64,000 bases of DNA from the NCBI GenBank assembly GCA_947452995.1, contig CANGEV010000010.1, positions 4,182-68,181 on the forward strand, in the 5' to 3' direction. A program made the position numbers and the translations under genes. Positions 1 to 64,000 of this stretch are shown here, one piece after another (positions within the stretch are counted from its first letter, which is position 1; each line of letters begins with the position of its first letter). The stretch comes from Chitinophagales bacterium. GTDB lineage: Bacteria; Bacteroidota; Bacteroidia; Chitinophagales; CAIODY01. A model generated the notes under the pieces. That model worked only from the letters and a program-made list of their open reading frames with translations, ran no database searches and was not told the origin of the DNA.

Positions 1-77
1 TCGAATTTGTCTGCTAAAAAATCAACGGATTCACTACCTATTAATCCGCCTGAGCCTGTTACGATTGCTACTTTCAT
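1..77 (-). CDS. NAD-dependent epimerase/dehydratase-like protein, first 25 codons only (gene runs off the window)
   Basis: The reverse complement of 1-77 translates to MKVAIVTGSGGLIGSESVDFLADKF, a Rossmann-type glycine-rich dinucleotide-binding N-terminus. The ATG is at 77-75, and a consensus promoter lies 18 nt upstream. Confidence 0.4.
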   Translation of the reverse strand, partial: MKVAIVTGSGGLIGSESVDFLADKF

Positions 78-95
78 TTTCTTTTGTTGAGAAAA

Positions 96-125
96 CAAAT
101 GTAACGATAATTATCAAATCCCAAA
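96..125 (-). promoter_or_regulatory. Bacteroidetes-type promoter for the partial epimerase gene
   Basis: On the minus strand this reads TTTG (125-122), an 18-nt spacer, then TACATTTG (103-96). That matches the -33 TTTG / -7 TAnnTTTG consensus. Confidence 0.5.
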
Positions 126-144
126 TTTACCAATTGATTAAAGG

Positions 145-186
145 CATAAAAAAATCCCACCGGACAACCACGAACCGGCGGGATTT
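145..186 (-). terminator. Rho-independent terminator-like hairpin with no annotated gene to terminate
   Basis: The stem 154-163 (ATCCCACCGG) pairs with 175-184 (CCGGCGGGAT) at 9 of 10 positions. On the minus strand a T-run follows (complement of the A-run at 147-153). Confidence 0.4.
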
Positions 187-300
187 AAAACAAATGTTTT
201 TTGATTAACCTCTGGTACAAATGTAGTTCCTGAACTGCCCTAAGAACATACGTAATCTCTCGTATTTAACTACTCCAATCCACCTAAAAATCAATCTTAA

Positions 301-420
301 TTCATCCTTTACTCTTCATCCTTCACTCCCGATAGCTTCTCATCGGGATCATTATTCACTATTAATTATTCATTATTCACTCTTCACTCTTCACTATTCA
401 TTATTCATTATCTTCGCACC
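301..420 (+). repeat. Composite intergenic repeat: pyrimidine-rich 7-nt-periodic tract, CCGAT/ATCGG hairpin, then nine heptads abutting the rpiB start
   Basis: The 5' part (301-326) is a 7-nt-periodic TTC-containing tract. The hairpin is TCCCGAT(327-333)/ATCGGGA(342-348). Heptads ATTATTC, ACTATTA, ATTATTC, ATTATTC, ACTCTTC, ACTCTTC, ACTATTC, ATTATTC, ATTATCT occupy 351-413. Confidence 0.8.
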
Positions 421-858
421 ATGTCTACTATAATTCCTATCGCAGCAGATCATGCAGGCTTCGCCTTGAAAGAACAATTAAAAGCTCATTTCGAAGCGAA
501 AGGCTGGTCGTTCAAAGACTTTGGCACCCATAGCACCGATTCTATGGATTATCCTGATGTGGCGCATCCACTCGCCGCTAGTGTCGAACATGGGGAGTTT
601 CCAAAAGGCATTCTTATTTGTGGTTCTGCACAAGGTGTAGCCATGTCGGCAAATCATCATGCCGGTGTTCGAGCCGCTGTATCTTGGTTACCTGAAATCG
701 CCTCATTGGCTCGTCAGCACAACGATGCAAACATCATTTGCTTGCCGGCACGTTTTATCACATTTGAACAGGCAGTCGAAATGATCGAAACGTTCTTTAA
801 TACTGCATTTGAAGGCGGCCGTCATCAAAATCGTGTAGATAAAATGATGAACTGCTAG
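421..858 (+). CDS. rpiB: Ribose-5-phosphate isomerase B
   Basis: 145 aa. The sequence has the RpiB/LacA/LacB pattern: IAADHAGFALKEQLK, GILICGSAQGVAMSANH, NIICLPARF, GGRHQNRVDKM. Confidence 0.92.
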   Translation: MSTIIPIAADHAGFALKEQLKAHFEAKGWSFKDFGTHSTDSMDYPDVAHPLAASVEHGEFPKGILICGSAQGVAMSANHHAGVRAAVSWLPEIASLARQHNDANIICLPARFITFEQAVEMIETFFNTAFEGGRHQNRVDKMMNC

Positions 859-861
859 TAG

Positions 862-1818
862 GTGCTTATGCTTCGTAAATTCTTACTCTTAGTGTTATTG
901 CTTGTCTTGGGCCTTACTTCGCTCGAGGCCAAACATGCTATTCGTAAAGTAAGGAAAGCTAAGAAATCCCAAATATCCCAAGGCGCCATCGATTCATTAT
1001 CTCCTGAGATGAAGCAGTTCTACATGAATGCCATTCTCAATAGCGACTCCACCAGCTACGACTCTATCTACTACGTAGCGCTCGATACGCTGCCGTTACA
1101 TACCATCGACTTTAAACAGAATATCTTTTTTCAAAATCACTTGCTCCGAGAGGAAATCGTTCAAAAACGTCCAGAATTCCCCTCTAACTACCTTTTCTAT
1201 TTTATAATCCTTCTAACGGGCGTGGTCGTTTTAGTTAAAACCTTTTTTACCAAATACCTCAACGACCTTTTCCGCTCCTTCTTAAATTTTCAAACAGCGC
1301 AACAAGTCATGCGACAGCAGGATCTTCGCTTTTCTTTCCCTGCTATCCTTTTAATGGGTAATTTCTATTTGGCACTTGGACTATTCTTCTTCTTAAATGG
1401 AAGCTACAATCATTATTTTCTCCTAAAACAATATTGGCTCTATCCTGTCTTTTCACTCTGTATAGCCGCATTCTTCTCCGTGAAAGTGTTCTTGTATCAG
1501 TTTTCAATAGCCCTATTTGCCCCTAAATCTGAGGTCCGGTCGATTGTTCAAATGGACTTTCTACTCGCTGAAGTGGCCGGAATTGTCCTTATCCCCTTAT
1601 TGCTGATCGTGGGCTTTGCGGATGCCAATGTTCGCTCTTATATGTGGTTAGGCGCTTGGATTTTGCTCGGTTTAATACTACTTTATCGGTATATATTGAG
1701 TTGGCGCATGGCAGGAAGCTTTTTGTTCAGTAATGTTTTGCATTTTATTGTGTATATTTGCTGCGTCGAAATAGCCCCCGTCCTTATTATCCTTAAGATA
1801 ATTCAAGGCTTTGTCTAG
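862..1818 (+). CDS. Multi-pass membrane protein, DUF4271-like
   Basis: 318 aa with a signal/TM N-terminus and several hydrophobic spans. Its position directly upstream of hemD matches the DUF4271-hemD pairing I recall in Bacteroidota. The start is GTG 862 or ATG 868. Confidence 0.55.
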   Translation: MLMLRKFLLLVLLLVLGLTSLEAKHAIRKVRKAKKSQISQGAIDSLSPEMKQFYMNAILNSDSTSYDSIYYVALDTLPLHTIDFKQNIFFQNHLLREEIVQKRPEFPSNYLFYFIILLTGVVVLVKTFFTKYLNDLFRSFLNFQTAQQVMRQQDLRFSFPAILLMGNFYLALGLFFFLNGSYNHYFLLKQYWLYPVFSLCIAAFFSVKVFLYQFSIALFAPKSEVRSIVQMDFLLAEVAGIVLIPLLLIVGFADANVRSYMWLGAWILLGLILLYRYILSWRMAGSFLFSNVLHFIVYICCVEIAPVLIILKIIQGFV

Positions 1819-1854
1819 CTCGTTTCTGGTAAAACCTTAAAAACACTTTGTACT

Positions 1855-2910
1855 GTGCCAACTGCGAAGAAAAAGTCAGTGAAAGCGGCCCCTAAAAAGG
1901 TAGCAGCCCCATCAAAGAAAACGGCTTCTAAGAAGTCAGCTCCTGTTAAGGCAGCCCCAAAGGCGAAACCCGAAGTTAAAAAGGCTTCTACCCCTTCCGC
2001 TAAATCAGCTGTAAAGCCTGTCGCAAAAGCCGCTATAGTAACAGCTCCTGTTGTTAAAGTAGAGCCGATCGTCGTTCGTATTCCCGCTGCTTCATCTAGT
2101 AAGAAAAAAATACCAGCAGCCATTTTGCCTTCAAAACCAGCTTTTGATGGTTTAGATGGTAAGCCTGTTCGTAATATCCTTGTTACTCAACCTCGCCCTG
2201 AAAACGATAAATCTCCTTATTTCGACATCGCTCGTCGTTATAAACTGAATATCGACTTCCGTCCGTTTTTTGAAATTCAAGGTGTAACAGCCAAGGACTT
2301 CCGCCGCTATCGCATTCAAATGCATGAGCACTCTGCGATCATCTTTACCTCTCGTAATGCGGTAGATCACTTCTTCCGTATCATAACAGAGATGAAGACG
2401 CCTATCAGCAGCGAAATGAAGTACTTCTGTACAACGGAAGCAATTGGATTGTATCTGCAAAAATTCATCCAGTATCGCAAGCGTAAGGTGTTTTATGGCG
2501 ATGGCTCTATGAAAGATCTTTTGCATCTTATCTCTAAACATAAAGATGGCGAACGTTATCTTTTGCCTTGTGGAGATACACCAAATGCAGATATCACCAA
2601 TTACCTGAAAGCACATAATTACGATTATATCGAAGCATTATGCTTCCGTAATACGCCTTGTTCAATAAAAGATATTAAAGTTGAAAACTACGATCTAATC
2701 GTATTCTTCAGCCCAAGTGGATTAGAAGCGCTATTGCAAAACTTCCCTAAGTTTAAACAAAAAGGAATTAAGTTTGGCGCCTTCGGAACTGCCACCTGTC
2801 AAGCCATCAAAGATCAAGGCTTCGCACTCCACCTTCCTGGGCCGCAAGCAGGATTACCTTCTATGTCGTCGGTAATCGAAGCGTATCTGAAAGAAAATAA
2901 AGTGAAATAA
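1855..2910 (+). CDS. hemD: Uroporphyrinogen-III synthase with a ~100-aa Lys/Ala/Pro-rich (histone H1-like) N-terminal extension
   Basis: 351 aa. The C-terminal ~250 aa is HemD-like (NILVTQPRPENDKSPYF, AIIFTSRNAVDHFFRI, LIVFFSPSGLEAL). The N-terminus is AKKKSVKAAPKKVAAPSKKTASKKSAPVKAAPKAKPEVKK. GTG starts at 1855, and there is no in-frame ATG before the HemD domain. Confidence 0.7.
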   Translation: MPTAKKKSVKAAPKKVAAPSKKTASKKSAPVKAAPKAKPEVKKASTPSAKSAVKPVAKAAIVTAPVVKVEPIVVRIPAASSSKKKIPAAILPSKPAFDGLDGKPVRNILVTQPRPENDKSPYFDIARRYKLNIDFRPFFEIQGVTAKDFRRYRIQMHEHSAIIFTSRNAVDHFFRIITEMKTPISSEMKYFCTTEAIGLYLQKFIQYRKRKVFYGDGSMKDLLHLISKHKDGERYLLPCGDTPNADITNYLKAHNYDYIEALCFRNTPCSIKDIKVENYDLIVFFSPSGLEALLQNFPKFKQKGIKFGAFGTATCQAIKDQGFALHLPGPQAGLPSMSSVIEAYLKENKVK

Positions 2911-2930
2911 AATTCTTCTATATTTTTGCT

Positions 2931-2962
2931 AAAATGCCTCACCTCGGTGGGGCATTTTTTTT
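2931..2962. terminator. Bidirectional rho-independent terminator between convergent genes
   Basis: The hairpin ATGCCTCAC(934-942)/GTGGGGCAT(947-955) has a 4-nt loop. It is flanked by an A-run and a T-run (955-962). Confidence 0.7.
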
Positions 2963-5900
2963 AAAAGTCAGTACTCAAGGAAATATACGTCATGCGAGGC
3001 AATACCTTGCCGTTCTCAACTCCTCGTGCAAAATCTAATCGCACATAATATCCAAACCATGTCGTGCGCATCCCCCAACCATAACCACCAATAATCGGAT
3101 TGCGGAAATAATTCACCTCTACCGTCACCGGCTCTTTCACAATCTTATCCGTAAATGAAAGCTTCGCCTGATCACTTAACGGACTAGGCCCTACCCATGC
3201 GCTCCCAACGTCGCCGAAGAAAATCAACTGAAAATTCTTGGCCCAATTATTTTTGATAGGCGTCTTACGGAAACTTGCAAATAAAGGAAAACGAATCTCT
3301 GAATTGATCACCGCATAATTGCTGCCATTTCTTGCATTATACGGGAAACCACGCAAATTCGTAGCCAATGTTTGAAAAGCATATGCACTCGCATTATTAA
3401 CAGGATTACTGCTGTTGAATTTCGTTCCTCCTCCAAGCCACCACGCGTCTACACCACCTAAATAATATAACATCTTGTCCTTCCCAAAGGATGCACTGCC
3501 CGCCAATCGATTCGCCCAAATAACATTCTTCCAAATAGGATAATAATAACGAATATCACATCCCACAAAACCAAAATAATGCGAACGATCCTGTGCCATT
3601 TGTTGCATCTCTACAAATACCTTCCCGCGTAATCCCTTGTAAATATTCAATCCCGGATTACGTGTATTGTCTTGCACCACCTCGGCACGTAAGATGCCCC
3701 AGGTCTCTTTATCCGACTTCGCATTCAACGTTTGTGGCATCGTCGATAAATACTCGTATCGATCATGACGAATTGCTGTGTATGCGTTAAAATGCCTGAA
3801 CTCATCGAATGGATAGGTAAAGACTGCTTCATAATAATTCGACTTATAACGCGTCTTATAGGGATTATCATCAAGCCCTAATAAAGTAGAAATGAAATTT
3901 ACATTCGACTGACTCTGTCTATAATACGTATAACGCTTATCCCAACGCTTATGTAAATCGTAAAAGCGTAAATAGAATTTTAGATTATTAAAACTCGATG
4001 CAGTATTGATCGCGGCCGACCATTGATAATCTTCTAAAACATCTTTCATATCGATGCCAGTCCACAAAGTAAGGGAAGGCAACTGATAGGACGGCGTCCC
4101 AAAAAATGGTTGATAGACATGGTTAAAAAGAGTGCCTTTATCTACTCTCGAAAATACATTACTAGTATATAAATGCAATCGATAAGGAATTGATTTGCTC
4201 GCCTCCACTTTCATTTTCTTCGGCAACTTCGATACAGAATCACTTCTGAGAAAAGAATTGTTTTCCCACGGCATGACAAACTCACTTTGGAAAATAGCAT
4301 CTACATGACTATTATGAAGCGTACTATCATAAGGCAGCGGTTCGATTGATGGCGACTTCGCTTCTTCTTCGTCATAACCAATCAGCTCTTTCTTTTCCTC
4401 TGGTAATAAACTCTTCTTTCTGAAAGCCGTCAAACTAAGTGGCTCACGCTCCTTTATCGTCATGCTGTCTCGTATCGGAATTCTAAAATAGACTGGATTC
4501 CCTTTTTCTAATAACGACTCTAACACAAACTTTCCTTTGTACTGCCCATCCTGCGCTTCGATATTGTACGCGTAATTAGTATAAGGTACACTCACGAAAG
4601 TGTCTCTATAAATGGCAAGCGTTTGAATAGAATCAATCAAGGTATTCGGCCAATGAATTAAGCTGTCTGTAGGAGTATAGCGCGGATTGGCGACCATTGA
4701 ATCTTTGAAATAGACAATGCTATCTGTCCGAACAAAAATACTGTCTCGATACGCTAGATAACGATTGGCAATACCATTCTTATCGCTGATATATGCTAAC
4801 AAGCGCTTGCTATATTGTATCGGTTGTTCTTCTTCATACATTGAAGTGTTGGTGACACGGGTCAACGTTTTTTTTGCAAGATCGTAAAAGAAGATATCAT
4901 AATTCGCTATCTGTAAAGTAGTATCCTGAGGGCGTTTGCGAATCGAATCATTCGCGCGATTGCTGGCAAAAGCAATTCCTCGTTTCCCGTTTAAATTGAC
5001 GTAAGCCGGATTTTTATCATCCCATAAATCATCCGTTATCGTGCTTATTTTTCCTGTTTGTGGATTATACAAATAGATGTCACTGTAAGCCGTTTTAACG
5101 GCCGTTACAAGTAAAGTGCTTTTGTCGATGCCTGGCTGCACATCAATTATTTTAGAAAAGGTATTGCTCTGTACAATTACTTTTTTCTTCTTTTCTGAAT
5201 CGTAACTAAGGATATAATACTTCTTGTTGTATTGATAAAAACAATAAAGCGTTTTTCCGCCGTTATCCCAAGTGAAAACTGGATTATAAGCGTCTTGCGG
5301 TAGCATAGAATTTGGAAGTCCCTTTTGCAATAGCTTAATTTTGTCTTTTTCAACTGCCTGAACATAGAGCTTGTAACGCCCATTATAACGAGTTAAAAAG
5401 GCAATGTACTCACCGTTAGCACTTAATTTAGCAATTGATCGGGTTTCTTTTTTGCTTGTCTTTACTGCAACCCTATTCTTGTCTGCAGGTCGTTTACGTG
5501 GCGTACTCTCCTTGAAACGTTTTTCAAAATAATTGAACCAGTCTTGATAAGTCCCCTTGCTATCCTTATTTAAAACAAACAAAAAGCCCGACTCCATACT
5601 CCGATTAATACGCGTGATATACAACAAATTTCCCATTGTACTCGCATCATAATTTTCTTTTACGTAATACCAAAAGGATTTGCCTAAAAAGGTAGGATCC
5701 ATCGCCATTAAATCCCAAAACGAATGTATCACCTCACGATTGAATAAATCACGCAAGCGATTGTCATCATCCACCGTCCAATTACACGCCGTATATTTTA
5801 CAATTCCATCTACGTACCAATCCGGAAGATCGAATAAGAGTGCATTCTGTACCACCTCTTGCACATTGCTACCAAACAAAACATTTTGCATCATTACACG

Positions 5901-6344
5901 TGCAATGCCTTCTCTAATTTGTTGGTCGAGGTGTTGATGATCACCATCGAAATAGACCATAATCTTATTGCCAATCACCCTTGTAGTCCCACCCGTATTG
6001 TAGTTGACATCATCGGGCACATACCCTAAATTGCTTTGTACATAATCAGATATATCACCAAAAACAAGCAACTCAATTTTGCCGTTATAAATATATTGAA
6101 GCGTAGTTCGTATTTCGGCGAGGTTTTTCTCCGCATCATTCATCACAAATTTCGCCAGAGGAAAACCGCCTGTAGAATAATGAATGGAGAAGTTGGTCGT
6201 TTCAACCGTATTCCAGCTAAATGGAGTAAACTGAACCCTTCGTTGCCCAAACTGTTCAAAGCTCGTTTGTGCCATACCAAAATGCATCCAAATCAGGAGG
6301 GGCAGTAGGGCAATAGCTAGTTTTTTGAACAATTGTGACATCAA
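2961..6344 (-). CDS. Large outer-membrane protein with TolB-like (PD40/WD40-like) beta-propeller repeats and a C-terminal Omp85/surface-antigen-type barrel
   Basis: 1127 aa with a signal peptide (LLIWMHFGMAQ). The middle carries PD40-like repeats (SANGEYIAFLTRYNGRYKLYV, YDIFFYDLAKKTLTRVTN, LAYISDKNGIANRY). The C-terminus (FGDVGSAW, GYGWGMR, YVRLDFA, ending in STDF) is typical of beta-barrels. Confidence 0.55.
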   Translation of the reverse strand: MMSQLFKKLAIALLPLLIWMHFGMAQTSFEQFGQRRVQFTPFSWNTVETTNFSIHYSTGGFPLAKFVMNDAEKNLAEIRTTLQYIYNGKIELLVFGDISDYVQSNLGYVPDDVNYNTGGTTRVIGNKIMVYFDGDHQHLDQQIREGIARVMMQNVLFGSNVQEVVQNALLFDLPDWYVDGIVKYTACNWTVDDDNRLRDLFNREVIHSFWDLMAMDPTFLGKSFWYYVKENYDASTMGNLLYITRINRSMESGFLFVLNKDSKGTYQDWFNYFEKRFKESTPRKRPADKNRVAVKTSKKETRSIAKLSANGEYIAFLTRYNGRYKLYVQAVEKDKIKLLQKGLPNSMLPQDAYNPVFTWDNGGKTLYCFYQYNKKYYILSYDSEKKKKVIVQSNTFSKIIDVQPGIDKSTLLVTAVKTAYSDIYLYNPQTGKISTITDDLWDDKNPAYVNLNGKRGIAFASNRANDSIRKRPQDTTLQIANYDIFFYDLAKKTLTRVTNTSMYEEEQPIQYSKRLLAYISDKNGIANRYLAYRDSIFVRTDSIVYFKDSMVANPRYTPTDSLIHWPNTLIDSIQTLAIYRDTFVSVPYTNYAYNIEAQDGQYKGKFVLESLLEKGNPVYFRIPIRDSMTIKEREPLSLTAFRKKSLLPEEKKELIGYDEEEAKSPSIEPLPYDSTLHNSHVDAIFQSEFVMPWENNSFLRSDSVSKLPKKMKVEASKSIPYRLHLYTSNVFSRVDKGTLFNHVYQPFFGTPSYQLPSLTLWTGIDMKDVLEDYQWSAAINTASSFNNLKFYLRFYDLHKRWDKRYTYYRQSQSNVNFISTLLGLDDNPYKTRYKSNYYEAVFTYPFDEFRHFNAYTAIRHDRYEYLSTMPQTLNAKSDKETWGILRAEVVQDNTRNPGLNIYKGLRGKVFVEMQQMAQDRSHYFGFVGCDIRYYYPIWKNVIWANRLAGSASFGKDKMLYYLGGVDAWWLGGGTKFNSSNPVNNASAYAFQTLATNLRGFPYNARNGSNYAVINSEIRFPLFASFRKTPIKNNWAKNFQLIFFGDVGSAWVGPSPLSDQAKLSFTDKIVKEPVTVEVNYFRNPIIGGYGWGMRTTWFGYYVRLDFARGVENGKVLPRMTYISLSTDF

Positions 6345-6482
6345 TTAAAGGTACAAAGAAAATGCTGTTTAGGGTAGCACTCCAAACGATAATTCGTTTA
6401 GGGACTGTTAACAATACTTTACGGATAAATCAAACAAAATCTGACCTTAATTTGTTATTTCGTAACACGAAATTTCTTTTCT

Positions 6483-8123
6483 ATGGAATCTACTAAACAA
6501 TCATCCCTTACGCGTTTCTGGGCCCTTTTTACAAAATCGAAAGGCGACCTACGCGATGTTTATTTATATGCTATCTTAATTGGTTTAGTACAACTAAGTT
6601 TTCCTCTTGGTATACAAGCTTTGTTAAACTTCGTGCTTGGTGGCAGGATGGTGAGTTCTTTATATCTACTGATTTTTTTCATCATTCTTGGGGTTAGCCT
6701 ATCAGGACTTTTTCAATTAAAGCAGATGAAAATAATAGAGCGTATTCAGCAAGTACTTTTCGTCGATTATGCACAAGCCTTTGCTGCTTTTTTACCTAAA
6801 ATCGATCTGCAGAAAAATGACGGCGTCTATTGGCCTGAGAAAGTAAATAGAATGTTTGAAGTTGTAAGCCTCCAGAAAAGCATTTCTAAAATGTTTCTAG
6901 AAATACCTATTGCGATTATTCAAATTTTGTTCGGTTTAATACTTGTTTCTATTTACCACCCAGCATTTATCGTCTTCGGTATAATTCTTCTCTTAATCGT
7001 AATCTTATTAGTACGTCTTACTTTTAACGCTGGATTAAATACCAACACAAAAGAAAGTACCTATAAGTATGAAGTAATCGCTTGGTTTGAAGAAATGGCT
7101 CGCGTCATAAAATCATTTAAATATAGTAATGGCACCAACCTCAATTTTCAAAAGACGGATGCTAACGTAACGAATTATTTGCAAGCCCGAACATCCCATT
7201 TTAAAGTTCTTTTAGTGCAATATCGCGCACTCGTAGTCTTTAAAGTTTTAATCATCGCCGGACTTCTAATCATCGGTACTTTTTTAATGCTTAACAATAA
7301 ATTGAATATCGGAGCTTTTGTTGCTGCCGAAATTGCAATCGTAGTCGTTATTGCCGCTGTTGAGAAATTAATGTCTAGCTTGGAAAGTTTATATGATGCT
7401 TTCACTAGTTTGGAAAAAATTGATTACGTGTTGAACGCAAGTGTAGAAAAAGCAGGAAGCTTGAAATTTGCTAATACCGGAAGAGGTGTCCAAATTCAAA
7501 TAAAAGACCTATCATTCACCTATAATACCAAAGAAGAACCTGCTCTTAAAAAAGTAAATGTATCAATTCCTGCCGGCGTCCGCGCCGCGATTATTGGTGA
7601 AGATGGTGTTGGTAAAACAACCCTATTAAAAGTACTAACAGGTTCCTATCAAAATTTCGAAGGCAATATTTTAATCAATGATATTCCATTGAAAAATTTT
7701 GAACTAGATTCCTATCGTAATCGACTCGGTATTTTTCTGAATAACATGGAAATCTTTAATGGATCCTTGTTAGAAAACATAACCCTTGGTCGTTCCGATA
7801 TTTCAACGGATGAAATTGTAAGCCTCATTCAAAAATTAGGCTTCCAACATTTCTTGGATCATTTTGAACGTGGTTTTGATACTCCTTTAGAGCCACTCGG
7901 TAAAAGATGGTCGTCCACTATCATTCTTCAAATAATGCTTCTCCGTGCTTTTTGTGTTAAGGGCGAGCTATTGCTCATGGAAGAGCCCTGGTTAGGTATG
8001 GATGAAAAATTAAAAAATAATATCATCCGTTTTCTGATGGAGGAATTAAAAAATACAACTGTTATCATCGTTACCAATGATGGAAAATATCTTGCTAACT
8101 GCCAAACTATAATTCATCTATAA
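6483..8123 (+). CDS. ABC exporter half-transporter (TMD-NBD) with a degenerate nucleotide-binding domain
   Basis: 546 aa with an N-terminal six-helix exporter-type TMD. Walker A is GEDGVGKTT. The LSGGQ position reads RWSST, Walker B reads LLLMEEP, and the H-loop position reads VTNDG. Confidence 0.8.
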   Translation: MESTKQSSLTRFWALFTKSKGDLRDVYLYAILIGLVQLSFPLGIQALLNFVLGGRMVSSLYLLIFFIILGVSLSGLFQLKQMKIIERIQQVLFVDYAQAFAAFLPKIDLQKNDGVYWPEKVNRMFEVVSLQKSISKMFLEIPIAIIQILFGLILVSIYHPAFIVFGIILLLIVILLVRLTFNAGLNTNTKESTYKYEVIAWFEEMARVIKSFKYSNGTNLNFQKTDANVTNYLQARTSHFKVLLVQYRALVVFKVLIIAGLLIIGTFLMLNNKLNIGAFVAAEIAIVVVIAAVEKLMSSLESLYDAFTSLEKIDYVLNASVEKAGSLKFANTGRGVQIQIKDLSFTYNTKEEPALKKVNVSIPAGVRAAIIGEDGVGKTTLLKVLTGSYQNFEGNILINDIPLKNFELDSYRNRLGIFLNNMEIFNGSLLENITLGRSDISTDEIVSLIQKLGFQHFLDHFERGFDTPLEPLGKRWSSTIILQIMLLRAFCVKGELLLMEEPWLGMDEKLKNNIIRFLMEELKNTTVIIVTNDGKYLANCQTIIHL

Positions 8124-8124
8124 T

Positions 8125-9432
8125 ATGCTGAACGCTTCTAATCATATTTTTGAAATAAATAAGAAAAGCAGTATCCGTTACTGGTTGCTTGCTTTGTTAC
8201 TAATCATTATTAGCTTATTGTTTCTTCCCTGGACACAACATATTCGTGCTGAAGGTGATGTTACGAGCTTGCTGCAAGAACAACGGCCACAAGAAGTTAA
8301 TGCACTTATTGCCGGTAGTATCAAAAAGTGGTTTGTTAAGGAAGGTGACTGGGTGAAGAAAGGAGATACCATCTTGCAACTAAGCGAAGTTAAAGCTGAA
8401 TATTTAGATCCTAAATTATTGGATAGAAACAAGCAACAAGTGGATGCTAAAATTAGCTCTGCTAAAGCTTATGAAGAAAAAATTGAAGCTACTGAACGTC
8501 AAATTCTAGCACTAAAAGAAGCACTTCGATTAAAAATTGCTCTGCTCGTTAACAAGAGTAGTCAATTAAACAATAAACTCGAAGCTGAACGTGTCGAATT
8601 AAGCGCTGCCGAAAATGAATTCAATTTGGCAAAAGACCAATACGACCGTTTGGAACGTTTATTTAAGCAAGGACTTGCGCCTCAAACACAATTACAACAA
8701 AGAGACGTTGCCTACAAAAACGCCAGCGCAAAGAAAATTGCCGTAACGAACAAACTTAGAATTTCTGAACAAGAAGTAGCTAATAATAATTTAGAACAAA
8801 GCTCTGCTGAACAAGAGTATGACGAAAAAATAAATAAGGCACTTGCTGAAAAATATCAAGCCTTGAGTGCCTTGGCAAGTACGGAAGCCGATATTAGTAA
8901 ACTAGAAAATACAGGTTCTAATTATGCTGTGCGAAATGGCATGTACTTTATAACAGCAACGCAAGATGGACAAGTAATTCAAGCTAAAAAGGGAGGTATT
9001 GGTGAAGTACTTAAAGAAGGAGAATGCGTCGCAAGTATTATACCTACTGATTTAACGCCGGCAGTGGAAATGTTTGTTAAGCCGGTCGATCTTCCACTCG
9101 TACAAGTTGGTCAGCCTGTCAGCCTTTGGTTTGATGGTTTTCCTACTATCGTTTTTAGTGGATGGCCTAAAGCTAGCTACGGTATATATTACGGCTTCGT
9201 AAGTTCTGTCGAATCTTCCATTTCTGAAAATGGAAAATATCGTGTACTAGTACGCCAAGATGCGAAGTCGCGCCCTTGGCCAACGCAACTGAATATGGGT
9301 GTTGGGGCCAATTGTATCGCTCTCCTAAAAGATGTACCTATTTGGTATGAATTATGGCGTACCATCAACGGATTCCCCCCTGATTTTTATGGAAGTACTA
9401 AAAAATATAAAAATGAAAAGAGTAAGAAATAG
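8125..9432 (+). CDS. HlyD-family membrane fusion (periplasmic adaptor) protein
   Basis: 435 aa with one N-terminal TM helix. It has a lipoyl-like hairpin (IKKWFVKEGDWVKKGDTILQL), a long coiled coil and a C-terminal beta-barrel region. The gene starts 1 nt after the ABC stop codon. Confidence 0.85.
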   Translation: MLNASNHIFEINKKSSIRYWLLALLLIIISLLFLPWTQHIRAEGDVTSLLQEQRPQEVNALIAGSIKKWFVKEGDWVKKGDTILQLSEVKAEYLDPKLLDRNKQQVDAKISSAKAYEEKIEATERQILALKEALRLKIALLVNKSSQLNNKLEAERVELSAAENEFNLAKDQYDRLERLFKQGLAPQTQLQQRDVAYKNASAKKIAVTNKLRISEQEVANNNLEQSSAEQEYDEKINKALAEKYQALSALASTEADISKLENTGSNYAVRNGMYFITATQDGQVIQAKKGGIGEVLKEGECVASIIPTDLTPAVEMFVKPVDLPLVQVGQPVSLWFDGFPTIVFSGWPKASYGIYYGFVSSVESSISENGKYRVLVRQDAKSRPWPTQLNMGVGANCIALLKDVPIWYELWRTINGFPPDFYGSTKKYKNEKSKK

Positions 9433-10801
9433 CATTTTATTTTTATGTATTCTTTCGATTAATTTCGCCTGGGCACAAAATAAAACACTTAGTTGGGATG
9501 AATTCAAAACAGCAATACAACAATATCACCCCATCGCCCAAAGAGCTGATCTATTGCCTAAATATGCGCAAGCAGAAGTAGGACTAGCACGTGCGGCCTT
9601 CGATCCGCTAATAGAAGCAGCGCAGAGTGAAAAATATTTGCAAAATGTGCAATATTACGCGACACAAAATATCGCATTGAAATTACCCCTTTGGTATGGT
9701 ATAGACGTAACTACCGGAACGGATAATCTATTAGGACAACGCCTTAACCCAAGTGATACCAAAGGTGAGCTGTATTATGTTGGTGCCAACGTTTCATTAC
9801 TGCGTAATCTAATCACCGACAAACGTCGTACAGCACTTCGTCAGGCCTATCTATCCGAAGAAATGAGCCAACTTGAAAGGCAAGTTGTTTTGAACGACCT
9901 CTTGATGGATGCAGCACAGGTTTATTGGGAATGGACAAAATTATATGCCAACAGAAAGATAATCACAGAAGGCGTTACTAATCTGCAGCAACGTTTACAA
10001 TTCATACATGAAAATATCGTGCATGGCGAGCGAGCGGTTATCGATTCTATTGAATTGGAAGCTACCTTACAAAGTTTCCTAACGAAACGAAATCAAGCTG
10101 AACTAGAATGGCAAAATGCACGCCTCCAAATTTCTGCTTTTCTTTGGCGAATGGATGGACAGTCGTATGAACTTCCTGCAGATGTAAACCCATTCTACGA
10201 CCTTACCCAATTTACTAGTGAAGAAATCTTCGGCTTGCGTAAGCAAAGTCTGCAGGCTGATCCCAACAATCATCCGAGTATTTTTTGGTACGACAAAAAA
10301 ATTGGTCAGCTCAACCTCGATCAAAAATTGAAACGTCAAGAATTATTACCGAAGCTCGATTTGAAATATAATTATTGGATGAAAGCAAATTATCCTGCAA
10401 ACGCTTATAGTAACTACACGTTCGGGATGCAATTTCAAATGCCTCTCACCTTGGCATTTAGCAGAAACCAACTTAAAACGGTTAATCTAAAGTTGAAAGA
10501 AGCCGAGTTAATGAAACAGGATAAGCAGCGTCAAGTAAATCTTAAATACCAATCCTATTTAAATGAGGCAAGCTATCTCGCGCAGCAATTGAAAGCACAA
10601 GAGGCCGCCGCAGTAGCGAATAAAATGTTACTAGATGCAGAACGACAAAAATTTACTATTGGTGAAAGTTCGGTTTTTATGATTAACCAACGTGAACAGA
10701 AATATTTGGAGTCGCTCGAAAAATTAATTGAATTAAAGTCAAAAACATTGAAAGTAAATCAGTCACTTCTATGGGCGCTAGGTCTTTTGCCTACTCCTTA
10801 A
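9413..10801 (+). CDS. TolC-family outer-membrane efflux protein
   Basis: The in-frame ATG at 9413 gives MKRVRNSILFLCILSINFAWAQ (signal peptide), followed by duplicated TolC-like coiled-coil repeats. It overlaps the HlyD gene end by 20 nt. Confidence 0.85.
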   Translation: MKRVRNSILFLCILSINFAWAQNKTLSWDEFKTAIQQYHPIAQRADLLPKYAQAEVGLARAAFDPLIEAAQSEKYLQNVQYYATQNIALKLPLWYGIDVTTGTDNLLGQRLNPSDTKGELYYVGANVSLLRNLITDKRRTALRQAYLSEEMSQLERQVVLNDLLMDAAQVYWEWTKLYANRKIITEGVTNLQQRLQFIHENIVHGERAVIDSIELEATLQSFLTKRNQAELEWQNARLQISAFLWRMDGQSYELPADVNPFYDLTQFTSEEIFGLRKQSLQADPNNHPSIFWYDKKIGQLNLDQKLKRQELLPKLDLKYNYWMKANYPANAYSNYTFGMQFQMPLTLAFSRNQLKTVNLKLKEAELMKQDKQRQVNLKYQSYLNEASYLAQQLKAQEAAAVANKMLLDAERQKFTIGESSVFMINQREQKYLESLEKLIELKSKTLKVNQSLLWALGLLPTP

Positions 10802-10819
10802 TCTTGACTTAACAATTTC

Positions 10820-10852
10820 CTTGAATTCAATTGCATGAATTGATTACCTTTG
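10820..10852 (+). promoter_or_regulatory. Candidate promoter (-7 TACCTTTG at 10845-10852; weak -33 TTG at 10821-10823)
   Basis: There is an exact TAnnTTTG match. The spacing to the upstream TTG is 21 nt. Confidence 0.4.
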
Positions 10853-10856
10853 AATC

Positions 10857-11192
10857 GTGAGGCGTCCAACTTTTTTAAAAAATATTGCCCCAACGCTTTT
10901 GTCGTTAATCCTGTTGATCATGGTAGGTCAGCAGATACGATTCGTGTATTTGAATGTTGATTCGTATTTATATGAAAATATTAGTGAAGATTGTAGTGAA
11001 GATGAAGACGCGGATGAAAGTAACTCCTTAGAGTTTTTTAAGCTTATAGAGCAAGATAAGTGTTTATTGGATAACACATTTTTATTGACAGCCATTAGTG
11101 CACGATTTAAATCGTATTCTAATAGAACTGATTCTATATCTATTAAATCAGTCGTGGGTGCAATTGACGCACCGCCACCAGAACAAGCTTAA
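10857..11192 (+). CDS. Hypothetical acidic protein; coding status and start uncertain
   Basis: The ORF is 111 aa from GTG 10857, but that GTG lies only 4 nt after the -7 element, so an ATG at 10920 (90 aa) is more plausible. I recognise no family. Confidence 0.25.
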   Translation: MRRPTFLKNIAPTLLSLILLIMVGQQIRFVYLNVDSYLYENISEDCSEDEDADESNSLEFFKLIEQDKCLLDNTFLLTAISARFKSYSNRTDSISIKSVVGAIDAPPPEQA

Positions 11193-11240
11193 GTACTAAT
11201 TCGTATTTAAATTTTTGTTCATTTTTTTAATTAAATTTTA

Positions 11241-12815
11241 ATGATTGATTTCAAATCGATCAAACCGAATTTGTCTTCTGGCTTGGTTGTCTTTTTTGTA
11301 GCAATACCTTTATGTCTTGGTATTGCGCTCGCTTCGGGCGCACCTCTTTTTTCGGGGATGATTGCTGGAGTAATCGGTGGTCTTGTAATAGGCTCCTTAA
11401 GCAAATCGCCGCTCAGTGTCAGCGGGCCCGCAGCCGGTTTAACCGCAATTGTTTTCGTCGCTATTCAACAAATAGGATCTTATAATGCCTTTTTATTAGC
11501 CGTCGTTCTTGCTGGGGCATTACAAATGTTACTCGGGCTTATAAGAGCTGGAATTGTCGCTAATTTCTTTCCTAGCAACGTCATTAAAGGAATGCTTAGC
11601 GGTATCGGCATTATCATTATTCTAAAACAAATCCCACATTTATTCGGCTACGATCAAGATACGGAAGGAGATCTGTATTTCTTGCAAGCAGATGGAGATA
11701 ATACCTTCTCTGCATTACTAGAGCCTCTGACACATATTCAGCTAGGTGCCGTATTTATTGGCATTCTTGCTGTTGCTGTCATTTTACTTTGGGATAAATA
11801 TCGCCCTAAGCAACTTTACTTTTTGCCAGGCGCTCTCTTTGCCGTTATAATAGGTGCGGTCGTAAATTATTTCTTTATCGTAACGGGTAATGCTTGGGCC
11901 TTATCAGGGAAACATCTTGTGCAGTTGCCTATTATTAGCGATTTCTCCGCATTGAAAAAAGAACTGTTCTTCCCAGATTTTTCAGCGATAACCAATAAGT
12001 CGGTTTGGTCGGCTGCTATCGTGCTTGCTGTCGTAGCCTCTATCGAAACACTATTAAGTATTGAAGCGATTGATAAAATGGATCCGCAACGTAGAGCGAC
12101 ACCAGTTAATCGTGAACTACTTGCACAAGGAACAGGTAATATCCTATCAGGTTTAATAGGTGGACTACCCGTTACATCTGTGATTGTTAGAAGTTCTGCG
12201 AATATGAATGCAGGCGCCACCTCCAAAGTATCAGCTATCTTTCACGGATTGCTTCTTGTAAGCTGCACTTTGCTTATCCCCAATGTCTTAAACCTAATCC
12301 CAATTAGTGCATTAGCGGCCATTTTATTACTCACAGGCTATAAATTAACGAGCTTAAAAATCTATAAAGAAATGTTCGCAAAGGGGAAATACCAATGGGT
12401 GCCTTTTGTGGTTACGATTCTCGCTGTTGTATTCACAGATTTGCTTAAAGGAGTTGGCGTAGGCTTAGCCGTTAGCATATTCGCAATTCTCTGGGGTAAT
12501 TTTAAAGTTCCTTATAAAATGCGCACCATATTGGCCGACGGAAAGCACACCTTGCATCTTTTGCTTTCCCAAGAAATTAGCTTCATCAACAAGGCGGCTA
12601 TTAAATCTTGCCTAGCCGATGTCCCTAATAATACCCATGTTGAAATTGATGCTTCTCATACCAAATATATCGATTTCGATGTTCTTGAATCTATACGCGA
12701 ATTCAATGAGATTATCGCACCTCAAAAAGGAATTGCAGTCCGTTTAATCGGCTTTAAAGATTCATACGGCATTCAAAGCTCATTCCCTATTACAATCACC
12801 GAAACACAAGATTAG
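11241..12815 (+). CDS. SulP-family anion (sulfate/bicarbonate) transporter with C-terminal STAS domain
   Basis: 524 aa with multi-TM SulP motifs (PLCLGIALASGAP, GLIGGLPVTSVIVRSSANMNAGA). The C-terminal STAS-like region contains IDFDVLESIREF. Confidence 0.9.
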   Translation: MIDFKSIKPNLSSGLVVFFVAIPLCLGIALASGAPLFSGMIAGVIGGLVIGSLSKSPLSVSGPAAGLTAIVFVAIQQIGSYNAFLLAVVLAGALQMLLGLIRAGIVANFFPSNVIKGMLSGIGIIIILKQIPHLFGYDQDTEGDLYFLQADGDNTFSALLEPLTHIQLGAVFIGILAVAVILLWDKYRPKQLYFLPGALFAVIIGAVVNYFFIVTGNAWALSGKHLVQLPIISDFSALKKELFFPDFSAITNKSVWSAAIVLAVVASIETLLSIEAIDKMDPQRRATPVNRELLAQGTGNILSGLIGGLPVTSVIVRSSANMNAGATSKVSAIFHGLLLVSCTLLIPNVLNLIPISALAAILLLTGYKLTSLKIYKEMFAKGKYQWVPFVVTILAVVFTDLLKGVGVGLAVSIFAILWGNFKVPYKMRTILADGKHTLHLLLSQEISFINKAAIKSCLADVPNNTHVEIDASHTKYIDFDVLESIREFNEIIAPQKGIAVRLIGFKDSYGIQSSFPITITETQD

Positions 12816-12826
12816 AAAATCGTATT

Positions 12827-13441
12827 ATGTACACACACACGAAAGAATTTCGAGAGTCCGTAACCCCAAATCAAGTAATTGATCTTTTAAAAGATGGCAA
12901 TCAACGCTTCCTGAAAAATATGAAGCGTCATCGTGATAATCTTCAACTTGTAAATGATACCAAAGATGAACAACATCCTATTGCTGTTATTCTCAGTTGC
13001 ATCGACTCACGCACCGCAGCGGAGTTGATCTTTGATCAAGGCTTAGGTGATATTTTTAGCATACGCATCGCTGGTAATGTCGTTAATGAGGACATTTTAG
13101 GGAGTATGGAATTCGCCTGTAAAGTGGCCGGCGCAAAAGCAATCGTTATTCTAGGACATACCAATTGCGGCGCTATCAAAGGAGCGTGTCAAGATGTGCA
13201 TCTCGGTCATTTGAATGGTTTGATTTCTAAAATCAAGCCGGCCATTTTAGAATGTAAAGCACAAGATAAAACAGAGGTGGATCAGGTTGCTGAAACACAT
13301 GTACACCGAATGGTCAATGAAGTTTTAGGGCGCAGTAGCATCCTTAAACAAATGATTCAACAAAACGAAATAGCCTTGGTAGGAGGGATGTATTCGCTTG
13401 AAACGGGCGAAGTAAAATTCTTCGAACCAACACAGGCTTGA
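12827..13441 (+). CDS. Beta-class carbonic anhydrase
   Basis: 204 aa. The zinc-ligand motifs SCIDSR and GHTNCGA are present. Confidence 0.9.
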   Translation: MYTHTKEFRESVTPNQVIDLLKDGNQRFLKNMKRHRDNLQLVNDTKDEQHPIAVILSCIDSRTAAELIFDQGLGDIFSIRIAGNVVNEDILGSMEFACKVAGAKAIVILGHTNCGAIKGACQDVHLGHLNGLISKIKPAILECKAQDKTEVDQVAETHVHRMVNEVLGRSSILKQMIQQNEIALVGGMYSLETGEVKFFEPTQA

Positions 13442-13514
13442 TAAAATATGGTGGTCAGATATTTCCAATAGGAGATATCGGTTAATAGTGGGGAGGCGTG
13501 CTGCAAAGTATCGC

Positions 13515-13895
13515 TTATCCCCACTTTAATTTTTTCTTAGTATGCCCACCACTGTGCTTCTCCTGCTGATGCCCCCTGCGTTTACGCTTGACATAGGCCC
13601 TCTGGTGCCTACGCGTACTTTTATAATGCGAACGATACGTTCTATTCTCTTCCCGAATATTGTGCTTCGACTTTTTAAACGTTTGCTCCAACTGTCGTTG
13701 GGATAACTCATCCGTGGTTCTTTTTTTCCAGAACCAGTGTATCTTACGATGTTGCTTTTTGACTTTCTTCTTAGTAGGAGCTTTCTGTTGTTGCGTCGGA
13801 TCGATAAAGCCAGCTGGATCAGCCTGCTGTGCCATGGAGTGCCCAACCACACAAATGGAGAAGACAAAAAGAAAAAGTAAAAATTTGAAACGCAT
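13515..13895 (-). CDS. Secreted, extremely basic Lys/Arg/His-rich protein of unknown function
   Basis: From ATG 13895 the product begins MRFKFLLFLFVFSICVVGHSMAQ (signal peptide). About 100 aa follow that are dominated by K/R/H/Q (KKKVKKQHRKIHWFWKKR, RRHQRAYVKRKRRGHQQEKH). Confidence 0.45.
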   Translation of the reverse strand: MRFKFLLFLFVFSICVVGHSMAQQADPAGFIDPTQQQKAPTKKKVKKQHRKIHWFWKKRTTDELSQRQLEQTFKKSKHNIREENRTYRSHYKSTRRHQRAYVKRKRRGHQQEKHSGGHTKKKLKWG

Positions 13896-13914
13896 TCCTA
13901 AAAATAGCGATTCT

Positions 13915-14511
13915 TTATTGAGGCCAAACAATTTCTACCGCAATTTCATTACGACGACCGAAAATTTCAAACGGAGCATTATAACCTAAATAGATGAATT
14001 CACCTTTATAGGTAATATGTTCATCGGCCAAGGCTTTTTTGAGCTCGGCTATGTGCTTTTTAATGCGCTTGTCTGAAGCCCAGCCTCCGAAACTTATCAC
14101 CGCCATGTTTTGCTCAGGCTGCTTTTCGAATTGAATCGATTTGTTCATCGGTGCTGGCAAAGAATCCACCTGGTATTGCTGCGGCACCATAAAGGACATC
14201 TTTACCGTAGGTCCCATCTGCATAGCTACCGGAGCCGTCATGGCAATCGATTGCCCTTTTGCATTATTGCCAAAGATATAACCAGCCAATACACGGAAAC
14301 CTTTGCTTGCTGAACTGGAATAACTGCTATCACCCAATTGAACACTCGAATAAAGTACCGAAGCGTAATGTCGTACCTCGAAATTGGCAAACTGACGTAG
14401 AATAGAATATGGGCGCTGCTCAATCTTTTTATATTCCTTTTTTGCCCAAACAAGTTTGTAGCTCAAAAAACATAAAATCAAGACGCCGAAAATAAAAAGT
14501 ATAGTTTTCAT
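13915..14511 (-). CDS. SOUL heme-binding family protein
   Basis: 198 aa with an N-terminal TM/signal. SOUL-like motifs are present: EQRPYSILRQFANFEVRHY, GFRVLAGYIFGNN, IAMTAPV. Confidence 0.75.
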   Translation of the reverse strand: MKTILFIFGVLILCFLSYKLVWAKKEYKKIEQRPYSILRQFANFEVRHYASVLYSSVQLGDSSYSSSASKGFRVLAGYIFGNNAKGQSIAMTAPVAMQMGPTVKMSFMVPQQYQVDSLPAPMNKSIQFEKQPEQNMAVISFGGWASDKRIKKHIAELKKALADEHITYKGEFIYLGYNAPFEIFGRRNEIAVEIVWPQ

Positions 14512-14649
14512 AGTATCTTAAACGTAAAATCGCAGGTTTTGTTTCGTTTTTGGCCAAAAAACTACTATTTTTCTTCATCGAAGCCGGCGCAAGTGTGTTA
14601 ATTTTTGTCTTTTGTTTCTTATCTTCGCGCTTCGAAAAACTAAACAACT

Positions 14650-15213
14650 ATGGCTACAACTGCCGACATTAAAAAAGGTCTTTGTATTAAATTCAAAGAC
14701 GATCTTTGGACAATCACCGATTTCCAACACCATAAGCCTGGTAAAGGTGGTGCTTTCATGCGTACTCGTTTGAAAAGCGTAACCTCTGGCAAAACATTGG
14801 ATCATACCTTCAGCTCTGGCGAAAATATCGATATTCAATCTATCTCTCGTCGTAAATTCCAATTTACCTACAAAGACGAAACTGGATACAATTTCATGGA
14901 TAATGAAACCTTCGAACAAATCACGTTGCAAGAAGATGAAATCGAAGGCGTAGCCTTCATGAAAGATGGTCAAGAAGTAGAAGTAATGATTCATGACGAA
15001 ACGGAAAAATCATTGTTCGCAGAGCTTCCAGCTTTCGTTAATTTAATGATCACTTACACAGAACCAGGTCTTCGTGGTGATACTGCTACCAATACGCTTA
15101 AACAAGCCACTTTGGAAACAGGAGCTACGGTGAATGTACCTCTTTTCGTAGAAAACGAAACGATGATCAAAATTGATACTCGTACCGGCGACTACGTTGA
15201 ACGCGTTAAATAA
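14650..15213 (+). CDS. efp: Elongation factor P
   Basis: 187 aa. The sequence HHKPGKGGAFMRTRLKSVTSGK is the EF-P signature loop. Confidence 0.97.
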   Translation: MATTADIKKGLCIKFKDDLWTITDFQHHKPGKGGAFMRTRLKSVTSGKTLDHTFSSGENIDIQSISRRKFQFTYKDETGYNFMDNETFEQITLQEDEIEGVAFMKDGQEVEVMIHDETEKSLFAELPAFVNLMITYTEPGLRGDTATNTLKQATLETGATVNVPLFVENETMIKIDTRTGDYVERVK

Positions 15214-15245
15214 TTTATTCTCATAAACCTCAAATATTCTTTGTT

Positions 15246-15713
15246 ATGGAATTAAAAGAGATTCAAGAGTTGATCAAAATGTTCGATAAGAGCAAATTAG
15301 GTGAACTTAGTATCGAAAATGGTGATTTCAAATTGTCTTTGAAAACGAAAGAACAAGAAATCGTTCAGATGATGGCTACTGCGCCTATGATGGCCGCTCC
15401 TGTAGCGCCTGTAATGGCTTCGGCACCAGCACCAGTAGCTGCTGCTCCTGCTGCTACGCCAGCTCCTGCAGCAACTGCGGGTACTTCCATCAAGTCGCCA
15501 ATGGTAGGAACATTCTACCGTAGCGCTGGTCCGGATAAACCACCTTTTATAAAGCCAGGTGATAAAGTGACTAAAGGTCAAGTGATCTGCATCATCGAAG
15601 CGATGAAGCTTTTCAACGAAATCGAAGCTGAAATGGATGGTACAATCGTAAAGGTATTGGTGGATGACGCCTCTCCTGTAGAATACGATCAGCCTTTGTT
15701 CATTATTGAATAA
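15246..15713 (+). CDS. accB: Acetyl-CoA carboxylase biotin carboxyl carrier protein
   Basis: 155 aa with an Ala/Pro linker. The biotinyl-lysine motif IEAMKLFNEIEAE is present. Confidence 0.95.
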   Translation: MELKEIQELIKMFDKSKLGELSIENGDFKLSLKTKEQEIVQMMATAPMMAAPVAPVMASAPAPVAAAPAATPAPAATAGTSIKSPMVGTFYRSAGPDKPPFIKPGDKVTKGQVICIIEAMKLFNEIEAEMDGTIVKVLVDDASPVEYDQPLFIIE

Positions 15714-15780
15714 TTTTTTACGCAAAAGCCGTTAAGCAAATAGTTTGACGGCTTCTGTGTTTTATTTAAATAGCTTTTGC

Positions 15781-17124
15781 ATGTTTAAAAAAATATTAAT
15801 CGCCAACCGCGGTGAAATCGCTTTGCGTATCATCCGTACCTGTAAAGAAATGGGTATTAAAACGGTTGCTGTTTACTCTACCGCCGATAAAGATAGTTTG
15901 CATGTCCGCTTTGCTGACGAAGCTGTTTGTATCGGTAAGCCTGCTGGAAAGGATTCTTATTTGAATATCCCGAACCTCATGGCTGCAGCAGAAATCACCG
16001 GCGTAGACGCTATCCACCCCGGTTATGGCTTCTTGGCTGAAAATGCCAAATTCGCTGAAATCTGCCAACAATATAAAATCAAATTTATCGGGCCAACACC
16101 TGAGATGATTCGTAAAATGGGTGATAAAATCACTGCCAAAGATACGATGATCAAAGCAGGAGTGCCATGTATTCCTGGTTCTGAAGGTTTGGTGGAAAGT
16201 GTTGAACAAGGCAAACAACTCGCGGACGCTATGGGCTACCCTGTCATCATCAAAGCAACTGCAGGTGGTGGTGGTAAAGGTATGCGTATCGTTTGGAGTG
16301 GCGACGAATTCGAAAAGCAAATGAATACCGCGCAAACGGAAGCAGGTGCTGCCTTCGGTAATAGCGGTGTCTATATCGAAAAATATATTGAAGAACCACG
16401 CCATATCGAAATTCAAATCGCTGGCGACCAGTTCGGAAACGTATGTCACCTTTCGGAACGTGATTGCTCTATCCAACGTCGTCACCAAAAATTAGTAGAA
16501 GAAAGCCCGTCTCCATTCATGACTCCCGAACTTCGTGAGAAAATGGGGGATGCAGCCTGCAAAGCTGCTGGCGCAATCAACTACGAAAGCGTGGGTACCA
16601 TCGAATTCCTCGTTGATAAACATCGCAACTTCTACTTCATGGAGATGAATACACGTATCCAAGTAGAACACGGGGTTACCGAAGAAGTAATCAACTACGA
16701 TTTGATTAAAGAACAAATCAAAATCGCTGCCGGTGAACGCATCTCTGGTAAAAACTATATTCCTGAAATGCATGCCATCGAATGCCGTATCAATGCAGAA
16801 GACGTTTATAACGACTTCCGCCCTTGTCCTGGTAAAATCACCACACTTCACGTGCCTGGTGGTCACGGCGTGCGTATCGACTCGCATATCTATGCGGGCT
16901 ATGTGATCCCACCTTACTACGATTCGATGATTGCTAAAATCATCACGATTGCACAAACACGTGAAGAAGCCATCAATACGATGGAACGCGCGCTGAGTGA
17001 GTTCGTGGTAGAAGGCGTACAAACAACGATTCCTTTTCATCAACAATTGATGCGTAACGAAGACTTCCGTAAAGGCAACTTCACGACTAAGTTCCTCGAA
17101 ACATTCAAAATGGAAAAACGATAA
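15781..17124 (+). CDS. accC: Acetyl-CoA carboxylase biotin carboxylase subunit
   Basis: ATG 15781 gives [19 protein letters not shown]. The ATP-grasp motifs ([20 protein letters not shown]) are present, and the 12 upstream codons in the track are not conserved-looking. Confidence 0.97.
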
Positions 17125-17209
17125 GTCCGCAACGGGCTAAAAGATAAAGGTGTCTTTTCCATTCAGGATAAGGCACCTTTTTTTATTTTTACAATCAGAA
17201 ATCACTGTT

Positions 17210-18208
17210 ATGAATATAATTGTCCCTATGGCCGGCGCCGGAAAACGTATGCGCCCTCACACCCTCACTACTGCTAAACCATTAATCCCTGTTGCTGGAA
17301 AGCCTATTGTAGAACGCTTAGTGGAAGATTTAGCTGCGATGTGCACTGAAAAATTAGAAACCATCGCTTTCATTATCGGTGATTTTGGTGCAGCTGTCGA
17401 AAAACAATTATTGGAAGTTGCAGCACGTTTGGGCGCGCAAGGGAAAATATATTATCAAGACGAACCACTCGGAACAGCACATGCTATTCTTTGCGCCAAA
17501 GAAGATTTGCAAGGGAATGTAATCGTCGCTTTTGCAGATACACTATTCTATGCTGATTTTAAAATCAATCCTGCGGATGAAGGAATGATCTATGTGCAGC
17601 AAGTGGCCGACCCATCTGCTTTTGGCGTTGTGAAGTTAGATGCAGAAGGAATCATTACCGACTTTATCGAAAAGCCTAAAGAGTTTATCAGCGATCTAGC
17701 CATTATTGGGATCTATTACTTTAAAGATGGTGCTCGTCTCCGAAAGGAATTGCAATATTTATTGGATAACGATATCAAAGAGAAAGGGGAATACCAATTG
17801 ACGAATGCATTGGAGAATATGAAGCAACAAGGCTTGAAATTCCGTGCCGGACAAGTAATTGAGTGGTTGGATTGTGGAAATAAAGACGCCACAGTGCATA
17901 CCAACCAACGTGTCTTGGCGCGTGTGGGGCATTCAGTTGCTAGCAGTGCAAAGATTAGCAATAGCACCATTGTCGAACCATGTTTTATAGGAGAGGGAGT
18001 GACCATCGAAAACGCAGTCGTAGGCCCCTATGCTGCTATCGGAGCAAATGCTTGTATCGAAAATGCTGTCGTTAGCAATTCCATCGTTCAGACACATGCC
18101 TTTATTCAAAATGCAGTTTTAACTAATAGTATGATTGGTAACCACGCTACCTTCCGTGGACATGCAGCTGACTTAAGCCTTTCTGATTATACGACAGCCT
18201 CTCATTAA
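17210..18208 (+). CDS. Sugar-phosphate nucleotidyltransferase with C-terminal hexapeptide (left-handed beta-helix) repeats
   Basis: ATG 17210 gives MNIIVPMAGAGKRMRP...KPLIPVAGKP, the nucleotidyltransferase signature. The C-terminus has IENAVVG/IENAVVSNS/IQNAVLTNS repeats. Confidence 0.75.
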   Translation: MNIIVPMAGAGKRMRPHTLTTAKPLIPVAGKPIVERLVEDLAAMCTEKLETIAFIIGDFGAAVEKQLLEVAARLGAQGKIYYQDEPLGTAHAILCAKEDLQGNVIVAFADTLFYADFKINPADEGMIYVQQVADPSAFGVVKLDAEGIITDFIEKPKEFISDLAIIGIYYFKDGARLRKELQYLLDNDIKEKGEYQLTNALENMKQQGLKFRAGQVIEWLDCGNKDATVHTNQRVLARVGHSVASSAKISNSTIVEPCFIGEGVTIENAVVGPYAAIGANACIENAVVSNSIVQTHAFIQNAVLTNSMIGNHATFRGHAADLSLSDYTTASH

Positions 18209-19950
18209 TGCGGAAACTTCTTTTTTCTCTAGTCGCTGTTGTTTGCTTGTTCGCTTGTAAAACGAAAGCTCCGCAAAAGACGGAGATCGCCCAAGTGCAG
18301 CCGAGCGAAGACACCCTGACGAAGAAGGAGGTGCAAGAGATGCGTTTGTATCTGGACGGAAAGAAAGCCTTATTGCTCGATGATCCGATTCAAGCACAAG
18401 GTGATTTTGAAGAATGTCTGCGGATCAATCCACAGGCCTCTGCTGCGGCATTAGAACTTGCCAAAATTTATATCCAACGGCGAGAGTTTGCACGCGCCGC
18501 CTATTTTATCGATTTAGCGGAAAAAGCTTCTCCGAACCAAGAGGAGGTTTTGCAAAATAAAGCGCTTATTCAGCTGGCGAATAAACAAAATCAAGAAGCC
18601 ATTAAAACCTATAAAGGTTTAATAAAAAGCTTTCCAAATCAAGTCCAGTATTACCTCGCACTTATTTCATTACAAGAACAAAACAAGCAAATAGACGAGG
18701 CGATTAAAACCTTGGAAGCTTTGCAGCAACGCTTTGGTGTACAAGAAGAATACAGAGTGCGTGAAATACGTTTGTTAGAGATGTCGGGTAAATGGTCGAA
18801 GGCGGAAGAACTTGCCGAAAAGTTAATTCAATCGAATCCACGAGAAGGTGCCTATTATGCCGTCTTGTTGGAAATATATTTAGCAAGCAAGCAAGAGGCG
18901 AAATTTGCACAATGCATCGAACGCATGCGCGTCGCTTGCCCCAATGATGCGACCGTTGCAGGGGTATTGGCACAGTATTATTTACAAAGCAAGCGCTATA
19001 CAGAATCAATGGATGCTTTAGAGAAAGTGCTTTCTGAGAATACGGGGAATGCCAACTTGAATATCATTGAAGAAGTGTTGGCTCAGCTTGCACCAGTTGT
19101 GGAAGCCGAACCAGAATATTTGCCACGTCTGCAAAAGCTTTTGGATTTATACGTGCTCCGTAATAGTAATTCTATCCGCGCCTACTTGATGTTGGGCGAT
19201 CTACAAGCTCGAAATAAACAATATTTGCAAGCCTTGAATAATTATCAAAAGTCGGCTAATCTTGGTTTTCATGATTGGATTATCTGGCAACAAATGATGT
19301 TGGTATGCTCGGAAGGCAATCTGACAGATTCCTTGATGAAGGTAAGCAAGCAAGCTTTAGACCTCTTCTCCGAACAAGCAATGCCGTATTATTTCATTGC
19401 GCAAGTTAATTTAGAAACAAGTCAATACGATAGCGCCTTGTATTATTTGCAGGAAGGATCGGTGCGCTGTGCCGATAATAAGCCTTTAAAGGCTCAATTC
19501 TATTCATTGCTAGGCGATACCTATCACAAGCTAAATAGAAATGCAGCCAGTGATAGTAGTTATGAAACCGCATTGTTTTTAGAGCCCTCGAATGTTTATG
19601 TGATGAATAATTACGCGTATTATTTGTCGCAACGTCGGTTTAACCTTACGCGAGCCCATGATCTTGCTAAACAAGCATGTGCGCTCGACCCTAAAAATGC
19701 GAATTTTATTGATACCTATGCTTGGGTACTGTTTCAAGAAGAAAAGTACAACGAGGCGAAGGATATTTTGCTCAAGGCATTACAGTTGACAGATAAAAAC
19801 GCTACCATCTGGGAGCATTATGGGGATATTCAGTCCAAACTTGGTTTAATAGACCAAGCGCTTCTTTCTTGGCAAACAGCTCGAGATTTAGGGGCCAAAG
19901 GAGTAGTAGTCGAAAAAATTCGCGAAAAGCGATATTTAGAGGCAAAATAA
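18208..19950 (+). CDS. TPR-repeat lipoprotein
   Basis: 580 aa with a lipobox (VVCLFAC) followed by many 34-residue TPR-like repeats. Its start shares one nucleotide (18208) with the upstream stop codon (TAATG). Confidence 0.7.
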   Translation: MRKLLFSLVAVVCLFACKTKAPQKTEIAQVQPSEDTLTKKEVQEMRLYLDGKKALLLDDPIQAQGDFEECLRINPQASAAALELAKIYIQRREFARAAYFIDLAEKASPNQEEVLQNKALIQLANKQNQEAIKTYKGLIKSFPNQVQYYLALISLQEQNKQIDEAIKTLEALQQRFGVQEEYRVREIRLLEMSGKWSKAEELAEKLIQSNPREGAYYAVLLEIYLASKQEAKFAQCIERMRVACPNDATVAGVLAQYYLQSKRYTESMDALEKVLSENTGNANLNIIEEVLAQLAPVVEAEPEYLPRLQKLLDLYVLRNSNSIRAYLMLGDLQARNKQYLQALNNYQKSANLGFHDWIIWQQMMLVCSEGNLTDSLMKVSKQALDLFSEQAMPYYFIAQVNLETSQYDSALYYLQEGSVRCADNKPLKAQFYSLLGDTYHKLNRNAASDSSYETALFLEPSNVYVMNNYAYYLSQRRFNLTRAHDLAKQACALDPKNANFIDTYAWVLFQEEKYNEAKDILLKALQLTDKNATIWEHYGDIQSKLGLIDQALLSWQTARDLGAKGVVVEKIREKRYLEAK

Positions 19951-19990
19951 TTCACGAATTTCTAAGATTTTGAGGAAAATCAGTGTGAAA

Positions 19991-20023
19991 ATTGACTTTT
20001 TTAAGTGAATTTGACTACCTTTG
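19991..20023 (+). promoter_or_regulatory. Candidate atp operon promoter
   Basis: ATTG (19991-19994), a 21-nt spacer, then TACCTTTG (20016-20023). Confidence 0.45.
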
Positions 20024-20049
20024 CGTTCTCAAAAAATGACGTTTCACTC

Positions 20050-21213
20050 GTGAAGGGATTAAAAAATACTTTATTTGTCGGCTTTTTAGTTGCTTTTACC
20101 CTTGTTTTTGCAGGGTTAAATGAAGCTAAAGCTGTTGATGTTACCACTGCGGCTGCTGTTCAAACATCGGCTGTAATTGCTGCAGAAGAAAATACTAACG
20201 AAGCAACCGCAAATGCTGCCGAAGAAAAGCACGAAGAAGCTGCGGCGCACGAAGGTGCTCATGAAAAGTTTAATCCAGCTGAAGTAATCAAGCATCACGT
20301 TAAAGATGCCTACAGTTGGGATTTCTTCGAAATGGACGGTAAAGCCGTTGGTTTCAATTTGCCTTGCTTAGTGTATTCTCCAAAATTAGGCTTGTCTTGC
20401 TTCTCTTATGCCAAAATTAAAGAACACGGCACTGAATATGAAGGCTATTCTATCGACCATTTGACGCATAAGATTACACGTGAAGACGGAGAAAAGTTTT
20501 ACGATATATCTATCACTAAGAATGTGGTGTCTTTGTTGATCAGCGCTTTCTTGTTGTTGTTTATTTTCATCGGTGTAGCGCGTAAATATGCTAAAAACCC
20601 TAACAGCGCACCAACAGGCTTTCAAAGTCTGTTAGAGCCATTGATCTTAATGATTCAAGAAGATGTGGCAAAGCCAATGTTGGGTAAAAAGTATTTGAAA
20701 TTCTTGCCGTATCTATTAACATTATTCTTCTTCATTTGGATCAACAACTTACTAGGATTGATTCCTGGAGGAGCTAATTTAACAGGTAATACCTCTGTAA
20801 CAGCGGTTTTAGCAGGTGTTACATTCTTTTGCATAATGGCGTTCTCGAATAAGCATTATTGGGGACACATATTTGCAATGCCAGGCGTTCCGAAGTTTGT
20901 ATTGATTATCCTAACACCGGTTGAGATTCTTGGTATTTTCATTAAACCTTTTGCGTTATTGATACGTCTTTTCGCAAACATCTTGGCGGGTCATATGATC
21001 ATCCTTACGGTAGTTGGTTTAATATTTATCACTGCTGAAATGAGTAAAGGCTTGGGAATAGGGACAGCAGTGTTCAGTATGGTTTTTGGTGTTTTCATGT
21101 TCAGTATAGAATTGTTGGTGGCATTCGTGCAAGCCTATATCTTCACCACGTTGAGCGCATTGTTCATCAGTGAAGCGGTTGCCGAACATCATCACGAGGA
21201 AGCACATCACTAA
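20050..21213 (+). CDS. atpB: F0F1 ATP synthase subunit a
   Basis: The conserved C-terminal half contains LRLFANILAGH. The track ORF starts at GTG 20005, which lies upstream of or within the -7 element, so GTG 20050 (MKGLKNTLFVGF...) is preferred. The protein ends in a His-rich tail (AEHHHEEAHH). Confidence 0.85.
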   Translation: MKGLKNTLFVGFLVAFTLVFAGLNEAKAVDVTTAAAVQTSAVIAAEENTNEATANAAEEKHEEAAAHEGAHEKFNPAEVIKHHVKDAYSWDFFEMDGKAVGFNLPCLVYSPKLGLSCFSYAKIKEHGTEYEGYSIDHLTHKITREDGEKFYDISITKNVVSLLISAFLLLFIFIGVARKYAKNPNSAPTGFQSLLEPLILMIQEDVAKPMLGKKYLKFLPYLLTLFFFIWINNLLGLIPGGANLTGNTSVTAVLAGVTFFCIMAFSNKHYWGHIFAMPGVPKFVLIILTPVEILGIFIKPFALLIRLFANILAGHMIILTVVGLIFITAEMSKGLGIGTAVFSMVFGVFMFSIELLVAFVQAYIFTTLSALFISEAVAEHHHEEAHH

Positions 21214-21251
21214 AAGGTCTTTTTTTAATCACTCAATAAAACGTAACAATT

Positions 21252-21491
21252 ATGTTATTAGAAGTAGCAAATTTGGCATTGGCTTATGCAGGTGCCGGTA
21301 TCGGAGCAGGTTTGGCAGCAATCGCAGCTGGTCTTGGTGTAGGTCGCATCGGTGCGAGCGCATTGGAATCAATTGCGCGTCAACCTGAAGCTACAGGAGA
21401 CATCCGTACAAACATGATCATCATGGCTGCCTTCGTAGAAGGTGTGGCTTTGTTGGGCGTGTTGACTTGTATGTTGATCGTTTTCAAGTAA
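21252..21491 (+). CDS. atpE: F0F1 ATP synthase subunit c
   Basis: 79 aa forming a two-helix hairpin. It has GAGIGAGLAAIAAGLGVG, ARQPE and the carboxylate-bearing second helix AFVEGVAL. Confidence 0.95.
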   Translation: MLLEVANLALAYAGAGIGAGLAAIAAGLGVGRIGASALESIARQPEATGDIRTNMIIMAAFVEGVALLGVLTCMLIVFK

Positions 21492-21580
21492 GCCAATCAA
21501 AACTCCTAACTGTATCCCGCTAGCGGATGGCGAACGGGATACAGTTTATTCAAAAACAAACGCAGAAAAAGCAAAATAAA

Positions 21581-22075
21581 ATGGATTTACTATTACCGGA
21601 ATTTGGTTTATTCTTTTGGACAGCGATTGTCTTCTTGATCATTTTGTTCTTGTTAACAAAATTCGCATGGAAGCCTGTTGTAAAGATGTTGAACGAACGT
21701 TCTGAAGGTATTCATCAAGCATTGAAAAGCGCTGAAGCAGCTCGTGCTGAAATGGCTAGCCTCACAGCGGATAACCAACGCATTTTGAACGAGGCAAAAG
21801 AGGAAAAATCACGTATCATCAAAGAAGCTAAAGAAGCTGCAGAAAAATTGCGTGCTAATGCCGCAGATGCTGCTAAAGCAGATGCTGCTAAAATCTTGGC
21901 CGATGCTAAACGTGAAATCGAAAACCAAAAGAATGCTGCCATGCTGGAAATCAAAAACCAAATTGGCACACTCGCTACAGAAGTAGCTGAAAAAATGATT
22001 CGCAAAGAGTTGAAGAAAGATGGTGAGCAAATGAACTATGTGAATTCTTTGGTGCACGAAATGAAATTGAATTAA
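21581..22075 (+). CDS. atpF: F0F1 ATP synthase subunit b
   Basis: ATG 21581 gives MDLLLPEFGLFFWTAIVFLIILFLL (single TM), followed by a long charged helix. Confidence 0.9.
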   Translation: MDLLLPEFGLFFWTAIVFLIILFLLTKFAWKPVVKMLNERSEGIHQALKSAEAARAEMASLTADNQRILNEAKEEKSRIIKEAKEAAEKLRANAADAAKADAAKILADAKREIENQKNAAMLEIKNQIGTLATEVAEKMIRKELKKDGEQMNYVNSLVHEMKLN

Positions 22076-22096
22076 TCGCCCTCATAAAACGTATTA

Positions 22097-22654
22097 ATGG
22101 GAAATATTAAACTCGCCGGACGCTACGCAAAGTCATTAATGGACTTGGCCGCCGACAAAAACGCTATCGAAGCGGTTTTTGCTGACGCTAAGCTCTTTAA
22201 TACCGTTGCTGCCGATCGCGAATTCTTCGTGATGATGAAGAGTCCAGTGATCAAAGCCGATAAGAAGATCGCAATCTTCAGCGCGCTTTTCGCTGCTTCA
22301 ATGAACGAATTGACCATGGCTTTCTTCCGCATCGTTATCACTAAAGGTCGTGAAGCCTTTTTACGTGATATCATGCTTGAATTCGTTGCACAATACAACG
22401 AACGCAAAGGAATTATGCCTGTACATTTCACATCAGCAGCACCTGTTGATGAAAAAGTAATCAGCACCCTTAAGTCGATGTTGCAACAACAGTTGAACTT
22501 CAAGGAGGTTGAAATCACAAATAAAGTGGATGATAAATTAATTGGTGGATTCACCCTTGAATTCAACAACCAATTGATCGACGCTTCTATCCTTCATGAT
22601 TTGAACGCTATCCGTAGCCAATTCACGTCTAACGAATACAATAAACAATTCTAA
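22097..22654 (+). CDS. atpH: F0F1 ATP synthase subunit delta
   Basis: 185 aa, OSCP/delta-like (RYAKSLMDLA, LIGGFTLEFNNQLIDASI). Its position in the operon agrees. Confidence 0.9.
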   Translation: MGNIKLAGRYAKSLMDLAADKNAIEAVFADAKLFNTVAADREFFVMMKSPVIKADKKIAIFSALFAASMNELTMAFFRIVITKGREAFLRDIMLEFVAQYNERKGIMPVHFTSAAPVDEKVISTLKSMLQQQLNFKEVEITNKVDDKLIGGFTLEFNNQLIDASILHDLNAIRSQFTSNEYNKQF

Positions 22655-22675
22655 AAATCAGATAATTCATTTGCC

Positions 22676-24253
22676 ATGAGCACAGCAATAAAACCTGAAG
22701 AAATTTCAGCTATCCTCCGCCAGCAGTTAAGCAACCATGACGCTTCTGCAAACTTAGAAGAAATCGGTACAGTCCTTCAAGTAGGTGACGGTATCGCGCG
22801 TATTTACGGATTGAACAATGTTCAGTCTGGTGAATTGGTCGAATTCGAAAGTGGTGTACAAGCCATCGCCTTGAACTTGGAAGAAGATAACGTGGGTGTG
22901 GTATTGATGGGCGCAAGCACAAATATCAAAGAAGGTGACAAAGTTCGTCGTACGAACAAAATCGCCTCTATCAAAGCCGGTCCTGGTATGGTCGGCCGTG
23001 TAGTAAATACACTTGGTCAACCTATCGACGGTAAAGGTCCTATCACAGGCGACTTATATGAAATGCCTTTGGAACGTAAAGCACCAGGGGTTATCTACCG
23101 TCAGCCGGTTAAAGAACCATTACAAACAGGTATCAAAGCGATCGATGCCATGATTCCTATCGGACGTGGACAACGTGAATTGATCATCGGCGACCGTCAA
23201 ACAGGTAAGTCGACTATCGCGATTGATACAATCATCAACCAAAAAGAATTTTACGATAAAGGTGAACCAGTTTACTGTATCTACGTTGCTATCGGACAGA
23301 AAGCTTCTACCGTAGCTGGGGTTATCAAAACTTTGGAAGATAAAGGTGCAATGGCTTATACAACAATCGTTGCAGCCTTCGCTTCAGAACCCGCTCCATT
23401 ACAGTTCTATGCTCCTTTCGCAGGTGCAGCTATCGGAGAGTTCTTCCGCGACTCTGGTAAACCAGCCTTGATCGTTTATGATGATCTTTCTAAACAAGCG
23501 GTAGCTTACCGTGAAGTTTCTTTGTTGCTACGTCGTCCTCCAGGACGTGAAGCATATCCTGGTGACGTGTTCTATTTGCATAGCCGTTTATTAGAGCGCG
23601 CTGCGAAAATCATTGCGAAAGATGATATCGCGTCAAAAATGAACGACTTGCCAGCTTCAATGAAGTCTATCGTGAAAGGTGGTGGTTCTTTAACCGCTCT
23701 TCCAATCATCGAAACACAAGCAGGTGACGTTTCTGCATATATCCCAACTAACGTAATCTCGATCACCGATGGTCAGATCTTCTTGGAATCGAATTTGTTC
23801 AATAGCGGTATCCGCCCTGCGATTAACGTAGGTATCTCTGTATCACGTGTAGGTGGTAACGCGCAGATCAAATCCATGAAGAAAGTAGCTGGTACTTTGA
23901 AACTCGACCAAGCGCAATATCGCGAATTGGAAGCGTTTGCGAAGTTCGGTTCTGACTTAGATGCTGCTACAAAAGCAGTTTTGGATAAAGGGTCTCGTAA
24001 CGTAGAAATCTTGAAGCAAAAGCAGTTCAGCCCGATGAGTGTTGAAAAGCAAGTAGCTATCATCTACTTAGGTACAAATGGTTTATTGACTAAAGTGCCT
24101 GTAAACAAAGTGAAAGAGTTCGAAGAAGAGTACTTAACACAATTAGAAGCTTCTCATAAAGATACTTTAGATGCTATCCGTAAAGGTGGAATTGATAATG
24201 CAATTACTGCCGTATTGGAAAAAGTAGCTAAAGATTTAATGGTTCGTTACTAA
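22676..24253 (+). CDS. atpA: F0F1 ATP synthase subunit alpha
   Basis: 525 aa. Walker A is GDRQTGKS, with conserved alpha-subunit blocks throughout. Confidence 0.98.
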
Positions 24254-24268
24254 TAAAAATTATTCCGA

Positions 24269-25150
24269 ATGCCGGGTCAATTAAAAGAGGTACGAAGCAG
24301 AATTACGTCGGTTAACTCGACGCAACAGATTACCAAAGCAATGAAAATGGTGTCTGCAGCGAAGTTACGTCGTGCGCAAGATCGTATCACACAAATGCGC
24401 CCCTATAGTCAGAAATTGTCTGAAATGCTCGGACATATCGTGACAGGGGAAGCAAATATCGAAATTAAGTTGGCTACAGAACGCCCTGTCAATAAGGTCT
24501 TGGTTGTTTTAATGACCAGCGATCGTGGATTGTGCGGTGGCTTCAACGCTAATTTGATTAAAGCTACTCGTCAGCTTATTAATACACAATACGCCAACCA
24601 TGCTAAAAATGGTACTTTGGAAGTGATGTGTATTGGTAAGAAAGGTGCTGATACCTTGAAACGCGTCTATAATGTGAATGACAAACATATGGGTTTATTC
24701 ACAGGCCTTAGCTTCGCTTCTGCGGCGCAAGTGGCTGAAGAAATAATGAACGCTTTCGAACATGGCACCTATGATAAAGTAGATATCGTGTATGCACAGT
24801 TTAAAAATGCTGCCACACAAATTTTTCAAGTAGAACCTTTCTTGCCTGTTGCAAAAACAAAGGCTTCGAAAGATACACATAACGAAAACAACGAATTTAT
24901 CTACCAGCCTTCCAAAGCTACTTTGATTGATGAATTAGTACCTCGCATCTTGAAGACACAATTCTTCAAATGCTTGGCCGATACAAACGCCTCCGAACAT
25001 GGAGCTCGTATGACAGCGATGGATAAAGCAACGGATAACGCAAACGACTTATTAAAGCAATTGCGTATCACTTACAACCGCGCTCGTCAAGCAGCCATCA
25101 CAACCGAATTAACGGAAATCGTGAGTGGCGCAGCTGCCTTGCAAGGATAG
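24269..25150 (+). CDS. atpG: F0F1 ATP synthase subunit gamma
   Basis: 293 aa. It has the N-terminal ITKAMKMVSAAKLRRAQ and the C-terminal ITTELTEIVSGAAAL. Confidence 0.96.
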   Translation: MPGQLKEVRSRITSVNSTQQITKAMKMVSAAKLRRAQDRITQMRPYSQKLSEMLGHIVTGEANIEIKLATERPVNKVLVVLMTSDRGLCGGFNANLIKATRQLINTQYANHAKNGTLEVMCIGKKGADTLKRVYNVNDKHMGLFTGLSFASAAQVAEEIMNAFEHGTYDKVDIVYAQFKNAATQIFQVEPFLPVAKTKASKDTHNENNEFIYQPSKATLIDELVPRILKTQFFKCLADTNASEHGARMTAMDKATDNANDLLKQLRITYNRARQAAITTELTEIVSGAAALQG

Positions 25151-25176
25151 TTTGCAAAAATGATTTATGAATGTTT

Positions 25177-25215
25177 AAAAATCCCTGCTTCCTATCGGAG
25201 CGGGGATTTTTGTTT
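25177..25215 (+). terminator. Rho-independent terminator of the atp operon
   Basis: The stem 177-192 pairs with 197-211 with one bulge (AAAATCCCTGCTTCC / GGAGCGGGGATTTTT). A TTTTGTTTT run follows. Confidence 0.75.
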
Positions 25216-25313
25216 TAATAATTTCCTCCACGCTATTTACAGTTTAGTATTCCATATTTTTTACGTCGACTAAGCTGTATGTAATTAGCATCCTTATTTT
25301 GTATGAAATGAAT

Positions 25314-25321
25314 TAACTTTG
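25314..25321 (+). promoter_or_regulatory. -7 promoter element (TAACTTTG) ahead of the DpnD/PcfM-like gene
   Basis: This is an exact TAnnTTTG match 18 nt before ATG 25340. I found no good -33 element. Confidence 0.35.
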
Positions 25322-25339
25322 CGAAATAAATTCAAATCC

Positions 25340-25525
25340 ATGCCTACCTATAAAATTGAAATCATCGAAACTTTGTCGCGTGTCGTGGAAGTAGAAGCCG
25401 ACAATTCGGATATCGCAATGGATATGGTACAAGAAATGTACGATAACCAAACGATTGTATTAACGGATGAAGATGTGGTAGAAGTGGAGCTCATCGAAAC
25501 CTGGGATGATCAGGATCTTAATTAA
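25340..25525 (+). CDS. Small acidic protein, DpnD/PcfM-like
   Basis: The 61-aa product is MPTYKIEIIETLSRVVEVEADNSDIAMDMVQEMYDNQTIVLTDEDVVEVELIE. It resembles the DpnD/PcfM small-protein family as I remember it. The TTG start at 25319 overlaps the -7 element and is rejected. Confidence 0.45.
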   Translation: MPTYKIEIIETLSRVVEVEADNSDIAMDMVQEMYDNQTIVLTDEDVVEVELIETWDDQDLN

Positions 25526-25558
25526 TTAAGAATTGAGAATTAGAAATTAAGAATTGTC
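25524..25558 (+). repeat. Five tandem heptads AATTAAG AATTGAG AATTAGA AATTAAG AATTGTC
   Basis: The 7-nt periodicity is read directly. It begins inside the stop codon of the preceding gene. Confidence 0.75.
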
Positions 25559-25640
25559 TTTTGTCTTGTCCTGAAAAAACAGACATTGGTTTCGACAGGC
25601 TCAACCAACATTCAAAGAGTAATTGAATTATTATCGTAAC

Positions 25641-25680
25641 TCAATCATTCATCATCTTTCATTATTAATTCTTCATTTTT
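25641..25680 (+). repeat. Degenerate 7-nt-periodic tract (TCAATCA TTCATCA TCTTTCA TTATTAA TTCTTCA)
   Basis: Read directly. It has the same TTCA-type heptad flavour as the repeats at 351-413 and 37001-37147. Confidence 0.6.
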
Positions 25681-25716
25681 CCAAGGTGCTTTCGTTCGTG
25701 TCTCACGGAAGAAAAC

Positions 25717-26079
25717 TTATTTTTTGCTTTTTTCTAGCAAGCCTTTTAGCCGTGCGTTTTCTGCCTCCAGCAATGCAATGTATTTTTCAGTATGACTAGA
25801 AAGATGATTATGCAAGTGTACTTGTTCGGCGCCTGTCCCTTGTACTAATTCGTTGTTTGTTATGTTAAATACATGACTTGCATCGAAATTAAGAATTTTT
25901 GATATGTCCGTTTCTAGGACATTAGCGATAGCATATAATTTATTGAGCGTTATTTCAGTATCTCCTCTTTCTAGTTTAGCATACCCAGAGGTACTTAATC
26001 CTAGCTTTTGAGCCATAAATTCACGTGAAATATTCTTTAGCTCGCGTAAACGTTTAATGTTTTCAGATATCTCTTTCAT
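25717..26079 (-). CDS. XRE-family helix-turn-helix transcriptional regulator with a C-terminal coiled coil
   Basis: 120 aa. The HTH_3 pattern is IKRLRELKNISREFMAQKLGLSTSGYAKLERGDTEITLNKLYAIANVL, and the C-terminus is YIALLEAENARLKGLLEK. Confidence 0.85.
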   Translation of the reverse strand: MKEISENIKRLRELKNISREFMAQKLGLSTSGYAKLERGDTEITLNKLYAIANVLETDISKILNFDASHVFNITNNELVQGTGAEQVHLHNHLSSHTEKYIALLEAENARLKGLLEKSKK

Positions 26080-26135
26080 GTCCTTTTATGTGTTTAAATA
26101 CCCTTAAAAGTAATCTATTGTCCTTATAAGTGTTA
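26080..26135. promoter_or_regulatory. Direct repeats GTCCTTTTATGTGTTT / GTCCTTATAAGTGTTA, a candidate operator in the divergent XRE promoter region
   Basis: The units at 26080-26095 and 26120-26135 match at 13 of 16 positions and start 40 nt apart. The first abuts the XRE start codon. Confidence 0.35.
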
Positions 26136-26344
26136 TTTATTTGTGTTATTTTTGTTCTAATTAATAGGTAACAGCAAGAAAATGAATGCTTCATAAAACG
26201 TATTTCTTTTAATGAGGCAAACCTTTGTCTGAACGACCTTTTAACTCAGTTAAAATACAAAACATTTACTTAAAAACGGAGACTTGTAACCGTAAAAAAC
26301 AGGGCGTATCCGAAAAGCCAAATGAGTAGGGAAACAACTGCGAA

Positions 26345-26770
26345 ATGAAAAATTTATTTGTCTTTTTTTTGTTATTTACATCGTTCTCAGCTTCATCTCA
26401 AATCTATTTTAAAAACAACACTGAAGAACCAGTAAAATTAGCTTTTTGCAAATATTATGACGTTGATGGCTCTAAGTATTGGGGTTGTGCAGGGTGGTAT
26501 TATGTTGAACCAGGTGATAATATTGTTGTTTCATCTTCCATTGGACTATATGATAATATTTATTACTATGCTGAATCAACTGTCAGTGATAAAAAATATC
26601 AAGGAACTACTACATTTTTAGTAGATCCAACAGATAAGTTTTTTATTAAAAATGCAGATAAAGAGTATCAAATGAAAATAAATCCTAATTTTATTTGGTA
26701 TAAATTTCGCCATTTAGATATGCAACAAACGATGTTCCAAATGTCATATACAATTGAACTTAATTATTAA
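26345..26770 (+). CDS. Small secreted protein, possibly DUF1036-like
   Basis: 141 aa with a signal peptide (FLLFTSFSASSQ). The pattern IYFKNNTEEPVKLAFC...YWGCAGWYYVEPGDNIVV...IYYYAES resembles DUF1036 as I recall it. Confidence 0.4.
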   Translation: MKNLFVFFLLFTSFSASSQIYFKNNTEEPVKLAFCKYYDVDGSKYWGCAGWYYVEPGDNIVVSSSIGLYDNIYYYAESTVSDKKYQGTTTFLVDPTDKFFIKNADKEYQMKINPNFIWYKFRHLDMQQTMFQMSYTIELNY

Positions 26771-26825
26771 TGTAATATTGTACTATCAATAAAGTATGCG
26801 TCATTTTGTCGAAAATTTTTAGTGA

Positions 26826-27344
26826 ATGATGAAAGGTTTCATTAGTTCAGTCGTCTTTATTTTTTTCTTATTCACAATATCAAAAGGGCTAGCACAATGT
26901 CAAGACTCTTCTGATGCCACATTAAAGGAAACTACGGCTTGGCTAGTAACTAAGATTAATACTTACGGTGGTCGCGCATTACCGCCAACAACATATCGTG
27001 CAAGTGCTGACAGTTCTATTCTAACAATCTATGAGCTTGGATTGAACGAGAACTTTGAAATTAAAGACACAATTAACGTTTGTCAATTTAATCTGAAAGA
27101 CCTTGATTTAACAAAAATGTCTGTACGATATTTGAATAAAAATAAAACGCGCTTCGGGATTAAATTAGAATCCAAAAAACAAAAGGCAATTAGTTATTCT
27201 AAGACCTTATTTGTTTATAGTAGTGCTTACGAAATATTAATTAACTGCACACAAGAAATGGATCTCCCATTGCGTTTTATTAAAGCGATAAGACACGGAT
27301 ATTGTCTAAGTGGCGGCAATATTGAAGTAAAAGAAAAATTTTAA
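26826..27344 (+). CDS. Hypothetical secreted protein
   Basis: 172 aa with a signal peptide ending KGLAQC. I recognise no family, and the codon usage is AT-rich like its neighbours. Confidence 0.5.
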   Translation: MMKGFISSVVFIFFLFTISKGLAQCQDSSDATLKETTAWLVTKINTYGGRALPPTTYRASADSSILTIYELGLNENFEIKDTINVCQFNLKDLDLTKMSVRYLNKNKTRFGIKLESKKQKAISYSKTLFVYSSAYEILINCTQEMDLPLRFIKAIRHGYCLSGGNIEVKEKF

Positions 27345-27353
27345 ATTGTTTAC

Positions 27354-27782
27354 ATGATTCAAAGATTCCAATTAGAAATCCGGATAACGTTATCTGCCTT
27401 ATTAATCCTTGCCATAAACTCGTGTGGCCCTACTGCTACTGAAAGAGTTGATCGTGAAAAGTTTATTGCCGATTCCGTTGCCACTGCAATAAAAACTAAA
27501 CTTGTTTTAACTGACTCATTGGCAAAGCAAGAACAATTGAAACAAGAAAATGAGTTAGCCTTAAAAAAAGATGAGGAAGACATGAATGTTGCAAATGCTA
27601 AAATGCAAAGCATTCAGGAATATACCTTCTTGCGAACTGCATCTGAGAAGGAAGACCAAATCAGAAATCAAACTCAAGAGATTCAAAATATTCGTGAAGC
27701 AATCGAGCTACACACTAAAAATATTCAAGTTTTAACTGCCAAAGTAGCAAGTCTTAAAAATGAATTAGTCAAATATCAATAA
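27354..27782 (+). CDS. Hypothetical coiled-coil lipoprotein
   Basis: 142 aa with a lipobox-like LAINSC, followed by a heptad-rich Q/E/K sequence. The gene starts 9 nt after the preceding stop. Confidence 0.5.
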   Translation: MIQRFQLEIRITLSALLILAINSCGPTATERVDREKFIADSVATAIKTKLVLTDSLAKQEQLKQENELALKKDEEDMNVANAKMQSIQEYTFLRTASEKEDQIRNQTQEIQNIREAIELHTKNIQVLTAKVASLKNELVKYQ

Positions 27783-27835
27783 ACAACAAGAGTATTGCTA
27801 GATTCGAAAATTGATTCCAGTAAGCTTTACTTCAT

Positions 27836-27873
27836 AAAAAACTCCCGCTCGCGTAAGCTAGCAGGAGTTTTTA
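27836..27873. terminator. Bidirectional terminator closing the AT-rich islet
   Basis: AACTCCCGCT(840-849) pairs with AGCAGGAGTT(860-869) at 9 of 10 positions. An A-run lies upstream and a T-run downstream. Confidence 0.65.
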
Positions 27874-27900
27874 AAGTTAAAAGTGAATAGTTAAAAATAA

Positions 27901-27954
27901 AATTCATTCCCCTTTCACTCTTCCCTGTTCCTTCCGATTGCAAAGCAATCGGAA
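27901..27954 (+). repeat. Second copy of the composite repeat: 7-nt-periodic pyrimidine tract plus CCGAT/ATCGG hairpin
   Basis: Heptads AATTCAT TCCCCTT TCACTCT TCCCTGT TCCTTCC are followed by the hairpin TTCCGATTG-CAAAG-CAATCGGAA (27932-27954). The hairpin ends directly next to the E2 stop codon. Confidence 0.7.
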
Positions 27955-29289
27955 TTATATCTCTCTGTCTCCTTCGAAGTTCTGTAACAACTCCGCAACA
28001 CGACTCAAGAAACGACCACCTAAAGCGCCATCTACCACACGGTGATCATAGCTCATGCTTAACATCATCATATGACGAATCGCAATCACATCGCCTTGTG
28101 GCGTTTCTAAAACAACCGGCTTCTTTTTGATACTACCTACCGCCATAATCGCTACTTGTGGCTGATTTATAATCGGAGTACCCATCAAACTACCAAAACT
28201 TCCCACGTTAGTTAAGGTGAATGTACCTTCTTGAATATCTTCAGGCTTCAAGGCGTTCTTACGACCCGCATTTGCCAAACGATTCACTTCTTTCGTCAAG
28301 CCTATCAAATTACGTTGATCCGCATTTTTGATAACAGGTACAATCAAATTGCCGCTCGGCGTAGCTGTAGCCATACCTACGTTGATGTCTTTCTTCAAAA
28401 TGATACGCGTTCCATCTACACTTGCATTCACGCCAGGGAATTCCTTCAACGCTTTTGCTACAGCCTCTACAAAAACTGGTGTATAGGTAATTTTTTCACC
28501 TTCACGCTTTTCAAAAGAATTCTTAATACGCTCACGCCACATAACCAAGTTGGTTACATCCGCCTCCGCAAAAGAAGTCACGTGCGGTGATGTAGCCTTA
28601 CTACGTACCATATGGTCTGCTATCAACTTACGCATGCGATCCATTTCTACCACCTCTACATTCCCTGTAATCGGTGCAGGAGCTGGTGCTGCTGCTGGCG
28701 TTTCTACCACAGGTGCCGCCGCTACTGGAGCCGCTGCTACCGGTGCTGCAACTGCTGCCGGAGCAGGAGCTGTACCACGCTTGCTCACGTAGTTTAAGAT
28801 ATCCGACTTCGATACACGACCGTCTTTACCCGTTCCAGGAATCATTTCTAGCTCTTGCATCGAGATGCCTTCCTGACGAGCAATATTTAATACTAAAGGA
28901 GAGTAGAAACGGTTGCCACCACTTACAACAGGCGCAGGACTTGCACTTGCTGCCGGTGCTGCTGGAACAAACGGTACGGTCGCTGCCACAGGTGCTGCTG
29001 CCGGAGCTGTTGCTGCTGGCGCTGCGCTCGGTGTAGCTACTGCTCCCGCTGCTGAATCGATGACCGCAATCACCTTTCCAACCGGAACTACATCGTTCTC
29101 GTTAAAAAGAATCTCCACCAAGGTGCCAGCGCCTGTACTCGGTACTTCGCTATCCACTTTGTCGGTGGCGATATCTAAAATCATTTCGTCCATCGCTACC
29201 TGATCACCTACCTTCTTCTTCCACTTCAAAATGGTAGCTTCCATGATACTTTCGCCCATTTTAGGCATTACTAACTCGTGACGTGCCAT
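27955..29289 (-). CDS. Dihydrolipoyllysine-residue acyltransferase (E2 component of a 2-oxoacid dehydrogenase complex)
   Basis: ATG 29289 gives [25 protein letters not shown]. It has a lipoyl domain ([11 protein letters not shown]), Ala/Pro linkers, an E3-binding domain ([13 protein letters not shown]) and the catalytic motif SYDHRVVDG. Confidence 0.92.
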
Positions 29290-29330
29290 AACTTTGATTT
29301 TCGAACGGCGAAAATACGAAAAAAGACGGA

Positions 29331-29338
29331 TATCTTTG
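29331..29338 (+). promoter_or_regulatory. -7 element TATCTTTG only 6 nt before the obg ATG
   Basis: This is an exact TAnnTTTG match. I found no convincing -33 element. Confidence 0.35.
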
Positions 29339-29344
29339 TGCTTA

Positions 29345-30337
29345 ATGGAAAACAGCAATTTCGTCGACTACGTCAAGATATTTTTTCGCAGCGGCGCGGG
29401 TGGAGCAGGATCTGTCCACTTTCATAAAGATAAATTTACCCGCAAAGGCGGACCCGATGGTGGCGATGGTGGCCGTGGTGCGAATATCATCCTTCGCGGT
29501 AATGCGCAACTATGGACCTTACTTCACCTAAAATATAAAAAACATATTTTCGCTCCCGACGGTGCTAATGGCGCAGGAGAGCTTTGTACAGGGCTTTCTG
29601 GTCAGGATGTCATCGTTGAAGTGCCGCTCGGAACCGTGGCACGCGACTTCGAAACAGGGCAGGTAGACTTTGAAATAACTGAAGATGGAGAAGAGCGAGT
29701 GCTATTATACGGCGGTCGTGGAGGTAAAGGAAACGCACACTTTAAATCACCGACCCGCCAAACGCCACGCTTCGCACAGCCTGGCGAACCTCGCATAGAA
29801 TCCACTAAAATTCTTGAATTAAAGGTCTTGGCCGATGTCGGTTTAGTAGGCTTCCCGAACGCCGGCAAGTCGACTTTATTGTCGAAAATAACGGCTGCTA
29901 AGCCTGTTATCGCGGATTATCCTTTCACAACCCTAACGCCACAGCTCGGAATTGTACAACATCGTGGACATCAGACCTTCATCATGGCCGATATCCCAGG
30001 AATCATCGAAGGCGCCTCAGAAGGGAAAGGACTCGGCTTGCGTTTCTTGCGTCATATCGAACGAAACTCGGTGCTCTTGTTTATGATCGCTGCCGACGAT
30101 AATGATATCAAAGCAACTTTGAAGATCTTGAAGAATGAGTTGAAGAAGTATAACAAAGAGCTAATGCATAAACAGCACGTCTTGGCGATTACGAAGTCGG
30201 ATTTATTGGATGATGAATTGAAAAAATTAATCAAGAAAACATTACCAAAGACAATGCCTGTCGTGTTTATCTCCTCGTATTTGGGGGAAGGTTTGCAAGA
30301 ATTGAAAGATGTATTGTGGCAAGAGTTGAATAAATGA
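29345..30337 (+). CDS. obg: GTPase Obg/CgtA
   Basis: ATG 29345 gives [26 protein letters not shown]. It has the glycine-rich Obg fold and the G1 motif GFPNAGKST, with [10 protein letters not shown] also present. Confidence 0.96.
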
Positions 30338-31263
30338 GTAAATATCGCGGAGCCAATTACGGGTTTATCAATTGGGTGATTGTATTCGCTCTAGCTCTCA
30401 CGTGGGGCACTTCTTTCGTACTTATCAAACATTCCTTAATGGGCTTAGAACGCTTTGAGGTAGCAAGTTTGCGCATCGTAATAACAATGACGGTTTTACT
30501 GCCATTTGTGTTTATCTATCGTAGACGCGTGACTCGTGCGAGATACCCACTGCTTTTTTTAAGTGGATTCTTAGGAAGTGGTTTGCCTGCCTATTTATTC
30601 TCTACCGCACAGCAACATTTGCCAAGCTCCATAGCTGGTGTCTTGAATGCGCTTACACCCGTTTGGGCGCTCGTTTTAGGGATACTCATTTTCCGACACA
30701 AAACACATCTCTTGCAAGTGCTTGGCGTAGTATTAGGCTTTTTCGGAGCGATGTTTTTAATTGTGAACGGCAAGGTGCAATTCGACTGGGAACATTTACA
30801 GTATGCTTTTTATATCATCATAGCTACAGCCTGTTATGGCGCAAACTTAAATCTTGTGCGCTCAAAATTGTCTCATGTACCACCCATCGCTATTGTCGCT
30901 TATGCGTTTTTATTGATTGGTATTCCGGCTTTGATCATTTTAATTAGCACCGGCTTCTTTCAACGCATCGGTTCTGCCCCTGCCGCTCAACATGCAATGC
31001 TTTATATAAGTACTTTGGCAATCGTTGGAACGGCTGGCGCATCTATCGTTTTTTATATGCTCGTCCAACGGACATCTACCATGTTCGGCGCCATGACTAC
31101 CTACCTCATACCTGTCGTAGCTGTTATTTGGGGATTATTTGACGGAGAATCCATCGGATGGTCGCATGCCATCGGACTAGCCTTAGTTTTACTAGGCGTT
31201 TACTTCGCCACACGTAAAAAAATTAAAGAAAATCCTGCAAGCGAAACGCAGCCTGCGAAATAA
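30334..31263 (+). CDS. DMT-superfamily (EamA-like) transporter
   Basis: 309 aa with ten predicted TM helices in two EamA-like halves. The start overlaps the obg stop (ATGA). Confidence 0.8.
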
Positions 31264-32266
31264 ACGGAAAGCCCTTCGTTTCCTGTAAATGTTTGGCAAG
31301 ATATTCTTGCTCTACCTGCCCGGGCGTTGGAATAAATACCGCGTGCTTACAGCCCAATACCTCTAAATCCATGATCGTACTATAGCCGCTACGAACTACC
31401 AACGAATCGCAATTCGTATAGATAGATGCCATCTCTTCACTATCTGCGAAATCGATGATTTCTAAATTAGCAGGTAACGCTTCTTCTATTTTAGATAGAT
31501 GTGCGTTGCCGCGAACTAATAAAAATTTATAATGAGCCGTGTCACTCGAAGCATTTATTTGTTCGATAATTTGCTGTTCAAAAATACTTCGCTGTGGCTC
31601 TGGTCCGCTCAACACAAAACTCATTTTTTTGTGCAAAGCCTCATTTCGTTCGCTTGCTTTCATTCGACTCAAAGGCCCTATGAATCGAGTATTCGTGCTT
31701 AGCTTCGCTTTATGTGACAAAGCTCCACTTAAATTGTCTTGAGTGGCAAAGTCAGGAATCCAACACGCATCATACTTTCGAATACACCATTGTATAAAAC
31801 CATTCGTCAGCGGGCTCATCCATTGCCAAATTCGTGGCAGCGGCAATTGTAATTGATGCGTAATGAAAACAGAATAACAGTTTTTATTGAAAAGTCCATA
31901 ACGATTGTCGGAAATGACAACATCCAAATTTTCGCTAATCCGAATTTTTTCTAAAGCCTTATGTTCGCTATAGATAGAAAAGAGAAAGGAAGGCAATTGT
32001 TTCAAAAGTACCCACCAAAGCCACTTTGGATCGTTGCTATAACGAATAGCTTTTCCCGGCAGACGTAATAAAGGTAATTGCGGATATAAACGGGCAAGGA
32101 CTTCAAACGCGTTTCCATCAGCTGCGAGGATCACTTCATTTTCTAAACGCACTAAGTCGTCAATAATCGGTACACAACGTGTTGCATGACCAATCCCCCA
32201 ATCTAATGGAGTGACCAAAACGCGTTTTCGTTTCGGTAAAAGTGCAGAAAGTATTGTGTCTTGCAA
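31223..32266 (-). CDS. Glycosyltransferase (MurG/GT28-GT1-like fold)
   Basis: 347 aa. The N-terminus (VLVTPLDWGIGHATRCVPI) and C-terminus (RSGYSTIMDL...IPTPGQVEQEYLA) resemble the UDP-glycosyltransferase/MurG superfamily. The 3' end overlaps the convergent EamA gene by 41 nt. Confidence 0.6.
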   Translation of the reverse strand: MQDTILSALLPKRKRVLVTPLDWGIGHATRCVPIIDDLVRLENEVILAADGNAFEVLARLYPQLPLLRLPGKAIRYSNDPKWLWWVLLKQLPSFLFSIYSEHKALEKIRISENLDVVISDNRYGLFNKNCYSVFITHQLQLPLPRIWQWMSPLTNGFIQWCIRKYDACWIPDFATQDNLSGALSHKAKLSTNTRFIGPLSRMKASERNEALHKKMSFVLSGPEPQRSIFEQQIIEQINASSDTAHYKFLLVRGNAHLSKIEEALPANLEIIDFADSEEMASIYTNCDSLVVRSGYSTIMDLEVLGCKHAVFIPTPGQVEQEYLAKHLQETKGFPFISQAAFRLQDFL

Positions 32267-32371
32267 TGGCTAAAATTCTATTTTAAAAATACGCATTTCC
32301 AACAAGAGTATAAAATCTAAGCAAGAGGCTCTCTTTGACGAACAAATTGACGAGTAGCGTGTTTTATTTGT

Positions 32372-32647
32372 ATGGAATTATCTCAACTAGATATTGATCG
32401 TGTAATACAAATGGCCTGGGAGGATAGAACTCCTTTCGAAGCGATTTTTATTCAATTCAAATTGACGGAAGCAGATACGATTCAGTTGATGCGAAAGAAT
32501 CTCAAAAGATCATCGTTTAACCTATGGCGGAAAAGAGTGAACACGGGAGTGAGTCAGAAACATATGAAGCGTAGAGATCCCGATATCCTACGATTTAAGT
32601 GCAGTCGTCAACGAACGATTACTTTAAATAAAATTAGCAAGCGATGA
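32372..32647 (+). CDS. TIGR03643/DUF2805-family small protein
   Basis: 91 aa. The pattern is DRVIQMAWEDRTPFEAIFIQFKLTEADTIQLMRKNLKRSSFNLWRKRV. This family is typically linked to photolyase/cryptochrome genes. Confidence 0.7.
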   Translation: MELSQLDIDRVIQMAWEDRTPFEAIFIQFKLTEADTIQLMRKNLKRSSFNLWRKRVNTGVSQKHMKRRDPDILRFKCSRQRTITLNKISKR

Positions 32648-33267
32648 ACAAAGAAATGAAAGTGATATTGGCGGAGGAGTTGAAAAGCTATACGCGGTTT
32701 TATCGTGGGAATTTGGTGAACTGCTTAACAGGTGCCAAACCGGCATTTTTAGCAGGAACGAAGAGTGAAAACGGCCTAAGCAATTTGGCATTATTTACCA
32801 ATGTGTTTCACCTCGGCGCCGATCCGGCTTTGATAGGCTATGTACAGCGACCTGTAGGGCAGAGTGGGGATACGTTTCGCAACATTGAAGCAACGCAATG
32901 TTTCACACTCAGTCTTGTCACCGAAGAAATTGCTGCAGCGGCGCATCAAACCAGTGCACGCTATCCAAGTGAGGTTTCAGAATTTGAAGCCTGTAATTTG
33001 AAGGAAGAATATCTATCGGATTTCTTTGCGCCTGCCGTCGCTGAAAGTCCCTTGCAAATTGGCTTGCGCCTTTTTCAAATAGTGCCAATGGAGGTAAATG
33101 ATACCAAACTTATCATTTCGAAAGTGGAGTGGATTAAGATTAAAGCAAGTATGCTGCAAGAAGATGGAAATTTGAATTTCGAAGGACAGCACGCAGTGAA
33201 TGTACTCGGCCTAGAAAATTATTATGCACTGAATTTTATCGGGCATAAAGCTTACGCAAAGGTATGA
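32644..33267 (+). CDS. Flavin reductase-like (FMN-binding split-barrel) protein
   Basis: 207 aa with the pattern LTGAKPAFLAGTKSENGLSNLALFTNVFHLGADPALIGY...GDTFRNIEAT. The start overlaps the upstream stop (ATGA). Confidence 0.45.
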   Translation: MNKEMKVILAEELKSYTRFYRGNLVNCLTGAKPAFLAGTKSENGLSNLALFTNVFHLGADPALIGYVQRPVGQSGDTFRNIEATQCFTLSLVTEEIAAAAHQTSARYPSEVSEFEACNLKEEYLSDFFAPAVAESPLQIGLRLFQIVPMEVNDTKLIISKVEWIKIKASMLQEDGNLNFEGQHAVNVLGLENYYALNFIGHKAYAKV

Positions 33268-34346
33268 TGCGAGCTGATTTGAACTACGAGGATTTATTGG
33301 CGATAGTGGATGACTTGGATGTGGTGAAATATGCTAGAACACGCAATTTCATCGACGGCTCCGTTACATACCTTTCGCCGTATATCAGTCGTGGAATCAT
33401 AAGCACCAAACAAATTTATACACGTCTTCGTCAGCGAGGTATCGCTGCTAAAGACATGGAGATGTTTTTGAAGGAGCTTTTATGGCGTGATTATTTTCAA
33501 CGGCTAGGACAGACGAGGGTAGCTGAATGGAATACCGAATGTCTGGATCATTTTCCGGAATGTTTGGTGAATGCCACCACAGGAATTAAGGCGGTGGACG
33601 AAGGGATAAGCGTATTACGCGAGACGGGGTATATGCATAATCATCTAAGAATGTACCTCGCATCCATTATCTTGAATGTCGCCAAACACCCCTATAATGC
33701 GCCTGCTAAATGGTTATACTATCATTTGCTCGATGCCGACTTCGCAAGTAATACAGCCTCGTGGCTTTGGGTGAATGGGTATAGAGGAAAGAAAAAATAT
33801 TGGGTGAATCAAGAAAATATTAATCACTACACGAACTCGAAACAAAGCAATTCTTTCTTAGATAAAAGTTATGAAGAGCTGCCGGAAGCGCCTACACCAA
33901 AGCATTTGGAGCGCTTAGTTGATTTGCAGCTTGAAACGAATTTACCTGAAAGTGAGGTGTTGAACTTCGACCAGACAAAAGAAGTTTTGATCTATACGCC
34001 GTATAATCTCGACCCTAATTGGCATCTTGATGAATCATTTAATCGTGTGCTGTGGTTAAGTCCAAACTATTTTAAACATTGGCCAATGTCTGATAAAACG
34101 ATTCAGTTCATTTTGTTGAATGCACTTCGCATAAAGGGTTTGCAGGTTTTTGTTGGAGAGCTTGAAGAACTTCGACAAATAATTCCGACAGCAAAACTTC
34201 GGATGAAAGAACATCCACTTTTTCACTTTAAAGAAATTGTGTACGAAGAACGTGATTGGATAGTCCCTTCATTACAAGGAGAATTTCCTTCCTTCTTCAA
34301 CTATTGGAATAAAGCAAGCAAAGCGATTTACGGGGATGAAAAATAA
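33264..34346 (+). CDS. Photolyase/cryptochrome-family protein that starts with the FAD-binding helical domain; the alpha/beta-domain-like segment sits at the C-terminus
   Basis: 360 aa. FAD-domain motifs are YLSPYISRGIIS, LKELLWRDYF, TGYMHNHLRMYLASI and DADFASNTASWLWVNG. The C-terminal ~130 aa (EVLIYTPYNLDPNW, RVLWLSPNYF, IKGLQVFVGELEELRQII) resembles the photolyase N-terminal domain. Confidence 0.7.
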   Translation: MMRADLNYEDLLAIVDDLDVVKYARTRNFIDGSVTYLSPYISRGIISTKQIYTRLRQRGIAAKDMEMFLKELLWRDYFQRLGQTRVAEWNTECLDHFPECLVNATTGIKAVDEGISVLRETGYMHNHLRMYLASIILNVAKHPYNAPAKWLYYHLLDADFASNTASWLWVNGYRGKKKYWVNQENINHYTNSKQSNSFLDKSYEELPEAPTPKHLERLVDLQLETNLPESEVLNFDQTKEVLIYTPYNLDPNWHLDESFNRVLWLSPNYFKHWPMSDKTIQFILLNALRIKGLQVFVGELEELRQIIPTAKLRMKEHPLFHFKEIVYEERDWIVPSLQGEFPSFFNYWNKASKAIYGDEK

Positions 34347-34485
34347 AAAGAAAGAATTCCTTCCGGAGAAAATATGTCTCGTTTGCAATCGACCTTTTAC
34401 CTGGCGCAAGAAATGGGAGAAATGTTGGGAAGAGGTGAAATACTGTAGCGACGGCTGTCGCAAGAAAAGAAGTGCAAATACTTAA
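34336..34485 (+). CDS. DUF2256-family zinc-ribbon protein (49 aa; not in the supplied ORF track)
   Basis: My own translation gives MKNKKKEFLPEKICLVCNRPFTWRKKWEKCWEEVKYCSDGCRKKRSANT. The C-x2-C...C-x3-C pattern and the WRKKW motif are typical of DUF2256. It overlaps the upstream gene by 11 nt. Confidence 0.8.
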   Translation: MKNKKKEFLPEKICLVCNRPFTWRKKWEKCWEEVKYCSDGCRKKRSANT

Positions 34486-34494
34486 TGCAAGTCA

Positions 34495-34525
34495 ATTGTT
34501 TTCGCCCCTTGTCTTTTTAATTTTG
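34495..34525 (+). promoter_or_regulatory. Candidate promoter for the pirin gene
   Basis: ATTG (34495-34498), a 19-nt spacer, then TAATTTTG (34518-34525), 20 nt before the ATG at 34546. Confidence 0.4.
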
Positions 34526-34545
34526 TAGCCTAAAATTTAATTCAG

Positions 34546-35262
34546 ATGCCTAACTATATTTTTCATGCGGCAGATTCTCGCGGAGACGCGAATCATGGCT
34601 GGTTGCATTCCCGTCACACCTTTAGCTTTGCCAATTATTATGAGCCTATACGTATGCATTTTGGCGCTTTGCGTGTCTTGAATGATGATTTTGTTGCGCC
34701 AGGTATGGGCTTCGGAACTCATCCGCACGATAATATGGAAATAATTAGTATTCCCTTGGAAGGCGACTTAGAACATAGCGATAGCATGGGTAATACGACT
34801 GTAATCAAGCACGGAGATATTCAGGTAATGTCGGCTGGAACGGGGATTCGCCACTCTGAATACAATAAGAATAAGGATAAGCCAGTAAAATTTTTGCAAA
34901 TTTGGGTTTTTCCAAATAAGAAAAATGTGACACCGCGTTACGATCAAATTAGCTTGAACGCGGAGGATCGAAACAATAAATTACAACAAGTACTTTCTCC
35001 GAATGCAAATGATGAAGGTGTTTGGATACATCAAGATGCATGGTTCCATATTGGTCGATTCGATCAAAACGTCGAATTAGATTATCACCTGAAGAAAGAA
35101 GGTAATGGCCTCTATTGTTTTGTGTTGGAAGGTGATTTTGAAATCGATACTTATCAGCTTGGAAAAAGAGATGGATTGGGACTTTCAGAGTTTTCAAAAG
35201 TTTCCATTAAGGCATTGAGTCTAGCAAGTGAAATACTCTTGATGGAAGTGCCAATGCGCTAG
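34546..35262 (+). CDS. Pirin-family protein
   Basis: 238 aa. The cupin metal-site motifs are FGTHPHDNMEIISIPLEG and EH. Confidence 0.9.
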   Translation: MPNYIFHAADSRGDANHGWLHSRHTFSFANYYEPIRMHFGALRVLNDDFVAPGMGFGTHPHDNMEIISIPLEGDLEHSDSMGNTTVIKHGDIQVMSAGTGIRHSEYNKNKDKPVKFLQIWVFPNKKNVTPRYDQISLNAEDRNNKLQQVLSPNANDEGVWIHQDAWFHIGRFDQNVELDYHLKKEGNGLYCFVLEGDFEIDTYQLGKRDGLGLSEFSKVSIKALSLASEILLMEVPMR

Positions 35263-36173
35263 TCGTCTTCAACGAGTGTCCCAACAACAGGTAAGTGATC
35301 CGATAACCACAAACCATTGCTACGACGTTTTTCAATCGTGTGTATGCTACCTCTTTTGAATTTGGAATAGAAAACAAAATCGATACGCTTACTTGGTAAT
35401 GCGCTAGTGTCAAATGCATTAAATGTTCCCTTCTCCTTGCCATCTACCTCTTGTGCAAGTTGTAAGAACTCCGTTAATAATATGATAGACTCATCAGAAG
35501 AAATAGCGTTGAAATCCCCACAGAGAATGTATTGCGAACTTTCATCCCATGGCTTCCTATTTAATAAGCTTAGAATCAATTCTGCAGAATGCTTTCGCGC
35601 TACAGTACCTACATGATCAAAATGTGTATTGAATACCGTTAAATAACGGTCCACTTTAGTATCATAAAAATAAGCGGCTGTAACAATTCTATTGCATACC
35701 GCATCCCATCCGCGTGATACGGTATCCGGTGTCGGTGAAAGCCAATAGGTTTGGGCATTCATTACGATGTAACGATTTTTGTTGTAGAAAATAGGGGAGT
35801 ATTCTCCTCCTTGCTTCGCGTCATCGCGACCCTTTCCGTAATAGGTATATTCATTGCCAAGACTGTCCGCAAGAAATTTTACTTGTGAATACAATGCTTC
35901 CTGAAAACAATAGAAATCACATTGCTCCGCCTTTATACTTTCTAAAAGTTCATACTTGCGTTTATCCCAAGCATTTTCACCATCTTGGTAATTATCGTAA
36001 CGTAAGTTGAAGGTCATAACGCGTGTTAGGATGTCCTTAGAAGTCGGCAAGACAGTGTCGGTGCGTTGTGTTCTATAGTTTGGAACAAGCGTGTTCGGCA
36101 TTGAAACCGTTTGTGCAAACAGTACTTGTATCGATAGTGTTAAGCACAAAAAAAGCAAAGGGAATAAACGCAT
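35259..36173 (-). CDS. Secreted endonuclease/exonuclease/phosphatase (EEP) family protein
   Basis: 304 aa with a signal peptide. EEP motifs are MTFNLRYD, FYCFQE, FNTHFDH, LCGDFNA and LSDHLPV. Confidence 0.8.
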   Translation of the reverse strand: MRLFPLLFLCLTLSIQVLFAQTVSMPNTLVPNYRTQRTDTVLPTSKDILTRVMTFNLRYDNYQDGENAWDKRKYELLESIKAEQCDFYCFQEALYSQVKFLADSLGNEYTYYGKGRDDAKQGGEYSPIFYNKNRYIVMNAQTYWLSPTPDTVSRGWDAVCNRIVTAAYFYDTKVDRYLTVFNTHFDHVGTVARKHSAELILSLLNRKPWDESSQYILCGDFNAISSDESIILLTEFLQLAQEVDGKEKGTFNAFDTSALPSKRIDFVFYSKFKRGSIHTIEKRRSNGLWLSDHLPVVGTLVEDD

Positions 36174-36180
36174 CTTCCGC

Positions 36181-36984
36181 CTATTTTAATAAGGCTGCCA
36201 TCTGCTTCGCGATGAACTTAGCTGCAAATTTTGGGTGCAATCGATAAAGAAAATCTAGAAAGCGTGAATCCGGCCCAACGCAAACTCTAAATTTATCCGC
36301 TTCCATGGCATCTACAATTATTGTTGCTGCTTTGTTCGGGTCTAAAGCCTTAAAAGAGCTGTTTTCAGCTGTGGCACCACCCGGAATTGCAACGCCGGAG
36401 TTGACCGTAATATTCGTGGCAATGGCGCCTGGAAATACAATGGTTACTTTAACACCTGTATTCATGCATTCAGCCCAAAGGCCTTCTGTAAAGAGCTTGA
36501 CAGCCGCTTTCGAAGCTCCATATACCGACTGGCCAGGTACTGGCAAAAAGCCACCCATGCTCGAGATGTTTACGATATGCCCTTCTAAACGGGATTGCAA
36601 CTCCGGAAGAAATGTCTTGGTCATGTAAAGCATCCCATAGAAATTGATGTTCATGACACGCTCTATCGCAGCATAATCTAAATCTGCTATTTTTACAAAG
36701 GGCTGTATTATCCCAGCATTATTAATCAAGCCATCCACCGCTCCGTGAGCTGCTTTGATTTCCTCCAAACTCGCCTCTACCGCTGCGCGATTCGTAATAT
36801 CCACAAGATGCGTCGTCAAACGCTCTGCATATTTCGCTGCCTTTTCTTTGGTTTCTGCTAAAAGCGTAGCATTAATATCGACAGCCGCTACTTTAGCACC
36901 ACGCTCCAATAAATTCAATACCAAAGCACGACCAATGCCTCCCCCTGCTCCTGTTACCACGATGGTTCTGTTCTGTACTTTCAT
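36181..36984 (-). CDS. Short-chain dehydrogenase/reductase (SDR) family oxidoreductase
   Basis: 267 aa. It has the cofactor motif TGAGGGIGRA and the catalytic motif YGASKAA. Confidence 0.9.
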   Translation of the reverse strand: MKVQNRTIVVTGAGGGIGRALVLNLLERGAKVAAVDINATLLAETKEKAAKYAERLTTHLVDITNRAAVEASLEEIKAAHGAVDGLINNAGIIQPFVKIADLDYAAIERVMNINFYGMLYMTKTFLPELQSRLEGHIVNISSMGGFLPVPGQSVYGASKAAVKLFTEGLWAECMNTGVKVTIVFPGAIATNITVNSGVAIPGGATAENSSFKALDPNKAATIIVDAMEADKFRVCVGPDSRFLDFLYRLHPKFAAKFIAKQMAALLK

Positions 36985-36989
36985 TTTTT

Positions 36990-37150
36990 AATTATTTATT
37001 ATTCATTATTCATTATTCACTCTTCACTCTTCACTCTTCACTCTTCACTCTTCACTCTTCACTCTTCACTCTTCACTCTTCACTCTTCACTCTTCACTCT
37101 TCACCATTCACTCTTCACTCTTCACTCTTCACTCTTCACTATTCATTATT
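36990..37150 (+). repeat. Heptanucleotide tandem array of 21 units in register (37001-37147), including an uninterrupted (CTTCACT)x11
   Basis: Read directly as ATTCATT x2, ATTCACT, CTTCACT x11 (37022-37098), CTTCACC, ATTCACT, CTTCACT x4, ATTCATT. It fills the whole gap between the DUF2480-like stop (37139-37141) and the SDR start (36984). Confidence 0.95.
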
Positions 37151-37657
37151 AACTTTCCTCTTCCACACCGGCACCGTCGAGCATGGCTCTCCGTAAAATA
37201 TACTCTTAGCCACTTCCCGCAAATGATTCGTCACTGATAAATAGGCTCCAACAGGCACCTCTTTATCGCCACAACCTTTCACTACTACACGCTGATCTTT
37301 ATACGATTGCCAATCTAACTTCCCTAATACTTCGTGATAATAAGTCGTCAACATCTCTTCCTTCGTTCCAAAGTACACTTTTTGTGCTATACCAGATAAA
37401 TAACTTGCTGCAAGCATGAAAGCCCAATGTGGTATGATTGCGTCTGCCGAACAGTAAACGTGCGTCCAAGTGCCTTTAAACGCGCTAAAATCATATTCTT
37501 TCAGCGCAGCACGATAATCCTTCTCTCGTAAGATTAATCCTTGAAATAAAAACGGAGCCAAATCGAAGGTTTTAATTTCCTCCTTCGGAAAAAAATCTTC
37601 TAAGTTGAACGTCAATATTCCACTCTCTTCTACCTTGTTGACAAATGTATTTTCCAT
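37139..37657 (-). CDS. DUF2480-like protein
   Basis: 172 aa, beginning MENTFVNKVEESGILTFNLEDFFPKEEIKTFDLAPFLFQGLILREKDYR. The family assignment is from memory only. Confidence 0.5.
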   Translation of the reverse strand: MENTFVNKVEESGILTFNLEDFFPKEEIKTFDLAPFLFQGLILREKDYRAALKEYDFSAFKGTWTHVYCSADAIIPHWAFMLAASYLSGIAQKVYFGTKEEMLTTYYHEVLGKLDWQSYKDQRVVVKGCGDKEVPVGAYLSVTNHLREVAKSIFYGEPCSTVPVWKRKVNNE

Positions 37658-37664
37658 ATTAAAT

Positions 37665-37701
37665 TAAAAAAGGACTGTATGCAAAGTTAAGCATACAGCC
37701 C
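37665..37701 (-). terminator. Rho-independent terminator of the ppiD-like gene, with a -7 promoter motif in its loop
   Basis: On the minus strand this reads GGGCTGTATGC-TTAACTTT-GCATACAGTCC followed by TTTTTT. The stem pairs at 10 of 11 positions. The loop and first stem base read TAACTTTG (37689-37682). Confidence 0.7.
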
Positions 37702-37733
37702 TTGTATAGTTAACGCCTTAACAGGCTATTTTG

Positions 37734-39836
37734 TTAAAAGAATTTACTTCTGTTATCTGTTACAGTAAACTGACGCTTCAAAGCTGCTGGTAACAATTGT
37801 TCTAAATTGCTAGTCGCCTGCATTTTTACCGAAATATCAATGCTGCTATAGTCAGTAGTCGCCGGCGCTGCTTTTAAAGCACCTGTTTGAACGATAAATA
37901 CCGCTTGCGTTCCTTTAATTGGCGCAGATGGCTTGCTGGTATATTTACCGCTTAATGCAGTACCCATCATAGCAAACTCAGGACCAAATCCAGGAATGAA
38001 CGGATTGTAAATATTCGCATCCACAGCACGGTGAATAGTGTCACCAATAGCCTGACCAATCGCTGCTAAATCGGTTTTACCAGCAATCTTAGTTTGCATA
38101 TCTTTAATAATCATCGCAGCCTTTTTCTCACGAATAACTTCTTGCGTGATTTCACCACGTACTTGATCCAAACTAGCTGTTCCAGTCTTATTAACTGAAA
38201 CAAGTTTTGCAACAATCAATTTGTCATCTAAACGGTAAGTGCCAGATACATTGCCAATTTCAGCTTGGTATGCCCATTTAACAACGTCACGAGCTGAAGG
38301 GAAGCCAGGAATGCTACGATCGTTTTCACGAATTGGTTCTGCAACACGCTTCATTATATTCATCTTGCTAGCTGCGGTATCGAACAAAGCAGAAGTATTG
38401 TTCGTAGCCGCAAATTGGTTGGCCATCGCATAAACCGCTTTTTCTGTTGTTTGACTTGGTTTCAAACTCTTTGCAACAACAAACAATTTAACAGCAGGCT
38501 TTCCGCCTTTCTGATCTGTTACTTGAATTAAGTGCACACCATACTGTGTACGAACCTTAATTAAAGAACCAGTGCTACCACCAAAACAAGCATCGTTAAA
38601 TTCAGGTACCATCTTACCTTCAGTAAAATAACCTAAGTCGCCTCCTTTTACTTTACTTCCTGGATCCATAGAATACTTCATCGCCATTACAGCAAAATCA
38701 GCACCACCTTTAACCGCTTTCATGATTGAATCAATACGGCGGTTTGCAGCACTTGTATCACCTTGAGCAGAAATCAAAATGTGACGAGCACGAACTGAAT
38801 CCGGAACGTTTTTAGCAGCATAGATCTTCGCAATCTTCATCATGCCATTATCAATATATGGACCGAATACACTCTTTACTGGCTTACCAAATGCAGAATC
38901 CGCAATTAACAAGTTCATGTTTTCACGCTTAACAAAGCCTGTAGTCAACGGCTCCTCAGAATTTGCATACACAAAAGCGGAATCATTCGTCGAACTACGG
39001 AACAAAGGTAACAAGCTTGTAAATTGCTTACGCACACGATCAGAATCTTCTTTAGAAGCCTTCATATCGAATACAACATACTCCAACTTACGCGTCTCAT
39101 CAATATTTTGATAGTTTGCAGAATGCTCACTCAAATATTTATTCAACTCTTCATCTGTAGGCTTCACTTTGTCGTCACTGATGCTTTGGTAAGGAACCAT
39201 CACATAGTTAACATCCGCCTTATCATTACGTTGGTGATATTCCAACTCCTTTTGCCATTTTGGAACGTATACCGACTTACGATAGATAGTCAATAACTTC
39301 GTTTTCAAACGATCTTTGCGAATCATATCTTCCAAAAACTTCCACTTAACTTGCTCTTCAGGGTTCTCCTTATAAGCTTTCTTCTTCCACTCAATAATCG
39401 TGTTAGGATCGAATTGACCAGTTTGTTGGTTTCCGAAATATTGACGGATAACTGGGTGTGGGTTAGGACCCATACATTGATCAACCATCTCTTCATTGGT
39501 AATTGCAATACCGTATTTACGATATTTCAATTCCATCAAAGCATTATTGATCATGTCATTCCAAACTTGCTCACGAAAGCTCTGCGCAGTCGCCTCATCC
39601 GCTGTACGTCCGTTGTTAAACAAGGAGTATACAGTCAAATAGTCATCGACTTTCGCAAAATAATCGTTGGCTTCAATCTTGTTGCCATCGATCTTTGCAA
39701 TAACAGTACTACGACTGCCTAACAAGTTCAAATTGTCATTCAATGCAGACGTCAACAAGAAGCCAAAAAGGGCCAAGCCGATAATTACTGCTAACAGTAC
39801 GCCTAATCTTTCTCTGATTTTACCTATTATTGCCAT
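37734..39836 (-). CDS. PpiD/SurA-like periplasmic chaperone with a parvulin peptidyl-prolyl isomerase domain
   Basis: 700 aa with an N-terminal membrane anchor (GVLLAVIIGLALFGFLL). The parvulin motif is ARHILI...GGDLGYFTEGKMVPEF. Confidence 0.8.
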   Translation of the reverse strand: MAIIGKIRERLGVLLAVIIGLALFGFLLTSALNDNLNLLGSRSTVIAKIDGNKIEANDYFAKVDDYLTVYSLFNNGRTADEATAQSFREQVWNDMINNALMELKYRKYGIAITNEEMVDQCMGPNPHPVIRQYFGNQQTGQFDPNTIIEWKKKAYKENPEEQVKWKFLEDMIRKDRLKTKLLTIYRKSVYVPKWQKELEYHQRNDKADVNYVMVPYQSISDDKVKPTDEELNKYLSEHSANYQNIDETRKLEYVVFDMKASKEDSDRVRKQFTSLLPLFRSSTNDSAFVYANSEEPLTTGFVKRENMNLLIADSAFGKPVKSVFGPYIDNGMMKIAKIYAAKNVPDSVRARHILISAQGDTSAANRRIDSIMKAVKGGADFAVMAMKYSMDPGSKVKGGDLGYFTEGKMVPEFNDACFGGSTGSLIKVRTQYGVHLIQVTDQKGGKPAVKLFVVAKSLKPSQTTEKAVYAMANQFAATNNTSALFDTAASKMNIMKRVAEPIRENDRSIPGFPSARDVVKWAYQAEIGNVSGTYRLDDKLIVAKLVSVNKTGTASLDQVRGEITQEVIREKKAAMIIKDMQTKIAGKTDLAAIGQAIGDTIHRAVDANIYNPFIPGFGPEFAMMGTALSGKYTSKPSAPIKGTQAVFIVQTGALKAAPATTDYSSIDISVKMQATSNLEQLLPAALKRQFTVTDNRSKFF

Positions 39837-39880
39837 AGCAACAGTGGGGTTTTTTAAAGTTTGGATATTATAATAGCCGA

Positions 39881-39911
39881 CAAATGTAATCCTTCCTAGC
39901 TTAAATTCAAA
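39881..39911 (-). promoter_or_regulatory. Consensus promoter of the ppiD-like gene
   Basis: On the minus strand this reads TTTG (39911-39908), a 19-nt spacer, then TACATTTG (39888-39881). The ATG is at 39836. Confidence 0.55.
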
Positions 39912-39941
39912 CTGATTTTTTAATAAATAAACGTATTCCTC

Positions 39942-40523
39942 GTGCGCATCGGTTTATACTTCGGTTCTTTTAACCCAATCCACCTCGGACACCTTATTAT
40001 AGCCAATACGGTACTTGAAGCGGCTAAATTGAAGAAAGTGTGGTTCGTACTCAGTCCTCAAAACCCGCTTAAAGAGAAAAAATCCCTCCTACCTGAGTAC
40101 GATCGCCTACATCTGCTTCACCTCGCCATTGAAGATAATGCTCAATTTCAGCCTTCAACCATTGAATTCGACCTGCCGCAACCTTCCTATACAATAGACA
40201 CACTCGCTTATTTGAAGGAAAAATATCCGAGTCATGAATTTGTATTAATAATGGGTGGCGATCAAATTGCAAGCTTGCACAAATGGAAGAACTTCCAAAA
40301 GCTATTAGCAGATAACGAGATTATTATCTATAAACGGAATGACGAAGATCAGTTGCCAAAAGAGTGGAACTCTCTTGCGAAGCATATAACTTTGCTCGAC
40401 GTTCCTCTTTTCCCAATTAGCTCTACGCTGATTCGTCAAAAAGTAAAGGCTAAAGAATCTATTCATTATTTAGTTCCAGAAAAAGTTGAACAATATATTC
40501 TCTCTTCTGGTTACTATAAGTGA
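39942..40523 (+). CDS. nadD: Nicotinate-nucleotide adenylyltransferase
   Basis: 193 aa with a GTG start. It has GSFNPIHLGHL (the HxGH motif) and ISSTLIR. Confidence 0.9.
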   Translation: MRIGLYFGSFNPIHLGHLIIANTVLEAAKLKKVWFVLSPQNPLKEKKSLLPEYDRLHLLHLAIEDNAQFQPSTIEFDLPQPSYTIDTLAYLKEKYPSHEFVLIMGGDQIASLHKWKNFQKLLADNEIIIYKRNDEDQLPKEWNSLAKHITLLDVPLFPISSTLIRQKVKAKESIHYLVPEKVEQYILSSGYYK

Positions 40524-40542
40524 AATAGTAGGGGAATTTGGA

Positions 40543-40550
40543 TAAATTTG
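40543..40550 (+). promoter_or_regulatory. -7 element TAAATTTG upstream of paaB
   Basis: This is an exact TAnnTTTG match 21 nt before ATG 40572. It overlaps the TTG start used in the ORF track. Confidence 0.35.
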
Positions 40551-40571
40551 CACCCTAAAGCGAAAAATGAC

Positions 40572-40946
40572 ATGAAATCATTCGATCCGCGAATCAATCG
40601 CATTCAGCCAGCTGAAGACACTACCACAGAAATGAAGGCTGGTGAATCTTGGATTACTTTTGAAGTGTTCCACCAAAAAAAACGTGGAGATCAACATATT
40701 CACGTAGGTAGCGTACATGCCGCTAATGCGACCCAAGCGTTGTTATTTGCAAAAGAACAGTATGCTCGCCGTTTGCCCTGCGCTAACATGTGGGTAGCTC
40801 CAACAGACGCAATTACTTCATTCGCTTATTCGGATGATGATATTTTTACAACCGCTACCGAAAAAGATTATCGTGAAGCAGGTGGATTTAAAGTGCGGGA
40901 TAAAATTAATGCATTCAAAAAAACGTTGACCGAAAACCAAAAATAA
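40572..40946 (+). CDS. paaB: 1,2-phenylacetyl-CoA epoxidase subunit B-like protein
   Basis: The PaaB-like core is WITFEVFHQKKRGDQHIHVGSVHAANATQALLFAKEQYARR. ATG 40572 is preferred over TTG 40548 because of the -7 element. Confidence 0.7.
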   Translation: MKSFDPRINRIQPAEDTTTEMKAGESWITFEVFHQKKRGDQHIHVGSVHAANATQALLFAKEQYARRLPCANMWVAPTDAITSFAYSDDDIFTTATEKDYREAGGFKVRDKINAFKKTLTENQK

Positions 40947-41698
40947 TGAAGCAAGGGACTATCAATTTTATATTTAAAACTGCTGACGACAGCTTTATCT
41001 TCGGTCATCGTAATAGCGAATGGACAGGCCTCGGACCATTTATTGAAGAAGATATTGCATTCGCCTCTATGGCGCAAGACAAAATTGGTCATGCTTGGGT
41101 ACTATATAAAATGCTCAACGAACATGCAGGCTTAGACGATGCAGAGAAATTAGCCTTCTATCGCGACATAAATGATTTTCGTTGTGCGCATCTACTAGAA
41201 TTACCTAATGGAGAATACGATTTCTCCTTAGTACGTCATTTCTTATTCGACGAAGCGGAATTCCTTCGCTACGATCTACTACTAAATTCATCTTTTGCAC
41301 CATTAGCGCATATGGCTAAGAAATTCAAAGGAGAATTGAAATACCACACAATGCATGCGGAGAGCTTTCTAATTCAATTAGGACAAGGCAATGCTGATTC
41401 GAATACTAGAATGCAAAAAGCTTTAGAAGCTGCATTCCCCTATGCTCTAGGACTTTTCGAATCCTATGAGGGCGAAAATGAAGTGATTGCGGATGCTGTT
41501 TTTCCGGGCGAAGAGATTTTGAAGAATAAGTGGTTAGAAAGAATTGCACCAATCATCGAACAGGCTAATTTAAAAATGCCTGATTTAAGCACTCAACCTG
41601 TATTTGGCGGAAGACAAAAACAACATACCGAGCATTTTGCCCCAATGATGCACGAAATGCGCGAAGTGTCGTCTACCGATCCAAATGCCACTTGGTAA
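40946..41698 (+). CDS. paaC: 1,2-phenylacetyl-CoA epoxidase subunit C-like protein
   Basis: 250 aa with a ferritin-like fold pattern: ADDSFIFGHRNSEWTGLGPFIEEDIAFASMAQDKIGHA and KGELKYHTMHAE. The start shares one nucleotide (40946) with the paaB stop codon (TAATG). Confidence 0.7.
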   Translation: MKQGTINFIFKTADDSFIFGHRNSEWTGLGPFIEEDIAFASMAQDKIGHAWVLYKMLNEHAGLDDAEKLAFYRDINDFRCAHLLELPNGEYDFSLVRHFLFDEAEFLRYDLLLNSSFAPLAHMAKKFKGELKYHTMHAESFLIQLGQGNADSNTRMQKALEAAFPYALGLFESYEGENEVIADAVFPGEEILKNKWLERIAPIIEQANLKMPDLSTQPVFGGRQKQHTEHFAPMMHEMREVSSTDPNATW

Positions 41699-42199
41699 TT
41701 GATATTTATGCTTTTAGAAAGAGTCAATGAAGTACTGAGCACTATTTATGACCCAGAAATTCCCGCATTGTCGGTAATTGATTTGGGGATGATTACTGCT
41801 GTCGTGCCAAATGGGGATGATTCCGTGGTCGTACACATGATTCCTACTTATGCAGCTTGCCCTGCAACCTCTTTTATTCAAAAAATGATAAAAGAGCAGC
41901 TACAGGAAAAGTTAACGGATGTGCATTGCGAAGTTGTTGTTGACACTGATATTCATTGGAATACCAATCGTATTAGCGAGCTAGGTAAACAACGATTAAA
42001 AGAAGCGGGCATCGCACCACCTCCAAAAGTAACGAGTGAGGTAGATCGTGAAATGCTCTTGGGAATCCCTTGTCCACGTTGCGGAGGCGTAAATACCTTC
42101 TTGCAAATTCCTTTTGGCTATACACTATGTAGAGCAATTCATTTTTGTAAAGACTGTAATCAATCTTTCGAGCAATTTAAGCCCGTCGCAAACGATTAA
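41699..42199 (+). CDS. paaD: 1,2-phenylacetyl-CoA epoxidase subunit D-like protein (DUF59/MIP18 domain plus C-terminal zinc ribbon)
   Basis: It has YDPEIPALSVIDLGMI (DUF59) and CPRCGG...CKDC. The start is TTG 41699 or ATG 41708. Confidence 0.75.
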   Translation: MIFMLLERVNEVLSTIYDPEIPALSVIDLGMITAVVPNGDDSVVVHMIPTYAACPATSFIQKMIKEQLQEKLTDVHCEVVVDTDIHWNTNRISELGKQRLKEAGIAPPPKVTSEVDREMLLGIPCPRCGGVNTFLQIPFGYTLCRAIHFCKDCNQSFEQFKPVAND

Positions 42200-42208
42200 T
42201 CTAGAAGA

Positions 42209-42250
42209 ATAATTATTTATTATTCACTATCCGCTATTCATTATTTTCGT
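42209..42250 (+). repeat. Short member of the heptad-repeat family
   Basis: AATTATTTATTATTCA (42211-42226) is identical to 36990-37005. It continues CTATCCGCTATTCATTATTTTCG. Confidence 0.7.
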
Positions 42251-42264
42251 ATTTTAGGCACGAT

Positions 42265-44604
42265 ATGTCTGTACGACACTACCTCCTTAAAAGAAAACTA
42301 TTCATCACGCTTTTCGTTTTGTTGCACTTGCTTGTGTTCACTAAAGCAAATGCGCAAATAATCTATATAAGCGGAGTTGTCAACAATTACGCAGCAGTTG
42401 ATTCTATTAATATCTGTAAACGCAATATTTATACGGCTAATGCTGCACCCTTTGTGCCTGGTACAAAAGTGCTGTTGATTCAAATGCAAGGAGCAGTCAT
42501 CGACTCCGCAAATAACTTTTTGTTCGGAACGGTTATAGATTACCGAAATTGCGGTAATTATGAATTTAATGAAGTGGCATCCATTTCAGGAAATACAGTA
42601 AAATTAAAATACGTAATCACTCGTCAGTATACCGTCGCAGACAAAGTACAATTAATCAGTGTTCCTGTTTATCCCAATGCATCTACACTCGGTCCTGTAA
42701 GCTGCCAACCTTGGAATGGTTCAACAGGAGGTGTTTTAGCTATGCAAGTTACGGGCACACTTTATATGAATGATAATCTGGAAGTAAATGGCATGGGCTT
42801 TAGAGGAGGAACGACGAATACGAATGTGATTGCCTATAGTGCTGCTAATTGCGGCTTTACAAACTATTTCACGTCTGCCACAACAACCAATGGCGCCATG
42901 AAAGGCGAAGGGATAGCCAAGTACAAAAGAAATAAAGAGTATGCACGTGGCGCGAATGCGAATGGCGGTGGCGGAGGTAATCAAATCAACTCAGGAGGAG
43001 CCGGTGGAGCTGGGTTTTCCTTAGGCGGTAATGGGGGCAACCAAATGTCGGCCTGTGCAGGTACCGTGCAAGGTGGACAAGGGGGCCGACCATGTCTATA
43101 TAGTAATAGTTCGCAAAAAGTCTTCATGGGCGGTGGTGGTGGTGCAGGACACCAAGATAATTCTGTCCAAGCTACAGATGGCGCCAATGGTGGCGGTATT
43201 ATTTTCTTACAAGCAGGAACCATTATCGGTAATAGCAACAAAATTCGGGCGAATGGCGCAGATCAAACCTTAATAGCAGGATATGACGGTGCTGGTGGTG
43301 GTGGTGGTGGCGGCGCAATTTTATTGGACGTAGGATCAATCGCCTCTGCGGTCGATATCAACGCAAAAGGTGGCGACGGCGGTAATGTCACAAATAATAA
43401 TGCGAATTGCCATGCGCCAGGTGGTGGTGGGGGTGGTGGAATTGTTTGGTACAGTGGTGCTACACTCTCTGTGAACGCGTCCACGAATTTATTAGGAGGG
43501 ATTGCTGGTGTCTTTAATAGTCCTTCCTCGTCTTGCAATGGGAGCAATGCTGGCGCACAAAGTGGCTCTACAGGTGCCACACTAGCTAATTTGCTTTTAG
43601 TATCTGATGATAGACAAGCGGGATTAAATGCAGGAAACGATACAAGTATCTGTAAAGGTGCAGGAATAACCCTAAATGGAAGTGGTGGGATTACCTATAA
43701 TTGGGTGCAAAGCGCAGGCATGACAAATGCAAATACACCAAATCCAATTATTCCTGTTCTTAATAGTTCTCAAAACTTTGTCTTAAATGGCATTGATACA
43801 CTTGGTTGCACATCAACGGATACTGTTTTTGTTAAAGTAGTAAGTGGCGCTAATGCAATTGTGAGTGATGATATTACTTATTGTAAGGAAGGACAACCTG
43901 TTCCATTAAGTGCCGGCGGCGGCGATAACTATGCATGGTTCCCGACAACAGGATTGAATGTAAACAATAATTCCTCTGTACTCGCTAGTCCAATTGTCAC
44001 CACTACCTATGGCGTGGCTGTTGCATCCGATGGAATTAATTGTCCTCCAGACACAGCATATATTATAGTAACAGTAGCAGATGCTCCTGAAGCGAACGCC
44101 GGTCCTGATTTGTTTGGTTATTATGGTTCTGTGCTTAATTTAAATGGGACTTGCACAGGCTGTACAAATAGTGCTACCTATTTATGGTCACCAAATTGGG
44201 GAATTACAAATAATCAAAGTCTAATCACGCAAATAAAGGTAGAACAGGAAGCGGAATATATCCTTACAGTAAGTAATGGGATAGGTTGTACAGATTCAGA
44301 CACGATGAAAGTATGGGTTAGTCCGCCTGAATTGACCTTTATGACGGCGTTTTCACCAGATGGGAACGGAGTAAATGAAACATTTAAATTGCTGACAGCG
44401 AATTTTGTTGGCGATTATGATTTGGAGGTATATAATAGGTGGGGGCAGTTGGTATTTAGAACGAACGACCCGAAAACAGCTTGGGATGGGCGTTTCAATG
44501 GATCTGTGGTAGATAAAGGTACCTACGACTTTACCTTACGTTACAGATGGGGGAGTACAGGAGAATGGAAGGTGAAGAAGGGTTTTGTTGCCGTTATTCT
44601 TTAA
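42265..44604 (+). CDS. Glycine-rich secreted protein with a T9SS type-B (gliding-motility-associated, CHU_C-type) C-terminal sorting domain
   Basis: 779 aa with a signal peptide and poly-Gly repeats (GGGGGNQINSGGAGGAG, GAGGGGGGGAILL, PGGGGGGGIVWY). The C-terminus is FSPDGNGVNETFKLL...EVYNRWGQLVFRTNDPKTAWDGRFNG...GTYDF. Confidence 0.8.
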   Translation: MSVRHYLLKRKLFITLFVLLHLLVFTKANAQIIYISGVVNNYAAVDSINICKRNIYTANAAPFVPGTKVLLIQMQGAVIDSANNFLFGTVIDYRNCGNYEFNEVASISGNTVKLKYVITRQYTVADKVQLISVPVYPNASTLGPVSCQPWNGSTGGVLAMQVTGTLYMNDNLEVNGMGFRGGTTNTNVIAYSAANCGFTNYFTSATTTNGAMKGEGIAKYKRNKEYARGANANGGGGGNQINSGGAGGAGFSLGGNGGNQMSACAGTVQGGQGGRPCLYSNSSQKVFMGGGGGAGHQDNSVQATDGANGGGIIFLQAGTIIGNSNKIRANGADQTLIAGYDGAGGGGGGGAILLDVGSIASAVDINAKGGDGGNVTNNNANCHAPGGGGGGGIVWYSGATLSVNASTNLLGGIAGVFNSPSSSCNGSNAGAQSGSTGATLANLLLVSDDRQAGLNAGNDTSICKGAGITLNGSGGITYNWVQSAGMTNANTPNPIIPVLNSSQNFVLNGIDTLGCTSTDTVFVKVVSGANAIVSDDITYCKEGQPVPLSAGGGDNYAWFPTTGLNVNNNSSVLASPIVTTTYGVAVASDGINCPPDTAYIIVTVADAPEANAGPDLFGYYGSVLNLNGTCTGCTNSATYLWSPNWGITNNQSLITQIKVEQEAEYILTVSNGIGCTDSDTMKVWVSPPELTFMTAFSPDGNGVNETFKLLTANFVGDYDLEVYNRWGQLVFRTNDPKTAWDGRFNGSVVDKGTYDFTLRYRWGSTGEWKVKKGFVAVIL

Positions 44605-44714
44605 AAGGGGCCTTTTTACAACAATTGACAAAAATATTACATCAATTAAGAGTCCTTTCTATAAAGGGTTTGAGCCGTAATGTGAAGTTTATTTTAAAAA
44701 AAGTGAAAGAAAAG

Positions 44715-44747
44715 TTTGCATAACTGGAAGAACTGTGCTTATCTTTG
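44715..44747 (+). promoter_or_regulatory. rRNA promoter P1
   Basis: TTTG (44715-44718), a 21-nt spacer, then TATCTTTG (44740-44747). Confidence 0.6.
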
Positions 44748-44886
44748 CATCCCGTTAAAACGAAAGGGTTACCACAAACGAGTGGTAAAACGAAATCTCC
44801 GAAGACACTATATATATAGTCAGAACGTCTTCCAGTTTCTTTGAAATAGAGCTTCAAAAAAAAATTAAAAAATATTTTGAAAAAAG

Positions 44887-44918
44887 TTTGGTGAAATGAA
44901 AAACTCATCATACCTTTG
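44887..44918 (+). promoter_or_regulatory. rRNA promoter P2
   Basis: TTTG (44887-44890), a 20-nt spacer, then TACCTTTG (44911-44918). Confidence 0.7.
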
Positions 44919-45060
44919 CGCTCCGCTTCTGAGAAAGGGTGTTACAAACGAAGTAACAAAGATAGATACGAAGACGCCGAATACACGGCATTGAAAGTCT
45001 TCCACTATTTGAAATAAGAAAAAAGGCTTCGAAAAAAAATTAAAAATTTTTTTAGAAAAG

Positions 45061-45092
45061 TTTGGTGAAATGAAAAACTCATCATATCTTTG
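45061..45092 (+). promoter_or_regulatory. rRNA promoter P3
   Basis: TTTG (45061-45064), a 20-nt spacer, then TATCTTTG (45085-45092). Confidence 0.7.
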
Positions 45093-45233
45093 CACTCCCA
45101 AATAAAACGAGGGTGTTACAAACGAAGTAACGAATAGAAATGAAGCAGCTGTTTTTACAGCGATTGAAAACTTCCACTATTATAATTAGGATCTTAGGTT
45201 GAGAAAATTTTTCTAAAAATATTTTAAGAAAAA

Positions 45234-45265
45234 TTTGGTGAAATGAAAAACTCATCATACCTTTG
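45234..45265 (+). promoter_or_regulatory. rRNA promoter P4
   Basis: TTTG (45234-45237), a 20-nt spacer, then TACCTTTG (45258-45265). Confidence 0.7.
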
Positions 45266-45284
45266 CACTCCACAAAAAAACAAA

Positions 45285-45301
45285 GTTCTTTGAAGTATTG
45301 G
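45285..45301 (+). promoter_or_regulatory. boxA-like antitermination element in the rRNA leader
   Basis: GTTCTTTGAAGTATTGG here is nearly repeated in the 16S-23S spacer (GTTCTTTGACATATTGG, 47264-47280). It resembles the GTTCTTTGA-type boxA of other bacteria. Confidence 0.5.
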
Positions 45302-45305
45302 ATGC

Positions 45306-45341
45306 GAAACAACAAGTGTAAGGTTAAACCTTAGCACAGAG
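45306..45341 (+). other. 5' half of the 16S processing stem
   Basis: GAAACAACAAGT (45306-45317) is complementary to ACTTGTTGTTTC (46972-46983). CACAGAG (45335-45341) is complementary to CTCTGTG (46943-46949). Confidence 0.6.
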
Positions 45342-45401
45342 TTGAACAACATTTAATAAACGTCAAGTTTTATCTTTATAGAGCTTCGACAAACTTTTCT
45401 T

Positions 45402-46933
<1,532 letters not shown>

Positions 46934-47041
46934 TTAGAGTCGCTCTGTGTAATTTTTACATAGGTTTAACGACTTGTTGTTTCCTCCATTATTTCATAAA
47001 TGCTGTATATGCTGCGTAATTAAGCAAGCAAATTCTTACGC

Positions 47042-47116
47042 AGTCTCGTAGCTCAGCTTGGTTAGAGCACTACACTGATAATGTAGGGGTCGGCAGTTCA
47101 AATCTGCCCGAGACTA
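47042..47116 (+). tRNA. tRNA-Ile (anticodon GAT)
   Basis: I folded the cloverleaf by hand. The acceptor is AGTCTCG/CGAGACT, the anticodon loop is CTGATAA and the T-loop is TTCAAAT. No CCA is encoded. Confidence 0.93.
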
Positions 47117-47165
47117 CTTATCGCAGAAAACAGTGCCACTAAGTTGGCATCGTTTAAAGCCATTA

Positions 47166-47239
47166 GGGGGTGTAGCTCAGCTGGCTAGAGCACTAGCTTT
47201 GCAAGCTAGGGGTCATCGGTTCGACTCCGTTCACCTCCA
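47166..47239 (+). tRNA. tRNA-Ala (anticodon TGC)
   Basis: The acceptor GGGGGTG/CACCTCC carries the G3:U70 identity pair, and the anticodon loop is TTTGCAA. The T-stem has one U-U mismatch (47216/47230). Confidence 0.93.
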
Positions 47240-47242
47240 CTA

Positions 47243-47285
47243 CGTTAACTTCGGTTAACAGAAGTTCTTTGACATATTGGTAAAT
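47243..47285 (+). promoter_or_regulatory. Spacer hairpin, boxA-like element and 5' half of the 23S processing stem
   Basis: The hairpin is GTTAAC-TTCG-GTTAAC (47243-47258), and the boxA-like element is GTTCTTTGACATATTGG (47264-47280). GACATATTGGTAAAT (47271-47285) is complementary to ATTTACCAATATGTC (50297-50311). TTGAAGTAATTAG (47367-47379) is complementary to CTAATTACTTCAA (50267-50279). Confidence 0.55.
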
Positions 47286-47393
47286 CTCAAATTAATAATG
47301 AGATAACACTCACAACACATTTTATTATGTGTTAAATTTATTTATAAGAAGTCTTTTCTTTATAAGTTGAAGTAATTAGGCAACTAAGATACT

Positions 47394-50256
<2,863 letters not shown>

Positions 50257-50319
50257 ATTTTTTTTTCTAATTACTTCAATCTTATATTGATTCGTTATTT
50301 ACCAATATGTCTAACCTTT

Positions 50320-50431
50320 TTATGGCGACTATGCAGTGCGTGTTCACCCCTTCCCATTCCGAACAGGGTCGTTAAGCCGCACATGGCCTATGGTACTGTA
50401 CAACAATACGGGAGAGTGGGTTGTCGCCAAA
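50320..50431 (+). rRNA. rrf: 5S ribosomal RNA
   Basis: Helix I is GGCGAC (50324-50329) paired with GTCGCC (50423-50428). The conserved CCCATTCCGAACAGGG and GGTACTG...GGGAGAGT blocks are present. The ends are accurate to about 3 nt. Confidence 0.9.
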
Positions 50432-50440
50432 TCTTTATTT

Positions 50441-50475
50441 AAAGCCGATAGCTAATAACTATCGGCTTTTTTTTT
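50441..50475 (+). terminator. rRNA operon terminator
   Basis: The hairpin is AAAGCCGATAG-CTAATAA-CTATCGGCTTT, followed by T x9. Confidence 0.85.
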
Positions 50476-50520
50476 GCCCTTTACTCACCTTTACCTATTT
50501 TTACAAGCGACCAATATCCC

Positions 50521-51474
50521 ATGAACAGCTCCAATCGCTTTAAAATCCTCGTCCTCGACGATATCCATCCAGTCTTTTTTAAAGAACTGTGTAATTCCAA
50601 TTGTTCCTTTTCTAAACATCCAGATTGGTCCTATGACCAAATTTTACTCAATATTCATAAATTCGATGCTGTAGTTGTTAATTCCAAAACAAGCGTGGAT
50701 GCTAAACTTATTCAATTAGGAACTAAACTAAAAGTTATTGCAAGACCAGGTAGTGGCATGGAGAATATAGACCTTGTATTTGCTTTTAATCGTGGAATTC
50801 AATGCTTTAATTCCCCTGAAGGTAATGCAAATGCAGTCGCAGAACACGCGCTTGCACTCTTACTTACCTTAAGTAATCGTCTTCATGTTGCTCTCCCTCA
50901 AGTTAAAAATAAACAGTGGCTACGTCTTGAAAATACAGGATTTGAATTAAAAAATAAAACGATAGGTATTGTCGGCTTTGGACATACAGGTTCAGCCTTC
51001 GCAAAGCTCGCAAATGCCCTTGGAATGAAGGTTTTTGCCTACGATAAATATCGTTATGATTTTAATTGCGACTATGTAGAGAAAGTCGATTTAAATAAAC
51101 TACTAAAGTATTCTGATGTAATTTCTTTACATCTTCCTTTAACAGCGGAAACTACCTCCTTTTTTAATACTAATTTGGTCAGGAAATTGAAAAAACACAG
51201 TATTATTATTAATACTTCTCGGGGTAAAGTTATGGATTTAGATGCCTTAAAAGCAGGGTTCGAAACTCAGAAAATATGTGCTGCAGCGTTAGATGTTTTG
51301 CCTGTCGAACCTTTGAAATCCTTTATTAAAGCTAGTCCTGAGCTTTTCAGTTGGCTCAAACAAAACCCCGATATTATCCTCTCTCCACATATTGCTGGAT
51401 GGTCCGTTGAAGCTAAATTTTTAATGGCAAAAATTTTGGCGGAACGGCTCAAAAAAAGTTTAATTTTTCATTAA
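50521..51474 (+). CDS. D-isomer-specific 2-hydroxyacid dehydrogenase family protein
   Basis: 317 aa. It has the NAD motif GIVGFGHTGSAF, the catalytic region INTSRG...LDV and HIAGWS. Confidence 0.85.
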   Translation: MNSSNRFKILVLDDIHPVFFKELCNSNCSFSKHPDWSYDQILLNIHKFDAVVVNSKTSVDAKLIQLGTKLKVIARPGSGMENIDLVFAFNRGIQCFNSPEGNANAVAEHALALLLTLSNRLHVALPQVKNKQWLRLENTGFELKNKTIGIVGFGHTGSAFAKLANALGMKVFAYDKYRYDFNCDYVEKVDLNKLLKYSDVISLHLPLTAETTSFFNTNLVRKLKKHSIIINTSRGKVMDLDALKAGFETQKICAAALDVLPVEPLKSFIKASPELFSWLKQNPDIILSPHIAGWSVEAKFLMAKILAERLKKSLIFH

Positions 51475-51489
51475 CATAAGTTATCTTTG
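51459..51489 (+). promoter_or_regulatory. Candidate promoter of the TBDR-like / T9SS-cargo / PorV-like operon
   Basis: TTTA (51459-51462), a 19-nt spacer, then TATCTTTG (51482-51489). The ATG at 51514 is 24 nt downstream. Confidence 0.45.
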
Positions 51490-51513
51490 GCAACCTATAA
51501 TCTATTTTTTCGT

Positions 51514-54500
51514 ATGGCCTTATCTAACTCTATTTTCAAGCGCCTGTTGCTATTAGCAATATTCGTGTCTGTGGGATTCGCAGCGATCGCTCAAAAAGGC
51601 TCTATCACCGGAACTGTACTTGATGCAGCTACTGGTAAGCCGTTAGACTTCGCTTCTGTAATGGTATTGCAAGAAGGTTTGTTGAAAGGTGGTAACTACA
51701 CTGAAACAGACGGTAGCTTCATTGTAAAACCACTCGATCCAGGTTCTGGATACACTGTAGTCATAACCTTCACAGGCTATGATACAATTAAGCAATCAGG
51801 GATCCTTGTTTCAGCTGATCACGAGACACGTTTGGGTGATTTGAAAATGTCTAAGCCAACAGCCGGTGGTAAAAGCCTCGGTACAGTTAATATCGTTTAT
51901 ACGCGTAAGGCTGTAGATCCGGATCATACAGAAGATAAAAAAGTGGTTTCTCGTGAAGAGATTAAGCAAATGGCCGTTCGTGGTGTAAGCGATATCGCTG
52001 CTGCGGGTACTGCAGGTACCTATCAGAAAGATGGTGGGTCTGGTATCTCCATCAAAGGTGGCCGTGATAACGCAACACGTGTAATTGTAGATGGTATTCC
52101 TCAACGTGCTGGTATTGGTCTTCCGCAAGGAGCTCTTGAAGCAGTTGAAATTGTTACAGGCGGTATCCCTGCGAAATATGGTGACGCGATTGGCGGTATC
52201 ATCAACGTAACTACTCGTGGTGCTTCTAAGAAATTCTCAGGTGGAGCTGAATTGGCTACTTCAAAATTCTTGGATCCTTATGGATACTATTTGGCTTCAT
52301 TAAACTTGAACGGTCCCTTATTGTTCGATAAAAAAGACCCTAATGCAAAAGATCGTAAACCATTGGTAGGATATAATCTTTCAATGGAATACCAGCATGA
52401 TAAAGATCCGAATCCTTCTGCTATTGGTATGTGGAAGGTTAAGGATAGCGTTTTAGCTAAAATTCAAGCTAACCCATTATTATTGAATCCTCAAACTGGT
52501 TTGGGTTATGTCCGTAGTGCAGATACACTTACTTTCCATTCAATGGAGCACATCGCGTACAAACAAAATTCTGCAAATGATGCAGCGCGTATTGCTGGTA
52601 AATTAGATTTTAACCTTAAGCCAGGATTGATTCTTGCGGTAGGTGCAAACGCATCTTATACTCGCTACCATCAATATATTCGTGAGTATGCGATGTTTAA
52701 TCCAGAAAACAATCCTGAGGTACGCGACTTTTCATGGCGTGTTTTTGCTCGTATGACGCAAAAATTGGGTCAGCAGACATCTGATAAAGTGGATGCAGCC
52801 GGTAATAAAATGCGTAATACTTCGCCTATTCAAAATGCTTATTATACATTACAATTAGACTATTCTCAAGATAATCATAAGCGTTGGGATGATTCACATC
52901 ATTTCAATGCATTTAATTATGGTTATGTTGGTAAATTCGAAACTAAAACACAACGCGTTTATATTGATTCTGTTTCTTCTGAAACAGGTCAAGTATTTAA
53001 AGTGCAAGGATTGGATCGCGATACATTAGTTGTTTTCACACCAAGTGCAGTTAATCAAACCTTGAGCAACTACACGAACCAGTACATGGGTATTGTTGGT
53101 GATTCACGTTCTAACATGTTCAATTCTAGTATTGATAATATCTTGTTCTTCGGAGCAATGGTAAATGGTCGTCGCCCTGGTGACGTAAACAGTTTGTGGT
53201 ATAATACTGGTCGTCAATATGCAGGTTATGATTATTCTCAAAACCAACAAATACGTGTGATGGTGGATGGTTCCCTTGACTTGAAAGTTAAAGGTTCTAG
53301 AAAGCCACACGCAATTGAATTTGGTATGGTTTACGAGCAACGTATTGATCGTGCGTACAGTATCGGAGCTTCTAGCTTGTGGACGCAAATGCGTTTGTTA
53401 GCAAACCGTCAATTGGCTTCTTTGGATAAAAACAACCCGCATTATGTAATGGCTAATGGTGTATTCCAAGATACTATCAATTACGATCGATTATATGTTG
53501 CTAAAGACCAAACGACATTTGATAAAAATCTGCGTCAATCTTTAGGATTGGCCGTAGACAGCAAAGATATCATTGATATCGATGCATTAGATCCTTCTCA
53601 ATTCTCGTTGAGTATGTTTTCTCCAGATGAATTGTTGAACCAAGGTAGCTCGTTGGTATCTTATTATGGATATACATATACTGGAGATAAATTGAAAGGA
53701 AACGTTTCTTTCAACGATTTCTTTACTAAGAAAGAAAACGGAATTTATAAGCGTGAAATTGGGGCTTTCCGTCCTATCTACAATTCAGCATACATTCAAG
53801 ATCGTTTCTCTTTCCGTGATTTGATCTTTAACGTAGGTTTACGTGTAGATCGCTTTGATGCGAATACTAAAGTATTGAAAGATCCTTATTCATTGTATTC
53901 AATTCGTAGTGCTGGTGAAGTTGATGGTGCTCAAAATACAATCAACGGTGGGGCGCATCCTGACAATATCGGTTCTGATTATGCTGTTTATGTGGATGAC
54001 TTCTCTGATCCTAAATCTGCAAATGTTATTGGTTACCGCAGTGGTGATAAATGGTATGATGCAAAAGGGGTGGAATTAAGTGATCCAAGCATCCTTGCTA
54101 AATTGTCTGCTACCAATACAATTTCTCCATTCTTATCAAATCCTAAAGATAAAATCACTGACTCTTTGTTTAACCCAACAAGTTCATTCAAAGATTATGA
54201 TCCGCAGATTACGATCATGCCACGTATCTCTTTCTCGTTCCCAATCAATGATGGTCAAGCTTTGTTCTTTGCACACTATGATGTGTTAGCGCAACGTCCG
54301 CAATCACGTAGCTATATTACTCCTGACGATTATTTATATTTTGAAAACATCGTTGTAGATGCTACCTTGAACAACCCGAATTTGAAGCCTGAAAAAACAA
54401 TCGATTATCAAATCGGTTTCCAACAGGAAGTATCTAAAACGGCTGCATTGAAATTGTCTACGTTCTATCGTGAATATAAAGACATGATTCAGATTATGCG

Positions 54501-55299
54501 TGTGGTGCAAGCATATCCTAAATCTTACCGTACGTTTGGTAATCGTGACTTCGCAACTGTAAAAGGTTTTGAATTGTCATACGACCAACAAAAAACGGAT
54601 AACTTACGTTTCAACGCTGCTTATACATTGTCATTTGCGGATGGTACAGGTTCAAACGACGTATCTCAAGCAAACATGATTAACAACGGTATGCCGAATT
54701 TGCGTACGATTTATCCATTAGCGTACGACGTGCGTCATACTTTCTCCGGTAATATCGATTATCGTTATGGCGAAGGAAAGAACTATAATGGTCCTCGTTT
54801 GAAAATTCATGGTAAATCATATAATATCTTCGAAAACGCAGGTATTAACTTGATCGGTCGTGCTCGTTCTGGTGAGCCTTATACTCGTCAAGGACGTGCT
54901 CGTAACGAAGCATTATTGTCACCTACTGGAACATTGGTATTGGTTGGTACAGTAAACGGTTCTCGTTTGCCTTGGAACTATAAGTTCGACTTGCGTATTG
55001 ATAAAAACTTTACATTAAATGGAGCTACTAAAACTGAAGGTAAAGCTAAAAAGCCTTTATTCTTGAATGCATACTTAACAATCACAAACTTGTTGAACAC
55101 GAAAAACATTCAATCGGTTTATAATTATACGGGTAACCCGAATGATGATGGTTATTTAGGAAGTCCAGGTGCTGCTGCACAGATTGCGGCACAAACTTCT
55201 CCGCAAGCCTTCATCGACCAGTACAATATTAAGGTGAATAATCCTGATAACTATAGCTTACCACGTCGTATTCGTGTAGGTGTCGTGTTTAACTTCTAA
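51514..55299 (+). CDS. Oversized TonB-dependent-receptor-like outer-membrane barrel with a CarboxypepD_reg-like N-terminal domain
   Basis: 1261 aa from ATG 51514, with a signal peptide (FVSVGFAAIAQ). The regulatory-like domain is GSITGTVLDAATGKPLDFASVMV, and the TonB-box-like strand is LGTVNIVYT. Plug motifs are ISIKGGRDNATRVIVDGIP and GGIINVTTRG. The C-terminus is RIRVGVVFNF. Confidence 0.75.
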   Translation: MALSNSIFKRLLLLAIFVSVGFAAIAQKGSITGTVLDAATGKPLDFASVMVLQEGLLKGGNYTETDGSFIVKPLDPGSGYTVVITFTGYDTIKQSGILVSADHETRLGDLKMSKPTAGGKSLGTVNIVYTRKAVDPDHTEDKKVVSREEIKQMAVRGVSDIAAAGTAGTYQKDGGSGISIKGGRDNATRVIVDGIPQRAGIGLPQGALEAVEIVTGGIPAKYGDAIGGIINVTTRGASKKFSGGAELATSKFLDPYGYYLASLNLNGPLLFDKKDPNAKDRKPLVGYNLSMEYQHDKDPNPSAIGMWKVKDSVLAKIQANPLLLNPQTGLGYVRSADTLTFHSMEHIAYKQNSANDAARIAGKLDFNLKPGLILAVGANASYTRYHQYIREYAMFNPENNPEVRDFSWRVFARMTQKLGQQTSDKVDAAGNKMRNTSPIQNAYYTLQLDYSQDNHKRWDDSHHFNAFNYGYVGKFETKTQRVYIDSVSSETGQVFKVQGLDRDTLVVFTPSAVNQTLSNYTNQYMGIVGDSRSNMFNSSIDNILFFGAMVNGRRPGDVNSLWYNTGRQYAGYDYSQNQQIRVMVDGSLDLKVKGSRKPHAIEFGMVYEQRIDRAYSIGASSLWTQMRLLANRQLASLDKNNPHYVMANGVFQDTINYDRLYVAKDQTTFDKNLRQSLGLAVDSKDIIDIDALDPSQFSLSMFSPDELLNQGSSLVSYYGYTYTGDKLKGNVSFNDFFTKKENGIYKREIGAFRPIYNSAYIQDRFSFRDLIFNVGLRVDRFDANTKVLKDPYSLYSIRSAGEVDGAQNTINGGAHPDNIGSDYAVYVDDFSDPKSANVIGYRSGDKWYDAKGVELSDPSILAKLSATNTISPFLSNPKDKITDSLFNPTSSFKDYDPQITIMPRISFSFPINDGQALFFAHYDVLAQRPQSRSYITPDDYLYFENIVVDATLNNPNLKPEKTIDYQIGFQQEVSKTAALKLSTFYREYKDMIQIMRVVQAYPKSYRTFGNRDFATVKGFELSYDQQKTDNLRFNAAYTLSFADGTGSNDVSQANMINNGMPNLRTIYPLAYDVRHTFSGNIDYRYGEGKNYNGPRLKIHGKSYNIFENAGINLIGRARSGEPYTRQGRARNEALLSPTGTLVLVGTVNGSRLPWNYKFDLRIDKNFTLNGATKTEGKAKKPLFLNAYLTITNLLNTKNIQSVYNYTGNPNDDGYLGSPGAAAQIAAQTSPQAFIDQYNIKVNNPDNYSLPRRIRVGVVFNF

Positions 55300-55325
55300 A
55301 ATTGCAAACCATCAACGTTAGATAT

Positions 55326-58300
55326 ATGAAGAGAATAGCTAAATATTTGTGGTTGACGCTTTTGGTAGCTGGAATGGCTACAGCGTCTAAGGCCGACCAG
55401 ATTCATGGTATGAAACCAAGTCGTCCTGTAAATACTAAAGCATCTGCCTGTGCTTCTGCAACAGCGCAAATTGATTTGGACATCAACAACGTTCGTGCAT
55501 TAATCATGAATGGTGGTGATATGTGGTGGGATCGTGGCTTGCAGGTAGCGCGTTATGAAGTGCCAAAAATTGATCCGCCGGGATCAGCTCAATCTGTGAG
55601 TTCATTATTTGCGGCATCCATTTGGGTGGGAGGTATTGATAATGCAGGTAACTTACGTGTTGCTGCACAAACATATCGTCAAGGTGGTAATGACTATTAT
55701 CCTGGTCCGTTGGATGCAACAGGGTCTGTAGATCAACAGACTTGTACCAACTATGATCGTTTCTGGAAGTTAAATCTTACAGATATCCAAACGTACAAAG
55801 CGTTAGGAACAAAAACTGTGTCGAATGTCCCAAAAGCAATTTTGGAATGGCCTGCAAAAGGGAATCCTTACGCTGTAGGTACTAATAGTACTTCATTGGT
55901 TATTAACGATCAATTGGCTCCTTTCTTTGACGTTGATAATGATCAAAGTTACGATCCATTATCAGGTGATTATCCTGCATTCGATCCTACAGATACAACC
56001 GTAATGCCTGATCAAATGATTTGGTGGGTTTATAATGATAAAGGAAATATTCACACGGAGACAACTGCTGATCCAATTGGTTTGCAAGTGAATGCTACTG
56101 CATTTGCTTACTCGACAAACGATGATATCAATAACATGACGTTCTATCGTTATGATTTGTTCAACAAGGGTAACTACACATTGGATAGTGCTTTCATTGC
56201 ACAATGGGTAGATCCGGATTTAGGTTGTGCAAATGATGACTATATTGGTTGTGATACTTCAGGCACAGCAATGGGTAGTGGAACAGGTTTGGGTATTTGT
56301 TATAATGCGGATGCATTTGACGAAGCTTGTCCTGCAGGTTATTTGAGTAATGTTCCGATGGTGGGTATCGACTTCTTCCAAGGTCCTAAAAACGCACAAG
56401 GAAAAGTATTAGGAATGACAGGTTTCTACTACTATTATAATACTACACCTTCTACACAAGCAGATCCGCAAAATGCGGTTCAGTTTTATGGTTATATGAC
56501 CGGTACATGGCGTGATGGTACTGCATTTACATATGGTGGTAACGCACACTTAGGTGCATCCACAACCCATTTCGTTTACGCAGATGCTCCGAATTTATCA
56601 GGAACAAAACCTGGTTCTGGCTTGCCTTATTGGTCAATGTGTAATCCTACAGTTACACCGGGTGACTTGCGCGTTGTTGAATCTTCGGGTCCTTTCCAAT
56701 TGATTCCAGGTGCTAAGCAAACAGTGACTGTCGGTGTAGTTTGGGTTCGTCCAATTCAATACCCATGTCCTTCTTTCGCTGCAATTCTAAATGCGGATCG
56801 TAAAGCTCAAGGCTTGTTCGATGCAAACTTCCGTATCTTGAACGGTCCTGATGCTCCGGATATGTCTGTTAAGGAGTATGATAAGCAATTGGTAATTACG
56901 TTGACAAACCCTGCATCATCCAATAACTATGGTGAAAAATACATGGAGTTTGACAATACCATCTTGCCTTACGTTTCTGCAAATCCTGCAGCTCCAACAC
57001 ACCAAGATACATTAGATGCATCTTATCGTTTTGAGGGATACCAAATTTTCCAATTGAAGGATAATACCATATCGGCAGCAGAATTGCATGACATGAGCAA
57101 GGCTCGTGAAATTGCACAAGTTGATATTAAGAATGGAGTAACTAAGATTGTGAACTTTTCGAAAGATTTGAACATGAACGCCAACGTGCCAACTTTGGAA
57201 GTTAGCGGTACAGATCAAGGTATCAAGCATAGTTTTGTTGTAAATTCAGATGCCTTTGCAACAGGTAATACTGATTTGATTAATCACAAGACCTATTACT
57301 ATATGGTTATTGCATATTCATACAATAACTATAAGCAATTCTCTGACGCAGATCCTACTTCACAAGATGATCCTTATAAGCCGTCTCGTCGTCGTGTACG
57401 TGTTTATAGTGCAATTCCTCATATTGTTGATCCTGAAATGGGCGGTACTATTTTAAATTCTAAATATGGTGATCAACCGATTATCACTCGTGTTGAAGGT
57501 TACGGTAACGGAGGTAATTTCTTGAATTTGTCTCAGACATCTATCGACAAAATCATGCAAGATAATTTTGCTGATCGTTTGACATATGACACATTAGGCG
57601 GGCCAGTGAATGTCATGGTTACAGACCCAAAAAATGTAATGCCTTATAAATACAATTTGTACTTGATCGATTCAGTAGAAACTGCAATTGTACCAAACAA
57701 AAAAGATAGTTTGATTGCAACGGCATACTGGAAATTAGTGAATACGTCAACGGGTGAAGTACGTTATTCAGAAACCGACATGCAATTGGCTAATGAGCAA
57801 ATCTTTGATGATTGGGGCTTCTCTGTGAATGTAAAGCAAATAGCCTATGCAGGAACTAAGTTTAGTACTGGTGCAGGTTCATTTGTGAACATGGCTGAGA
57901 AGAATGGTTTCATAGGCTCTGAAGTTAAATTTGATGTTACTAAGATTTGGTACGGTGGTGTTCCTGATCAAGATGGCGACAATGAAATGAACTGGATTCG
58001 TTCAGGTACCTACAAATCTTCTGCTAATGCTTCATGGTCTGACTATGACATGGCTACTTCAAATCCTGCGGATAAAGATGCTGATTTTGAAAAGGTAGTA
58101 GAGGGCACATGGGCACCTTATCGTTTATGTGCGCATCAAAACGCGTTCCCAACGAGTGGAGCTGATTTGTCAGCAGCTATACTTCCTGCATTCGATGCAA
58201 CTTCGGTTAATTCCAACGCACACAAGTTGAATAACTTACCTAGCGTGGATATCGTTTTCACGAATGACAAATCTAAATGGACACGTTGCGTAGTAGTAGA

Positions 58301-59318
58301 AACAGATCCTGATCCAGTTCGTGTAGGATTGGCAAATGGTTTGAAATTACAAGCTCGCGCACATGATAGCTGGGTTTCTCCAAATGATTTGAATGCTGAT
58401 GGTTCACCTAAATATACTGAAGCATCAGTAGCGCATCCTGCTGGCTTGTCTTGGTTCCCTGGTTATGCAATTAACTTAGAAACAGGAGAGCGTTTGGATA
58501 TCATGTTTGGTGAAGACTCTTGGTTGTTAAGTGATAATGGAAATGATATGTTGTGGAATCCAACTTCTACTATGTTTGGAAAGACAGGTGAGGCTAAATA
58601 TGGTGGACGTCACTATATTTATGTAATGAATCATCGTTATGCTTACAATGGAAATGACCAGGATGGTAATCCGGCAACGAATTCTCCTGTGGCTTATTTG
58701 ACAAATCTTACATCAGGCAATGCGAATATTATTCGTACTGTTTATGAAGATGCACAATGGGTGAATGTACCTTTAGCGATTTCATCTTTCGGAATTAATT
58801 TAAAGTCTGCTAAGGAAGGAATTATCCCTTCTCCAGTGACTGTTAAATTGCGTGTCGCTAAGCCTTATGCTAAATACACTACAGGTTTGAATGCAGATCA
58901 TCCAAACTATCCATTGTATTCATTTGATATGGGTAATTTGGCTGCAAAAACTGCGAATGATTCAATGGCAAAATCTGCATTGGATTTGATTAACGTTGTA
59001 CCAAATCCGTACTATGCTTATTCTAACTATGAAACTAGTCAGATTGATACGCGTGTAAAGATTACCAATTTGCCTCCAAAATGTACGATCACTATCTATT
59101 CTGTAGATGGAACTATGATTCGTCAGTACAAGCGTGATAATGATTCAGAAACATTCTTGGATTGGGATTTGAAGAATAGTGCAAACATCCCTGTATCGAG
59201 TGGATTGTACTTGATTCATATTTCTGCACAGGGATTAGGTGATAAAGGGAATGCTCCTGCACAGCGTGTCATCAAATGGTTTGGTGTTATGCGTCCAATT
59301 GATTTAAATACTTTCTAA
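55326..59318 (+). CDS. 1330-aa secreted protein of unknown function with a T9SS type-A C-terminal sorting domain
   Basis: ATG 55326 gives MKRIAKYLWLTLLVAGMATASKA (signal peptide). The last ~95 aa are VVPNPYYAYSNYE...CTITIYSVDGTMIRQY...DWDLKNSANIPVSSGLYLIHISAQG...VIKWFGVM, the Por_Secre_tail pattern. Confidence 0.7.
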   Translation: MKRIAKYLWLTLLVAGMATASKADQIHGMKPSRPVNTKASACASATAQIDLDINNVRALIMNGGDMWWDRGLQVARYEVPKIDPPGSAQSVSSLFAASIWVGGIDNAGNLRVAAQTYRQGGNDYYPGPLDATGSVDQQTCTNYDRFWKLNLTDIQTYKALGTKTVSNVPKAILEWPAKGNPYAVGTNSTSLVINDQLAPFFDVDNDQSYDPLSGDYPAFDPTDTTVMPDQMIWWVYNDKGNIHTETTADPIGLQVNATAFAYSTNDDINNMTFYRYDLFNKGNYTLDSAFIAQWVDPDLGCANDDYIGCDTSGTAMGSGTGLGICYNADAFDEACPAGYLSNVPMVGIDFFQGPKNAQGKVLGMTGFYYYYNTTPSTQADPQNAVQFYGYMTGTWRDGTAFTYGGNAHLGASTTHFVYADAPNLSGTKPGSGLPYWSMCNPTVTPGDLRVVESSGPFQLIPGAKQTVTVGVVWVRPIQYPCPSFAAILNADRKAQGLFDANFRILNGPDAPDMSVKEYDKQLVITLTNPASSNNYGEKYMEFDNTILPYVSANPAAPTHQDTLDASYRFEGYQIFQLKDNTISAAELHDMSKAREIAQVDIKNGVTKIVNFSKDLNMNANVPTLEVSGTDQGIKHSFVVNSDAFATGNTDLINHKTYYYMVIAYSYNNYKQFSDADPTSQDDPYKPSRRRVRVYSAIPHIVDPEMGGTILNSKYGDQPIITRVEGYGNGGNFLNLSQTSIDKIMQDNFADRLTYDTLGGPVNVMVTDPKNVMPYKYNLYLIDSVETAIVPNKKDSLIATAYWKLVNTSTGEVRYSETDMQLANEQIFDDWGFSVNVKQIAYAGTKFSTGAGSFVNMAEKNGFIGSEVKFDVTKIWYGGVPDQDGDNEMNWIRSGTYKSSANASWSDYDMATSNPADKDADFEKVVEGTWAPYRLCAHQNAFPTSGADLSAAILPAFDATSVNSNAHKLNNLPSVDIVFTNDKSKWTRCVVVETDPDPVRVGLANGLKLQARAHDSWVSPNDLNADGSPKYTEASVAHPAGLSWFPGYAINLETGERLDIMFGEDSWLLSDNGNDMLWNPTSTMFGKTGEAKYGGRHYIYVMNHRYAYNGNDQDGNPATNSPVAYLTNLTSGNANIIRTVYEDAQWVNVPLAISSFGINLKSAKEGIIPSPVTVKLRVAKPYAKYTTGLNADHPNYPLYSFDMGNLAAKTANDSMAKSALDLINVVPNPYYAYSNYETSQIDTRVKITNLPPKCTITIYSVDGTMIRQYKRDNDSETFLDWDLKNSANIPVSSGLYLIHISAQGLGDKGNAPAQRVIKWFGVMRPIDLNTF

Positions 59319-59340
59319 AGAATTCAAACGCACGATCAAT

Positions 59341-60429
59341 ATGAAACTAATTAATAAAATTGCTTTAGGTCTTGCTGTTACAGCTTTGGGTTGTTTTACA
59401 ACTGCAGAAGCTGGAAATAAAGATCGTACCGGTCAGGCCGGCGCATACGAATTGCTAATCAATCCTTATGCTAGAAGTGGTGGATGGAGTGGTTTGAATA
59501 CTGCTTGTATTAAAGGTATAGAGGCTTCACGTATTAATGTGGCTGGTTTATCTTTTACTGAAAAAACGGAAGTCGTTTTTGCACGTAGCAGTTATTTAGC
59601 ATTAAAAGGTAGCGATATGGCTATTAATAACTTCGGGATTGCACAACACGTAGGTGGCGAAGACGGAGGTGTTTTAGGCTTGTCAGTGATGTCAATGACT
59701 TTTGGTGAAATTCCAATTACGACTACGGAAGTTCCGGATGTTGTCGGAGGGGTTGCTACATTAGGAACCTATAAGCCGCAGTTCATGAATATTGGCTTAT
59801 CTTATGCTAAGAAGTTTTCTGATGCGATTCAAGGGGGAATGGGTGTTACTATTATTTCAGAAGCTATTCCAAATGCAAAAGCACAAGGTGTTGCATTGGA
59901 TGCGGGTATTCAATATGTAACTGGTCCGAAGGATAATATCCACTTTGGTATTTCATTGCGCAATGTGGGTACGCCGATGCAGTTCCGTGGAGATGGTTTA
60001 TCATTCTCAAACATAGCGTTAAATGGAAGATATTTGTTAACGCAAGAAATGCGTTCTCAAATGTTTGAATTGCCATCTCTTTTAAATATTGGTTTAGCTT
60101 ATGATTTCTATCCTGTGCCTAAAATGGCGGACGTTCATCGTTTGACTGTTGCAGGTAATTTTACTTCAAACTCATTTACCAAAGATCAGTTCGGATTAGG
60201 AATGGAATATGGCTATCGTAATACATTGATGGCTCGTGTGGGTTATCGTTACCAGCAAGGTGGTTTGAATGTCGCAACTCGTGGCAATGTTTATAACGGC
60301 TTACGTGCAGGTATTACATTTGAAACTCCATTGAAGAAGGATGGTCCTGTTTTCGGATTGGATTATGCTTACGGAGCAACAAATCCATTTAATGGCACGC
60401 ATACCATTGGTGTTCGTTTAGGATTGTAA
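59341..60429 (+). CDS. PorV/PorQ-family (FadL-like) T9SS-associated outer-membrane barrel protein
   Basis: 362 aa with a signal peptide. The N-terminal pattern is GNKDRTGQAGAYELLINPYARSGGWSGLNTACIKGIEASRINVAGLSF. The rest is alternating beta-strand sequence. Confidence 0.6.
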   Translation: MKLINKIALGLAVTALGCFTTAEAGNKDRTGQAGAYELLINPYARSGGWSGLNTACIKGIEASRINVAGLSFTEKTEVVFARSSYLALKGSDMAINNFGIAQHVGGEDGGVLGLSVMSMTFGEIPITTTEVPDVVGGVATLGTYKPQFMNIGLSYAKKFSDAIQGGMGVTIISEAIPNAKAQGVALDAGIQYVTGPKDNIHFGISLRNVGTPMQFRGDGLSFSNIALNGRYLLTQEMRSQMFELPSLLNIGLAYDFYPVPKMADVHRLTVAGNFTSNSFTKDQFGLGMEYGYRNTLMARVGYRYQQGGLNVATRGNVYNGLRAGITFETPLKKDGPVFGLDYAYGATNPFNGTHTIGVRLGL

Positions 60430-60452
60430 TTCAATTTAAAATTTTAATATGG

Positions 60453-60490
60453 CAGGGTGCTTGTTCGCAAGTACCCTGTTTTCTTTTTTT
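60453..60490 (+). terminator. Rho-independent terminator closing the three-gene operon
   Basis: The hairpin is CAGGGTGCTTG-TTCG-CAAGTACCCTG (11 bp including one G-U), followed by TTTTCTTTTTTTT. Confidence 0.85.
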
Positions 60491-60511
60491 TATCAAATAA
60501 CACAAATTCAT

Positions 60512-60982
60512 ATGGCTTACATTTATTTGTCGCAAGAAGGAATGGACAATTTGAAAAATGAGTTGAACGAGTTGCGTACTAAGGGACGTCAAGAAATTGC
60601 TCGTCAAATCGCTGAAGCGCGCGATAAAGGCGATTTAAGTGAGAATGCTGAATATGACGCAGCGAAAGAAGCGCAAGGTCATCACGAGGCTAAAATTGCC
60701 AAATTAGAAGATATGCTTTCTAATGCTCGTGTGATGGACACTTCGACATTGGACCTTTCAAAGGTTTCGGTGATGTGTAGTGTTCGTGTGAAGAATTTGA
60801 AGATTAAAAAAGAACAAGTGTTTCAGTTAGTGTCTGAAAAAGAAGCGAACTTGAAAGAAGGTAAAATATCAGTGAATTCACCAATTGGAAAAGGACTATT
60901 GGGAAAGAAAGTGGGTGAAAAAGCCGAAATCACTGTGCCAGCAGGTAATTTAGAATTTCAAATTCTTGAAATTTTCATTTAA
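60512..60982 (+). CDS. greA: Transcription elongation factor GreA
   Basis: ATG 60512 gives MAYIYLSQEGMDNLKNELNELRTKGRQEIARQIAEARDKGDLSENAEYDAAKE. The upstream extension in the track would run through the terminator. Confidence 0.95.
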   Translation: MAYIYLSQEGMDNLKNELNELRTKGRQEIARQIAEARDKGDLSENAEYDAAKEAQGHHEAKIAKLEDMLSNARVMDTSTLDLSKVSVMCSVRVKNLKIKKEQVFQLVSEKEANLKEGKISVNSPIGKGLLGKKVGEKAEITVPAGNLEFQILEIFI

Positions 60983-60984
60983 TT

Positions 60985-61377
60985 ATGCCTAGTATTTTTT
61001 CACGCATCATTAATAAAGAAATCCCTTGTCATTTGATTGCAGAAAACGATCAATACATGGCGTTTTTGGATGTCATGCCTTTACGTGAAGGGCACACATT
61101 GGTAGTACCGAAAAATGAAGTAGACTATATTTTTGATTTGTCTTCAGAAGAGTTGGCTGGTTTATTAGAATTTGCACGACCCATTGCAAAAGCGATTGAG
61201 AAGGTGGTTCCCTGTCAGCGAATAGGATTGAGTGTTATTGGCTTGGAAGTGCCTCATACGCACGTGCACTTAGTACCGATTGATACAGCGAATGATTTGA
61301 ATTTTACACGTACAAAAATGCCGGCAGATCAAGGTAAGTTGGCTGAGGTGGCGGCGAAGATTCGTGCACAACTTTAA
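60985..61377 (+). CDS. HIT-family (histidine triad) protein
   Basis: 130 aa. The histidine triad is VPHTHVHLVP. Confidence 0.9.
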   Translation: MPSIFSRIINKEIPCHLIAENDQYMAFLDVMPLREGHTLVVPKNEVDYIFDLSSEELAGLLEFARPIAKAIEKVVPCQRIGLSVIGLEVPHTHVHLVPIDTANDLNFTRTKMPADQGKLAEVAAKIRAQL

Positions 61378-61396
61378 TAGATAAAATTCAGAAATT

Positions 61397-63772
61397 ATGA
61401 AGGCTAGAAGAATTCTTGTATGGATAGGAATCTTTTTAGCCTTTTTTATTTTTTGTCAATCAAATATATATGCGCAGTCTTGTTTGCGTGGTCGAATAAG
61501 ATTTAGCAATCATGATGATAAAGGACAAGCATTAATTGGCTCAAATAATCCGCCATTGGCAGATATTTATGCGAATGATTTACAGGTAGGCACGAGTGTT
61601 GATTCGTTAGGTTATTTTCATATATGTGATATCCCGCGTGGGGAGCATATTTTTACTGTTTCAAGTATTGGTTTTGAAACAGTCCGGTTCACGATTAAAA
61701 CACAATCTGACACCTTCGTGGAGATTAGATTATTACAACGTGTTTTAGAAACTGCAGAATTAACTGTTACGGGTGTAACCCGTGCAGGTGATATGAAGAC
61801 GAATGCACAAGCATTGCAAATCGTGGACACGCGGATATGGGAGCGAAATAATTCACAAGGCTTGGTACAGGTTCTTGCCACACAGCCGGGAATTTCAGCG
61901 ATAAGTACTGGTGCTGCTATTGCTAAGCCGGTTATTAGAGGTTTAGGCTATAATCGCATTGTGACGGTGAGTGATGGTGTTAGGCAGGAAGGTCAACAAT
62001 GGGGAGACGAGCATGGTATTGAAATCGATGACTTTGGTATTGCGAAAGTGGAAGTATTGAAGGGGCCCGGCAGCTTGATGTATGGAAGTGATGCAAATGC
62101 AGGGGTGATAAATATTATAGATCCTTTACCTGATAGAAAGCAATTGATACGAGGTAAAGTAATGTTAGGGTATCAAGATAATAATGGTCAGCGTAATACT
62201 GCTGCTGTTTTAAGTGGAGGGAAAAATCATTGGTCTTATGCAGTGCGAACCTCTTCGAAAGATGCGCATTGTTATCAAAATAATAGAGATGGTTTTGTGG
62301 CGAATAGTGGCTTCAGTAATTCTTCGATGAAGGCAACGCTTACTACTCATCGTAAGTGGGGTTATACGCAGCTTGTTTATTCAGCCTATCGGATGAAGCT
62401 TGGAATAATAGAAGGTGAACGTGATAGCAGTGGGCATTTTGTTACGCCGCAATTGAGTGGTGGAAATATTGTTTTGCGAAGCAATACAGACAGTATATAT
62501 AAGTTATATGATTTACAGTTTCCGCAGCAAGAAATATGGCATCAAAAAATTGTTTCGAATAGTCGTTTATTTTTTGGAAAACGAAATTTGAAAATGATTT
62601 ACGCATTTCAAGAGAACATACGAAAAGAGATAGCTTCTGCATTCACCATGAATGCGCCTGATTTGGTTATGCGCTTAAGAACGGGAACCTATCAATTACA
62701 GTTGAATGGTTCGACCATGAAGGAACGTAATTGGTCGGTGGGTATGAGTGGGATGGTACAGCGTTCGTTGAATTTAGGAGCAGAAAAATTGATAGCTGAT
62801 TACGCGTTAGTGGATGCGGGTGTTTACGGACTTTTATTTGGTGAATGGAAGGGTGTGTATTGGCAAACGGGCTTACGTTATGATAATCGATGGATGCATT
62901 GGAATGGGATAGGAAAAGCATTTGGCGGATTTTCAGGTAGTGCAGGAGCGAGCTATAAATTCGCGAAGACGCATTATGTGAAGTTGAATTTTTCAAAGGG
63001 GTTTCGAGCACCGAATGCGGCAGAGTTGACCAGCGATGGAGTGCACGAAGGTGCTCTACGTTATGAAATTGGGAATGCTAATTTAAAGGCTGAAAGTTCT
63101 TTGCAGGTAGATGTTCAGTTACTTATGAACTGGCAACATTTTTCGATTAGTAGCAGTTTGTTTCAAAATAACATCAGTAATTTTATTTATATAACGAAGC
63201 TTCAGAATTATAAGGGCTTGGATTCAATGACGCAAGACGTTCCTGTGTTCGAATTTAATGGTCAGCGGGCGCTTTTGCGTGGTTTTGAGTTGCAATACGA
63301 TTATCATCCTCACCCATTGGATTGGTTGCATATTGGGCAAAGTTTGTCGTATGTTCAAGCGCACTTTGTTGGGGTGCAGGACATGGAGCGATATTATTTA
63401 CCAAGTATTCCGCCTATGCGTTTGAACAGTAATATAGAAGTTGAGTTAAGTAAGTTGGGGCATTATTTAAGCAATGTAGAATTAGGAATGAATTATATGT
63501 ATGTGTGGCAGCAAAAATTGATATACAGTGCTTATGGAGCGGAGAATGCTACGGCAGCTTATGGCTTGTTGAATGCACAAATTTCAACAGATATTAATAC
63601 AAAGGTTTTCGAAAGTTTAAATGTGGTGATCAGCGGGAATAACTTATTAGATGAGGTGTATCAGGATCATTTAAGTCGATTGAAGTATGCACCGATTAAT
63701 TATTCGAATGGTTATGGAGGCGTTTGGAATATGGGGCGGAGTATATCGGTTCAGGTAATGATAGGGATATAA
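61397..63772 (+). CDS. TonB-dependent receptor
   Basis: 791 aa with a signal peptide and a CarboxypepD_reg-like N-terminus. The plug has VRQEGQQWGDEHGIEID and VEVLKGPGSLMYGSDA, followed by a 22-strand-type barrel. Confidence 0.85.
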   Translation: MKARRILVWIGIFLAFFIFCQSNIYAQSCLRGRIRFSNHDDKGQALIGSNNPPLADIYANDLQVGTSVDSLGYFHICDIPRGEHIFTVSSIGFETVRFTIKTQSDTFVEIRLLQRVLETAELTVTGVTRAGDMKTNAQALQIVDTRIWERNNSQGLVQVLATQPGISAISTGAAIAKPVIRGLGYNRIVTVSDGVRQEGQQWGDEHGIEIDDFGIAKVEVLKGPGSLMYGSDANAGVINIIDPLPDRKQLIRGKVMLGYQDNNGQRNTAAVLSGGKNHWSYAVRTSSKDAHCYQNNRDGFVANSGFSNSSMKATLTTHRKWGYTQLVYSAYRMKLGIIEGERDSSGHFVTPQLSGGNIVLRSNTDSIYKLYDLQFPQQEIWHQKIVSNSRLFFGKRNLKMIYAFQENIRKEIASAFTMNAPDLVMRLRTGTYQLQLNGSTMKERNWSVGMSGMVQRSLNLGAEKLIADYALVDAGVYGLLFGEWKGVYWQTGLRYDNRWMHWNGIGKAFGGFSGSAGASYKFAKTHYVKLNFSKGFRAPNAAELTSDGVHEGALRYEIGNANLKAESSLQVDVQLLMNWQHFSISSSLFQNNISNFIYITKLQNYKGLDSMTQDVPVFEFNGQRALLRGFELQYDYHPHPLDWLHIGQSLSYVQAHFVGVQDMERYYLPSIPPMRLNSNIEVELSKLGHYLSNVELGMNYMYVWQQKLIYSAYGAENATAAYGLLNAQISTDINTKVFESLNVVISGNNLLDEVYQDHLSRLKYAPINYSNGYGGVWNMGRSISVQVMIGI

Positions 63773-63803
63773 AAAAAAGCCGAACGATTGTTCGGCTTTT
63801 TTA
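63772..63803. terminator. Bidirectional terminator between convergent genes
   Basis: The hairpin is GCCGAAC-GATT-GTTCGGC. It is flanked by an A-run (63771-63778) and a T-run (63797-63802). Confidence 0.8.
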
Positions 63804-63819
63804 TTGCGTAGTTGATGAA

Positions 63820-64000
63820 TTATTTGATGCTATGCATTCTTTTTAATAGATCGATTTCAGATTGCTTTGACTTGATTATTTCATCTTTAGCAAGAATCAA
63901 ATCTTTATAAATTGCTTCGTATTCTTGAAGAGAACTGTTTTTGTAAATAACATTATCACCTCCTGTTCTAGAACTGAAATCGTTTAAAACAGGTCTACTG
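63820..64000 (-). CDS. C-terminal fragment of a hypothetical protein (gene runs off the window)
   Basis: Hand translation of the reverse strand gives ...SRPVLNDFSSRTGGDNVIYKNSSLQEYEAIYKDLILAKDEIIKSKQSEIDLLKRMHSIK, with the stop at 63822-63820. The frame stays open to the window edge, and I recognise no family. Confidence 0.3.
   Translation of the reverse strand, partial: SRPVLNDFSSRTGGDNVIYKNSSLQEYEAIYKDLILAKDEIIKSKQSEIDLLKRMHSIK

Follow-up and report, generated by a model that had tools for sequence, protein, structure and literature searches.

The 64,000-nucleotide stretch of Chitinophagales DNA analysed here (the window) contains three consecutive genes on the same strand, hereafter the trio (Table 1). 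The open reading frames (ORFs) of the window leave gaps of only 26 nt between genes 1 and 2 and 22 nt between genes 2 and 3, and a hairpin with a T-run starts 21 nt past the gene 3 stop, closing the trio. ORF coordinates and terminator scan agree on this arrangement, which had been described in an earlier note on the sequence. For the stem, given there as 11 bp, the scan finds 13 pairs, six of them G-C, in a stem-loop at 60451–60480 with the loop TTCG, followed by TTCTTTTTTT. This was the highest-ranked terminator-like site of the region.

Table 1. Features of the trio and of its flanks, in window coordinates.
Feature	Coordinates	Strand	Description
Gene 1	51514–55299	+	ORF, 1261 aa from ATG; TonB-dependent-receptor-like outer-membrane protein
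Gene 2	55326–59318	+	ORF, 1330 aa; secreted protein with T9SS-type C-terminal domain (CTD)
Gene 2 CTD (residues 1216–1330)	58971–59315	+	PorZ-like T9SS CTD
Gene 3	59341–60429	+	ORF, 362 aa; PorV/PorQ-family outer-membrane beta-barrel
Promoter-like element, Bacteroidota type	51459–51489	+	TTTA (−33-like), N19, TATCTTTG
Intrinsic-terminator-like hairpin and T-run	60451–60490	+	Terminator scan; sequence read directly
D-2-hydroxyacid/phosphoglycerate dehydrogenase-like gene	50521–51474	+	Upstream context; NCBIfam TIGR01327, 243.8 bits, below equivalog cut-off
greA	60512–60982	+	Downstream context; NF001263 GreA, 182 bits
HIT-family gene	60985–61377	+	Downstream context; HIT profile matches

The promoter-like element is present as previously written, with the −33-like TTTA at 51459–51462 and TATCTTTG, to be compared with the −7 consensus TAnnTTTG, at 51482–51489. 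Part of it lies within the 3′ end of the upstream gene, and 24 nt separate its end from the gene 1 ATG. By itself, however, a single site of this kind is not significant, with 70 matches to TAnnTTTG in the window versus 70.7 expected. Among related loci, the −7 motif showed a modest enrichment upstream of gene 1 (37 of 132 loci, compared to 58 of 660 coding control windows and 5 of 125 regions preceding gene 2). The dehydrogenase-like gene ends 39 nt before gene 1 on the same strand and the scan of the region found no terminator between them, so that transcriptional read-through into the trio may occur; a terminator was found ahead of the dehydrogenase-like gene, at 50441–50469. The description of the trio as a self-contained operon is thus unproven. 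The dehydrogenase-like gene precedes gene 1 in about 23 of 75 trio loci, as well as in the related locus L164, a synteny limited to part of the lineages. Across orders, most relatives have the greA/HIT region downstream of the trio, and the HIT gene comes next after gene 3 in most genome loci and in 37 of 41 metagenome loci. In L164 the downstream flank differs, and the trio is still intact.

The gene 1 product comprises a signal peptide, a CarboxypepD_reg domain (residues 30–112), a plug (142–229) and a barrel ending in a terminal F. Its Pfam matches were all above the gathering cut-offs (PF13620 CarboxypepD_reg, 44.7 bits; PF07715 Plug, 36.3 bits; PF00593 TonB barrel, 40.1 bits), and a TonB-box-like stretch, LGTVNIVY, corresponds to a family consensus of LxEVxV. 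The CarboxypepD_reg and Plug domains were found in all 31 family members considered, and the family has a median length of 1244 aa. No match to the SusC/RagA models was obtained in the profile search. The receptor hallmarks noted earlier were therefore all recovered, and the sequence strongly supports gene 1 as a barrel of the TonB-dependent-transporter type that has both a plug and a TonB box.

The gene 2 product consists of a signal peptide (residues 1–23), a body (24–1215) that is nearly all-beta and has no recognised fold, and a T9SS-type CTD from about residue 1216 to the end. As the earlier note had it, the body contains no recognised domain: the Pfam profile search returned none there, and Pfam, NCBIfam, and PDB sequence and fold comparison revealed neither a SusD-like domain in the protein nor any other with a recognisable binding or catalytic role. 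It has no sequence relative in the PDB, and its AF2 model (pLDDT 87.2) gave only weak and partial PDB fold matches, while relatives of the protein form 6839 cluster representatives at E ≤ 1e-3. The “clear type-A CTD” claimed previously needs to be qualified. The window protein does not reach the curated cut-off of either type-A model (TIGR04183, 20.6 vs. 23; PF18962, 12.3 vs. 27), but family matches and structure both identify a T9SS CTD. The CTD region of the PorZ model (approximately 656–757) was matched by 17 of 24 gene 2 relatives, with E values down to 5e-10, and the PorU CTD by nine of the 24. The top PDB fold match for the AF2 model of residues 1200–1330 was PorZ (5M11; E = 1.1e-5, 23% identity); among the T9SS structures, the translocon-bound NucA CTD (8GLK_D) and then PorU (6ZA2) came next. 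Gene 2 can thus be described, with strong support, as a Sec-exported protein with a PorZ-type T9SS CTD. The CTD is also its most conserved segment (62% identity to the query vs. 43% for the body; median identities across loci of 56% and 37%, respectively). The sole segment with pLDDT < 50 in the isolated CTD model falls within an invariant PNPYYAYSxYE stretch, which is what one would expect of a surface that binds a partner.

As had been proposed, gene 3 belongs to the PorV/PorQ family by the model NF033709 (126.3 bits vs. a cut-off of 90), but it fails the models for PorV (48.6 vs. 250), PorQ (41.2 vs. 220), PorV2 (29.1 vs. 325) and the PorP family (24.4 vs. 90.55). It is therefore not the housekeeping porV and, judged by sequence, constitutes a distinct clade that is neither PorV, PorQ, PorV2 nor PorP/SprF. 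The family has a conserved mature N-terminus, GNKDRxGQAGAxELLINPWARSSGW. Since the Cys of the signal peptide is not conserved, we also rejected the possibility that gene 3 encodes a lipoprotein.

When loci were collected with gene 2 as the query, all three genes were present in the same order and on the same strand in 75 of 81 cases, and the median gaps were 28 and 35 nt; starting from gene 1, gene 2 lay directly downstream in 69 of 69 loci with room for it and gene 3 followed in 41 of 41 (each scan kept the 80 best-scoring loci, a biased sample). These loci cover several Bacteroidota orders, and the trio occurs in at least 592 species genomes. The trio is thus an uncharacterised operon kept whole across hundreds of Bacteroidota species, and the gene order strongly supports its inheritance as a tight, dedicated unit across orders. 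NCBI-style annotation would yield only generic names, as expected for an ordinary scattered T9SS cargo gene that happens to lie beside a housekeeping porV and a generic receptor; that reading is practically untenable, refuted by this synteny together with the scores of gene 3, which lie far below the cut-offs of the PorV and PorQ equivalog models. Neither of the two sequence outcomes that the earlier note had named as refuting its reading was observed.

The distance matrices of the three proteins are correlated with r = 0.84–0.91, compared to 0.34–0.45 for the neighbouring HIT gene, a control that is short (130 aa) and noisy, and the compared genes all share the phylogeny of one operon. The strongest partial distance correlation linked gene 1 with the body of gene 2 (partial r = 0.62). 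It is thus very unlikely that functional coupling is confined to genes 2 and 3, with gene 1 an unrelated TonB-dependent receptor on the shared transcript: apart from this correlation, such a scenario is at odds with the invariable succession of the three genes in the searches from gene 1, and with the length of gene 1 as a family-specific trait. It would agree with the occurrence of gene 2 paralogues that carry the same CTD and stand alone, lacking a barrel or receptor of their own, so that a neighbouring gene 1 is not a strict requirement for the gene 2 passenger.

The same gene order can be found in published maps. The alginate PUL of Rhodothermus marinus contains a TonB-dependent receptor, a T9SS type-A protein and a PorV/PorQ protein in succession (PMC9530828), a precedent overlooked in the earlier statement that type-A cargo genes are normally scattered, and a xylan locus of the same organism has a receptor followed by a CTD protein (PMC6987092). 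In both papers, the genes are given as hypothetical, without interpretation. The alginate triad matches the trio in gene order and annotation classes. Its PorV/PorQ protein is nearly equal in size to gene 3 (351 vs. 362 aa), while genes 1 and 2 have smaller counterparts there, a receptor of 934 aa and a CTD protein of 726 aa, and, unlike the trio, the triad is embedded among alginate lyases.

The closest parallels for genes 2 and 3 are the PorZ–PorQ and PorU–PorV pairs of the Porphyromonas gingivalis T9SS attachment complex, in which a large T9SS-exported protein keeps a type-A-like CTD that is bound by a 14-strand barrel of the PorV/PorQ family (reviewed in PMC10202324). By analogy with PorZ–PorQ in particular, it is well supported that the gene 2 protein would be held by its own PorV-like barrel, and porU lies directly upstream of porV, as does gene 2 of gene 3. 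By HMM as well as by fold, the PorZ CTD is the nearest to that of gene 2, but the likeness is confined to the CTD: the two beta-propellers of PorZ and the C25 peptidase of PorU are unrelated to the gene 2 body. In addition, gene 3 scores below the cut-offs for both PorV and PorQ, and no TonB-dependent barrel is linked to either pair. Cargo-specific PorV-like barrels encoded beside their cargo are also found in SprB–SprF and other pairs of type-B CTD and PorP/SprF proteins; however, the gene 2 CTD is type-A/PorZ-like rather than type B, and gene 3 falls below the PorP/SprF cut-offs. In the Bacteroidota BAM complex, a FadL/PorV-like 14-strand barrel, BamG, holds the large extracellular protein BamH beside a bigger barrel (PMC12578637), but there the bigger barrel is BamA, BamH is a surface lipoprotein, and neither has a sequence link to the trio.

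Gene 3 could instead be a dedicated shuttle that takes gene 2 from the translocon to PorU, where the CTD would be cleaved and gene 2 released or lipid-linked. PorV, from the same family, is described as shuttling type-A cargo (Glew 2017, as cited in PMC12578637), and the gene 2 CTD also resembles the translocon-bound substrate CTD in 8GLK_D. We nevertheless consider this improbable, because the CTD has its closest counterparts in PorZ and PorU, whose CTDs are retained, and is better conserved than its passenger, which is unexpected for a disposable signal, and because a private shuttle for one cargo would leave the obligatory linkage to gene 1 unexplained. From this similarity and conservation, we infer that the gene 2 CTD is probably retained.

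Genes 1 and 2 recall SusC/SusD, RagAB and BtuB–BtuG, in which a TonB-dependent barrel is encoded directly upstream of a large surface partner and capture is followed by import, a logic that may likewise apply to the trio. However, a SusC/RagA signature is missing from gene 1, and gene 2, which is nearly all-beta, contains neither a SusD nor a BtuG-like domain, so that “SusC/SusD-like” is at most a functional analogy, in which a role of gene 2 as a SusCD-like lid is plausible. Unlike the lipoprotein partners of SusC/SusD-type systems, gene 2 has no lipobox; the T9SS would deliver it, and a third protein would anchor it. The trio also lacks the adjacent regulator or enzymes of such systems: none were found next to it, and its setting is greA/HIT and ribosomal genes, not a PUL. 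Taken together with its usual single-copy state beside these housekeeping genes, this suggests a constitutive and general function rather than that of a substrate-specific PUL.

Such a setting, and the wide distribution of the trio and of gene 2 clusters, would also suit a housekeeping envelope or surface-structure module in which gene 1 does not import nutrients. The trio would then make or maintain a surface layer or glycan, or serve in signalling across the envelope, or else the gene 1 barrel would act in export. Gene 1 shares its N-terminal CarboxypepD_reg architecture with Oar, a TonB-dependent transporter of Myxococcus that acts in export of the protease PopC (PMC6434023). We regard this as a credible but unlikely alternative: the plug and TonB box are conserved throughout the gene 1 family, as in importers, gene 2 has its own T9SS-type export signal and would not need gene 1 for export, and in R. 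marinus the same gene order occurs in bona fide polysaccharide utilisation loci.

We tentatively favour, at close to an even chance, a reading of the trio as one outer-membrane and surface module for ligand capture and TonB-driven import, in which gene 2 is delivered by the T9SS and held by gene 3. The gene 2 product would cross the outer membrane via the T9SS and then stay attached to the barrel of gene 3 by its retained CTD, in the way PorZ is bound to PorQ and PorU to PorV, keeping the 1200-residue body at the cell surface. There, this body and the barrel of gene 1 may cooperate: the former would capture or process a ligand, and the latter would import it with TonB energy. If this is true, the trio would parallel transporter and surface-partner systems such as SusCD and BtuBG, except that the partner would reach the surface and be anchored there through the T9SS route, not as a lipoprotein.

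Genes 1, 2 and 3, which encode a TonB-dependent-receptor-like barrel, a secreted protein with a T9SS-type C-terminal domain (CTD) and a PorV/PorQ-family barrel, respectively, were confirmed to lie on the same strand with gaps of only 26 nt (genes 1 and 2) and 22 nt (genes 2 and 3), and to be closed by a hairpin and T-run. This hairpin, downstream of gene 3, was the sole terminator detected in the trio by the terminator scan. Since the gaps are short, the terminator follows only gene 3, and the gaps remain short in relatives (medians of 28 and 35 nt), there is indirect support for co-transcription of the trio as a single unit, which may extend further upstream. The earlier note had described a self-contained operon. 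The layout of the trio and its terminator are compatible with this, but on the upstream side, where read-through is possible, a 2-hydroxyacid-dehydrogenase-like gene ends 39 nt before gene 1, and the scan showed no terminator in that gap; the closest upstream terminator is the one behind the rRNA operon.

A promoter-like element had also been proposed ahead of gene 1. The element is present as written, but matches to the −7 consensus TAnnTTTG number 70 over the whole window, compared to 70.7 expected, so that a single match proves nothing, and the motif was rejected as evidence by itself. Among relatives, 37 of 132 loci had the −7 motif no more than 150 nt ahead of gene 1, versus 58 of 660 coding control windows and 5 of 125 regions ahead of gene 2. 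This modest enrichment is consistent with a promoter ahead of gene 1 and none within the trio.

Features in and around the trio, with positions in the window
Feature	Position	Strand	Description
DUF805 cis-regulatory RNA motif (Rfam)	26271-26336	+	66.6 bits; gathering score 51.1
779-aa protein	42265-44604	+	AgmC_N-like N-terminal region, 207 bits, under cut-off of 275
rRNA operon	45402-50432		Complete; directly upstream of locus
16S	45402-46933
tRNA	47042-47116
tRNA	47166-47239
23S	47391-50260
ORF inside 23S gene	49692-50129	-	Probably spurious
5S	50321-50432
Terminator of rRNA operon	50441-50469		Hairpin/T-run
2-hydroxyacid-dehydrogenase-like gene	50521-51474	+
Promoter-like element	51459-51489		TTTA-N19-TATCTTTG
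Gene 1	51514-55299	+	ORF, 1261 aa counted from ATG
Gene 2	55326-59318	+	ORF, 1330 aa
Conserved tail of gene 2	59215-59315	+	Residues ~1297-1330
Gene 3	59341-60429	+	ORF, 362 aa
Terminator-like hairpin	60451-60480		13 pairs, 6 G-C; loop TTCG; T-run behind; top-scoring regional site
greA and HIT-family gene	60512-61377
Second TonB-dependent receptor	61397-63772	+	791 aa, ordinary size; directly behind HIT gene

Relatives of gene 2 were collected with a degenerate-pattern scan, using one genome per species, which yielded at least 592 genomes. We examined the best-scoring 80 of these together with L001, a contig 95% identical to the window; the loci are thus not a random sample. Genes 1, 2 and 3 were found in the same order and on the same strand in 75 of these 81 loci. 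By record title (MAG labels are approximate), the trio occurs in Chitinophagales, Saprospiraceae/Lewinellaceae, Flavobacteriales (Cryomorphaceae and Schleiferiaceae), Bacteroidales and Lentimicrobiaceae. The six remaining loci comprise L078, whose 3.6-kb contig stops ahead of gene 3, and five paralogues of gene 2 that stand alone among unrelated neighbours (checked for L009 and L059). A reciprocal scan from gene 1 in metagenomes placed gene 2 directly downstream in all 69 loci with room for it, gene 3 in 41 of 41 and the HIT gene in 37 of 41. The synteny of the trio in relatives holds from either gene, and the three-gene linkage is obligatory.

The stand-alone paralogues (L008, L009, L059, L065 and L074; 1300–1400 aa) have no adjacent receptor or PorV-like gene, and carry the same CTD at 55–61% identity. 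At least one of them comes from a MAG that also carries the trio (L008 and L006, respectively), and these paralogues may share the barrel of the trio in trans.

In most relatives, greA and the HIT-family gene follow gene 3, in several orders, so that the conserved block comprises genes 1, 2 and 3, greA and HIT. The link of greA and HIT to the trio can be broken: in locus L164, the trio is intact though the flanks differ, with ribosomal protein genes downstream. Distance matrices for the trio proteins from 84 loci were correlated with r of 0.84–0.91, compared to 0.34–0.45 for the adjacent HIT gene, and the strongest partial correlation (0.62) was between gene 1 and the body of gene 2. These correlations are soft evidence, since HIT is short and all of the genes share one phylogeny. 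That gene 1 is functionally independent of the other two genes is, in our judgement, very unlikely.

The assignment of gene 1 as a TonB-dependent receptor was upheld by matches to CarboxypepD_reg (44.7 bits, exceeding the Pfam cut-off), Plug (PF07715, residues 142–229; 36.3 bits, cut-off 23.9) and the TonB-dependent β-barrel (PF00593; 40.1 bits, cut-off 27), and by its C-terminal phenylalanine. CarboxypepD_reg and Plug were present in all 31 aligned relatives, and PF00593 was matched in 19 of them. The pre-plug sequence LGTVNIVY (family consensus LxEVxVxxYKxPLID) is TonB-box-like by eye only. The large size of gene 1 is a family trait, the median length of complete relatives being 1244 aa. No SusC/RagA model was among the NCBIfam matches of gene 1, and its sequence had no match in the PDB. 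The second receptor, behind the HIT gene, is a heme/hemoglobin-type one (TIGR01785; 135 bits, short of the cut-off) and also occurs in contig L001.

Gene 2 has an N-terminal Sec signal peptide, MKRIAKYLWLTLLVAGMATASKA, read from the sequence without a predictor, and no lipobox was seen upon inspection. A Pfam search at E ≤ 10 returned nothing beyond weak CTD matches, and a profile search against PDB sequences found no relative of known structure. The AF2 model of residues 24–1215 is nearly all-β and confident (pLDDT 87.2, pTM 0.71). Foldseek comparison of the body with the PDB gave only weak partial matches to β-sandwich domains of the GH116/GH94 type; with TMq ≤ 0.16, no such enzyme function was assigned. 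The family is large, with 2268 matches among the scored candidates and, in a single-sequence search of 1.84 billion representatives, 6839 clusters at E ≤ 1e-3, of which 2142 passed E ≤ 1e-30. “Hypothetical protein” is the label of nearly every member that bears a source name.

Six longer relatives (P0040, P0062, P0074, P0109, P0111 and P0114; 1365–1637 aa) align with gene 2 only over its first ≈58%. P0062, P0109 and P0111 bear Big_9, two of these also Cadherin_5, while no Pfam domain was recorded in P0040, P0074 and P0114. Residues ≈1–770 may therefore constitute a separable module that is reused with other C-terminal parts. The closest named relatives of gene 2 are just 54–59% identical, and one homologue (P0342) is from a cultured organism, Polluticoccus soli. 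The host itself belongs to an uncultured Bacteroidota lineage: the whole window is identical to the metagenome-derived contigs ENA ERZ27280182 and Logan ERR3761240, and a 95–96%-identical relative is found in GCA_013562115.1, an assembly of >800,000 contigs (L001, L162 and L163 among our loci).

Within gene 2, conservation is highest in the CTD, with 62% identity to the query compared to 43% for the body, and medians of 56% and 37%, respectively, across loci. The earlier note had called it a clear type-A domain. On the established models, gene 2 scored below threshold (TIGR04183, 20.6 bits, cut-off 23; PF18962, 12.3 bits, cut-off 27), as did five relatives scored singly on TIGR04183 (17.3–19.6 bits), but HMM matches across the family and the predicted fold agree with a T9SS-type CTD. 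TIGR04183 was matched at E ≤ 0.01 in 12 of 24 relatives, the NCBIfam model T9SS_PorZ in 17 of 24 and the PorU model in nine of 24; at the same threshold, gene 2 of the window matched neither PorZ nor PorU. In all seven members inspected, the PorZ and PorU matches joined the final ≈100 residues to the CTD part of each model: positions ≈656–757 of NF052228 (PorZ; 24–34 bits, cut-off 260) and ≈980–1077 of NF033707 (PorU; 14–22 bits, cut-off 420). With similarity confined to the CTD, identification of gene 2 as PorZ or PorU itself was rejected.

In the AF2 model of residues 1200–1330 (pLDDT 76.8), the best match in the whole PDB was PorZ (5M11; E = 1.1e-5, 23% identity over 111 columns), and further matches were to 8GLK_D, the NucA substrate CTD in the T9SS translocon, and to PorU (6ZA2). 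The fold by itself is not exclusive, since FlgD/FN3-type sandwiches score nearby. On profile and model together, the gene 2 CTD is PorZ-like. The only segment of the isolated CTD model with pLDDT <50 lies in an invariant stretch, PNPYYAYSxYE, which fits a candidate binding surface that would become ordered upon contact with a partner. At ≈115 aa, the CTD is longer than usual, and closes with an additional conserved stretch, KWFGVMRPIDL(D/N)TF, whose last residue, F, is nearly invariant and which is reminiscent of a β-signal.

The core T9SS genes lie beyond the window. The 779-aa protein upstream of the rRNA operon carries a sorting domain of T9SS type B (TIGR04131; 46.9 bits, cut-off 35), showing that the host uses T9SS signals. 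Elsewhere in the window, the DUF805 RNA motif lies just upstream of an ORF at 26345–26770.

Gene 3 matched the PorV/PorQ family model NF033709 over residues 37–360 of its 362 (126.3 bits, cut-off 90), as had been anticipated. Scores on the specific models were far lower: 48.6 bits for PorV (NF033710, cut-off 250), 41.2 for PorQ (NF033711, cut-off 220), 29.1 for PorV2 (NF052325, cut-off 325) and 24.4 for PorP/SprF (TIGR03519, cut-off 90.55), while PF11751 gave 22.0 (cut-off 22.3). Gene 3 thus belongs to a separate clade of the family. It is not the housekeeping porV beside non-syntenic neighbours that the earlier note had considered, given the PorV and PorQ scores and the conserved trio. Gene 3 as a lipoprotein was rejected, because conservation does not extend to the Cys of the LGC in the signal peptide. 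The start of the mature protein is conserved and reads GNKDRxGQAGAxELLINPWARSSGW. The gene 3 sequence had no match in the PDB, and a gene 3-family HMM applied to all ORFs of 165 fetched sequences recovered trio orthologues and no other PorV-family genes. These model scores, and the synteny seen from both gene 2 and gene 1, already contradict the view of gene 2 as ordinary, scattered T9SS cargo, which we consider extremely improbable.

The trio is a real, strongly conserved and apparently undescribed three-gene module; we found no published paper that names or interprets it. Its members belong to broad families only (TonB-dependent receptors, T9SS CTD proteins and the PorV/PorQ family), and fail the tests for SusC, SusD, PorZ, PorU, PorV, PorQ, PorV2 and PorP/SprF. 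The proposed SusC/SusD likeness does not hold at the level of family: unlike SusC/RagA and SusD/RagB, gene 1 has no SusC/RagA match, and gene 2 is nearly all-β without a SusD-like domain or lipobox. In function, the gene 1–gene 2 pair may nevertheless act like SusCD or BtuBG. Published maps show similar gene orders, which favour the view that the architecture is an uptake module. The alginate locus of Rhodothermus marinus has the same three-gene order beside alginate lyases (PMC9530828), a likeness of order and annotation, and in the xylan locus of R. marinus, a hypothetical protein with a CTD is encoded behind a TonB-dependent receptor (PMC6987092), a likeness by gene map. For Porphyromonas hmu-type clusters, a figure legend includes T9SS and porV/Q genes (PMC12106395).

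For genes 2 and 3, the nearest functional likeness is to PorZ–PorQ and PorU–PorV. Among T9SS proteins, CTD retention is known for two, PorZ, bound to PorQ, and PorU, bound to PorV (PMC10202324). In the most likely mechanism, gene 2 would be exported through the T9SS, its CTD would be kept on the gene 3 barrel, by analogy with PorZ–PorQ, and its body, together with the TonB-powered gene 1 barrel, would capture and import a ligand. Anchoring of gene 2 on the gene 3 barrel is well supported by the analogy, and the lid and import role is plausible; the complete chain of export, retention and import we hold tentatively, at slightly less than an even chance. It is considerably more likely that the trio forms one functional surface module in which the gene 2 CTD has gene 3 as its cognate partner. 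If gene 3 were instead a private shuttle, the CTD would be cleaved after delivery, which seems quite improbable. A housekeeping role at the surface or in the envelope, with gene 1 not importing, or exporting like Oar, a precedent for a TonB-type barrel in export (PMC6434023), is also unlikely, if less so.

A broader reading, which we regard as possible but doubtful, is that the trio represents the ancient housekeeping form of a general, unnamed architecture of the FCB group, in which the partner of the TonB-dependent transporter is a T9SS-exported, CTD-anchored protein. The extracellular partner would then not be a lipoprotein, but would have its retained CTD plugged into a private PorV/PorQ-family barrel. 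If so, modules of receptor, CTD protein and PorV/Q barrel in polysaccharide utilization loci (PULs), such as the R. marinus alginate locus, would be substrate-specific versions, and the T9SS would be directly involved, in a structural role, in assembling nutrient-import machines.

The Bacteroidota have two hallmark systems that are usually handled apart, the T9SS and TonB-dependent uptake aided by surface partners. As a candidate for physically linking the two, the trio is concrete and testable, and it would supply a third class of cognate CTD–barrel pair beside PorZ–PorQ and PorU–PorV. Gene 2 represents a large unannotated family, with thousands of clusters at 50% identity, >1200 residues, a confident predicted fold without a match and no Pfam model, and the trio suggests a new reading of genes listed as “hypothetical” in PULs that lack SusD, for example in Rhodothermus.
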